A stretch of DNA of 64,000 nucleotides from Octopus sinensis. Taxonomy: Eukaryota. Each line of letters begins with the position of its first letter. The stretch's first letter is position 1. The stretch lies in the NCBI RefSeq assembly GCF_006345805.1, contig NC_042998.1, positions 187,984,001 through 188,048,000 on the forward strand, read 5' to 3'. The notes beneath the pieces were generated by a model that did not search any database, had not been told where the DNA came from, and saw only the letters and a program-made list of their open reading frames with translations. The translations under genes were made by a program, and so were the position numbers. This document shows positions 1 to 64,000 of this stretch, in pieces.

Positions 1-899
1 ACATGAATGAATATTAAACTGATTCTATGTAATCTTTCCTTTTTAATGTTTATAACTTATATACACATTTTACCTATTTTGGTTATGATGTCATTTTTGA
101 AAAGCTTAAATTTTATTTTTATACAACGTAACAATATTGTTTATAAACAGTCACTAATAATGCCCCAAAATAAAATTTCCTCTGTATTAACTTCTTAGGT
201 TTCTTTGCATCTTGCCCCTTTAACTGATAATTAACATCATGATTTAAAGTCTTCTCCTTCCCAGCCTCTTTTTATAAACAGTTACTTATATCCAATTGAC
301 TACTCCTAATGCCTTCTTTCCTCCCTGAGGAAAAGGGATACATATAACAATATTTATGACCATACCTAGCCATGAGCTGTCAACTCACTCTTGTCCTTTA
401 TTCAAAATGGACACAATCTTCTAGTCTTAGATTTAGTAGTTGATAAAGAGATAAATGAATTAGAAATGAATTACAATCGCTTACAGCACTATGACTGCAA
501 CAGGCTTCATTCAAATCTTGGAAGTGTAGTCTATTCTTAGCTACAATAGTGACAACATAAATTTCTTCCATCTTCTCACTCTGTTAAAATATTTGAAAAA
601 AATTATGTGTCCTACTTGTTAAAATTCTATTTATTTATTTGTGCATATAAATTGATGTAATGATTGCATTGTTCAGTTAAATGGAGCCACTTGAAATGGT
701 CTTACTGCACCACTGCTTGATATCCTGTTGCTCTTTTTTGATATATATATATAAATAGGTATTTTTTCTACTGTGAGGATATGTATTCCTCCTATACGGA
801 TGAAATCATCCTAGTTACACTGGTTTAATACCCTATATCTACGAGAAATATCACATCGATATAAATTGGTATATCAAAAATGTAGAATATGATAAGCAA

Positions 900-1165
900 G
901 AGTTAGAGCAGTGGACTCGCTGTCGAGAGATCATGGGTTCGAATCTCAGACCGAGCAATGTGTGTGTTTATGAGTGAAACACATAAGCTCCACGTGGCTC
1001 CGGCAGAAGGTAATGGCGAATTTCACCACAATTTTCTCTCACTCTTTCCTCCTGCATCTTGCAGCTCACCTGCGATGGACCGGCGTCCTGTCCAGGTGGG
1101 AAACCTATACGCCAAGGAAACCGGGAAACCGGCCCTTATGAGCCAGGCATGGCTTGAGAAGGAAC
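900..1165 (+). mobile_element. tRNA-derived SINE, family D (5'-eroded)
   Basis: B-box-like ggttcgaatc, plus gcgatggac.ggcgtcc.gtccag...gaaaccgggaaaccggccc shared with 17186-17412 and 38429-38672. Confidence 0.7.
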
Positions 1166-3875
1166 AGATAATGATAAACAGGAAGCAAATGGAGAGTATG
1201 CAGATATAGATTAATTTATTAACATATAGTTAATTAAAATATTTTAAAATACTAACATGCACGAGCATAAATAAAGAAATGAATTCACTTATTCTTTCAA
1301 AATTGCACACACAAAGTTGTAAAATCTGTCAACATACATATTTATAAAAGCTATAATGTTGTATTTATTTTTATTCACATCTTGTTTTATTTACTTTTAT
1401 TTTTATTCATATTCTATTTTATTCTATTTTCTTTTCTTTTCTTTTATTTTATGAAATTTATTAACCCCCCCCCCCACACATATAAACATATTTTTGTTTA
1501 TTCAGTCTCTACCTAACATGTAATTCTTTTATGTCAATTAGGACTGATGAAGTTTTACTAATATTCTAAATGCAAATTTTATTTAATTTTATTTATAAAT
1601 TTGTAATTAGTATTGAGTAAAATTGAAACAATTGTAGGCATTTTTAATAAATTAATTTATGTCTATATACCCTCCATTTTCTTCTTGTTTATATATATAG
1701 ACTTATATACATACATACATATATGTTTACCACAGAAACTTCCAAAACTAGAAATCCGTAATTATTAAGGATTATCTTAAGTATTATCCTAGCATAAGAT
1801 TACCAATCAATACAATCATGGAATATCAATCATCATCATCATGATCATGATCTAGTGTCTGTTTTCCATGCTGGCATGAATTGGATGGTTTGACAGGAGC
1901 GGGCAAAGCCGAGAACTGTACTGGGCTCCATTGTCTGTTTTGCTATGGTATCTATGACAGGTTGCCCTTCCTAATGCCAACCACTTTACAGAGTATAGTG
2001 GGTGCTTTTTATGTGGCTCAAGCACCCACATTGTGGGTGGTGAGATTAAGTGAGGTGATACAGAGGCTTGGACTGGGTGAGTGGGCATCATAGAGGTGAC
2101 TGAAACAAACGATGGAGAGAAATACAAGAGAGGCTTGGGAATGGGGGTTGCAGTGGATATGTGAGAATATTGAGGGTGATAGTAGATAAGTGAGGCATTA
2201 GTGCTGAAGAGCACAGGGGAGAGAAGGCGTGGAAAGGAGGTGATTGGTGGAGGCAATAAGTGGGGGAAGATAATGGGGAAAATGGAAGTGGTTTGGAGTG
2301 GGGCAAGGAAGGTAACTGAGAATGCAGAGGAATGTAGTATATGCCTATTCTGCTCTCAAGTGATAGAGAAGTGATGGATGTTAGGGGATGAAATGTGGGA
2401 GAAATGTTTGACATGGCTGAGCTGATAGAGATGAGGATGAAGCAGAGCACCTCATGGTCAAGCATTACCAAGGTGGTTCTAAGATATCAATTTTGTGGTG
2501 GTAGATGGGTTTTCTTGAATACAGCAAGGCGCCCAGATATCTTGATATTACATATGAATATATGTGAGAATACAAACAGCAAAACTACAACCAGCCTTGA
2601 GCCCTTCAACAAGTTCAACTCTATAAGAATGAAAGTCTGCACAAAACAACAAGATTACATGATATAAAAGATTTATAGACAATAAGCACATCAAACATAT
2701 ATTCCCATCATCAGCTGCCAAACAGATAGCACTATGGTTTCAACACCTGGGTAGCATCATTTAATCCAGCAGTGCCAACAGCATTGAAAACATAATAAAT
2801 GCTACCTAGGATCAATAGACAAGTAGCAAGAGCACATGTCCATTAATTATATCTACACCTGCTTATTATTACACATGCCAACTTTGAATATAAACAAAAT
2901 CATATTAAACTTATAGCTGCAAATCGTTGAAAGTAGTATTTGCCATATATTTTTTCCCACCTTCATTACAACCACCTCCATGTTACATCCAGCTTTAATT
3001 AGATTATCTAATTAATAGTAATTATCAGCTATATCCAGTGAGATCCCTGGGTTGTTTCATTGACTTTATTTCATGTATATCTCTTTTTTTTTTAAGATCT
3101 CATACATTTGGTTATTTGTCGTTATGACGAATGTCCCCCTGTATCTTTTGCCTATTCATTATTTGTACTTATTATATATTTGTTTGAAGCTGATGATAGA
3201 CTCTGTTACTACATCATGTTTCTTTTGTCATCTGAACTGTACAAATTAAGGAACATAGAGTAGTAGCAGAGGGAATCATTAACATAATCTCTAAGTTTAA
3301 ATTTAGCCAGATTGCATCAGTATGTCTCTGTATGAATATTGACTTGATTGCAAAATTTCAAACCGTTTTAAGATTTTGGTAGGTTTCATTTAACTTTGAT
3401 CACTGTAGAGCTGAAAAGATACAGCTTATAGGCATATTGAAAATAACATCTCAAAGTGGAAAATGACTTAAATATCATTGTTGAATCTGACAACTGATAA
3501 GAAATTGCTTTTACACTAATGCCATACATATATTGCAAAATTGCCACTGACTGTGAAGTCAGTTCACTACTGTCACTGTTCTGTTGTAAACCTTGTGTAT
3601 ATTTCCCAAGTTACATTTTATAGTAAGACTATATATGTTTTAAACACACTTTGGTATATTGAATCTACAATTATCTTTCTTTTTGTTCTATCATTAGTTT
3701 AACCATTTTGCTTCTTAATATTAGAATTAATCCTTTTGTGGAAAATAATAACTACTTATTTTCATTACTATTTGCATTTTATTTGTTTATTCAGGTTATT
3801 ATTTCAAAGGCAGTGTTCTAGATTTGAGTGTAGCCTTGCACTATGTTTTGACACCAGCAATAATCATATAAAGTT

Positions 3876-4100
3876 CTTTACTACCCACAAGGGGCTAAAC
3901 ATAGAGGGGGCAAACAAGGACAGACAAAGGGATTAAGTTGATTACATCGACCCAGTGCGATACTGGTACTTTATTTATTGACCCTGAGAGGATGAAAGGC
4001 AAAGTCGACCTCGGCGGAATTTGAATTCAGAACATAACGGCAGACGAAATACCGCTAAGCATTTCGCTCCGCGTGCTAACGTTTCTGCCAGCTCGCCGCC
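3876..4100 (-). mobile_element. tRNA-derived SINE, family B
   Basis: Reverse complement of the copy at 4972-5182. Confidence 0.8.
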
Positions 4101-4971
4101 TCAGCAATAATCATATAAGGTTCTCTCTTTGTCTACAGAATTGTAGACAAGACTAAAATATATCTGTAAAAATATAATTTGTTGATTGGCTGTACTTAAA
4201 AATATTTTATTCATCCCAGTGAGCTCCTCTTGTCTCTATTTTTGATATCTGTATGTGATGAGGACAGAGATCTTCCAATGTATCATAACAACGGAGTGTC
4301 TCTTTGCAGGCCAACTGTAAGCTGATCCAATCAAATTTGTTTCCCCACTTATCTCTGATAGCATCTGTTTCATTTGTTTCCTGTATGAACTGCTTAAAAA
4401 GTGTCTTTAAAAATATCTGTTTAAAAGTAGATGTCATTTCTATTCTTCCATTGTAATGATTTCATTTCTTCATAACAGACAATATTAGAATGTTGATTAG
4501 TTGAAAATAGCTACAAATATATAATGAATCAAAACAAAAATGAAGATCGTGTTTCATTAGCCAGAGTTTTTGTTTGAGTTTAGATTGTTTATGTAAAATA
4601 GCCTTAAACGTGTGGAGATGCAGCAGCAAGGAAAGCAGGAGAAAGAGGACAGTATCCCAGTTAAGGTGTTTGATATGTGGAAGATGTCAGTATCAGCTGA
4701 CAAATGGTATTGCAAAAATGTTTTGTTTAAAGTAGGGTGGTCTGTGGTGGAGGTGAAGTCAATTAAGCACAATAGCAATTACCTGAATTAATATCTGTTG
4801 ACAGTTTTTTATTGAATATTTATGACAGGTATAGGTTATATCATCTGGCTTCTAACTTTCCCTAACTTGCTGTTCTGTGACAAGTGATGATTGTTATGTT
4901 GTAGGAAAATATAATTATAGCAGTTATGGGTTGGTTATATTGTACTTGTCAAGGTGGTGAGCTGGCAGAAA

Positions 4972-5182
4972 CGTTAGTGCACCGGGTGAAATGCTTAGCG
5001 GTATTTCGTCAGACGTTACGTTCTGAGTTCAAATTCTGCCGAGGTAGACTTTGCCTTTCATCCTTTCGGGGTCGATAGATAAAGTACCAGTTTCGCACTG
5101 GGGTCAATGTAATCGACTTAATCCCTTTGTCTGTCCTTGTTTGTCCCCTCTATGTTTAGCCCCTTGTGGATAGTAAAGAAAT
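4972..5182 (+). mobile_element. tRNA-derived SINE, family B
   Basis: A/B-box-like head (gctggcagaaacgttag...gagttcaaattc) and gcctttcatcctttcggggtcgat body. Further copies near 7410, 20275, 35396, 35638, 47228, 48385 and 58410. Confidence 0.8.
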
Positions 5183-6669
5183 ATATATTGTACTTGTCTA
5201 CGGCTTATGTTTATTCTAGGGCTGATATACAGCAGTGTTTTAATGATTTCAGTTAAAGTATATTGCATGACAGAAGTGTGGTTATGTGTAAGGATAGGAG
5301 ACTGTGTTAGTCTGAAAAATTTTGTGTTTGCCAAGAGAAAAATTACATCAACTTAAGCAACAAAACAAAGCTTATTTCATGTCATTCAATTTCTTTTTTA
5401 TTTACAGTTTACAAATATTTTTTTTTTCTGTGAATTCAAAAAATTGCCACAAAAACCACACATGGTTTGAAACAGATCATAACCACATTTAGCTTGAAAC
5501 TAGCTCTTAACCCTGATTGGTTAGATACTAACACTTAAAATCTTGTGTCTTTCAATCAGCTGAAGTACTCCAAAAACAATTGGCTACATGAGGAATCTCC
5601 ACCAGTAGCTATTATTCATTCAAGACTCTTATTAGAATAACTGAAAGAGGTTACATTGTTATAGTCACATTGTTAGTTACTTATCAGTCAAGTATATGAT
5701 TTTGTTTTCCTTGCATCATTTACAAAGCGTTTTAATTGAATTTTAAGCATCTATTTGTAATCTTTTGTGTGGTGATTCATTCACAAAATCTTCATTTGTT
5801 TTATGCTTGTTTTTCCATGCTAGCATGGATTAGATGAATACATATTATTGAGACATTGTTTTTTATGGTTTGATGCCCTTCCTGTTGCTAACCCTTATTG
5901 GATTTTCAAGTTTAAGGGATATATTTGTATGTGTGTGTGTCTGCCTGCATTTGTGTTAACTGGTTTCAAAACAGTGTGTCTAGTTACATAACTTTACATC
6001 ATAAAAAAAGTAGAATTTACCTATATAAAATCAAACTACAGACTCAACAATAAAAGCACAAAGGCAGTTATTTAAAGGGACACACATGTGGTTTCACCAT
6101 TGCTTTATAGTCAATAAAAAAAGAACCTTCATTTTATGTTTTTTTTTTATTAGTATTAAGATTAGCTTGCATACTCATAAGGAAAGACATGAAGTTTACT
6201 CTGTTTTTATGTTTGGTGGTTAGCAGATTTATCCAACCACCTTCCTACAGTCTGTTGGCAGTTCTTCTCCTTTGGCCTAAGTTAGTCTTGCTTTACCACT
6301 AACTCCATCATGTTTGTATATGTCTGACCATCAGTAATGTTTAGTTGCACTTCTTTATTTATAACTTTGTAAATACACAGTCATTAAAAGAAATGGTGGT
6401 ACAGTGGAAGAGTGATTAAAGTAAGTCTAGTTACAGTGGAAGAGTGATTAAAGTAAGTCTAGTATATTGTTGGTAATAATTAGTCTATTGATCATGGAAA
6501 GAGAAAATATAAAGTTGATCACTCAAACTGGATACTACAAATATCCAGTTGTACCGGATTACCTTTCTTCTTTTTTTTTTGTTTTTCGATAATGGTAATG
6601 ATAATAATGATGATGATAGATAATGAGGACATTGATGCTGGTAGTGATGATGATAATAACTACAACAAT

Positions 6670-7403
6670 AACTAGAAAAGCACTTGGAGAGCGCAGACCT
6701 CCTCCAAGCAGCTCATTTCCACCCATATACACACATGCTAAAAATCACCCAATTTTCCAAACCAATGGCGGCAAAAATATAAGCTCCTTGGCTGCGGTAA
6801 AAAAAACCCCTTTAAAAACAAGAATTATCTGAAGCAGTTCACAACCACCAACATCATCAGCAGCATTATCATTGCTTCCACTTCAACCACATACACCACC
6901 ATCAATGTTATCATGACAGTTACCTTGACAGTCACTTTCACCACCACAACCAGTATAACCACTGCAATACCACCATCACATAACTAACACTATCATCAAC
7001 ACCACTATTACCACCATCACCTCAGCATCACACAGCTCCTGTAGCCATTATAACCACTGATATTATTTTATCCTCCTCCCATACTTATCTAGACCATTGT
7101 CATCATCAACACTGTCACTAAACAGCAATGCCACCATAGGTTATGTGGAAACGATGTGTTTTCAAGGGAGATAGTCAAAGATCGTAACATTGTAGTACTT
7201 CATATAAAGTAAATATAACAAATGAAAAATCCTTAAAGAATCCATAAAAATTCCCAGATCATCTGTTCCTTGTGTCATTACCAACTTTTCCTGCAAGTTT
7301 CATCAAATACCGTTCACAACTTTTTGAGTTATTTTGCACACAGACAGACGGATGGACAAACCAACCCCAATGAAAACATAACCTCCTTCCTTGGCGGAGG
7401 TAA
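6670..7403. mobile_element. Helentron-associated (HINE/DINE-1-like) non-autonomous element
   Basis: Subterminal inverted repeat acctcc(t)ccaag (6697) / cttggcggaggt (7390), terminal hairpin acctcc...ggaggt, internal GACA/GACG microsatellite, A/T-rich flanks. Confidence 0.55.
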
Positions 7404-7659
7404 TAATAATCCTTTCTACTATAGGCACATGATCTGAAATTATTCGGAGCAGGAAGACTGTTGATTACATTGATCCCAATACTCAAATGGTACTTATTTT
7501 ATTGACCCTGGAAGGATGAAAGACAAAGTTGACCTCGGTGACATTTGAACTCAGGACATAACGATGGACAAAATGCTGCTAAGCAGTTTGTCCAGTGCAG
7601 TAATGATTCCACCAGGTTCTCACTTAATCATGGTAATAATAAGAAAAAGTGAGCTATTG

Positions 7660-7980
7660 AACCAAATTGACCAGATATGATTGTAGAAAGACACTATATA
7701 TAAAAAAATTATAAGACTTTGCAGTCCTATATCGTAGTAGTATGGAGATCAAGAAAACTGATTAAAATTGAGAAATACCAGGACCTACCCAGAGAGAGGA
7801 AAAAAATTGTGGAACAAGATGAAAATTGTTCCTGTGGTAATTAATGCATTGAATGTAACATCCAAATTGCTACATAAAAGGCTGAAGGATATTGCATTTG
7901 AAGTACATATTGTCAACCTGCAGAAAAATGCCATCTTGTGTAATGTGCAAGAATCCTGAGAAAAATTCTTGACATTTGAG
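7660..7980 (+). mobile_element. Degenerate non-LTR retrotransposon 3' end, restriction-like endonuclease (R4/Dong-like)
   Basis: Frameshifted peptide PDMIV...DFAV...KIEKYQDL...LWNKMKIVPVVINAL...LQKNAIL..ARILRKILDI*. Confidence 0.65.
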
Positions 7981-8048
7981 GAAATTTATCATCAAATGTC
8001 AGGATAGAATCCCTGCAAATTTAATTAGCATGTAATAATTTTCATATA

Positions 8049-8559
8049 CCATAAATCCTCGAGTATAGTCTGCCCTTGAGTATAATATGCAGGAGATTTT
8101 TAGGGGGCTGTTCCTCTGAAAAACCTAAACCTTGTGTATAATACGTACCCCTTATCTAACTTGAGTCAAGGAGGTCTATATAACGTCCTTGGTTTGTAAA
8201 AATGTATACGGTAACATCCTTTATTATTATTGTATATATAACAATGCAAACGTGTAGGCTTTTGTGCATTTTGTTTGCAGAAAATAAAGAAATAACAGTA
8301 ACAACATTTAATAAATGTTGCTTACTGCAAGTAATGAATGATTCTTTTATGACTTCATTGCATTCAGGCTTAGCTTAAGGTATTTTCGCGCCTGACATCA
8401 CAAAATGCGTCTGAATAAACATTGCCGGACAGCAAATAGTGACTCGGACATTGCTTAGAAAATATTTTTTCATTTTTAACTTCATATATAGTACGCACTA
8501 GGGATTTTGGCCTTTAAATTTTGGGAAAAAAAATGTGGATTATACTCGAGGATTTACGG
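8049..8559. mobile_element. Tc1/mariner/pogo-type non-autonomous DNA transposon
   Basis: TIRs cc(a/g)taaatcctcgagtata at both ends, each flanked by TA. Confidence 0.8.
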
Positions 8560-8844
8560 TATACAACTTACTAACACACATTACATATACTACTCACATA
8601 GTCACCATACAGTTCACTCTATATACCCTACCTCCTCCTCATCTACATAATTTGAAATTGAAAATATATACGTGTTTTATTTCAATCTCTTGGCACCAAG
8701 ATGCTCTGTTAACATCTCTGCAGTTTCGGTTGGTTTTCTTAATTTATATTTTCTTATTTATATATTGTGTTCATTATATACATTTGATTTATTTCAGTTT
8801 TAGTTAGAAATAAGAAATGACTTGTAATTTGTTTTTTTTTATAG

Positions 8845-8903
8845 AACTCGAACGCCGAATTAAAGTCAACAATGCTGAATATAACCTCCAGTTTGGATAT
8901 GCC
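8845..8903 (+). CDS. ATP8B: ATP8B-like exon: (E)[19 protein letters not shown]
   Basis: ttttatag acceptor, gtaagt donor. Resembles the ATP8B N-terminal ERRxxAND..YN..F.YA segment. Confidence 0.85.
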
Positions 8904-11900
8904 GTAAGTAGTCAACATATAAATGAACTTTTGAAGTTAGAAACATTCATAGGTTGAAACCTTACCAAAGGCATTATTTCCTTTAATGCCTTCATAATGC
9001 TGTCAGTCTAACACAAAAGGGCAAATACACTCAGCAAACTAAAAGCACAAATATTTTCCTCAAGTAATCTTTAATATTTTAGGAGAAAAAAAACTAACAT
9101 TCACTTTGATCAATTTCACTGTAATTATCACATCAGCTTAAAGACACAAAGTGCTCAAGTTGCTACAATGTAATGCAATCAGATTGTGTTAGGTGTAGTA
9201 TGCACCTAGCACAATATAGATAGATTATCCCATAAACGTTACATAATATTTTCCAATTGTCACGTCACATTTCACACAACCAGACATTGCATTATGGGAA
9301 GTAGAACATGGTCTCAGACAGAATGGATATCTGAATGAATATAGAATGAATATAGGAATATAGAATATGGGAATATAGAATGAATATCAGAATGAATATA
9401 GGAATATAGAATATGGGAATATAGAATGAATATCAGAATGGATATAGGAATATAGAAATATAGAATGAATATCAGAATGAATATAGGAATATAGAATAAA
9501 TATAGGAATATAGAATGAATATCAGAATGAATATAGGAATATAGAATATGGGAATATAGAATGAATATAAGAATATAGAATGAATATAGGAATATAGAAT
9601 ATGGGAATATAGAATGAATATAGGAATATAGAATATAGGAATATAGAATATAGGAATATAGAATGAATATAGGAATATAGAATATGGGAATATAGAATGA
9701 ATATCAGAATGAATATAGGAAACAAACTCTCCAGGTTTCAGCTGTGTCTTTGCATTACACCTAGGTTTGCTTGAGTAGATAGCACTTAACAGCTATAGCA
9801 ACCAAATTTTTATTAGTCTACTGGTTTGGTTTTTTATGAAATTAAACAGTTAGTACCTCTTTACTATGTTAATGTACCTTGGAAATTTACTAGTAGCACT
9901 TTATAGATATAGTAATCTCTCTAGTTACTATAGAAGTATCATATTTATCCAGAGACAATATTGGTCATAAATATTTTCTGGTATACAAGTGGTACATGCA
10001 CTCATGCTGCTAGAAGTAGACAAATTTTCTCATTACCTTAATAAAAAAAGACTAGAAGGATTTATGGAAATTCCATGGAATAAAAAGAATTAAGGGGAGC
10101 TATTTAAGAAAGAAAGGATGATTTGCATTTTTATTGCCTATAAATCTTGTTGCCTGTGTAATAAATGGAAGAAAAATAAACAATAACAATCTATACAATA
10201 CTTAATACATATATTTGTTAGTATTTAATCTTATTGAAACTGTGAGATCTATATATAATTGCATATTCCTTATTATGCAGTATTTTATCATATTTACTTT
10301 ACTTTATACACGCTCCTCACTCACTCCATCTCCCCCTCTCTCTAACAATGTGTGAATGAATGAACAGGCAGAATTATAATATAGATGATACATGATACAA
10401 AATGGTTCTTGAAATACCAAAAGCATGGATGGTCACAACTGGAACACTTTTTTTCATCAGTCTGCTTAATTAGAGCTTACTTGTAGCTGAACCTCCTCCT
10501 CCCTTCCACAACAACAGCAACAACAACAACATGAAATTTGCATTGTTTCATATTTTTTTGTTTTGTTGCTAATTCCTTCCAACATTGTTTTCAAGTTAAA
10601 GATCAATACTTGTTCAATGCTAATTTTTAGTTTTCGTACATCCCATTTTACTTGTATAGATACACCTGCTCATGTATATATGATCACATACATATACATG
10701 TGTACAAACATTTCACAGCTGTTACATAGATATATTTTCATATGTTTTTTGTCTCCTTTATGCTGTGTACAGTTACAAATATACTCATTTTATCTGCATA
10801 TATGCCCTCCTTTGATATGTTATTTCATTACTTTCCTACCATCACCAATTTTTATTGCTACCATCTCTCTCTCTCTCTCTCTCCTATCTTTCTTCTCTCT
10901 CTCTCTCTCTCTCTCCTATCTTCTCTCTCTCTCTCTCTCCTATCTTTCTTCTCTCTCTCTCTCTCTCTCCTATCTTTCTTCTCTCTCTCTCTCTCCTATC
11001 TTTCTTCTCTCTCTCTCTCCTATCTTTCTTCTCTCTCTCTCTCCTATCTTTCTTCTCTCTCTCTTGCCTATCTTTCTTCTCTCTCTCTCTCTCTCCTATC
11101 TTCTCTCTCTCCTATCTTTCTTCTCTCTCTCTCTCTCCTATCTTTCTTCTCTCTCTCTCCTATCTTTCTTCTCTCTCTCTCCTATCTTTCTTCTCTCTCT
11201 CTCTCTCTTATCTTTCTTCTCTCTCTCTCTCCTATCTTTCTTCTCTCTCTCTCTCCTATCTTTCTTCTCTCTCTCTTGCCTATCTTTCTTCTCTCTCTCT
11301 CTCTCGCCTATCTTTCTTCTCTCTCTCCTCTTTCTCCCTCTCTCTCTCTGTCACATTAGTCCTGATATCGCTCATTGCTGATGTCCATCACTAGCTGTTT
11401 CACATTATTCTCTCTCTCTTTTTCTCTCCCTCTCTTGCATTACTCCTTTATGTTAATGTCCATCACTTTGTCTTTCACATTAGTCTCTCACTTCCATTAC
11501 TCCTTTCTTTCATCGTCATCATCATCATTTAGCGTCCACTTTCCATGCTGGCATGGATTGGAAGGTTTGACTGAGAACTGGCAAGCCAGAAGGCTGCACC
11601 AGGCTTCAATCTTGATCTGGCAGTGTTTCTACAGCTGGATCCCCCTCCTAACGCCAACAACTCTGTGAGTGTAGTGGGTGCTTTTCCTTCCTTTTCCTTA
11701 TTATCATGCTGTCTTCCATCATTAGATAACTCTTGCTATATTCTGTTCCATCTTCTTACCAACAATCAGCATGTAGCTATCACACTCTTGCTCCAATCAC
11801 TCAAGTTTCCCATTCTTACTCTTTCCTGACACCCTCTCACTATAGCTCTTTTATCATCATTCTCTCTTCTATCATCCTTCAGTCATGTTTTGAAGACAGT

Positions 11901-14900
11901 GTAAGGTAGAGAGGACATGGCAACCTCTCTAGTGCTTGTGTTATAATAATGTTCATCCAGTTCACTCTGTAAACAAACAAAAACTACAAGGTACAGAGAA
12001 CTCTTTAGTCATATAGAGGCAAGGCAACATTTCTAATGCTAATGCTACAATAAAATGCCTACAGTATCTTGATAATACTAAAACTCTAGGGATGTTTGTG
12101 TGTTACTGAAATATCTCAGAAATAGTATATTTTATCTTATTTTTTGTATGCATCTATTTTTACTGTGGCAGTGCAGTACACATTTTTGTGATATTTGGAC
12201 CTCTATTTAAATGATTAAACACAATTTTTGTTATTTCTTGATGAAAAAATACATGGCTTCTGTGAAGTCAACACACATACAGAATGCACACACATATAAT
12301 GAATGTCATCGTGTGTCCATTAACACAAGCACATGTCCACTCTCTGTGACATATACACACACAGTCCTCGTACTCTCTAAGAAAAAAAAAACATTGACTT
12401 TTTGATGGACGCAGTATTTTAATAATTTAGAAATATTTTTAACTGAATGTGATTTCATCATCTGGAGTTTGTTAATTTCCGTAAAAAAACTTTTATTTAC
12501 TTTTGTTTTAAAGTGAAAGAAAAGAGAAAGTGTAAGATGTATGTGTATATGAATTAGATGTGTGTGTATGTGTGTGAGAGAGAGAGAGAAAGAGAATGAG
12601 TGAAGGGGTCTGTTGTCATGCAAATGTACATACATCAATACATATGTGTACATCTTTTTTGTATGTATGTGTGCATGTGTGTGTGTGAGAGAGAGAGAGA
12701 GTGTAAGTGAATGTGTGTGTTCTCATGTATGTGTCACACTCTCTTTCTCTCATTCTCTCTCTCTCTCTCATACACTCGTACACACACATACACATGTCCA
12801 TTTCATACACATTCAAACATCTTTCACTTTAAAACAAAAGTAACAGGTGATTTTCAGGATAAAAAACAGCTTCTACTCTTGTAAATTGATTACTATTATT
12901 TGGATAGTTCCAATTAGATAAGTCCAGAAGTTAGGTTAAATATACATACATGCATAAGTACTCTGAATTCCCATTCTACAAAAAGGGCAAACAATTCTGT
13001 GAATACTTTACCAGGCAATGCTGGGTAGTAAGTCTAGTTCTCTATAAAATGGTTGGCTTTAGACAGACCATCCAGCCATAAAAACCATGCTAAAAAAGGA
13101 ATGTACTAGCAAGGATGGTACCCAATCATTCTAAAACTGTAGTAATACTCAACATGTACTGACATGGATTATGATGACGTGTCCAACTCATACCAGCATG
13201 GAGAAGTACATGTAAAATAATGATGATATGCATGCAAATATACATACCGACACATAGATATACATATTGATATCGTACATACCAGCTGCATATCATTTCG
13301 AATTGATGAACTTACCTTTCCTACACATATCATCCTCACTTGTTTCTCTGACACTAAGATTTGTACTCAATCCTATTCAAACTGCAAAACTCCACAGGCA
13401 TTAGTCTAAAGAAGTTCAAACTGTATTGATATTATCTAGCGACTTGCAAATTTAATGGACACTCATTTTTTTCTGTTGACAAAATAATAGCATAAAATAC
13501 TCTTTATTCCACAATCACACTAATATGGCTATTTTATAAACAAAGGCATACACTGACATACACTCATTCAAGTAATATAGTTCCGATATCTTTTGAGACC
13601 AACTGATTCCAAAAATCCATTCTTAAATAACATTTATTTATTAGAAATATTAAATTTCTAAATATCTCAGAGAGATATGAGCAGGGGTGGAACGATAGAG
13701 CGGTTGTATACTGTCAACTTAACGTGACAGTCCCGTAAAGGGAATCACACCACCGCTATTTAGCCCTAGGAAGCATCGACACTTCCTGTCAGCTTTGACA
13801 CTTCATTTATTAATATTTGAAAATTCCTTTATTAATATTTGAAAATTCTATCAAAAGGAATTTATAAATTGCATTATAGAAAAATATCTATATTCGAGAG
13901 GTAAATATAATATTGAATAATACCAACATTTCTCCCATTGTTGATTTAACATTGATTTCAAAGTTTAAATAAAATCTCACCACTATCTATGGTTATATGA
14001 TGACTGTAAAAGTGTCCTATAATAAAGTACTGGAAATATTGGTGACTGACTCATGAGTCTTGATTTCAAATCCTGTCATTGATGTTATATCATGTGATCA
14101 TTCAAAGTCTAATATTATTTTATCTGTTAATGGAAAATAGTTATTACTCAGATTGACTCTTTCTTTGAGGAAGGGCATCCCGTTATAAAGTCTATCTTCC
14201 AGCAGTTCATTTAAAAGCTTATCTGAATTTATAAAAGCATATCAGCATGTAAAAACCTGTATAAAAATGTTAAAATAAAAATTCCTATTTAGAGTTGCTT
14301 TAAAATATTAAATAGATTTTAGGCACTATTTTTACCTAAAAGCTCCCTATAACTAAAACCAAGATAAGTAGTGTCTCAATATTTTCAGAATGAACAAGTG
14401 CTGGTATCAAATTTGAGGTTCTAATTTATAAGAAACTATACTTAGTACGAGATGATTCTAATTTGTTATTCTTAAGACACCTGTACCGGTGACACGTAAA
14501 AAGCACCGTCCGAACGTGGCAGATACTAGCGCTGCCTGACTGGCGTCCGTGTCAGTGACACGTAAAAGCACCAACCGATCGTGGCTGTTTGCCAGCCTGC
14601 TCTGGCCCCTGTGCCAGTAGCACATAAAAAACACCCACTACACTCACAGAGTGGTTGGCATTAGGAAAGGCATCCAGCTGTAGAAACACTGCCAAATCAG
14701 ACTGGATCCTGGTGCAGCCTCCATGGCTTACCAGACTCCGGTCGAACCGTCCAACCCATGCTAGCATGGAAAACGGATGTTAAATGATGATGATGATGAT
14801 TTTATTACTGAAGTATTAAATTGAATTATTAGGAACTAAAGCAGACTGAATTGCTGATATCTTAAATTTCTTGCAAAAGTTTCATGTAGACTTACACTGC

Positions 14901-16637
14901 TGCATCTTCTATCAAAGTATTACTCTTATGAGTGGTAGAAAACTAAACTCATATTCAATCAGTTAAAAATTCATTTAACCACTCAAACAAAATTGAACCA
15001 AATCCTATGACTGGTACCCGGCCAATGTCAGTGCCGCTGGACTGACTCCTGTGCACGTGGCAAGTAAAGAAACACTGTTTCGACCCTGTGCTTGAGGAGA
15101 CCTATTGAGTCAAGTACATCAAAATCAAAAATCAATGGAAATTGTAGTTGTGATCCCTGTGCCGGCGGCACGTAAAAAGCACCATCCGAACGTGGCTGAT
15201 GCCAGCGCTGCCTTGACTTGCTTCCATGCTGGTGGCACGTAAAAAGTACCAACCGATCGTAACCATTGCTAGCCTTGCCTGGCACCTGTGCCAGTGGCAT
15301 GTAAAAAGTACCCACTACACTCATGGAGTGGTTGGCATTAGGAAGGGCATCCAGCTGTAGAAACACTGCCAGATCAGTTTGGAGCCTGGTGCAGCCTTCT
15401 GGCATCCCAGACCCCGGTCGAACCGTCCAACACATGCTTGCATGGAAAACAGACGTTAAATGATGATGATGACTTAGACCCTCAGGCTTGCTTCATCAGA
15501 GTGATGGGCAGCATACTATAATGACTTCAAAATCACACCATAATTGATTCTTTTCTTATGCACTTGCTTGTTTTTATGATTTGTAAATTTGATTCCAGCT
15601 ATTCTCTGTTGAGAATTCTCCCAATGTTGACACCTAGAGAACCAATGTCATTTATTTTAATTTCAGACTAACTACATCAGTACATCCAAGTACAATGTTT
15701 TTACATTTCTTCCCAAGAACTTATTTGAGCAGTTCCGGCGACTTGCCAATTCTTATTTTCTAATTCTCCTTATCCTACAGGTATGTAAACAAATACTGTA
15801 CTTCCACCTTTGTGCAATGAGCTGAAAGTGATTTACTTACTCTGTTGTATGTATTTGTGTGTGTCTTTGAATTAACAATATTGATCACGGTTGGCAAGAA
15901 GGATTGGTGATTTATCATTTTTGAATGATATATGGCATATATTATTTAAAAAGTGTTATAATTTGGCATGTCTTTTTGGTAATAATAAGGATTAGTATAG
16001 AAAAAGAAAAACAAAAAAGAAAAAAATTAGAGTTGGAATGTAAGTAGTTGCTAGGGATTGACTAATGGAGAAATTCCATTCTGAAATATACCAGGCAAGT
16101 TATGGTGAAATTGATATGACTTATTAAGGGCAATGACATACAAAAATGCTACAATTTTATAATAGTAAACCTTTTAGTGTTTTTATGTTAATTATATAAA
16201 CTTACAGCTACAGCTGAAGACCCTGTTGTTTCAAAGTCTTTTGGACGTACTACCTACTAACAAAATTACAATGAGCTATGTTAAATATCAAATTTGTCTG
16301 AGAGAATTGTTGTTAAAACTGAACTCATCATTAGAATGTGTCCAACCCAAGACAGCATAGAAGATGGATGCTAAATGATAATGATGAGGATTTACCAATA
16401 TTTACAGTTATGCTATGTTTCGATCAGGTATGCAGGTGTGGTTGCCTGGTCAAGAAGCTTGCTTCCCAACTGTGTGATCATGGATTCAATCTCATTGGGC
16501 AGTACTTTAGTCAAGTGTTTTCTACTATAGTCCCAGGCCCACCAAAGCCTTGTGAATGAATTTAAACCGTCCAACCCGTGCTAGCATGGAAAACGGATGT
16601 TAAACGATGATGATGATGATGAAACTGAAAAGAACCC

Positions 16638-16675
<38 letters not shown>

Positions 16676-19600
16676 GATAGATAGATAGGTATACTGTGTG
16701 TGTGCATGCGTGTGTGTATGCATGTGTGTGTACCCTTGTGCTAGATACCACATGATAGTTGTAAATGTACATTGTTATCATATAAGCAAGGTTATTTGAT
16801 TTTAGTCTTCTATGAGAAACATATCTGCCTATGGGTAATTATTACTTTGCTCGGAGATAGTTGAGCATTAGCAGCAAGAAAGGCATCTTGCCATAGAAAT
16901 ATCTGCTTCAACAAATTCCATCTGACCCATGCAAGTAAAGAAAAGTGACTTTTAAATAATTATGATGATGATGTACATGGTCCCCATACTAGATCCAAAC
17001 TAGGAACATTCATTTCTAAACTGAGCAAAGTAATTTCATTATTTACTAAGCCAGTGCTGTACATGTTCTGGGAGTTTTTATAGATAACAATATTAGTACT
17101 GTTGGCTTTGGATTATCTACACATCCAGGATGACTGTTAAAAACTGAGTTGATTTTAATGTAGTATAGATATAAAATAAAATAAATGCGCCCTTTTAAAG
17201 CCTAGCCAAGCTCATGGGCCCGGTTTCCCGGTTTCTATGGCGTATGTGTTCCCCAGCTGGATGGGACACCAGTCCATCACAGCGTTACTCATTTTTGCCC
17301 GCTGAGTGGACCGGAGCAACATGAAATGAAGTGTTTTGCTCAAGAACACACCGCGTTGCCCGGTCCCGGAATCGAAACCGCAATCGTATGATCCACTAAA
17401 CCACACGCCTCCGCGTAGTATAGATATAGATATTGTAAATGTACACTTCAAAGAGGAAGTGAATAGTCTGTACCATTTATAAAGTAATGTATAAATTGCT
17501 ACTGAACTGAAGTATTTTCTAAAGCTAATAAGAGGAAAGTTATTCTCTGAGACACAGTTATGTTACAAATAATGGGTTTCACAATCTTCTTAAGAAAGAT
17601 CTTCAGTTATTGTGAAACGGGATTTGTAGAAAGTTTGAATTGCTTGTCACTTGCTGCAGCTTTGTGGGGTTTGAATTACATGTTGTCCCAGATGAGAGAG
17701 TGTGATGCACAAGACTGTGTCTGTGCATTTTGTGCAGTGATTATGTCTTTATGCAAGATTATCTTGTTCCCACTGGAGAATGGTTTTGGGTTCTCTATTC
17801 ATGAGGGCAGTGTAAATTTGGAAAGTGGTGTTAGGGTTGGTTGTATGTCTATATTCAGAATATTAAGGAGGAACAAAAATGCTATAATTTGGATAGGAAT
17901 GACTGTTGTTTGAGGTGACTGCAGGTTAAGTTGTTAACATACAAGAGGGAGAGTCTGGGTAATATAAAACAAATCTTGAAGAATACCAGAGTTGATAATG
18001 CATGTCTGAGGACTTATAATTGTGTTCTGCAATCTGACAGGAAACTTTCCATGTAAGAGATTAAAGACAGCTGAATCCTTTAGTTGGCCAGTCTAAACAC
18101 TTTGAAAATTGTGATTTAGAATTGTATAGAAGAAATTGATTACATCCACATTTCAAGGAGCTCATGTTACTTTCTTCATTTTTATATTAGTGGAAAATAG
18201 AAGATTGCTAATCAGAAAATGCCATTGAAGAAACAAACCTTTGTTTTTTGATTGGCATTTCCTTCTTTCTTTTTTTTTTTTTATCTGGCATATTAAAAAT
18301 ATATTCAAGTAAGTCAATGTTGGAGGATAATGATGTTGGTGCTGGAATAGTTGTTGGATAAATTTACTAGGTTCTAATGCTTTTAGCAATAATAAAACAA
18401 GTAGCAGAAGGAAACTATTATAAAAACCGTGCCTTTAGCATCGTAGGTTTCCCAAGTCTCTCTCTCTCTCTCTCTCTCTCTGTAGAACCATATGTTTATA
18501 GTTAATACAACAACCTCTGTAATCATTCATAGACATTATCTTGGGTAAAAGAGTCTTTCTCCTAGATGTTACCGCCAATTTTTAAGAGACCATAATTTTT
18601 CTATTTGAGGAAAAGGAAAATATATTTGGTTAAGAAAGGTCATATTATCTTAGACAATTCAGCAAATCTCCTTAATTAATTTCATAAATTTCTTTAAATA
18701 GTTTGAAAATGATAAAGTCATCTGTGATGTAGACATCATTAATAATGGAGTATTTTGTCATAAAAGCTGATTCCACAGGTGTCATCTCTGAATCCAATTG
18801 CCACATTCATACCGTTAGTCACTGTTCTGGGACTCAGTGCCATTAAAAGTGCTATTGATGACATAGTAAGTGAAATTTGGGTATATTTCATTTCATGTTA
18901 CCTTTGGCTGATTCTAAAAGTGCTAAATTCATGTTACCTATGGTGATCACAAAAGTGCTAAATTATTATAATTATTTTCATTATTTATTGTTTTTTTCTT
19001 TTTTAGAAGCTAAAAAAATTTGAGTACTTGTAATTTTTGCTGCAATACTTTGAAAGGAAAATTAGCCTCTAAAATGCCTTGAATGCAAAATGTCCTTTAA
19101 AAACCTTAGGTTTCTTATCTATGTAAGAATCTGATATTAGTAATTGATTACTTAATAAGTTGGATTTGGTGCCAAACGCTTATGATTTCAAACCCTGTAA
19201 TTGACATTGTTATTTGCACATATGTGGCAATTAACAATTCCAACTGCCTGTGAGTAAAAATGGTTTCAAATTCACACAATTTATTGGTGACTTGCTGTAA
19301 AAGGTCTGTTCAAATAGTTCCCATATAAATTCACTTTTAACCCTTTAAACCTCTGTATGAAAAATTTATAAGTATTTTTTTGCATTTGAACAAAGTAAAA
19401 ACAAAATATACTTCTGGGCTTTTCATGCACATTCACATGTAAATGAAGTACAATAAAAAATTGTGGGAATTGAAACTAGCTCACGAGCTCTGATCAATTG
19501 AATTTATTTATTCTATAAAATTAGTGTTTATTCATAAAGTTTTGTTGTCATCAAAAAATTACAGTACACAAATTTCTTTATGTTTGTATTATTTTTAGAA

Positions 19601-22600
19601 TTATCTCAGAAGGATATTTGCAGCCAAGAAAGTTAGTTTAGAGATAGATGATGAATTTTAATTGAATGTTGATTTTTAACATTGTTCAGTGTCACAAAAT
19701 TTGGAGAAGGGGTAAACCAATTACTTCTACCCCAGTATTTGTATGGCACTTTCTTTACTAATGTATGAAAGCTGATATAAAAAGCAAAGATGACCATGAA
19801 AGTAGAACATAAATTATATTACTAAACATTACACAACACTTTGTTTGGGACTCTGCTGATTCTATCTTCTTATAACTTTTATTGTATTTATGATAAAAAA
19901 ATAAAACCGTTTTCTATGTTCAGCTGAAAAAATTTTGGCGTCAAGTGAATTTTTTTTGTGTCATATGTAGAATTTCATATGTCTAAGACAGATGTTGTTG
20001 TGCAAGATTTGCTAGGATTTCTATAAGATGACAAATATATTTTGTTATTAAAATTCCTTTCTTGGCTTTGTCTGCACAAGCCTGTAAATTACTCACCAAT
20101 AGCATTTGGTGATGGCTTTCTGCTGGGTAAGCAGTATTTATTACTGTATCCAAGAGTTTAGTAGACTGAAGCATTTACTTGAGATACATCATTTCAACCT
20201 GTGAGCTGGAAGATTTATATCGTTAATGTTTCATGTGCGACTTATTGCTTATTGTAACAATAAATTTTTTATGTAGGAGTAAGTCGATTAAATTGACGCC
20301 AGCGCTCATCTGGTACTTATTTTATTGACCCAGAATGGACGAAAGGCAAAGACGACTCCAGCAGAATTTGAACTCAAGATGTAAAGATGGATGAAATGCT
20401 GCTAAGCATTTTGCCCAGTGTGCTAACAATTCTGCCAGCTTCCTGCCTTACTTGCCCTATGAATATTGATATATGTCATATATAATACTCCAACAGCTGT
20501 ATTTACTTTATCACTGTAACATTTGGCTAAGAATAGACTTCTATGATAATTCTAGATATGTCTCTGCACAAGAAACATATCTTTAATTGGTTTATATATT
20601 AGACTTTGCTGGGATTGTTCTTTACAATTTTCTGCAACTGCAAAATGCACAAAAGACACATATGCACATGCATAAATATATGTAATATAATATGATATAA
20701 TATATATATATATATATTGTTTCATATAAATATTATTTTATTAAATGTGGGAAATATATTCATATATAAGGTTTTATGTATTTTATGAGGGAAATGTATT
20801 TTCTTTTGAAATGTTGTTCACTTGATGAGTTATTTTTATTTATTCATTTTTTTTTTTTTTCAATTAAGTTATGTACAAATTAAAAATAAATGTAGCTTAT
20901 TTGGTATGGTATTATGCTTATGATCTAATTTCAGAGAGAAAAAAAAATCTGTTTAATCCGATATTATTAGCATGTATTTGAGACAGATAGGGCAAACAGG
21001 TTCACTGATGGGACCTACCCCATTTAAATCATCTATCTATTACTCATTGGGCAACCATGTTACTGATTGCATTGCAGATAATGAATGTGTAGTGAAACTA
21101 ATAAGACAGTTGTTTGATAAGTGATATGCATGGCTTGACTCATTGATATACCTACTCATCTTTTCTGTCTCAAATTATTTGTTATAATGTCTAATATCAT
21201 TGTACATTGAAAATATTAAAACAGTTACTTGAATATCTAAATGTCTGATGAAAAGAAATGGAGGATGAGATTGATAGTTTGAAAAATCTTACAAATATTT
21301 ATAGCTTTATAGATCCAATAAAAATATTGAGTCTTATTTCTGCTCTATTTGACTTGTTGAGCTTATAGATCCATCTGTTTTTAATTGATGGTAATATTTT
21401 ATGATTAAAGAATATCATGACTAATTTTCATATATATACTCACCATAGACACACACTTTGGTGAAGAGGTATTTAATATTAAGCAGTTAATTTCTTTACA
21501 ACCACCAAGTAAACAAATATAAAATATAAAATCTTGTCCTATTATTACTTATTTTGGTGTGGTTGTTGGGGTGTAGCAATATCTAAATGAGTAAGAAATC
21601 ATTTTAGACACAAAACTATCAGATCATATCCTATCATTAGTGCTAAGCTGTGTTTTGGGCCAAGTAAATTAACAGTTCTGATGGCTGTAGAACCATTAAC
21701 GATTTTGTATGTTTACCTTGTGCTTCTTTCATCCTCACCTTAACTTGTATAGTGCAATTATACTTTGCTAACAAGGTCAGAATAATACCAAAAAATGTAT
21801 GTTCTTCCCTGAATTTGTTGGGTAAATGAGAGTCATATTATTCATTGACTGACTTTTTTTCTTCACCATACATTTATTTTTTGTTAGCTTTTAAGATGCT
21901 CTTTGCATTAATAAGTTACCAGTGGCTTATCTAAAACAAAAATTAGTGAGATGACAGTTCAATGATAGATCAGCAAACCCATATTTTGTGTGTAGTTTGG
22001 TATTTTGCTGTTGTGAGACAGAGCTATTTTATATAATACTTTTTTGTTTTTTTAAAGTATATCTGTTTCTGTTGTTGCTAACATAATCTCTGTCAGAATT
22101 TTAAGGGAAGAAGCTGACAGTAATTTCTCAAATAAACAATGAAGTTCAAATTTTTTTAGGGGAAGAGAAAATGAAAGTTGTGAATATGATACATTCCCTT
22201 TAAGTTTAATAAAAAAGAAATAAAAATAATTACAATTGTAAATTCAAACTGATTCACTGATTCACTTTGCTGGGAGATAATAATTATCAACATGCACATC
22301 AATAGAACAGAATGTTGCTACTTGTAATGATACTTCATGCAAGCAAAAAGCTCTAACACTTATACAGACACTTCAAAATCAACAGTGGTTAATATGTTGA
22401 TTTCTCATAAACCAATCGACTATCATTTGGAAAGTTTGTACAACTGTTGGATACTTTTTTGTATAAATAAAATGTATAACGCTACATTCAGATGCATTGA
22501 ACTCTTTTTGTGTGTATTGTTTTAACCTAAGATTATCATTATATATTTGTAATTGTAGAAAGTTGTTGTATGTATCTCTTTTTATGTGCCCATGTTGATA

Positions 22601-25600
22601 GGCACTGGTTGTCATGGATTTCCTTGCCAAAGTCAATTTTCTTAAGAATGATGTGACAATGGTGTCCCATTGCCTTCTACCAGTTTATTTATAGTTTACT
22701 TTATAAGTCTCTTGCTCTACTAAGCTTACCCTTGAGGCATAGGGCTTATTTAAATCATAGGCAGGAATGGGGAACTAGTTCGTGTGGCATACGGGCTTGT
22801 TCACACATTACACGTTTGCAAAAAATATAAAAACTAAAAATCCATCAGTGAACAACATTATTGAATGGACAAAGCCTTTAACACATTTACTGTCAAATGC
22901 AAGGAAACAGGAAATATTACATGTAGAAAATTACACTTAACCCTTTTGATACCAACCCGGCTAAAACCGCCTCTGGCTCTGAGTACAAATGTTTCGTTTC
23001 CATAAGCTTGGAATTAAAATCTTCCACCAAACCTTAGTCTCAATTTATGTTCCTAACATTAGCTTAATGATAACTAAGTTATTTTACTAAATTCTTTGTT
23101 ATATTTAAAGTAATTGAAAGAAACACAGAGCATCTCGAAATAAATATAGTAACGAAAGGGTTAAACATTTTCTAAGTGTCATATGTTATAGTGATATCTT
23201 TGAAAACCTGTTCTTAACAAACAAGATTTATTATCTTTTGAAATGAATTCTTTGAGAATCTACTAAGTTTTATTAAATATATGACTTCATTGATAATAAA
23301 TTAATGATAAATTCTATCCTTATCAAAGGTTTCATGCATTTGGCAGTGCATTTGTTGAAATTAACTCTGTCCAATTTGTGACTGTCCTATCATTACTATG
23401 GTGCTAAAATACATTTTTAAAAAAATGGTTTATCTTTATTTATGCAATCTCTTTTCTCTTTTATTATGATTTGTTTTGGTTTTTGCTTGCCAGTTCATCC
23501 CCCCGATCTCGTCTTTGACCCCTCTAACTACTCTGATACCAATGGTGGCGGTACTTGCCATTACTGCATTAAAGGATTTGGTAGATGACGTTGTAAGTTT
23601 TGGTTCTTTTTACTATGGCCGCAATGGGTCAGTATGTGAATTATTAATGTACTACATTGTTTATATGCACACACACCATATTTTTTTTTATCATTGCTTT
23701 GATTCTGCTGTTTATTTTCCTATTTTTTTTCTATTTTCCTTTTCTTTTAATTTCGCATTCTTTCTATCATTGTCTTCTGCTTTCTTTCCCTGTCTTTTAT
23801 TATGTCTTTCTTCCTATCTTTTGTTTTCTCTTTCACTCTCTTTCTCTCTTGTATTTCCTCTTTTTACCCGTCTTTCCTTTTTTTTTCCACTCTTTCTTGT
23901 TTCCAATCTGCCTCCTCCTCCTCCTTCCTCACTCTTCTCTCTCTTTGTATCTCTTTCTTTCTTTCTTGTAGCTTCTCTCTTTTTTCTTGTTTTTTTTTCT
24001 TCTAAATTTTTCTTTTTGTTTTTGCATGCATCCTGTACTTTGTTCTTCTGAATCCCATGCATTTTCTCCTGTTTGGTATTTTACATTCCTTATTCTCTAT
24101 CATCTCTCCCTCTATTTCTTCCCTCTTCGTTTTTACCTCCCCACTCTCTGTATTTTACTTCACCTTCTTTCAATCTTCTACAATATTTTATCCACCCCTG
24201 CTAACTACCATCTACATAAACAGGTAAGTTTGATTTTTTTGTTCTCCATAGATACAACTGCCTTACTATAGTTATACAATTCTATAATCCTATGATCTGA
24301 CTCCATATCTCCATATCTATTTATGGCTTTACTGATATTTTTGGCAATATTTATAGGAATTACCAAAATTCTGTTTTATATGATTCCTTCATAGCATAGC
24401 ACTGTTGCCAATTGGCTTGGCAAACAGTATACTTCCTGCATTTAGACTGTAAATTTGACACCTAAATCTCTGTTTTCTTAACATGGATGTCTTGTTAGCC
24501 AAGAATTGCCTGTCGTGAGTGCTGTCTGTTTCAGTTTATGTGTGTACTTTTATGCATCGAATGTCTATATGCGAGGAGCTTTCAAGACTGATAATGCAGT
24601 ATTTGGTGTTCTAACAAGCCATCCATGTTAAGTTGGATATAAAGATTACCTTCTGTTATTAATATCGCTTCCATGGCTAATAGTTAATTTTTGATAAGCC
24701 TGCTGGCTATTTGTGAAACCAGTGTCTGAAAGGATGTTGATATTCTATATATTGTAGTAGCGAGATTTTGACTGGCATGCAGTAATTGGATGCCTCTCAC
24801 TGATGATTTTCAAAAGAATGAAATTATGTGATTTAGGAGTTCTAGTGCTCATGACAGCTGATTCTTGTCTGCTATCATCTATGCACTAAGGGTCTATGTG
24901 GGAGGATCTCTCAAGGCTAATAATGCAGTAGTTGGTGTTCTAACAATAAATTCATGTTAAGGATATAAATATTACATTCTGGTATTAATACAGCTTCCAT
25001 TGCTGTATTAATTTTCTACTACCACTTTTACTACATGGTATTTGGAGGGTGTCTATCCACAGAAATCATACCAGAGCAGAGAGTAGAGCTTGGCGCAGTC
25101 TTCTGACTTACTAACTCCTGTTGAATCATCCAACACATGTCAGCATGGAAAGTGGCAGTTAAATTATGATGATGATGAGGATTATTAAAATGGCAGTGAA
25201 TTGGTTAAGTTGAAGCATAGGACAAAATTCCTTGTAGTATTTGCTGGTTCTTCATGTTCTGAGTTCAAATACTACTAAAATCAACTTTGTTTTGTTATCC
25301 TCTTTGTGGTACCAACATTGTTGGGGTTGCCTTGTCGCTTGTAAAGCAAAAGAGAGCACCTCACACTGGAAAGGAATAAACTTATTATGAAGGGATGGTA
25401 ATGAAATAAATAATAGGAGTAGTGTGTTGGGTTGGGGGAGAAGAGACAGAAGAGAGGAGAAGGAAAAAAATAACATCAGGGATTAATGTAAAGGAGAGAG
25501 TGGAAGGGTAATGTGAATGTAGGGGAGAAGTGGTGCATAAAAGAAAGATTAGATGAAAATGGGTAATAGGTGAGATTGGTAAAGGGAGAGATACTGTTAA

Positions 25601-28600
25601 AGGATTAGTGAAAGAGTCATTGATAAGGTGAGGAGAGATGAGGTTGGTTGAATAGGTGATACAGAGCTACCCCCAATTATATATGGGTGGATAGAGTGGT
25701 GTGAAGGAGAGATACATGGGATGATGATGAAGGGCAAGAGTATATTCTTAATGTAGTATGCCCAAAAGAGCAGGGAGTTAGGGAGGGCAGGTAAAGGTTG
25801 TCAACCTGTGATCTCCGCACCCACTCAAGTATCTTGGTTTTGGTTTGGGAGAAAGGAATGGGTAGCAAAATGTAGGTGGTGGGAATATTCAATATGTACA
25901 AATCAAGTAATTTTCTCTCAGTAATGGGTGCCATGGTACAGTGAGTTGAAGAGATGAGAGGTGGGGTACAGAATAGGAACAGCAAAGAATGGGGTGCATG
26001 CACAGGAGATCTGATCTTTTGCAGCACTGTGTATTAGTAGTCATCATCGTCTTTATTACTGTCTTTGTCAGATATTATAACATCCTGAGATCATTTTTTA
26101 CCACCTTATCCCAAATGTGTCTTGGTTTACCTCTCACATGGGTACCACTTCACTTTGAATGCTCTGTACTTGCTTAGGCAGCTGCTATCCTCCATTTTGC
26201 ATTACGTACCCCTAACCATTACAGTCTCCTTTCTTGCACCCTACAGCTGATTCCTTTAAAACCCAATTTGTTTCTCATTTCATTTATACATTGTCATTCA
26301 CACACATCCAATGAAGCTTACTCACTTTATTTCTTTCAAGCCTTTACATATCCTCTACCCTCAAAGCCATGTTTCACTGCTGTGCAACAGTGCACTTTGC
26401 ATACAAGCATTATACAGCTTATCCTTAATCTTGAGAGATAAGCCCTTTGTTGCCTGAATTTTCTCTTTGCATCTACCACACTTTTCGAGCATCCTCTTTC
26501 ATTGCTGTCAGGGTGTCGAATTGCAGGAAAGGGGCATAGTTTATTAAACTGAACCCTAGTACATATTTTATCAACCCTGGAGTGAATGAAAAACTAAATC
26601 AATTTGAACTTCAAACATGAAGGGATATAACTAAATATTGCAAAGCATTTTCTCTAATTCTCTACTCTTTGTGCCACTCCACTGCCTTGTATATTAGCTG
26701 TATGAAATTACTTTGTCATTTTGCTTTAATTGTAGTGAGTGATTTCACTTTTTAGTTCAACACTAATGTATTCTTGTTGGATTTAAAAGGTGCTGATGAT
26801 ATTTTACTCTATAATGGAAAAAATATTTGATACCATACAGTTATGAGCTGGATTTCTGCCATGGTTGTCAGAGATTTTTTATTTACTTTACTGATGATCA
26901 AAATAGCACCATTAGCATGCTAGAAATTCTATCTAGTTGATTGTGCATTTGAGGTCTCTGCTGGTGGTTATGATTGCTAGTTCCAAGAGGTATTACTACT
27001 CATCATCTTGCTAGGAACAGTGTAGTAAACATATATGAAATACTATATAGAATTAAGCAGCAATAATGCAATTGATCAAAATGGAATCCAATTTTGCTGT
27101 GAAAAGGATTTGTGTGGGTAAATCAACCATTTCATTTTACTGTATTTAATCAATCTTTGAGGATGAGAACTCCGGTCCTGTGGGCTTTGAACTGCAAGGA
27201 ACCAAGTTAGGCACTGTACCAAATCTGAGAAACTGATGATGATGATGATGATAATAAAAACATTGTAGTAGTAGTAATGAGGATTTCTTACATAAAATTA
27301 ATATTAAATATATTACTCACATTGGCAGAAAGCCACATATTTGTGACAGGAAGAGGTGTAGTTGATTTAATCAACCTCAGTATACTACTGTTATTTCTTA
27401 TAAGGTTTTCAGTCTCAGTATTTCAGTGAAGGTGAAGTTTGGGCATTAATATATTCCCCAAGTTAGTAATGCTGTACATTGAAGCAGTGCTAATATAGGA
27501 AGCAAATTCATGTAGCAAACACAACTCATGAACACATTACTACTGCATCACAGCTCTTACTCCAGTAATAAAATGATGGTGATATTGGTCATAATGATTC
27601 TAGCATTGACTCAAGGCTGCACATTATGAGAAAAAGGGCAGCTGATAAATTAACACCAGTGTGTGAAGTAATTATTTATAGTAAGCAAAGTTTATTTTGA
27701 CAGTATTTGAACTCAGAAGATGAGTAATCTAGCTAAATATCACCTGTTGGTTCAGCCATTCTGTTGACTTATGATAATTACGATGCAAATAACGATGGTT
27801 TATAATTTGGACATGAGGGCAGCAATTTTGAGGGGAGAGGCTTAACTGATACATTTTGACCACAGTACTTGACTGGTACTTTATTTTACCAACCCTGGAG
27901 GGATAGAAGCAAAGTTGACCATGGTGGGGTTTGAAGTTGAAATGTAAAGAGTCAAGAATAAAAGAATAAAAAGTCAAAAGAAATAAGCTCAGCAGTGCTG
28001 GTACCATGAAAAAAGCATCTGATACATGCTGTAAAGTGGTTGGCATTAGGAAGGGCATCTAACCTTAGAAACCATACCATAGCAAACTTTGGAGCATGAT
28101 GCAGTATTTGGACTTGTGAGGTCCTGTCAAACTATCCAACCCATGGCTGCATGGAACATGGATGGTAAATGATGATGATGTTGATGATTAGTAATATTTT
28201 ACCTTGAAATTGATTTGCAAAATAAACAGACATAAATGTCTATTTATTTATAATACTATTTATTTATAAGTGGATGTAGGTTGGAGAGAGGAAGCAAAAA
28301 ATAAAGACATCTGTTGAAAGTCTATATAGTTTATGAGAGAGGTAAATCTGAATTGATTGTTTGAATTTTATATAGGTTCAGCTATTGTATTTCCTCTAGT
28401 TTTGTAGCCAAAGTAGTAATGTTGCTAGGATATGAATCAGTCACTGTAAAATGCATTTTATGTGTTTTAAGCTGTAGCTCTGGTTTTATAAAATCTAAGA
28501 AATAAAAGCCAAAGGAAGTTTTATATTTTCATTACTATCCCTCTAAAAATAAAAATAAAAAATCTTTTTTTCTAAATTAAGATTTTTCCAATAAGTGATT

Positions 28601-31600
28601 TGAAAGTGCATAACTTTATCAAATATTCCTAAAAAATATTTTTACATGACATCATTTATACTTACATACCTATCTTACATGCACATGTATGTGTGTGTGT
28701 GTGTGTGCGTGCGTGCATGCATGCATGCATGTGTGTGTGTGGAATTTGTTTATTGATATATTCATATATGAATGTAAGTATGTATGAAGGATTTTTATCT
28801 ATATACATTTTTCTTTAGCAACGCCATCGAAGTGACAACCAGGTTAATAATCGTATTTCCTCTGTGCTTCGTGATGGTCAAATGGTTGAAGAAAAATGGC
28901 ACAAAGTTGTTGTTGGTGATATCATTCGAATGGAAAACAACCAGTTTGTGGCAGTAAGCATTAGTTTATATTTTCACTCCCAACAAAATACCGCTTCGTC
29001 CATTATATGTAGTATGATGTAAATTTTAATCAATTTGATTTGAGATAAAATTCTACCTAAATAGCACTGTATACAATAAGTATACAATAAGTTTATTGTT
29101 ATTTGTTTTGTTCTAAATCATCTGATAAGAACAGTCAACATGACATAATGATTAATGCTTTTCCTGGTGCACATACAATCTATCTTTTAAGGTCAAGAGT
29201 AGGGATTGGTCAGTCTTTCTTGCAAGAGGATTGCCAACAGTTTATGTAGTTGACACTTTCTTCCACCTTAGGACTTTTATATTAAAAAGCTGTATAAAAA
29301 CACAGCAGCTACAGTCATATGTTATGAGTACTGGAAGGCAGTTTTCTAATATATTACAGTATACATTTAAACATTTTTACATGCCATATCTTTAAATAAC
29401 TTACATTTAGGTTTATTTATTAATAGTGAATATAAAATTTTGCCAGCCCCGTCTGGCACCTGTGCTGGTGGCACGTAAAAAGCACCCACTACACTCTCGG
29501 AGTGGTTGGCGTTAGGTAGGGCATCAAGCCGTAGAAACATTACCAGATCAGACTGGGCCTGGTGCAGCCTCCTGGCTTCCCAGACCCCGGTCGAACCGTC
29601 CGACCCATGCTAGCATGGAAAGTGGATGCTAAATGATGATGATGAAGTCATATAGGTGTATTACCAAGGGAACAGCAACATATAATTGGAGTTTGACCCG
29701 TTTTGTCCTCTACTTCTCCTTGTAGATGGAAAGGTGCTTTATAGATACTGGCAGGGAGGATATCAAGGTTGCTAGCACTGACTGGACTCATAAGCATTTC
29801 AGTTCAATAACCCAATGTCCTGGGATTCTTATGCTATCTTGAGCACATCCCTATGATTTGATGTGCCATTCAACATGCTATGAATGGAAGAAAGGCTTAA
29901 TTTGGTAAATACATATGCATGTATTACTCATTCACTGATACACAAAGTATTGGATTTTTTGCCTTCCATGACATATGAAAGGACTTTTAGTGTGATTTGC
30001 CACTCAGAGATTCATTGAAAACTTTGAGGCATTGAAGATAGGCATCATGATTAGGTCTTCTATTTCACCAACTATGATATTGGTAGTGAAAAGTGAAGGA
30101 AGCTATTTGAAAGAGACAAAAATCTGAAGACCCTTAATAACTGCTATGGTTGCTATAACAACTATGTAGCTACATCAATACAATGAATCAATATCAAGTT
30201 GTACCATTGTTGTTTTTCACAGGTGAGTGAGAAAGAGCTGCAGAGGAATAAAAACTAAAGAAAACCAATAGCCTAACTTATGAATGGTTTTAATGACAGG
30301 AACACGAAGATCAATTTGATAGAAGTGTTTGTGTTCCTAAGCCATATTGTAATTTCAAAACAATATCTTGACCTTATGGCTTAATTTGACCTGATAAAAA
30401 AAAATGTCTGATTATTGAGTTGATGGTGTCTTGAGAAGGCAATAAGGGCACAGGAAAGAAAGGGCTTGAAATTTGGGTAACTTATAGAGTCATATGAGGT
30501 ACAAAGATGGCAGTGTATGTCATTGCAGTGCAAGTTATATATGAAATGTGTACTATTGTTGTTAAATGAATTATCATTAAAAAGTGTATCTAGCAGTTTT
30601 ACAATGAAAGTGTATTGGGATGTAATGAAAAAAAAAAACCCCAAAAAAGAAAAACAGAAAAGTAAAACTACTGGAAAAAGTGTTTCACTAGTCATGTAGA
30701 ATGTTTATTTCAAAACAAAACTTATATTAAAAGGATACTAGGACACAGTTGTTGTTGTTAGATGATATATAAGTGTTGATGTTGTAATGCTGCAGGCATT
30801 CATATGCTACCAGGAATAAATATATGAGGAATAACATTGTTAGTCAATTACTAATATTATTTCAATTTCTTTCCTACAAGTGAAAGGGACAACACTGGAT
30901 ATGGTTTGGTCTTATTCTGACCTCACCAGTAAAGCTTAGCGTTCATTATTGTATTGATAATGTGAGTTCCCCATTGAGAGCATGTGGAATTACTTGTAAA
31001 TTGTTTTAATAAATTGACAATGAGCAAAATGCTCTCAAACAAAATTGTATTACTATTGCATCATTTTCCCTTGAGTGAAAGATGTTCAGGGTTTCTAAGG
31101 CCCCTTTCAATCATAGCTGATTTTTTGCACCAGGAATGCTCCTTTCCAAGAAGCTGGAATCTGAAAGATTTTTTTTGTGAAAGACTAGTAGTTGCACATG
31201 TATGCGATGCCCTCTCTTTTAATGCTTTTAATGATGTCCAAGGTCAAGGCAAGACCAATGCTGTTTGGTACCAGTGCCATTGCAAGCAATGATGTGAGAA
31301 GATAAGGAACTGGAATGTACCATAAAGTATCCCATCTGATACTCCAGTGATTCCTTCAATCCATTGCCCTTCTTTTTTATTGAGCCTGAAAGGTTGAAAG
31401 GCAAAGTTGGACTTGAAGTGATTTGAACTCAGAGCAAAGAGAGTTGGAACAAATACTGTGAAGCACTTCTTCTATCTGATGCCTTAACAACTTGGTTAAA
31501 TTGTTGTTTGTCCTGTAATTTGTTTTCTAAGTGCTTGTCATAAAAATATGTATTATCAAAAATGGGGTGGTTTTGGGTGTTTAATTAAGGTGATGCATGG

Positions 31601-32725
31601 CAGAGACGCTCATCTACAACTACCAGGTGATGTCAAGACAAGGAGATACAAGCATAGTGTAGTGTTATTAATATCTAATGTTGAGAATACTGAATTATTT
31701 TTTTTGATATTAATGAAGATTTTAATGTCCAGGACATCTTGGCTTTACAAACTTTAAAAGCACTAGATTAATAATGGGTGAGTGCTACAATGTGCTATAG
31801 TATTTTGTGTGTTATATAGTTTGTAACATAACCCATTGTATTTTTACAAAACTACACCAAAAATCCATTCCAAAAAAGCAATGCTAATTTCCCTTTAATA
31901 GTATTTCTAGCTATTTACTATTTTAACAATCTTATATATTGCTAATTACTACCTATTATTAGCCTTATATCCTTATAGTTGTATTACATGTTCTCCTCTT
32001 GGATATTTAACACAGTGATTAACTAAAATGAGACACAGATTGTTTCTAGGTATGAGTGATAGTTATTTTACTATTTCTTTGAACAGGCTGATCTTTATCT
32101 ATTGTCTACAAGTGAACCAAACAGTTTATGCTATATTGAAACTGCTGAGCTTGATGGGTGAGTATTGGGTTCTGTTTTTATTCTTTTTTTATAACATCTT
32201 TTCTATGTCATATAATTTTTCGTATTTGATTTGTCTAGCATTAATTGAAGACAAAGTTAGTAGAGGCATGAATGTGATGAAATAGTCTACAAAACAATCT
32301 TCTTTTAACTCTTTGGCAATTTAAACAAACTTGTGTTTCAATAAAGATTTTCATTTGTTAAGAACAATCCTATTAGTTTCCTTCTACTTCACCTGAGCTT
32401 ATGTACCACTGCCATATTTTTATGGATGTTTGTCAAATCCCTGGCCTCTAAATTCAGTATAAAGTACCTCATTTGAAACTGATCTTTCTCTGATTGGAAG
32501 AGAACAGTTCTCAAATCACAAATTGTAAGTGCATATCAATATCTCCATGCAGAAAAATTCAACCCCTTGCGTGTGCGTGCAGACACACACACACCAAATA
32601 GTTAAGTTATGGGGATGTAAACACATCAACACCAGTTATCAAGTGGTGGTGGGAGACAAATACAGATACAAAGACACACAAACACACACACACATACATA
32701 CATATATATATATATAATATATATA

Positions 32726-32764
<39 letters not shown>

Positions 32765-35700
32765 ACAAGCTTCATTCAGTTTCCACTCATGAGCCTTTGG
32801 TTGACCCAAAGCTATAGTAGAAGGCACTTGCTCAAAGTAGCTTTGTGAGTGGATTTGGTAGATGGAAACTGAAAGAAGCCCATCATGTACATGTGTGCAT
32901 GTTAGTGTATGTGTGCATGTTAGTGTATGTGTGTATGTTTGTATCGCCTTGTCTTGACATCACCTGGTAGTTGTATATGAGTGTCTGTCATACACGCAGT
33001 GTTATTAATTTCTAATATTCTGCAAAAATATAATTTGGCTCTGTGGAACTATTACCATACTTGGAAATAGGTGAGAGCTGGTGACTGGAAGGACATCCAG
33101 CTACAGGAGGAATTTAAAACAACGGTGATAGAAACATGGAATGGCACTAGCTGTGATACTTTGTCTCAGATAAACTTTTCAATGCAACTTTCCAGTCCCT
33201 ATATTGATTTCATTTTAGCCTGACCAGCTTTTGCACAAATCAGTGAATGTCTCGTTTGCTAATACTCTGTATTGGAATTCAGCTTAGGTCAGAATGTTTG
33301 GAAGTGTTTACTATTGAGGGGATCAGTTGAGGTTGAAACACCTTGTCTAATAATCTGATGATAACATTCTGAGACAAGACAACCCTGTGTACTTTAAAGC
33401 ACAAGTCTCTTTAAGAAGTTTCTCTGAGATTGAGAATCATAGCTAATGATGGTTCTACATTTGTTAATAAATATAATGCTCATCATTAATTTAATTTAAT
33501 GCTGTTTCATGTACATGTCTGTATTACACTCACTCACTCACTCACACACAAACACACACACACACATCTTCTGGGTGAAAAAGATGGAATGGTCATGGCT
33601 AAAATGCATTTGAACATATGTTTGCTGGAGTAGAGGTGACCTGGTACTTGAACAACAAAATAACTAAGATTATTAAGCAAGTGAGGTTATTGAGAGAACA
33701 ATTAAATCTGAAAAACCAATCTAAATATGCTAGAAGGACTCAGTATAAACCAGCTTACATTAACCCTTTCGTTACTATATTTCTGACCAAATTACACCCC
33801 TTATGTGTTTCAATTAATTTCTAACGTAATCATAAATTTAGTCTGGTTTCATTAAACAACTATAACTTTTTTATTTATCGATATATTAATCTGATTTTTG
33901 GAAGATAATTTAATGAAATATTCTCAACCAATTCTATACTATAATTTTTGTCACAAAGTGACTCTAATTGCAGGTAGATACAGGTAAATTCCACAAAATA
34001 TAAAATTATTAAAATTTTGTTCAAACATCGCTATAGAAAATGGGTTATTAGCTAATATTCAATTGGGTATACAACAAAATTTTACGATAGAATTTGTTAT
34101 TCTGGGTAACTTTCTGATACCCATAATAATATTTATGGCAAAATAGTCTTAATTTCATTTAAGGTTGTGGGAAACCGCAAACTATCCTTTCTTTCGCTTT
34201 GTTTACGTTTAGCGTAACGGTTCGTTTCTGCCGTAATGATTTCAAATAGGCTCATTCTAAAAAGTAAATAGAAATAGTCTAAGGCTGGGAAAGTCTGTGG
34301 CTTGGTCCAGTTTCTTCAGAAAAATCACCGAAAGAAACAGTTTTAAATTTTCACTCCATTCAGGTGCCAATTCGTTTTCTTTATCGCTATCGGAGATCTC
34401 AGATTCAGTTTTCACTTTCGGAAAATGAAACATCAGATTCATTATCAAATACCACATGCTTTTTTTTTTCAGTCATAGAGTTAGATTTATGAAGGTCTTC
34501 AGTAGAAAATCCTTCGAATTCTGACTCGCTGCTTGATATAATGAAATTCGTATCCATTTTTTGTCAGAATTACAAATTTTGAAAACACAATAGGAACAAA
34601 TTTCGGAAAAAAATCTCCCAAAATTCACGGAATTAAAATTACACTTTGATTATTGTACAAAACTGTAGTTGAACTGTTTACGAAGTATAATACGTGTTTT
34701 CACGAATGTACTGAAGAGATTTGCTCTGATATTCTCATTTAAATATGAATAGGTAAATTCGGGTGGCTTTGGGCGGTTTGGTCTCATAAACCAAAATTTT
34801 TTTTGGGCGGCTTTGGGCGGTTTGGTAACGAAAGGGTTAAATGCCTAAATACTTTTTCTCCAGCCATAAAGCAGTAAAGATTTTGTTATATTTCCTTTGT
34901 TACTGGAAGCTTTTTATTGTTTTATTAAAGACATAACAACATGGTTTGTTGTCATAAGTGTTTTATGGCTGGATACTCAGTATTTTTCTGTTGTTAACCA
35001 TTCATCTCGCGTGTGCACAGTCGCAAATGTTCAGTCATCTGAGTGAAGCAAACATTGCAAAATTTAATTTTTAAACTTAGTATTCCACTATTATTACATG
35101 TATCTATAAGTGGTTGGTTTATTAAACATAGTAGTCTAATATTGATGCATATATCTATAAGTGGTTTTTGTTTACAGAATTCTCTTTTCAATAATGTTAT
35201 ATACATTTTTCTGTTTTACTGTCATTCTTGTTTAGACCAAGCTTGACATTGACTGAGCTAGCCTGGGATGAAAGATTTCCCAGCTGTAGTTTTACCCATC
35301 TTTGTACATAACTAAGGCTATGTTACCCAATGTTAAAAACAATAGGAGAGAGTTGGGCTCTGTTTCTAACTGGTGGAGTCACCAATATATATATGTCTTT
35401 ACTACCCACAAGGGGCTAAACATAGAGGGGACAAACAAAGACAGACAAATGGATTGTCAATTACATCGACCCTAGTGCGTAACTGGTACTTAATTTATCG
35501 ACCCTGAAAGGATGAAAGGCAAAGTCGACCTCGGCGGAATTTGAACCCAGAACGTAATGGCAGACGAAATACAGCTACGCATTTCGCCCAGCGTGCTAAC
35601 GTTTCTGCCAGCTCGCCGCCTTAAATATCACTAATATCTATTTCTTTATTACCCACAAGGGGCTAAACACAGAGGGGACAAACAAGGACAGACATAGGTA

Positions 35701-37195
35701 TTAAGTTGATTACATCGACCCCAGTGCGTAACTGGTACTTAATTTATCGACCCCGAAAGAATGAAAGGCAAAGTTGACCTCGGCGGAATTTGAACTCAGG
35801 ACGTAGCAACAGACTAAATACCTATTTCTTTACTACCCACAAGGGGCTTTTACATAATTCCTAACTGTAGCCCAAAGATTGGCCCATCAAAGAAAAAAAT
35901 GTATTTTCCACTAACATAGCACAACACCAAAGATGGAATACACACCATTATATCCTTCATTAGTTAGGATGCTCTCCTCTTTCCAATAAGTCAAGCTGTA
36001 ATTGAGACTGCTGGGTATGATACAGAAAAATTGTCCAAACTGAATGCTCTTTATATTTAGGTGAAGGACCACTTAATAGAAAAATATACAGAAACTTGAG
36101 CTGACACATTAGTACTTGTTAAATACACTCTCAAGGATACATTAGGATTTAGTATTTATTACACATGATAGTGATATGATAACTATTGGCTGTAGTCATG
36201 GAATCATTATTGTATAGTGTATAGTTTTACTACATTACATAAATACTGCTATTTCCATTCTAGCTCTATACTAACAACGCTGTTTTATGACTAATGCACT
36301 TACACTTAGGTAATAGTTTAATATTGTACTTCATTTACTACTTTATTTGTGGAAATCTTTTATTTATTTATTTATTTATTTATTTTTATATTCAGGGAAA
36401 CAAACTTGAAAGTGCGGCAAGCTCTTATTGAGACTGCTGAAATGGGTGATGATCTAGAGCAGTTGTCCAAATTGAATGGTAAATTTTTTAATTGTTATCT
36501 AATGTGAACATTCATCAGGTTTTTTTTTTAATAATTCAGCCTCACAGAAAAACTTCTAGCTTCTCTCTTCCTTTGCTAGGTTCTGTAGTAATAAAATATT
36601 TCTGTGTTTGTCATCAGTGTGATACAGAAATTCAGGCAAAAATTTTTTTGAAATTGGGACAAGCAAACCAAAATCTAACCTTATAATCTGTGCCAGAAAA
36701 ATGTCAAAGGATGGTAAACCTGAAACATGATGTAAAAAAATTCAAGTAAAGGATTCCTCAAAAATACAGATATGCTGACCAGAAAAGTACAACCAAAAAA
36801 GAGCACCATGTCCTAATCCAAGTTATGAATGTGGGGCATACATTTCAGAAAAGACTGTCTATTTAAAAATCAAAAATGTTACAATTGCAAAAGAATTAGT
36901 CACAAGAGTTTACACTGCAGAACAAAATTATGAAGATCAAGCATTAAAAATTCTACAGTGCTCTCAGCAGAAACAAAAGTCAACTCCCAAATAAGAAAGT
37001 TTATACACGTAAAATTTATACATGTATACAGGCGCAGGAGTGGTTGTGTGGTAAGTAGCTTGTTTACCAACCACATGGTTCTGGGTTCAGTCCCACTGCG
37101 TGGCACCTTGGGCAAGTGTCTTCTACTATAGCCTTGGGTCAACCAAAGCCTTGTGAGTGGATTTGGTAGATGGAAACTGAAAGAAGCCCGTCGTA

Positions 37196-37243
<48 letters not shown>

Positions 37244-40200
37244 ATATGCGTGTGTGTGTTTGTCCCCCTAGCATTGCTTGACAACCGATGCTGGTGTGTT
37301 TATTTCCCCGTTACTTAGCGGTTTGGCAAAAGAGACTGATAGAATAAGTACTGGGCTTACAAAAGAATAAGTCTCGGGGTCGAGTTGCTCGATTAAATGT
37401 GGTGCTCCAGCATGGCCGCAGTCAAATGACTGAAACAAGTAAAAGAGTAAAAATGAATGGAATACATATTAAACTTCAATAGGATACTGGAAATGATATT
37501 TCGATAATAAATCTGGACACATGGAAGAAAATAAGGAAACCTATGTTGAGAAAAACAGCAAAATTTGCTTGTAGCATGGCAGGTGACAAATTATATTTCA
37601 TAGGCGAAATGTGGACTAATGTCACATTTTGAGGGAAAACATACAAGGCAAAAGTCATCATTGTTAAAAATGCAATCAGTCTATTTGGTACCAATTGGTT
37701 AGAATTATTCGATTTATGGGTCCTCCCCATAAATCTCTATTGTAAAAACATAAATGGTTGTCCTTCTAATAATAATTCATCTGAAGAGTTAAAGAGAAAA
37801 AAATGTTTCTGCAAGTACTCTCAGACAAACTAGGTCTATGCACAAAGAAGGAAGCATGTTTTGAATTAGATGATAACATTACACCTGTGTTCAAGCCTAA
37901 TAGGATAGTGCCATTTCTGGCAATAAAGCAAGTGGGTGATGAGTTGGACAGATTGGTAAAAACGGAATCATTGAAAGAATCGATTATGTGAAATGGTAAG
38001 CTCCAACTGTATGTATAAAAAAGAAAAATAACAAAATTAAGTTGTGTGCTGATTTTTTTGACTGGTTTAAATGACTGCTTAAAAACGAACCATTATCCAC
38101 TACCAACCCTAGAAGATATTTTTACAAAACTAAATGGAGGAAAAATATTTTCAAAGCTTGATCTGTCTGATGCATATCTACAAATCAAAGTAGATAAAAA
38201 ATGCTCAGAGCTGTTAATAGTCAACATTCACAGAGGTCTATACAAATACAGTACAATACCTTTTGGACTGATGCTAGCACCTGCAATATTGTGGTTGGGA
38301 AGCAAACATCTTGCACCTATGCCTATGAATACATATGAAATTTCAGTTTCATCCTGATAAAGCTGAACTATGACCAAAAACACTCCAATTGTGACCACAA
38401 CAAGTTTTAGTGGGTATATAGGACTATGTGGAGGCGCATGGCTTAGTGGTTAGGGTGTCCGCATCGTGATTGTAAGATTGTGGTTTCGATTCCTGGACTG
38501 TGTGACGCATTGAGTTCTTGAGCAAAACACTCCATTTCATGTTGCTCCAGTTCACTCAGCTGGCAAAAATGAGTAACGCTGCGATGGACTGGCGTCTCGT
38601 CCAGCTGGGGAACTCATGCACCATTGAAACTGGGAAACCGGGCCCATGAACCTGGCTAGGCTTTAAAAGGGTGCATATATAGGACTATATTATTCAATGT
38701 ATCCTTTCCTTATTTAAGACATTAGGGAGTGATTTGAGTGAGATTTGGCTGTTATTTCTAACAGATTGAATGACTATATAGAGGCTCCCTTGTTGACTAT
38801 TTGAGTAATGTGTTAATGTTCATTGTTCTTTGATTATATTTATTACTTGGCTGAATGTTTATATGTGTAGCCAGATGTCAATGCTCCCCTTATTAGTCAT
38901 CTGTTGATACTGCCAGCATATGTTGAGATGTGGCCATCAATTAATACAACTGTTATTATTCATTCTTGAGTAATATGGTAACCTCATAGGCCATTGTTAC
39001 ACATTTTTTTTTTGTTTAGCACTAAATTAATTGATCAAAGGTTTTCCACCTGTGACCATCCAACCAATTTTGGATGGGATATAATGTACCCCAAACAACA
39101 TTAGCCAAAATTTCTTTCCTTTTCTAGGAGATTTGGTTGCTATTTCTGGCAGGTCAGGATTCCATGTAGAAACTTCTCCATTGGTACTTCTTAAAAAGAT
39201 CTTGTTTGCTTTTAGCTCAACATTTGTTGATGTTATAAATCTCTCTATATATAAATGGCAAAATGTCTGTGTGTGTGTGTTCTTTATACAAATCCACAAT
39301 TTTTCAGTTAGAGGGCTCGCACTTTCTATGGTCATTCAAAACCGTCCAAGGGTGGTCGTGCACATCTTTACATTTCCCCGGTCACCTCGCAAAGCCATTA
39401 AAAAATCAGTAGAAGTGACTTTTTTGTGAATTTTCTATCCAAAATCCAATCAAAATGCCCAAAACTTGATACGCCAATTGAATGCCAGCTAGCTGTATGT
39501 GATTGGTCGGAGATTTGGACAGTACTCGCATATATGTGCACACGCACGCAGCTGTATATGCTGGGTCATAGTGCTTAGTATTGGATATTAGCTTAACCCT
39601 TTAGCATTCAAATTAATCCATGAACTATAATGCTTATTTATCCACATTGTTTCATATTAATCATGCATTATCTCATACCTCTGTGATTTTGATGATGTGA
39701 TTGTTTATGTTTACAATGACATTGTAGGGTATGTGTGAGAGGCTAGATCTAACCAGTTTGAATATAAAACAGATCAAATACTTGGGCTGGACATGGCTTG
39801 TTTGAATTCTAAAGGGTTAAGCTTCTGTAGGGTTTTACCTAGGGAAAATATGGTCCGGGAGAGATTTCCAGAAGCTTGTAGTCCTGGGGTAGAATTAATT
39901 TTTTAGATCACTCTTTGGGATATTTTTCACAGTGTTTTACATTTGAGAGCGTCATGGGAGATCATCTGTGGTGAAATCTAGTTGCTGTTGACTAAAAGCT
40001 TTATTTGTGTTTATTCATATTAAGAAGAGTGTTTAATAGGATAGTTTGTTGGCCTATGGTAGATGTAGAGGAAGAGGCTAGCAGACAACTCAAGTTGGTA
40101 GATAACAAGGCCTCTGGTGTAATATGAGAAAAGTCTGAGTGCCAAGAGAAGTGTGCATTGAAGGCACTGAGGATAATGACTTCATGGAGATGTAGGTTCA

Positions 40201-41453
40201 GATAAAGATCCTGAGGGTAGGATATGAAGTTACTGAACATTTGTTCATGGTTAAGATATATTTGACCCTTTCATTACCAATCCGGCCAAAACCGGCTCTG
40301 GCTCTGTAGTACAAATGTCTTGTTTTCATAAGTTTTGCATTAAAATCTTCCACCAAACCTTAGTCGCAGTTTATGTTCCTAACACTAGCTTAATGATAAC
40401 AAAGTTATTTCACTAAATTCTTTGTTATATCTAAAATAATTGAATGAAACAGAGAGCATCTCAAAATAAATACAGTAATGAAAGGGTTAAAGAACAGTAA
40501 AGACAGATGAAGCTAGTGGAATGGGGAAGAGATGCTTTGTTGCTTTGCTCCAGATCAGTTCTGATTATGTAGGCCTATAATCAAAGGCATTTTAATCATG
40601 ACCATTCTGTCCTTTTTTTTGTGTGTATATGTGGGGTGAAGTGGGGAGGAGCATCTGGGACTACATCATCTAATAGGTCTTAAACTGTTTTGAAGAGAAC
40701 TGTGTGTGATTTCTATTTCTAGCATTTAGAGTAATTATGTATAGACTCCTGTGCTGACTCTTGGTATGCTATGCTAGTCAAATATAATAATAATAATAAT
40801 GAAATTATTGTATACAGTGCCCTGGTGCACCACAACTTGTCAAAAGTGCGTATAAAGCATATGCAGTAATGTACAAATGTCTGGAAAGCGAACAGTGTAT
40901 GAGTCAGATACATGCTTGTGTGTGTATGGAGGAAAGAAAATCAGGTGTAGTGTTGGTGAATCTCAGGAAGCATGGAAGTTTTGAAGGATGCAGTGCTCCG
41001 ACAACAAACAACTGATGCCAAATGGGTAAAATTTGGACTGTAGATTTTGTTGTAATTTTATTTCCCAAGTCGAAATAAAAGAGGGAGCTATAGAAATATG
41101 TGAAAGCAATGACATTCAGCATCTTTTGCTATAGGCTGTTGGGTTTATGTTACACATTTGGAAAATCTCTTCTCTTGTTTTGAAAGTGTTATTTTTTATA
41201 TTTCATTTTTTGTATTTGTCTGAATAGTATGGTCTTTAAAAATTTGAATGTATGTATTCTTTTACTCTTTTAGTCATTTGATTGTGGCCATGCTGGAACA
41301 CCACCTTTAGTTGAACAAATCGATCCCAGGACTTATTTTATCAGTCACTAGTACTTACTCTGTCGGTCACTTTTGCTGAACCGCTGAGTTACAGGGACGT
41401 AAACACGTCAACATTTGTTGTCAAGTGATGGTGGCGGGGACAAACACAGACAT

Positions 41454-41500
<47 letters not shown>

Positions 41501-44500
41501 ATATTATATATATAATATATATATACACGACAGGCTTCTTTCAGTTTACATCTACCAAATCCCCTTACAAGGCTTTGGTTGGCCTGAGGATATAGTAGAA
41601 GACACTTGCCTAAGGTGCCACGCAGTGGGACTGAACCTGGGACCATGTGGTTGGAAAGCAAGCTTCTTACCACACAACAGTGTTGTTTCTCTGAATTAGA
41701 TTTTAGTAATTTGCTACCTTTTCAGAATTAGCCACATAGAAACTTTAGAAACTTTAGCTAGTTTGTTGGTAACCCAACACCTAAAATTCAATTCAAAACA
41801 TTTCTGCTTTATTATATTAATTCTTTTTTTTCTTTTTTTATTTTTACATTTGTTTTCCAGTTGAGCTTGTTTGTGAAGCTCCAAATAATCGTTTAAATAA
41901 GTTTCAAGGAACCATGAAGTGGAAAGACCAGAATTTTGCTTTAGACAACAACCACATTCTTTTGAGGGGATGTGTGCTACGTAATACAAGATGGTGTTAT
42001 GGCGTGGTTGTTTTTGCTGGCTGTGATACCAAGCTCATGATGAACAGTGGTAAATCTGTCTTTAAACGCACACACATTGATCGTCTTATGAATGTTCTCA
42101 TTGTAGGGGTAAGTTTGTATTTTATGCCAAACATTGTCTTTATTTTTAATTCTTTTAATCATCATCATCGTTTAATGTCCGCTTTCCATGCTATCATAAG
42201 TTGGACGATTTTGACTGAGGGCTGGCGAACCAGATGGCTGCACCAGGCTCCAATCTTGATCTGGCAGAGTTTCTACAGCTGGATGCCCTTCCTAATGCCA
42301 ACCACTCCGAGAGTGTAATGGGTGCTTTTTACTGGCAGTACTGGCAATGACTTCACTCGAATCTTTTTACACATGCCACCAGCACAGACGCCAGTAAGGC
42401 GACATTGGTAACGATCATGCTTGAATGGTGCCCTTTTACGTGCCACCGGTACAGAAGCCAGTTGGCTGCTCTGGCAACGATCATGCTCGGATGGTGCTCT
42501 TGGCACCCTACTAGCACGGGCACAAATGCCAGTAAGGTGACGCTGGTAATGATCACACTCGAATGGTGCCCTTTTATGTGCCACTGGCATGGAAGCCAGT
42601 TAGCCGCTCTGTCAACGATCACACTCGTATGGGGCTCTTTGCACCCTGCTAGCACGGATGCCAAGATTAATTATAATTATTTTCCATTACTATCATGCTG
42701 CTGACACTCTCTCATTTTTTAATTTTGATTCAGTTATACCGCATTCTTTGCAATATCTAGTTTTTTTTTTATTGCAGAGTGAAAGGGGAGATATTGTGAT
42801 AGAGTGAAAAATGAGGTTTTGTTTTCAGTGGGTTACATGAATCCACGAATTTGAAGAGTTATTTAGCTTAGGTCATCTCTGATTAAGCAGATCAAGCTTT
42901 TGGACTGTGATAATACCATTTACATTAATATACAGAACCTCATTATCCAATGTAACCTTTCTTTTTTAATATGTTCTGTTGTTATTTGAGGGAATTTGGT
43001 TGTTATTTCTAGCAAGATTCAAGTGCATAGAGTCGTCTTCATTGATTCAAAATTTGATAAGTCTGTGTATATTTAAGATTTGTTGCAGTGGCAAATTTTC
43101 TGAAACAGATCCATATTGTTGTGGTGGGTGAGTGAGCAGTTTAGTATAAGCAACAGGCACCAGAACTGTAAAATGCCTGATTTCAGTTACCTTGGATTCA
43201 TCATCATCATCGTTTAACGTCCGCTTTCCATGCTAGCATGGGTTGGACGATTTGACTGAGGACTGGTAAACCAGATGGCTGCACCAGACTCCAATCTTGA
43301 TCTGGCAGAGTTTCTACAGGTAGTGGGTGCTTTTATGTGCCAACGGCACGAGGGCCAGTCAGGCGGTACTGGCAACGGCCACGAAAATATCTTTTTTTTT
43401 TTTCTACATGTTACCTGCACACTGGCACAAGTGCCAGTAAGGCGACGCTGGTAACGATCACACTCGAATGGTGCTTTTTACGTGCCACCAGCACGAACAC
43501 CAGTTAGCCGCTCTGGCAACGATCACGCTTGGATGGTGCTCTTAATGTTCCAATAGCACGGATGCCAGTCATCGAATTTGATTTAGTTTGTTTTAACCAT
43601 TAGGACTGAAGCTATGCTGGAATACTGCAGCCTTCTTTTAGATATATTCTGGAAAAGATTGTGCTTCGATAAGCTTTTGAAGTTTTTGTTGTCGTTGCTT
43701 TTCTTTGTGCGAATTGGTGAATAAAGCTTCTCAGTTAATTGATTTCTTACATATAAGTTGATATGTGAGAGACAACGAAATTGTGTGATATTCAACTTGA
43801 AATAATAATAATAATGATGAACTTATTGGATACAATGCCCAAGTGCTCAATGGCTTGTCAGAAAAGGGTAAAAGATGTGTTGAAGTTTAGGATATCCATT
43901 ATTACTTGAACCCTTTGAAAGCAATAAATTGAGCAAACAAATCCCATTAATGCCAAGTCTCCCACAGATATTTCTAAACTCAGTAAATTCTGTTATTTTA
44001 AAAGAAATTGCTAAAACATTCAGTAAGATCCATTCTGTCTTTTGAATAAAAGGAATGGTACTTCCTTTTGAATATTGTGTTACTAAAATACCAAGACTTC
44101 TCAGAACAGTTTACTTCTCAGGACACAACATCTGACCCTATGCTTCTTACTTGATTCTATTATGGACCCCTCTAGAACCTACTAAAATACAAACTGACTG
44201 GATAAATCATTTTAACAGTGTATCTCATAGTGAATATGGTTATAAATGAAGGCTTGAATTGGGTTAAAGTCCCCTTGAATGGAAAAATGCTAAAGGCTGT
44301 CTGTGGAATTCATACCACACATTTTTGTATCCATGAATGTATAGTTGGAAAAGAGCAACATTTCCAAACTGCTGTACTGTTCTCCATATAGTAAGGCAGT
44401 GCATGCACTGTAGTCTTCCATGATATATGGTACTTGTAGAATAACAGATCTATGGATTATATGTAAAACAATAGATGTGTGATCGTTTGACTGACTACTT

Positions 44501-47500
44501 TTGTGCCATAGGTTATGCTTTATTGGAGTTGACTTGTGGCTAAGTAATAACACTTACACCCACACATTCTCATATATTATGTAAAGCCAAGTCAATATTT
44601 CATTACTCAGTACAGGTCTACTTTGACAGTATTCAAGTGACCCAGCAGACAAATTCCAATTAGCCAGAACCTTTGCTAAGCTATCAGTTTTCCAACCAGT
44701 TAACACCACAAATTTAAGATTATTCAATCTTCTAGAATTGTACTTATTCAACCTGACAACCCTTTTATTCTCATGAATCCCCATTTGAACTGAATTCCCT
44801 TAATTCTACTGATCAAAGTTTGCTATTTCCTTTGCTCCAGTATTCATGTCAATTCTTTCTATTGTAAACAGTTCATAGCTAAATTGGTGACTCCCGAAAT
44901 GTGAAATAATTAAAAGGGGTGATGAGAATAAATTTTGGAAGAATAACTGTGGTACTATCTTATTACCAGTGTAAAATTTATAAGGGAGAAGTGAGGGAGT
45001 ACGCTCTATAAATTTTGGATTAAGCAAAAATTACTAATTTCTTAAATCGTGATACTTCAAATTGTAATCTTGGTTGCTGATGAGATAATAATATACTAAA
45101 AAGCTTTCACTTTCACTTAGCAATACTTTTTAAAACTATTTTATTCTAAACTAGACATATTCTTTGGCTATCTAGGAATATCAGTGACTTAAAATCCCGA
45201 AACTAGTCCGAGCGTATCACTCAGGCTTGCAAGGAAGGGATGGCTTCCTTTTGCAAATACTTCAAGGGCACTGAAATGGTGTCTAAAGCCAGCTGGAGAC
45301 GATGATCTCTTGGGGCTATAAAGCTACAGTAACACCCCCTCCCCTATGTGGTTAGCCATGTTAAGATGGCTTCTATACTTTACATTACCGAGCGATTACT
45401 GTTTTAATCTCATTCTGAGATTTAATAATGCTTACCATTTTTTTGTTATATCATTATGTTATCTAAATATATTAAATGTTTTCTTTATAGATCTTTGGCT
45501 TCCTTATGTCGATGTGTCTCATATGTACAGTTGCATGTGGTGTATGGGAAACTGTTACTGGGTACCGATTTCAAACTTATCTGCCATGGGAAAGATTTGT
45601 TCCAGGATCTACAATTGGGGACAAACAAGATTCAAAGACAAGAGGAGCAACAATAATTGCTGTTTTAGTATTTCTCTCCTATATCATTATTTTAAACACT
45701 GTGGTGCCAATATCACTTTATGTCAGGTAGGTGCCATATGTTTACTTTTATATTTCTCTGTATGTATAAGATGTTCCCTTCTTTAGACAACCCATTTATT
45801 GTCAGATAGACAAAGCAACTGCTTTTCATTTTCTTTGAATCATCAAATTATATTCTGTAGAATTGAATTACATACTGTGAACTAACAAAGCATTCATAGA
45901 TTTTTAAAGTGCAGCTACTTAAATATTGGATACTATTTTCTGTTTTTGAGGGAGTGATCAGAGAATTTCATATCCATGGCAACAATATGTACATAATAAT
46001 AGTCTAACGTATTGGAAGAGGAGAGTTTGGAATGAGTTTTATTGTATGTATATTGTGTATAGAAAGGAGTAAAAATAAACAGAAAATATGGAGATCTTCA
46101 CTGCACTACCACTGGGGGTTGTTGGCAGTATTCTTTACTTGTACTATTACAAGTAAACCACTTGGATTATTGGGTTTGTGGAGTTTTATTAAACAAAGAA
46201 CTTTGCCCAAGGGAATGGCTTAAGCTATCTGCCTAGCTATCTCAGATGAGTCTGTAGTGAGGCAATTTAATGCTACTTTTACTAAGGATTGCCAAAGTGG
46301 GCTACAAGTTGCAGATTGTTCCTTTTCATGATTTCACGCTATTATTGAAAGATAAGAATTGTATTGAATATCATAAAAAATTACTAAGTAAATTAGAACT
46401 AACTTACCAGCAACCTATGTACATCGTCATCATCATTATAACATCCACTTTCCCTTGCATTGAGGCAGATTTTCTATGGCTGGATAGTCTTCTTGTTACC
46501 AACTGACACTTGTTTCTAAGTAAGGTAATATTTCCCTATGGTTGATCGTGTTTCATGGAAGATTGAGACCAAATTACACTGCTTGTATGGTCGTAACACT
46601 CATTTACAACTATCATGTAATGTCAAGAGAAGGAAATAAAAAAAAAACACAAACAACCCTCCCCACTGCAAGCGTATGCACAACTAGCTTTGGTTTCTAT
46701 CTGCTAAATCCACTCTGAAGGCTTTGGTCAACCTGAGGCTATAGTAGAAGGTACTTGTTCGAAGTTCCTTGCAGTGGACTGAATCTAGAACCAGGTAATT
46801 GGGAAATGAGCTTCTTAACCTACATAGCTATATCTGTAAGTGTGTGTGTGTGTGTGTTCATTTTGGACTATTTTCTGAACATTTTGTGCTACTTGTGGAA
46901 TGATCTGGTAACATCATCATCATCGTCATTATCATCATCATTTAACGTCTGCTTTCCATGCTAGCATGGGTTAGACGATTTGACTGAGGTCTTGCGAACC
47001 AGACTCCAATCTGATCTGGCAGAGTTTCTACAGCTGGATGCCCTTCCTAACACCAACCACTCCTAGAGTGTAGTGGGTGCTTTTACGTGCCACCGGCATG
47101 AGGGCCAGTCTGGTGGTACTGGCAATGGCCACTATTTGACATGTTTTGACTGTTTAGCTGATTCAAAGTATTAGCAACGTCATTATTGATAATAACATCT
47201 CTGATGTCATTATTGATAATGATGTTTAAGGCAGCAAACTGGCAGAATAGTTAGCATGCCAGACAAAATACTTAGTGGCATTTCATTCGTCTTTATATTT
47301 TGAGTTCAAAATCTGCTGGGGTCGACTTTGCCTTTCATCCTTTTGGGATTGATAAAATAAGTACCAGTTGAACACTGGGGTCAATGTAGTCAACTTAACA
47401 CCTACTGCTAAATTGCTGGCTTTGTGCCAAAATTTGAAACAATTATTGATAATAATGTCAGGAAAATAAATTCCATGACAACTGCTCCTACGTCAGGGGA

Positions 47501-50500
47501 AGTAACTATTCTCTGCAGCTTTGAAATTTTACATTCACCAGAAATGAGCCTTGTCATCATTGTGTGTGTGTTTTACAATGGCAGCAATTACACAAGTGTG
47601 TATATTGACAAGTAGAATTGTTCATTTTACGTGTCAATTTTTTTTGTCAATTTCCCGATGAGACATGCAAAAAATTGCGTAGTCTATGTATTCTTTATTA
47701 TTTTCTGTTTTCCTTTTTTCTTTTTAATTCAGTGTGGAGATGATCCGATTTGCTCACAGTTTAATGATCAATTGGGATGTAAAGATGTATTATGAGAAAG
47801 CTGACACACCAGCTAAATGTCGCACAACAACTCTGAATGAAGAACTTGGTCAGATTGAGTATATCTTTTCTGATAAAACAGGTACACTAACCCAGGTGAG
47901 TAACAAAATAGCAGGAATATTGTTGATTTCTTTTTTTCAAATGCAATGTTTGTGCAGGCTGGTCATACTTTAATAAAACAAAAATACAAGGATTCAGATC
48001 ATACAGTGAATTTTTGAAACCTCATGTTATCTATTTTTCATTGTATTTAAATCACGATAAGGGTGAAAAAAATTGAATATTAATTAATAACATCAATTTA
48101 AAACACCAAGTGGCCTAGCGAAAAAAACTGGGATGCAGTAAAAATTATTAATACAAGTAATAAGAGAGAGACCACATGTGGTCACTCTAACGTTATTTTT
48201 CATTTGTCCTGCCCGATTATATTCTTGGCGTGTTGAATTAATGCTTGAGAAGAATTTTTTAGTGGTGGATTCCCTTTGCGGATCTATTTCTAGCGTTAGA
48301 GTGACCACATGTGGTCTCTCTCTTATTACTTGTATTTTTCATTGTAGGTAAGAAACAGCGGTCACTTTTTTATAGTCAAATATTCTTTTCTACTCTAGGC
48401 ACAAGGTCTGAAATTTTTGGAGAGGGGGACAGTCGATTAGATCGACTGCAGTATGCAAACTGGTACTTAGTTTATTTGACCCCAAAAGGATGAAAGGCAA
48501 AGTTGACTTTGGCAGAATTTGAACTCAGAACATAGACAGACAAAATGCCACTAAACATTTTGTCTGGTGTGCTAACGTTTTTGCCAACTCGCCGCCTTTT
48601 ATAGTCAAATATTAAGAATTAGTGTGTCTACTAAATTTTAGTTCCTGTAAACTATGCTAGCATTTAATTTCAAATTGTTTTCAATTTTGCAAAAATCAAG
48701 GGAAAATGACTGTGTAATACTACAGTTTTAATCCCAGTCAAACATTGGGAAAAGGCAAAATAAAATGATAATGAATTTTAGTGTAGTTACTGTAATATAG
48801 TCTTATATAAGTCATTTTATTTTAGCCACAAATATTTCTGTGTTAAGTATTGTGCATAGACATATATCATCACTTTTACATACACACATACATATTTGTG
48901 CATTACTATGTTTAAAAGAAAGGTAAAGGAACTTTAATATTTCTCAAATTATCTCTAAGCTGAGTAAAGAAGTTATGAAATAAAACACTGCACATATTTT
49001 TATCAAACTGTGTCCAGTTTTCCCTCATTGATCTTTATTGTTTTCTTATATTTTCTTATTGTTATTAGAACATCATGACCTTCAACAAATGTTCCATTGA
49101 TGGAAAATATTACGGGGATTATGTCAATGAACCTGGTAAAAATCTTGATGTGGGTGAGGTAAGTTATATTCAGTTTCTTTGAGAAATAATTATTGAGAAA
49201 CATTTGGTGACAAGTCTAAGCAATTAAAGTAAATTTTAATACATTATTTGCACAAATAGATAATAATTATAATACAAACATTGAAATTTTATTATGAAAA
49301 TGATTCTTTAAAAATGTAAAATCTATTATCATTGGATAAGGAACTTATGTGTGATGAGTTATACTTTTATTGAGTTATGATCAGAGAATGTCTGATAATA
49401 TATATATATATATATATATCCTCTGTTTAGTTCTTATGCAAAGAAAATCATCATTCATCATTTAACGTCCACTTTCCATGCTAGCATGAGTTGGATGATT
49501 TGACTGAGGTCTGGCGAACCAAACTTCAATCTGATCTGGCAGAGTTTCTACAGCTGGATGCCCTTCCTAATGCCAACCACTCCGAGAGTGTAGTGGGTGC
49601 TTTTACGTGCCACCGGCACGAGGGCCAGTTTGGTGGAACTGGCAACGTCCACGTCCAAATGGTGCTTTTTATGTGCCACCTACACAGGAGCCAGTCCAGC
49701 AACACTGATGATGACTTTGCAAAAACCTATATTAAAGGAAATCAGAGTGTGGAAGAAAGACATTTGGTATGATGTAAATAGGTATTTCTTGAGCTAGACA
49801 TTCACTTTAAGTGGAGAAGCATTGATATAGTCCATGAGAAATTCGTTAAGAAATAGAAGAGAATAAAGAGAGAAAAGCAACAGACAAAATATCTATTTGT
49901 ATATCCATATACTGAACTTCAGTCTATGTCTATCATGTAATTTGCGTATATGCCATTTAATCTAGTGGTTTACTGAGAACCATTCTTTCATTTCCAGAGA
50001 GGCCCAAGAATTGATCTATCACAGAACCAATATGCCGAGAAATCCTTCATGTTTAGTGATTACCGTCTCATTGAAGAGATACGCAGGAACAACCCCAAAG
50101 TTTGGCGGTTTTTCAGGCTATTGGCACTATGTCACACTGTGATGCCAGAAATGAAAGAAACTGGTTAGTAATTAGTTAAATTTTTATTTACTTACTTATT
50201 AAAACTTTTGATGTTGAAATGTAATTTTCTTCCAAAGATGTAGCATTTAAGATATATAACTTATGATTTAGTATTTCTAGATTCTTCTGTCTTATAGAGC
50301 CCAATGATATTGATATTAGAAATGGTAATTTGCATTCCATGAAGCAAAATAAATCTTCATATTCTGCAAGTTATATTGCTGTGTATATTTGACCTAGACA
50401 ACTTGATAGATAAACTGCTTTGTAGTGAGTTATGTCCCTTCACATTTTGAGTTAAAATCCATGGCAGTCAGCTTTGTACTTCATCTTGTCAGATTTTATA

Positions 50501-53500
50501 AAAGAAAAAGGTACCAGACAAATACTGTAGTCTATTCAGAAATTTTTCATTATTACTTTTAATGTTGCAAGACCTGGATCTCAATTTATTGAATCAGCAA
50601 GTCTTTGGGTTCCTAGTTTAGACCCACTTCACTTCACTTATGAATCTCTACTAGACTCTTATTACTTAGGTTTGAAGCCTCATTAAACAAATTCTTATTG
50701 AAAGTTACATTAACTAAGTAGATAAAAATCATATTACCTGTTTCTGATCTATAACTCTGTTGTTGTTGTTGTTGTTTAACTCCAGGACATTTCTAATCAA
50801 AGAGACTGTTGATGAAAGGTCTTGCAGCTATGATCATTCTGTCTTGTTGTGAGTGTATCTTGGATTACATTATCCACTGTATCTTACCTTCTGTAATAAG
50901 GAGTGTGTAGATTACTGTGGTTTCAACAACATTGGAGTTGGTAAAAAATAAACATAAGTTAATGATGTAAGGAAAATGAAGAAAAACAGTTCGATGAGTA
51001 GCTTTCTGTAATGATATTTTTTTTCAAAAATGGTAATTTTCAGAATTTCTTTCAAAGAACATCTCATGACATGTATATATTCATTTTCCCCTTTCGCCAG
51101 CGCCGCCTCGATTGGCCTCCGTGCCGGTGGCACGTAAAAAGCACCAACCAATCGTGGCCGTTTGCCAGCCTCGCCTGGCACCTGTGCCGGTGGCACGTAC
51201 AAAGCACCCACTACACTCATGGAGTGGTTGGCATTAGGAAAGGCATCCAGCTGTAGAAACACTGCCAGATCAGACTGGAGCCTGGTGCAGCCTCCTGGCT
51301 TCCCAGACCCCAGTTGAACCGTCCAACCCATGCTAGCATGGAAAGCGGTCGCTAAATGATGATGATGATGATGACTGGTAGTGACATTCTTCAAGAAGGA
51401 AGTAATGGTGTGCTTCAGGTCACTAGGGGTTAGTTTTACGTGCCCTCCCTTGTCTACTGTTTCCAAGTCCCTACTTTTCTAACTTTTAGCTATTCTAGAT
51501 TTCACAATTCCCACTAAAAGAAATAAACGTTTGTCTCCTTCCATAAAAGAAAGGATCTTTTCCCTCTTGCTAACAATGATAACTTTAGGACAATAAAGAA
51601 GCTGAAAGAAATAGAATGATACATTCCATTAACCTTCATGCAAAGAATATGTCATTAAAATCAAGAAAGTTAGAAGCAAAAAAGATAGCTCCCTGAATGT
51701 TTCCCCATCTTGTTATGATCTCCTCTACTGCTAATTAGATTTCTTAGGTAACAGAAGTTTCATGCATTTGTCTCTGTTCTTCAATTTTATCACTTTTAAT
51801 GTCACTATTACATCCTGTAAAGCAGTGGGTATTAGGAGAATTAGAAAGTCGTAAAAACCAAACCAAAAATTTAAATGTGTGAATGAGACCTGATCTTCCA
51901 ATCTATCCACAAGAGCAGTAAATAAAAATAAACTGTCCAATCCATGTCAACATGCAAAGCAGGATCAAAACAATGATGATAATTCCATTTTAATCTGAAG
52001 ACATCAAACTAAACATTTCTAATCCGTTTTTTCAAGAACTGCATTCCACTGAAACTTCCTATTCCTGCTCATCTGGTTGAGCTTGCTTAGAGTTTCTATT
52101 TATTTCTACTTCTCCACTAATTTCACTGGCAGTTCAATTATGTTGGTGACAAATTTCTTTGTTGTGTGGAGGAAATTTCAAATTTTTTGTTCATTGGTTC
52201 CTAATTTCAACTGAATTTTGGTTGATATTCCAGCTAAATTGTAGTAATTCCAAGTTACCTCATTTTACATAGTCCAGAACAGCCTAAAATGTCTGTTGGC
52301 CTTGCATCTTCTCTTTAGTTTAAGTCATAAAGATATTCAAATGTAATGTCTTCTCTTTGTAAGAATGCTTTTAAATTTATATTTTTGTTAGGTTTGGAAT
52401 ATCAAGCCCAGTCTCCTGATGAGAATGCCCTTGTATCTGCTGCCCGAAATTTTGGTTTTGTATTCACGGTAAATTTTTCATTTCAATGTGAAGAGATATT
52501 AAAAACTAGCTGAATAGCCTGTTGTTGTTGGGCAATGCTTACAATAGAATAGGTCTCTTGATCAGGACAGATTTACTCTTTTACTTGTTTCAGTCATTTG
52601 ACTGCGGCCATGCTGGAGCACCGCCTTTAGTCGAACAACTCGACCCCGGGACTTATTCATTGTAAGCCCAGTACTTATTCTATCGGTCTCCTTTGCCAAA
52701 CCACTGTGACGGGGACATAAACACACCAGCATCAGTTGTCAAGCAATGCTAGGGGACAAACACAGACACACAGACACACACGCACACACATATATATATA
52801 CATATATACGACGGGCTTCTTTCAGTTTCCGTCTACCAAATCCACTCACAAGGCTTTGGTCGGCCCGAGGCTATAGTAGAAGACACTTGCCCAAGGTGCC
52901 ATGCAGTGGGACTGAACCTGGAACCATGTGGTTGGTAAGCAAGCTACTTACCACACAGCCACTCTTGTGTAATTTTTCGCAAAAAAACTTTATTGAGGAC
53001 TTTTTCCTTTTTAAATTATTTACATGTCTGTTTGACCGCTTCACATGACATTATTCATTAAAACTTATTAAAACTTTAGAAGTTCTTACAACTTTGGTCA
53101 TTGTAATGCTTTGCTTTCTTTTGTTTAATAAAAATATCACAAAATGAAAGCAAAATCATTACAGAGGAATTTTTATTAAACAAAAGAAAGCAAAGCATTT
53201 ACAATGACCAAAGTTGTAAGAACTTCTGTAGTTTTAATAAGTTTTAATGACTAATGTCATGTGAAACGGTCAAACAGACATGTAAATAAATTAAAAAGGA
53301 AAAAATCCTCAACAAAGTTTTTTGCAAAAAATTGCACAAATCTCTCCAGATCAAGAGGCCTATTCCATTGTAAACATTTAACAAATAAATATTTCTTTGG
53401 GATATATAGATGGCTCATTTTGTAAGGGGAGTCATAAAAATCAAATCAACCCTTGTATTTATATATTGTCAATCCTAAAGGTTACGAGTCAGAATCAATG

Positions 53501-56500
53501 TTTTAATGCACACGTTTCCATGCTTGCATGGGTTGGACAGAATTTATTGAGGTGGATTTTCTCTATCCAGACACCTTTCTTGTTAACCATCACCTGTTTC
53601 TAAGTAAGGTAATATTTCCTCATAACCAGACATATTTTTGTGGAAGATTAGAAATGAAGAACACAGCTTGCATGATGCTGACACTTGGTTATGACTCCCA
53701 TGTAATATCAAGGCTAGGTGACAGTAACACACATACATATATGTATATACATACACACACTCGATGCACATGTGCACGCACACACACACACACACACACA
53801 AAACAGGCTTCTTTCATTTTCTATCTGCCAAATACATTCACTAGTCTTTGAGACTATAGTAGAAGACACTTACCCAAGGTGACTGAACCTAACGGGACTG
53901 GATCTAAAACCATGTGCTTGGGTAACCTTGGTGTACTTGTGTACTTAGTATTATGCAAAATAGCTTGGTAAACTTTTTAATAGCTTTGTAAATAACAAAT
54001 AACCATAGAATTTGTGCAGAAAAGAAATTAGAAATTTGCTTGAATTTTTCTGAAAAATATTTCCCAGATGAACCAACTTCACGGCAGGAGGTGCAGATGA
54101 GGGCAGCTGCATCAAACTCATGCACCAAATGTCAATTGCTAAAAAGCATTCGTGAAGTAAAATTATGTAGCAACACTGAATGGCGGTGCCCCAGCATGGC
54201 CACAGCTTGTGAGCTGAAACTAGATAAAATGAAAATGACTGAAGATTTATTGAATAGACAAACTGTAATTTTCAACATCTGTTACAAATGCAAATGAATA
54301 TTCAATAGACATAAAACAATATATGTAATTTCGATCTTTTGTATATGTGCAAAGTTTTGAATATATATATTTGTCAGGTGTATGGCTCAGTGGTTAGAGT
54401 GTTAGGCTCACATTCATGAGGTTGTGAGTTTGATTCCCAGACTGGGCTGTGTGTTGTGCTCTTGAGCAAGACACTTTATTTCATATTGCTCCAGTTCACT
54501 CAGCTATAGAAAAGAGTTGCGATGTCACTAGTGCCAAGCTGTTTTGACCTAACATTGGTGGTATGGAGAGGGGAAACTGGTATGCATGGGTGACTGCTGG
54601 TTGTCCATAAACAACCTTGCCTGGACTTGTGCCACGGTGGATAACTTTCTAGGTGCAATCTCATTGTCATTCATGACCAAAGAGGGTCTTTACCTTTAAT
54701 GCACAAGTTAAATATGTTTGGCTGTTTGGTTGTTGATGAATGTAATTGTGATCTGATGCTAATAAAAGCATAGTGTACATATAAATATGATAAACACTCT
54801 ATCTATCTCAATGTGTTATATATGCAACATTCATTCTTATATATTTATATATTTTTATATGATGTTTATATATTTATTTATTACTATATTTTTAAACGCC
54901 GGACTTTGTATCAGTTCTGTAGATATAAATGAATATATGAATATATGTATGTGTTTGATCTTTCTGTGGATTTTGTAATGTTCCTTTAGTTGCTGCTCAC
55001 GTTGCATCCCCTCGGATTAATAAGTGTATACAGGTCATTTGAGCAATACAATTCCAGTCTGTTATATATTTTGAGTGTTGTTGTCACTAGTGATCTCAAG
55101 ATATAACTTTGCATTTTGTAATTTATAGAGAAAGGATTAATGTCCTGCAAAATTATAATATTTGTTATTGTGAAATACTTGCTGATATTGCTGCCTCTCC
55201 TTGATTTCTGAGTTTATTAATGCTTACTGTGTTGGCTTAAAGACAAAATTTCTCTTATTTTTTTTTCAGTCTCGTACTCCAAACACTATTACTATTGAAG
55301 TGAATGGTACCGAGGAAACCTATGAACTGCTGTGTATCCTAGATTTCAACAACGTTAGAAAAAGAATGTCTGTAAGTTGTCATAGGTTTATTTTTGTTAC
55401 TGCTTTTAATTGTAACTGTGAATTTACTCAAGTGGAATCATCATCATCATCATCATCGTTTAACGTCTGCTTTCCATGCTAGCATGGGTTGGACGGTTCG
55501 ACTGGGGCCTGGGAAGCCAGGAGGCTGCACCAGGCCCAGTCTGATCTGGCAGTGTTTCTACAGCTGGATGCCCTTCCTAACACCAACCACTCCGTGAGTG
55601 TAGTGGGTGCTTTCTACATGCCACCAGCATGGTGCCAGGCGAGGCTGGCAACGGCCCCATTCGGATGGTTCTTTTACATGCCACCGGCACTGGTATCACA
55701 ACTACAATTTCCATTGATTTTTGAGCAATTTCGATTTAGATTTCGATTTCACTTGCCTCCTCAGGTCTTCGCAAGCAGAGTTTTGTGTCCTAAGAAGGAA
55801 AGGAATGCATATTGATGTCTATTGTATGTAGCATAAACTGATATGATTATATCTGGAATGTGTGAAAGTGTAGCATATGTAAAATGACTGTTAAATTATA
55901 ATAGTGGTTTGAAATTGACCCAGTGTGATGAACAAATATTAAACTTCCATGTAAAATATTTTCTATTTTAATACCCTTTCTATTAACTTGGATTAAATAG
56001 TAATACTATAATGGTCTACTTTCTCTCTGGCTATATTTCTTTTCTGCAGGTGATAGTTCAGAAAGATGGTGTTATACAGCTGCTTTGTAAAGGTGCCGAC
56101 ACATTGGTGTTTACACTGCTCTCTCCAGAATCAAACAATCTCAAGGAACTGACTGTAGAACACTTAAATGTAAGTTGATAGCTAAAGCGAGGGTAATTAT
56201 TTTCTAGTATGTTCATATTAAAACAAAATTATCGGATCTTTTCGGTTTGAACGGCAGTTTTTAACATAATTTCTAGGTAACTAAAAGATTTTAAACTTCG
56301 TATACTGGTAGAATGTGTTTATAAAACATCTTTTTCTCTTGGCTTCATTGAGAAAATTCTATAGTTTGTAAGATATTTGTTGTTTTTTTTCTTCAATTTC
56401 TGCAATTTCAACCAATCGATGATGTCCATTGAGTTGAAAAGCATTCTGTGCCGTATGAATATGTCCCTCGTTTAAGAAACAGATTGGGTTTATTTACATT

Positions 56501-57534
56501 TGTGAAGAAAAAAAGATACCCTTCCCTCACCCCTAACTCTAACCCTAAAAGAAATTGAAATGCAATAGATCGATTTTAGGGTCATAATTATGGGTGACAA
56601 TTTCATATGACACCGCTAGAAAAAATTGCCGTTCAAACTGAAAAGATCCAAATTATCTTGTGTGCAGTTTCATATATGCTTTTCGTTTCATTTATATATG
56701 CCATTATAATGCATCTGTGTAATTTTTATTTGTTTACATATCATTTATAACTTTACTTTTATTTAATTAAACTGCATATTTAATAAAAAAGAAACATATT
56801 CATTTTTGTAGCAATTCGCCCAAGATGGTTTGCGAACATTGTGCCTTGCTGCAAAAGAAATTGAACCTCAAGTTTATGCTGACTGGAAGAAGCGACATCA
56901 TGAAGCCAGGTATTTAGTTTTATTATGACAAAATTTATTGAAACAAGCATACTGAATATCAAGAAGACACTGAATCTTTAAGTTAGGTGTGTCTTACTTC
57001 AAAATTGTAAGCTTAAGGAAAAATGTTGCAAGTCACAGTAAGATTTCAAGTAAAGTAAATAAACTCTAAAAAAGTCTATAATTTTCATTTATGAGGCATT
57101 ATATTTCACCACAGTTACCACCACCATTACTACTACTACTACTACTACTACTTTCATTGAATGAGAGAGCAGTGCATGCCATCAAAGTGACACTGGGGTA
57201 AAATATACGAAGCCCAGTATACCCATTATTCATCATCATCATCATCGTTTAACGTCCACTTTCCATGCTAGCATGGGTTGGACGATTTTGACTGAGGGCT
57301 GGCAAACCAGAAGGCTGCACCAGGCTCCAATCTTGATTTAGCAGAGTTTCTATAGCTGAATGCCCTTCCCAACGCCAACCACTCTGAGAGTTTAGTGGGT
57401 GCTTTTTACGTGCCACCGGCACGGGGGCTAGTCAGGCGGTACTGGCAATGACCTCGCTCGAATCCTTTTACACATGCCACTGGCACAGGTGCCAGTAAGG
57501 CGACATTGGTAACGATCACGCTCGAATGGTGCGA

Positions 57535-57581
<47 letters not shown>

Positions 57582-60399
57582 CATTACTACTATTATTATT
57601 ATTATTTAACAAATATTATTTGTAAATGATAAGTCTTTAAGAGGCCAGTTATTGGTTCACAGCATTTCTAACAGTGAGAGTGTCCAGGGATTGTCTACCT
57701 TGATTGCAGAGTATATATCTCAAGAGATTTTGTCCATAGATCATCATTTTTGTACTCCTGCCTATGTCTTTTCACTTCAATATGCACCAGCAAAAAATAT
57801 ATACATATATGCATATATTATATGTATGCACTCACATGTGCATGCATGAGTTTCTATCAAATTTCTTTCATAAAATATCTGGTTGATGCCAAAATAATTA
57901 CTATTCCTGTAGTCAGTAACATTTTCCTACACCTTTCTAATCTTGTTGATTGTTTCTCTGTTCTCGGTAGTATTTCACTGGAGAATCGTGATGATAAGTT
58001 GAATAACTTATTTGAAGAAATAGAGAAAAATCTCACTCTACTTGGTGCTACAGCCATTGAAGACAAACTCCAGGATGGTGTTCCAGAAACAATAGCCAAT
58101 TTGGCATTAGCAGGGATCAAAATCTGGGTACTAACTGGAGACAAACAAGGTAAATTCCACAATTCTTTAAGTTTTGAAATGGTTGGAAGTGTAATTGTAA
58201 TCATCAACATCATCATCATCTAATGTCCACTTTGGTACAGTCCTCTGGCTTGCTCATTCATCATTTTCTACTATCTCCACTTGTACTCAAATGAGATAGT
58301 TGCCTCCATAGTATGAATTTATGTTATTGGACATCCCTTATGTTAGTTTCATCAGCAACACTCTTCTGTGCTAGCTTAGGGCATTTTGGAAGAGGGTATT
58401 TATTTTGGAGACGAGCTGACAGAAACGTTAGCACACCGGGCGAAATGTGTAGCTGTATTTCGTCTGCCTTTATGTTCTGAGTTCAAATTCCGCCGAGGTT
58501 GACTTTGTCTTTCATCCTTACATGGTGGATAAATTAAGTACCAGTTACGCACTGTTGTCGATGTAATCGACTTAATCCGTTTGTCTGTCCTTGTTTGTCC
58601 CCTCTGTGTTTAACCCCTTGTGGGTAGTAAATAAATAGGTATTTATCTTGGAGTTTTCTTTCTCCTAGATTGATTGCTTTCACCCCAACTAAGGAGATCG
58701 ATCTATACTTACAAAAGCCTATTTAACCCATAGATAGGACCTAAACAGGTACTACCATTCCAGGTTAGAGCAGACCTTGAAGTAATGGTAGTTAAGGGGT
58801 GACTCCATGCTTTGCTCAACTCTAGAACTCCTGAACTTGCAGTTTTATCAGGATGAAACTGTTGCAGTTTAATGTCATACCCAGGCTTGCTGGTTCTTGT
58901 CTAACATATGTCAGCATGGAAAACAGACATTAAATGGTGATGATATCTTTATTATTCTCTTGTGTCTGGGAAGAGTCATTTTCTTTTTGTGCCTTATAAT
59001 GTAACACTCAGCAGTAAAATTTCCACTTATTTCTTATTTTTATTTATATTTTCCTCAAATTTTCGTTGTGTCTTGCAACCTTTTCAATAGTCTTGACTCT
59101 GTCTGTGATTGTAAATAAAGGACAGAGTCAAGACTATTGAAAACATTGCAAGACGCAATGAAAATTTTAGGAAAATAAAAATAAAATAAGTGGAAATTTT
59201 ATCGGTGAGTGTGTTACATTATAAGGCACAAAAAGAAAATGACTCTCCCCAGACACAACAGAATATGCTTCAACACATGAACTCATATAAAGAATCTTGC
59301 AAACCAAATCCAAAAACGAAATGTTATTCTTATTAAACCATTATTATAGAATCTCACTGTTAATGTCAATTGCAATATTCATTCTACTTCTTAGTTTTAC
59401 TATTGAAACTATCTTTTTTGTAATAATACTGTTTCTTTTTTTTTTTTTCCCTCTGACATTCCAGAGACTGCAATTAATATCGGTTATTCCTGTAAGTTAC
59501 TCACGGATGAAATGGAAGAAATATTCATTGTTGATGGAGAAGAATATGACGAGGTCCAAGATCAGCTGAAGAAATCTCTCCAGCACATAAATAACTACTG
59601 TCATGGCAGTAGCTGTTTTGGAAATGGTAATATGTATGAGGACGTTGATGGTGCTACCTTTGGAAAAGAAATTGAACCTAACCAATATGCTCTGGTTATT
59701 AATGGTCACAGTTTGGTAAGTACTATTTAAGATTTCTTCTTCTTCTTCATCATTACTGTTTAATGTCTGTTTTCCATGCTGGCATAGGTTTGATGGTTTG
59801 ACATGCAACTGGCCAGCCATGGAGCTGTCCCATACTCCAATTGTCCATTGTTGCATGGTTTCGATGGCTGGATGTCCTTCCTAATACCAACCACTTTACA
59901 GAGCGTGCTGGGTGCTTTTTATGTGCCACCAGCTTGGGTGCACTTTTGCAGTACTAACACAAGTGCATTTTATGTGGCACCAGCACCTGTAAAGGACAAA
60001 CCTGTATCTATGGATAACAGTAATTTTGCTTAGCTTGATGCATCTTCTCAAGTACAGCAAATTGCCACAACTCCCATTCCCTTGCCATTACATCACATTA
60101 GAGTACATTTGTACATTACTGCATGTGCTTTATATGCGCTTTTGACAAGTATAGGTTGGACGGTTTGACATGTAACTTTTGACAAGCACAGGTTGGACGG
60201 TTTGACATGCAATTGGCCAGCCATGGAGCTGTCCATACTCCAATTGTCCATTGTTGCATGGTTTTGATGGCTGAATGTCCTTCCTAATACCAACCATTAC
60301 ATTACATTACAGTACATTTAGACATTTGTACATTACTGCATGTGCTTTATATGCGCTTTTGATAAGTTGTGGTGCACCAGAGCACTGTATACAATAATT

Positions 60400-60431
<32 letters not shown>

Positions 60432-61174
60432 TCCTCAGTGAGGCCCAATGTCCAAAGATCCTTTCTCACCACTTTGTCCCACATCTTCCTGGGTCAACCC
60501 CTTCCACAGGTTCCCTCCACAATTAGAACTTAGTTAGTTAGTTAGTTAATTTTTTGGCTCAAAAAGCAAGGCCATGTAGGGGGACATGGAGTTATGTACA
60601 GGGTGGTGTTCATGTAAAGAGTTCAGGCCACTTGAGGTCAAGGGAGACTTTGAACCGAGCGGTCGTTGGCATCTTCACCATCTCGTCTGGCAGCTTATTC
60701 CACGGATCCGCAATCCGGACGGAGAAAGCCCCTCTCCTTGGCACTTCTTTACACAGCTGTCCACATCCATACACATCACATGATCACCACATTGAGTGTG
60801 CTAATTCTAAGGGTGTGTGGAAGGTGTGGGTTGGTGGGGGGACACAGGAATGGGGATCATCATTATAATTTGTATTTTAGATTAACATACTAAAAAATTT
60901 TTAACGATAATGATAATATTTGCTTCAATGGAAGACCTGTTATAAGAAAAAAAAAATTATTTCTTTTAATTATTTAATATTTTGTCTTAGATTCATGCTC
61001 TTGAGAAAAGTATGGAATCGTTGCTTTTGGAAGTTGGCTGTCTCTGCAAGGCTGTGATTTGCTGTCGTGTAACACCACTTCAGAAAGCTCGTGTAGTTGA
61101 TTTGGTGAAACGCAACAAAAAGTCTGTTACTCTTGCAATTGGAGATGGTGCTAATGATGTCAGCATGATTAAAA
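8845..61174 (+). CDS. ATP8B: P4-ATPase phospholipid flippase, ATP8B subfamily (multi-exon, partial at both ends)
   Basis: 18 GT-AG exons with consistent phases translate to a P4-ATPase with DGETNLK (A domain), NTVVPISL (TM4), [12 protein letters not shown] (phosphorylation site), KGAD, LTGDKQ and [21 protein letters not shown] and LALCHTVM are ATP8B-like. Confidence 0.95.
9335..9720. repeat. Modular minisatellite of GAATATAG/GAAT/GGAATATA units
   Basis: Directly visible tandem units, almost C-free on the + strand. Confidence 0.9.
10864..11350. repeat. Compound (CT)n-CCTATCTTTCTT satellite
   Basis: Repeated cctatctttctt units separated by variable (ct)n. Explains the spurious Ser/Leu ORFs. 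Confidence 0.92.
14480..14800 (+). mobile_element. Family A retroposon (SINE-like, (GAT)n tail)
   Basis: ggaagggcatccagctgtagaaac...ccaacccatgctagcatggaaa..gacgttaaa(tga)n core. Many copies in both orientations across the window. Confidence 0.8.
15010..15471 (+). mobile_element. Family A retroposon with internal tandem modules
   Basis: Same core and tail, with repeated gtgcc.gtggcacgtaaaaagcacc modules. Confidence 0.8.
15667..15780 (+). CDS. ATP8B: ATP8B-like exon: [38 protein letters not shown] (TM1)
   Basis: tttcag/gtatgt, 114 nt, phase 0/0. Conserved TSKY..TFLP.NLFEQF motif. Confidence 0.95.
17186..17412 (-). mobile_element. tRNA-derived SINE, family D
   Basis: Reverse complement of 38429-38672. 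Confidence 0.8.
18767..18865 (+). CDS. ATP8B: Alternative (mutually exclusive) exon A: [33 protein letters not shown] (TM1-TM2 loop + TM2)
   Basis: tattttgtcataaaag acceptor, gtaagt donor, 99 nt, phase 0/0, no stop. 16/33 aa identical to exon 23494-23592. Confidence 0.85.
22941..23160. mobile_element. piggyBac-type MITE
   Basis: TTAA|ccctttt...gaaaggg|TTAA. Near-identical copy at 40266-40486. Confidence 0.85.
23494..23592 (+). CDS. ATP8B: Alternative (mutually exclusive) exon B: [33 protein letters not shown] (TM1-TM2 loop + TM2)
   Basis: ttgccag/gtaagt, 99 nt, phase 0/0. Conserved IP.IS.L..TT..P...VL.I...KD..DD motif. Confidence 0.93.
26050..26500 (-). mobile_element. Degenerate LINE (RTE-like) 3' fragment
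   Basis: Minus-strand peptide [23 protein letters not shown] resembles the RTE C-terminal RGRP..W...V..DL motif. Confidence 0.5.
28819..28953 (+). CDS. ATP8B: ATP8B-like exon: [45 protein letters not shown]
   Basis: ctttag/gtaagc, 135 nt. RH.SD..VN and W..V.VGDII motifs. Confidence 0.95.
29440..29645 (+). mobile_element. Family A retroposon
   Basis: Core and (GAT)n tail. Confidence 0.8.
32087..32157 (+). CDS. ATP8B: ATP8B-like exon: [23 protein letters not shown](G)
   Basis: gaacag/gtgagt, 71 nt. A-domain, first half of DGET. Confidence 0.95.
33764..34836 (-). mobile_element. piggyBac internally deleted element with transposase N-terminal remnant
   Basis: TTAA flanks, TIRs ccctttcgttac/gtaacgaaaggg. 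Minus-strand frameshifted acidic peptide from 34557: [22 protein letters not shown]...[26 protein letters not shown]. Confidence 0.8.
35396..35848 (-). mobile_element. Head-to-tail tandem family B SINE copies
   Basis: One full copy, a 5'-truncated second copy and a third tail fragment (tttactacccacaagggg). Confidence 0.8.
36396..36478 (+). CDS. ATP8B: ATP8B-like exon: (G)[27 protein letters not shown]
   Basis: ttcag/gtaaat, 83 nt. Completes DGETNLK. Confidence 0.95.
36800..38290 (+). mobile_element. Degenerate Ty3/Gypsy LTR retrotransposon fragment (gag zinc knuckles, protease, RT), interrupted by a SINE
   Basis: [14 protein letters not shown] knuckle, [12 protein letters not shown] protease motif, RT segment LCADF..GLND...[30 protein letters not shown]...RGLYKY..IPFG. 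Contains stops and frameshifts. Confidence 0.85.
37029..37452 (+). mobile_element. tRNA-derived CORE-like SINE, family C, with internal (TA)n
   Basis: tRNA-like head gtggttgtgtggtaag...ggttcagtccc, accttgggcaagt core, aaagagt tail. Inverted copies at 41258, 52575 and 61305. Confidence 0.8.
38429..38672 (+). mobile_element. tRNA-derived SINE, family D
   Basis: A box tggcttagtggttag and B box ggtttcgattcc. Confidence 0.8.
39597..39816. mobile_element. piggyBac-type MITE (second family)
   Basis: TTAA|ccctttagcattcaaa...tttgaattctaaaggg|TTAA. Confidence 0.8.
40266..40486. mobile_element. piggyBac-type MITE (copy of 22941-23160)
   Basis: High similarity along its length, ends gaaaggg|TTAA. Confidence 0.85.
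40785..41020 (-). mobile_element. LINE 3' end (CR1/L2-like) with (ATT)n tail
   Basis: Minus-strand peptide [25 protein letters not shown] and a 3' tail shared with the + strand copy at 60320-60430. Confidence 0.55.
41258..41675 (-). mobile_element. Family C SINE
   Basis: Reverse complement of 37029-37452. Confidence 0.8.
41861..42108 (+). CDS. ATP8B: ATP8B-like exon: (V)[11 protein letters not shown]...[31 protein letters not shown]...LMNVLIVG
   Basis: ttccag/gtaagt, 248 nt. LLRG..LRNT and G.DTKL motifs. Confidence 0.96.
42160..42663 (-). mobile_element. Family A retroposon with tandem ~60-bp modules
   Basis: (CAT)n start, core, repeated acgatca(c/t)gctcg(a/g)atggtgc modules. Similar copies at 43198, 46912, 49448, 55438, 57230 and 62505. 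Confidence 0.8.
45491..45726 (+). CDS. ATP8B: ATP8B-like exon TM3-TM4: [20 protein letters not shown]...[16 protein letters not shown](S)
   Basis: ttatag/gtaggt, 236 nt. P4-specific PISL motif. Confidence 0.96.
47733..47895 (+). CDS. ATP8B: ATP8B-like exon with phosphorylation motif: VEMIRF...[21 protein letters not shown]
   Basis: ttcag/gtgagt, 163 nt. DKTGT. Confidence 0.97.
48150..48336. mobile_element. MITE-like element with 43-bp perfect inverted repeats
   Basis: 48150-48192 is the exact reverse complement of 48294-48336. Confidence 0.75.
49069..49158 (+). CDS. ATP8B: ATP8B-like exon: [30 protein letters not shown]
   Basis: ttattag/gtaagt, 90 nt. Confidence 0.93.
49998..50163 (+). CDS. 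ATP8B: ATP8B-like exon: [10 protein letters not shown]...[18 protein letters not shown]
   Basis: ttccag/gttagt, 166 nt. LALCHTV motif. Confidence 0.93.
51094..51373 (+). mobile_element. Family A retroposon
   Basis: Core and (GAT)n tail. Confidence 0.8.
52392..52468 (+). CDS. ATP8B: ATP8B-like exon: (G)[25 protein letters not shown]
   Basis: gttag/gtaaat, 77 nt. [13 protein letters not shown] motif. Confidence 0.95.
52533..53380. repeat. Foldback element with ~210-bp arms; left arm split by a family C SINE (52575-52964)
   Basis: 52965-53135 pairs with 53169-53339, and 52533-52574 pairs with 53338-53380. Confidence 0.8.
55270..55371 (+). CDS. ATP8B: ATP8B-like exon: [34 protein letters not shown]
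   Basis: ttcag/gtaagt, 102 nt. F.N.RKRMS motif. Confidence 0.95.
56050..56169 (+). CDS. ATP8B: ATP8B-like exon: [40 protein letters not shown]
   Basis: ctgcag/gtaagt, 120 nt. KGAD nucleotide-binding motif. Confidence 0.95.
56234..56649. mobile_element. DNA transposon MITE with GG termini and 8-bp TSD (Merlin- or hAT-like)
   Basis: TIRs ggatcttttc(g/a)gtttgaacggca, and TSD aaattatc on both sides. Confidence 0.8.
56812..56909 (+). CDS. ATP8B: ATP8B-like exon: [32 protein letters not shown](S)
   Basis: ttgtag/gtattt, 98 nt. GLRTL motif. Confidence 0.94.
57971..58149 (+). CDS. ATP8B: ATP8B-like exon: [10 protein letters not shown]...[19 protein letters not shown]...[11 protein letters not shown]
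   Basis: cggtag/gtaaat, 179 nt. [10 protein letters not shown] and TGDK motifs. Confidence 0.96.
58410..58642 (+). mobile_element. Family B SINE
   Basis: Matches 4972-5182. Confidence 0.8.
58953..59266. repeat. Foldback palindrome with ~150-bp arms and ~17-nt loop
   Basis: 58953-59103 is an imperfect reverse complement of 59121-59266. Confidence 0.85.
59465..59715 (+). CDS. ATP8B: ATP8B-like exon: (E)[20 protein letters not shown]...[11 protein letters not shown]
   Basis: ttccag/gtaagt, 251 nt. Confidence 0.95.
60530..60738 (-). mobile_element. CR1-like LINE 3' end with (TAAC)n tail
   Basis: Minus-strand peptide [42 protein letters not shown] matches the CR1 F..R....WN.LP..V....FK..LD C-terminus. 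Confidence 0.75.
60991..61174 (+). CDS. ATP8B: ATP8B-like exon: IHALEKSME...[19 protein letters not shown]...[15 protein letters not shown]
   Basis: tcttag/gtaagt, 184 nt. GDGAND motif. Confidence 0.97.
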
Positions 61175-63342
61175 GTAAGTTATAACTTATGTATCCTCAA
61201 TTTGTTACATCTCAGTTTACAATGGCTCTCAAAAATCTTTTTATCATTTCTAAATATTTAAATGTATGTTGAATATATATTTCTGCTTGAGATCATTTTA
61301 TAATTTTACTCCTTTCAATAATTGGACTGCGGTCATGCTGGGGTACCACTTTGAAGGGTATAGTCATACTCTAGTATCCAGTCCCGCAGTTCTATTTCTT
61401 TAAGTTTGGTACTTACTCAATTGGTCTCTTTTGTTGAACCGTTAAGTTACAGGGACTTAAATATACTGACACTGGTTGTCAAATGGTGATGGTGGAGACA
61501 AGCACAAAGACCACACCCACACACACACACACACACGACAGGCTTCCACACAGTTTCTCCTCTACCAAATTCACTCAGAAGGCATTGGTCAGCTTGAGGC
61601 TATAGTAAAAGACACCCTATGTATCCTGCAGCAGGACTGAACCTGAAATGACATGGTTGCAAAGCCAGCTTCTTAACCACACAATCATGCCTTATACCTA
61701 AAAAGAAAATTACTTGCCAGAATCGGGATTAAAATGTTTTTGTAATTTTGTGTATTTTCATTAATTTTGTAGTTTTGGAAGTGGTTATTGAACTAGGTCA
61801 TATATGCACCGCTGGCGCCGCCGCCGACTATCCATGTTCCATGCTGACATGGGTTGGTTCATTTGACAAGGATCTGATGAGTCCAAGGATGGCATCGATG
61901 TCTTGCAAACAACTTGCACATGCAAGTGCTACCAGTCAAAAACTCCGTATATATCGGAAGCCAGCAAGTGTATGGGGTCATCAGGAGAGAATGCACGCCA
62001 CTTTGGGGCCTACTTCTTGACGACATCAATGCGCGCATGCCCCCCTCACTGATATGAGGCCCCACTTACTAGATCAGCTGGTTATCAAATAAAGCTCTAT
62101 TGTCTGCTTTGGCATAGTTTCTATGGCTGAATGCGCTTTCTAATCTCAATCACTTTACAGTGTTTACTTGGTGCTTTTTTTCATGCCAGCAGCACTATTG
62201 AGGTCACTATCTAGTTTGCAAGTTTTACTAACCTGAGGTGTGGTTGCTGTGTCCTTATGTTAACAAGAGGCTAAGATATGAAGGAAGAGGTTGTGGTAGA
62301 CCAGTTTTTGTTGTAGAGGAGCTACATAGCTATTCACATTTAGGGGAGAGAGAGAGAGAGAGAGAATTGATGGTATCTTCCAGGAGATAGTTAGTAGTGA
62401 TGAGACGTCCAGGTGACACCTCAAGTAGTAGTAGTGGATGAGGATTTGCAAGAGTGTATGAGTGAAGTGGGAGAGAGGGAAGGTAGGTAGGTAACATCTG
62501 TCATCATCAGCATCATCATCATTGTTTAACATCCGCTTTCCATGCTAGCATGGGTTGAATGATTTTGACTGAAGACTGGCGAACTAGATGGCTGCACCAG
62601 GCTCCAAGTGTAGTGGGTGCTTTTACGTGCCACTAGGAACGACTACACCCAAATGGTGTTTTTTTTTTTTACGTGCCACCTGCACACCGGCACAAGTGCC
62701 AGTAAGGTGATGCTGGTAACGATCATGCTTGAATGGTGCTTTTTATGTATCATGGGCACGGACACCAGTTAGCTGCTCTGGCAACGATTATGCTTGGATG
62801 GTGCTCTTAGTGCTCCACTAGCACGGATGCCAGTCATCGAATTTGATTTCGATTTCACTTGCCTCAACAGGTCTTCGCAAGCAGTGTCCAATGAAGGGAA
62901 GGTATGCATAAGTGGGCTGGTTACATCCCTGGCATAGGCCACAAGGTTATGGTCTCATGTGGCTTGCCGGGTCTTCTCAAGCACAGCATATTTATCTGTA
63001 AAGATTGGAAATTGTTGAAATGAGGAGTGCACAAATGAGAGGAAGCTAGAAGGTGCTAGTAGCAGGGTAGTAATAACGAGAAAAGAGAACAATGTGTTTG
63101 GCTAGATTGCAGAAGCAGAATAGAGAGATAGACAAATGTAATGCACGAGAAGAGATAATTTGGTGGTCCAAGGAGAGGATGGCCACTGTAACATGTGGGT
63201 GTGGGGAATAATATCAGTAACTGAAGAAGGGCTGACAAGTGGGATGGATCTGGCTAGCAGGAGAGAAAAGTGATATCAGAAGTGTGGAAGAGCTGCAATG
63301 AGGGAGGTGGGGATCAATGTGAGGAGTTGATTGACTGGGGTA

Positions 63343-63378
<36 letters not shown>

Positions 63379-63574
63379 TAAATGCTCTAATATCTACACA
63401 GCCTTGGTTTTTTCATCTTATTACGCAAAAAATTCTTATATACACACACTGACATAGAACCAACGTTGAACCCCTTATTCGCAAAATTACCGAATCTGGA
63501 ACTTAACTATGGTCTATCTATAGCACTTATTCAGCATTACCTGACACCTTTGGGTCTCAATGACACCATTATCT

Positions 63575-63616
<42 letters not shown>

Positions 63617-64000
63617 TAAATGAAATGAGAAAAAAGGAAAGTTTGCGCTTCATTTCTCTCTCTTATTCTCTCTCTCTACACACACATGCATAATATATAC
63701 CCACTCAGTGCTTTGTGAAGTCAGTTTTGCTGTGATGGGTGGGTTTCCATGGAAACCTCATTTCACCAGATAGCCTGGTCCTCTGTCATTTTCCCCGCGA
63801 GTTCTAAGGTCAGCTTTCAATCACTTCAAGCCATGTCTTCCTGGGTCTTCCTCATCCACATTTAAATTTTATTAATATTGATAATTCATGTTTAATATAG
63901 AGGGCATTTAAATTTTATGCATTTTTATCTGTGGGAATGGTGTTTGTCATTGGATGAGGTTGTATTGATATTTGACATTTGGTGCTGAAATTCAGTAAAC

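Follow-up and report, generated by a model that had tools for sequence, protein, structure and literature searches.

The question raised by this locus is why one flippase gene of Octopus sinensis should carry two versions of the exon that encodes the complete TM2 helix together with the preceding TM1-TM2 loop. The part of the gene that lies in the window (the whole 64-kb stretch of DNA analyzed) extends over positions 8844..61174 of the forward strand, on which all features discussed here are located. It was delineated by tblastn of the RefSeq isoforms, by the exon chain and by the source names, which identify the gene as ATP8B, phospholipid-transporting ATPase ID; neither the first nor the last coding exon could be located inside the window. 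The P4-ATPase motifs DGET, DKTGT and PISL are all present in the exon chain, and the best match among solved structures is ATP8B1 (1195 bits vs 894 for ATP8A1). The protein belongs to class 1b (ATP8B), being nearer to ATP8B1 than to ATP8A, Drs2, Dnf1, ATP11 or ATP9, and among eight candidates scored in the genome only one chromosome-scale match to a constant exon was found.

The two alternative exons, A (18767..18865) and B (23494..23592), are each 99 nt long and in phase 0. They lie between a constant upstream exon encoding TM1 (15667..15780), placed by the exact exon chain and by residue mapping, and a constant downstream exon (28819..28953), placed by the exon chain, which encodes the continuation of TM2 in the cytosol and into the A domain. 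Re-derivation of coordinates, translations and splice sites returned both exons exactly as the first-pass annotation had described them, including an ungapped identity of 16/33 residues with differing codons at 12 of these 16 positions. Nucleotide identity at the three codon positions is 19/33, 27/33 and 8/33, respectively. The likeness between A and B is not due to chance, since their ungapped BLOSUM62 score is 95 compared to at most 29 for all other 33-codon windows when the 64 kb are read in six frames, and since tblastn matches the two with an E value of ~4e-8. The same six-frame scan revealed no third copy in the window, and no similarity was found between the flanks of the two exons.

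The pair is already present in the annotation. In O. sinensis and O. bimaculoides the RefSeq isoform X3 contains exon A, while the other records of these species carry exon B. Exon A was found in XP_036356467 (P0123) and, with one change, in XP_014790380 (P0131), and the isoform models P0123 and P0130 differ at only 17 residues, all of them inside residues 103-135. Among the 12 Octopus records spanning the region, ten contain exon B and two exon A. The proposed alternative use of the two exons is thus borne out by one-exon isoforms in public protein sets, these products being annotation models in Octopus as in the 15 further species with such pairs.

For a comparison with characterized flippases, exon position n was equated with Dnf1 230+n, Drs2 237+n and ATP8B1 131+n; the alignments of the octopus protein to human ATP8B1 and to ATP8A1 are gapless over TM1-TM2, and the yeast offsets were taken from stretches of equal length. 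The first-pass annotation had based a change in lipid selectivity on the Gln-Gln motif of the entry gate. The first residue of the swapped exon indeed aligns with Drs2 Q238 and Dnf1 A231, but the argument built on it is weak. The key Gln, which corresponds to Drs2 Q237, Dnf1 G230 and ATP8B1 Q131 and has the strongest effect on PS selection at the two yeast positions (PMC12424579), is encoded by the final codon of the constant TM1 exon, and the swapped residue is just Leu versus Phe, a difference that fails to separate A from B across molluscs. Similarly, the description of the swapped exon as an entry gate holds for the exoplasmic mouth but is too narrow, as the exon also comprises the whole of TM2 with its hydrophobic-gate and exit-gate positions. 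Exons A and B diverge in the exoplasmic mouth (positions 9-12), position 19 and the exit gate (positions 24 and 28), while P3, P16, the hydrophobic-gate residue V20, K27, D31 and D32 are the same in both, K27 and D32 being found in 125/125 distinct homologous peptides. Outside the swapped exons the TM1 Gln, the TM4 Pro-4 Asn and PISL are constant. The main known determinants, these three and D31, are consequently equal in both isoforms, an observation that counts against a transport difference.

The rarest of the A/B changes sits at the exit gate. Exon A of O. sinensis carries Ser at positions 24 and 28, the equivalents of Dnf1 T254 and D258, where exon B has Thr and Asp. At position 28 the 125 distinct peptides comprise 117 with Asp, five with Glu and three with Ser, and all three Ser belong to octopod exon A. 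T254/D258 (ATP8A2 A119/E123) have been described as conferring headgroup selectivity, with I115 as the hydrophobic gate (PMC4937031), and the specificity of ATP11A was altered by the TM2 exit-site change E114G (PMC11536178), for which the equivalent residue, at position 31, is Asp in A and B alike. No report of an Asp-to-Ser change at the D258 position was found in the literature. Loop positions 9-12 and exit-gate positions 24/28 are stronger candidates for specificity determinants than the Gln-Gln motif. However, across the 16 tabulated pairs there is no position that consistently distinguishes A from B (position 28 is Asp in 11/16 A exons and position 24 is variable in both groups), which indicates that there is no single switch common to all molluscs.

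In summary, the locus is best explained as a tandem-duplicated, normally mutually exclusive ATP8B exon pair whose isoforms probably differ in transport. Since the pump core positions are kept in each, both isoforms should be active glycerophospholipid flippases, and the differences at positions 9-12, 19, 24 and 28 suggest that they most likely differ in transport. Such a difference would consist in relative lipid preference and/or turnover and would amount to a shift, not to an all-or-none switch. A measurable transport difference between the isoforms is somewhat more likely than not, while a clear change of the preferred lipid is less likely than not. The ATP8B clade may be permissive, and retuning it may be difficult, since ATP8B1 occludes PC, PS and PI with nearly identical side-chain positions; the broad specificity of ATP8B1 has been connected with how TM1-2 and TM3-4 are spaced (PMC10657443). 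Alternatively, the exons could be alternative and conserved but alter CDC50 coupling, folding, stability or trafficking instead of lipid handling. This appears unlikely, even though the exit site includes the beta-subunit's N-terminus beside TM2 (PMC12424579), the main headgroup determinants are constant and many of the 17 differences exchange one hydrophobic residue for another, because the rarest change falls on a residue tied to selectivity. In addition, an effect on trafficking is at odds with the ATP11 localization signals reviewed so far, which reside in the C-terminal tail (PMC11775268).

The conservation of the pair beyond octopus is evident: among 30 named mollusc species, 19, including cephalopods, gastropods and bivalves, possess both versions; in 16 mollusc species A and B occur as separate one-exon isoforms. 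The second version was absent from all 13 non-mollusc isoform clusters, and zebrafish ATP8B1 records contain a single TM2 version (6/6). Shallow searches found no exon A of squid, nautilus or chiton: a search with the exon A region gave 23 matches with no further cephalopod, and HMMER gave 20 matches, none with Ser28. The 87 matches of oyster exon A represented bivalves, vertebrates and one arthropod-like protein with a T-P-V loop, and W/F-Y-type exons of other invertebrates were not among them. In its T-P-L loop and in Thr and Asp at positions 24 and 28, exon B resembles most of the invertebrate single-copy orthologues seen.

The differences between A and B at synonymous sites are saturated (pS 0.91) compared to a pN of 0.29 and the protein is conserved across species, in agreement with the old tandem duplication under purifying selection that had been proposed for the pair. 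Exon A is identical at 32/33 residues between the two Octopus species and at 24/33 to Argonauta. It has changed in class-specific ways: octopods have lost the exit-gate acid, two gastropods show Asp-to-Glu, and bivalves possess an aromatic W/F-Y loop similar to vertebrate ATP8B1, oyster exon A being identical to zebrafish ATP8B1 at 26/33 residues but to its own exon B at only 18/33. Conceivably, the exons are near-equivalent and have been kept since tissues depend on different splice sites, with exon A drifting under weaker constraint. Consistent with this, A exons diverge more between classes than B exons (mean cephalopod-bivalve identity of 16.7/33 vs 22.0/33) and no residue is diagnostic across molluscs. 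However, within each class the conservation of A roughly equals that of B (25.7-27.0/33 vs 25.2-29.0/33), and Ser28 has been retained in all three octopods and W/F-Y in 12/12 bivalve A exons examined, so that near-equivalence is not a likely account either. In trees of the 33 residues a single clade of mollusc exons was rejected (AU p ~0.002, two models), which implies that the exons converged strongly on a functional type or else that two exon types predate the protostome-deuterostome split. Of these, the ancient origin would be the less likely and an improbable one. When all the A exons were constrained to a single clade, p was 0.058 (0.035 with more rows), while a separate cephalopod duplication was not rejected (p 0.29).

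With respect to splicing, the claim of mutual exclusivity holds for most records but not for all. Exactly one exon was found in 66/74 named mollusc records, including 12/12 from Octopus, while both exons occur in five (Argonauta, Pinctada, Argopecten and two Crassostrea virginica X1 sequences) and neither in three (C. virginica X4, Saccostrea cucullata X3 and Mytilus edulis X3). Exclusivity of A and B is thus likely. The acceptor of exon A is weak (AAG, 8/17 pyrimidines) and the lowest of 18 acceptors scored in the gene, while exon B is preceded by an AG-free, pyrimidine-rich stretch (23345..23493) of 149 nt, the longest at any of the 18 acceptors (runner-up 101 nt), in which TTAAC at 23361-23365 is a predicted candidate for a distant branch point. 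The spliceosome would join the TM1 exon to one of the two, A or B, and this in turn to the exon at 28819, with exon B, given its strong acceptor and long AG-free zone, as the presumed default, and exon A, given its weak acceptor, as a presumably regulated minority form.

Several known modes of exclusion do not apply. Steric exclusion of the OGDH type, which needs a branch point within ~50 nt of the upstream donor (PMC7969005), is precluded by an intron of 4628 nt in which the candidate branch point lies ~4.5 kb from the exon A donor. U2/U12 incompatibility is ruled out by introns that are all GT-AG with identical GTAAGT donors at A and B, and exclusion via NMD by the length of 99 nt per exon, which allows double inclusion without a frameshift. 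With respect to competing RNA pairings (docking site and selector), 48 inverted pairs were detected in the octopus sequence, the 25 listed being mostly low-complexity or repeat-derived, alongside duplex scans run without a control. TGCATG was not found within 300 nt of either exon. Among 24 listed sequencing runs matching exon B, 20 contained exon words and none was recorded as RNA. Over 15640-28970 the reads of four runs were dominated by intronic repeats, with an exon-B bin of zero in 4/4, and all 15 listed read joints (of 158) were repeat artefacts, so that these reads speak neither for nor against any of the junctions.

A further idea is that A and B are two non-exclusive cassettes, and that the amount of active flippase is tuned by misfolded pumps arising from the inclusion of both or the skipping of both. 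The 8/74 mollusc records with both or neither exon, the preserved frame, which prevents removal of either product by nonsense-mediated decay, and the 4.6-kb spacer and shared GTAAGT donors are compatible with it. Yet neither event occurs in the 12 Octopus records, and the both-exon record is the sole model in three of the four species having one. Merging both tandem exons is the usual error of gene predictors. Moreover, each exon encodes one hydrophobic 19-mer, and products with both or neither would be expected to upset membrane topology, which makes this scheme quite improbable. That exon A is a pseudo-exon or annotation artefact can practically be dismissed despite its weak acceptor, its presence in just 2/12 Octopus records and the lack of exon A junction reads in the four repeat-swamped runs, given its open frame with saturated synonymous sites, its occurrence in three octopods with counterparts in gastropods and bivalves, and full-length A-only oyster proteins on 4-6 kb Logan contigs.

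Tandem exon duplication-derived substitutions, i.e. homologous mutually exclusive exons, have been catalogued in human, fly and worm, and such events are reported to be enriched in ion transporters and often convergent (PMC8373072, PMC9741552). The octopus pair is similar to these in consisting of adjacent, old homologues of equal length and phase with conservative differences in a membrane transporter, but differs in being seen in molluscs only. ATP8B had no matches in the human table of the PMC8373072 supplement and none in one PMC9741552 supplement file (15 kb of text, possibly partial). Human ATP8A1 contains a tandem duplicated exon pair of vertebrate age (event 29; PMC8373072), likewise homologous alternative exons inside a P4-ATPase gene. 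However, this pair involves a different exon in a different subfamily and exchanges a segment of 25 residues that lies downstream of TM2 in the cytosolic A domain, while the octopus pair swaps the lipid path. The Dnf1 T254/D258, ATP8A2 A119/E123 and ATP11A E114G variants are located in the same TM2 helix as the swapped exon, but were engineered or came from patients, whereas the mollusc variation is natural and switched by splicing. Vertebrates possess several ATP8B genes with one TM2 version each in the records seen, in contrast to one gene with two versions in octopus. Splicing would supply molluscs with a diversity that vertebrates obtained from several genes.

No literature on this exon pair was found in searches that mostly did not cover subscription journals, and literature searches found no P4-ATPase case of a lipid preference switched by splicing. 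That molluscs switch flippase lipid preference in this way, with the entire TM2 wall of the transport groove being replaced, is possible though not the favored expectation. The lipid choice of P4-ATPases is still argued, with evidence mostly from engineered chimeras and patient mutations. The substrate range of the ATP8B clade is likewise debated, the substrates reported for ATP8B1 and ATP8B2 being PC and PI in cells, while activation in vitro is broad among glycerophospholipids (PMC11775268, PMC10657443). In at least 16 mollusc species, natural matched pumps differ solely in TM2 and the loop, and known gate positions are substituted differently in each mollusc class, so that in this clade the role of TM2 can be tested directly. 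If the isoforms were equal, the pair would be an ordinary, already annotated alternative exon pair. A difference would show tissue-wise tuning of membrane asymmetry in an animal with apparently one ATP8B gene, and the exon pair represents a useful natural experiment on flippase specificity.

Exon A (18767-18865) and exon B (23494-23592), which lie between the constant TM1 exon (15667-15780) and the constant exon at 28819-28953, are both 99 nt long, phase 0 and open, are preceded by AG and followed by GTAAGT, and share 16 of 33 residues without a gap, 12 of the 16 being encoded by different codons; these features, claimed in the first-pass annotation, were all reproduced from the sequence. The A-versus-B score was 95, no other stretch of 33 codons scored above 29, and by this scoring no third copy was found within the 64 kb. 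Synonymous sites are saturated (pS 0.91; pN 0.29), no similarity was detected between the introns flanking A and B, and the pair is an old duplication in which coding has been maintained in both copies. A second in-frame CAG acceptor within exon A (18779) would yield an 87-nt exon with four residues fewer, a form absent from both exon A records.

The constant-exon query matched the Octopus 'phospholipid-transporting ATPase ID', an exact 17-exon chain (15667-61174) rebuilds the exon B-bearing Octopus record P0130, and the closest solved-structure relative of the host protein is ATP8B1. Since the constant exon gave one chromosome-scale match in the window's genome (8 candidates scored), and the four remaining matches are compact, foreign-looking genes on small contigs, the octopus genome likely carries a single ATP8B gene. 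The ATP8B-like genes on these contigs (C9061, C9496 and C9002; loci L002, L003, L005 and L006) have a GC content of 28-33% and exons ~450-700 nt apart, compared to 18 kb for their counterparts in the window, and are probably another organism's DNA within the assembly. L002 and L005 show apparent introns of 27 nt and 30 nt after this exon, a tiny size presumably resembling that in dicyemid kidney parasites. L005 and L006 (G000:C9002, ~33 kb apart) are 3093-nt loci identical over their full length, owing either to recent duplication or to redundancy in the assembly. Four alternative N-termini in Octopus records (isoforms X1, X2, X4 and X5) would lie upstream of window position 8844, and the + strand of the window gave no match to the first peptides of these isoforms.

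Position n of the 33 exon residues corresponds to ATP8B1 131+n, Drs2 237+n and Dnf1 230+n. The TM1 Gln, described as the residue that most influences PS transport and as blocking GlcCer transport (excerpt of PMC12424579), is encoded by the final codon of the constant upstream exon, outside the swap. The swapped exon does start, as had been proposed, with the latter of the two QQ/GA motif residues (position 1, Leu versus Phe in the octopus pair), but across molluscs it is L, F, V or M in A and B groups alike. A glucosylceramide switch between the isoforms is unlikely because the TM4 Pro-4 Asn is constant. A and B share Val at position 20, the counterpart of the hydrophobic-gate residue I115 of ATP8A2. 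Positions 24 and 28 correspond to Dnf1 T254 and D258 (ATP8A2 A119 and E123), which are described as determining headgroup selectivity at the cytoplasmic exit (excerpt of PMC4937031), and are Thr/Asp in B, as in ATP8B1, and Ser/Ser in octopod A. Among 125 distinct homologous peptides, a non-random sample drawn from 320 of 399 proteins retrieved by search, position 28 was Asp in 117, Glu in five (two of them gastropod A exons) and Ser in three, Ser28 being restricted to octopod A. B exons carry T-P-L/V at positions 9-11 in 16 tabulated pairs (Thr 15/16, Pro 16/16) and A exons vary there by class, which makes A appear retuned and B conserved. The A and B isoforms are probably both active and probably differ in lipid preference or turnover. 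Since the wide groove of ATP8B1 binds PC, PS and PI alike (excerpt of PMC10657443), a shift in preference would be more likely than a clean switch. The E114G change at the TM2 exit site of ATP11A can alter specificity (excerpt of PMC11536178), although the position mutated there is unchanged between octopus A and B. That the A/B difference acts on trafficking or CDC50 coupling is a minor possibility, and near-equivalence of A and B in function appears just as doubtful.

Of the 30 named mollusc species with the region covered, 19 have both versions (three cephalopods, five gastropods and 11 bivalves), as separate one-exon isoforms in 16 of these and only as a single model containing both exons in Argonauta, Pinctada and Argopecten; 11 further species have one version each, often from a single record. 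Exon order in both-exon models is A then B, matching the window, and assignment elsewhere, all gastropods included, is by sequence, not position. No second version was found in 13 non-mollusc clusters with at least two records each covering the region (Lingula, Dimorphilus, Branchiostoma, Aethina, zebrafish ATP8B1, six nematode clusters and two others). The exclusivity proposed earlier holds for 66 of 74 named NCBI mollusc records and for all 12 of the 14 Octopus cluster records that cover the region, none of which has both exons or neither, but not for five mollusc records with both and three with neither. Forms lacking A and B alike in Crassostrea virginica, Saccostrea cucullata and Mytilus edulis, and the both-exon forms of C. 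virginica, stand alongside one-exon isoforms and may represent leaky splicing; they weigh against strict exclusivity, yet that A and B are simply leaky cassettes is improbable. The A/B alternatives are already annotated as Octopus isoforms, B in 10 records and A in two (XP_036356467, O. sinensis X3, our P0123; XP_014790380, O. bimaculoides X3), and P0123 and P0130 differ only in the swapped exon. RefSeq models of this kind are normally supported by RNA-seq junctions. It is scarcely credible that exon A is an artefact. Exon A is the majority form among the records of several bivalves (4/5 records each in Mercenaria and Mya, 4/5 exon-bearing records in Mytilus), opposite to Octopus, these record counts not being equivalent to expression levels.

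Steric hindrance (the A-B intron is 4628 nt), a U2/U12 difference and NMD were each ruled out as the exclusion mechanism; RNA pairing may play a part. Exon A has the weakest of 18 acceptors scored. The AG-free zone before exon B, at 149 nt, is the longest, and a candidate distant branch point is predicted 130 nt upstream of this exon. We infer that B would be the default exon and A tissue-factor-dependent, being selected once such a factor represses B or activates A. A 35-nt tandem repeat (18892-18964, 2.1 copies) beginning 27 nt past the exon A donor may act in splicing or may be fortuitous. High-copy interspersed repeats at 16500-17400, 20300-20450, 22950-23170 and 27850-28100 attracted many contigs from sequencing runs, one such repeat stopping ~330 nt upstream of exon B, and intronic broken reading frames at ~37630-38350 resemble what we take to be retrotransposon protease and reverse-transcriptase pieces.

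Zebrafish ATP8B1 is matched at 26/33 residues by oyster A and at 20/33 by oyster B (24/33 and 20/33 for human ATP8B1, counted by hand), compared to 18/33 between oyster A and B. Trees built on very few columns (33) group bivalve A with vertebrate ATP8B1 and reject a single clade of all mollusc exons (AU p 0.0021 under LG+G4, 0.0019 under a mixture model), an outcome favored by retrieval of both ATP8B1 rows with the oyster A query. A nematode-adjacent protein has a T-P-L loop amid nematodes with W-Y, so that the aromatic state may arise repeatedly, and convergence would be the simpler reading of the bivalve A/ATP8B1 likeness. Within molluscs the pair may have a single origin or several.

Tandem duplicated alternative exons are already known as a kind, have been catalogued and are common in transporters (excerpts of PMC8373072 and PMC9741552). 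Human ATP8A1 likewise has a tandem exon pair, but in the A domain, and ATP8B is absent from the human tandem-exon table of PMC8373072. No paper on the mollusc ATP8B pair was found in the literature searched. The pair is real, widespread in molluscs and apparently undescribed in the literature, and its alternative, conserved TM2 versions diverge at sites whose counterparts in other flippases have been linked to selectivity.
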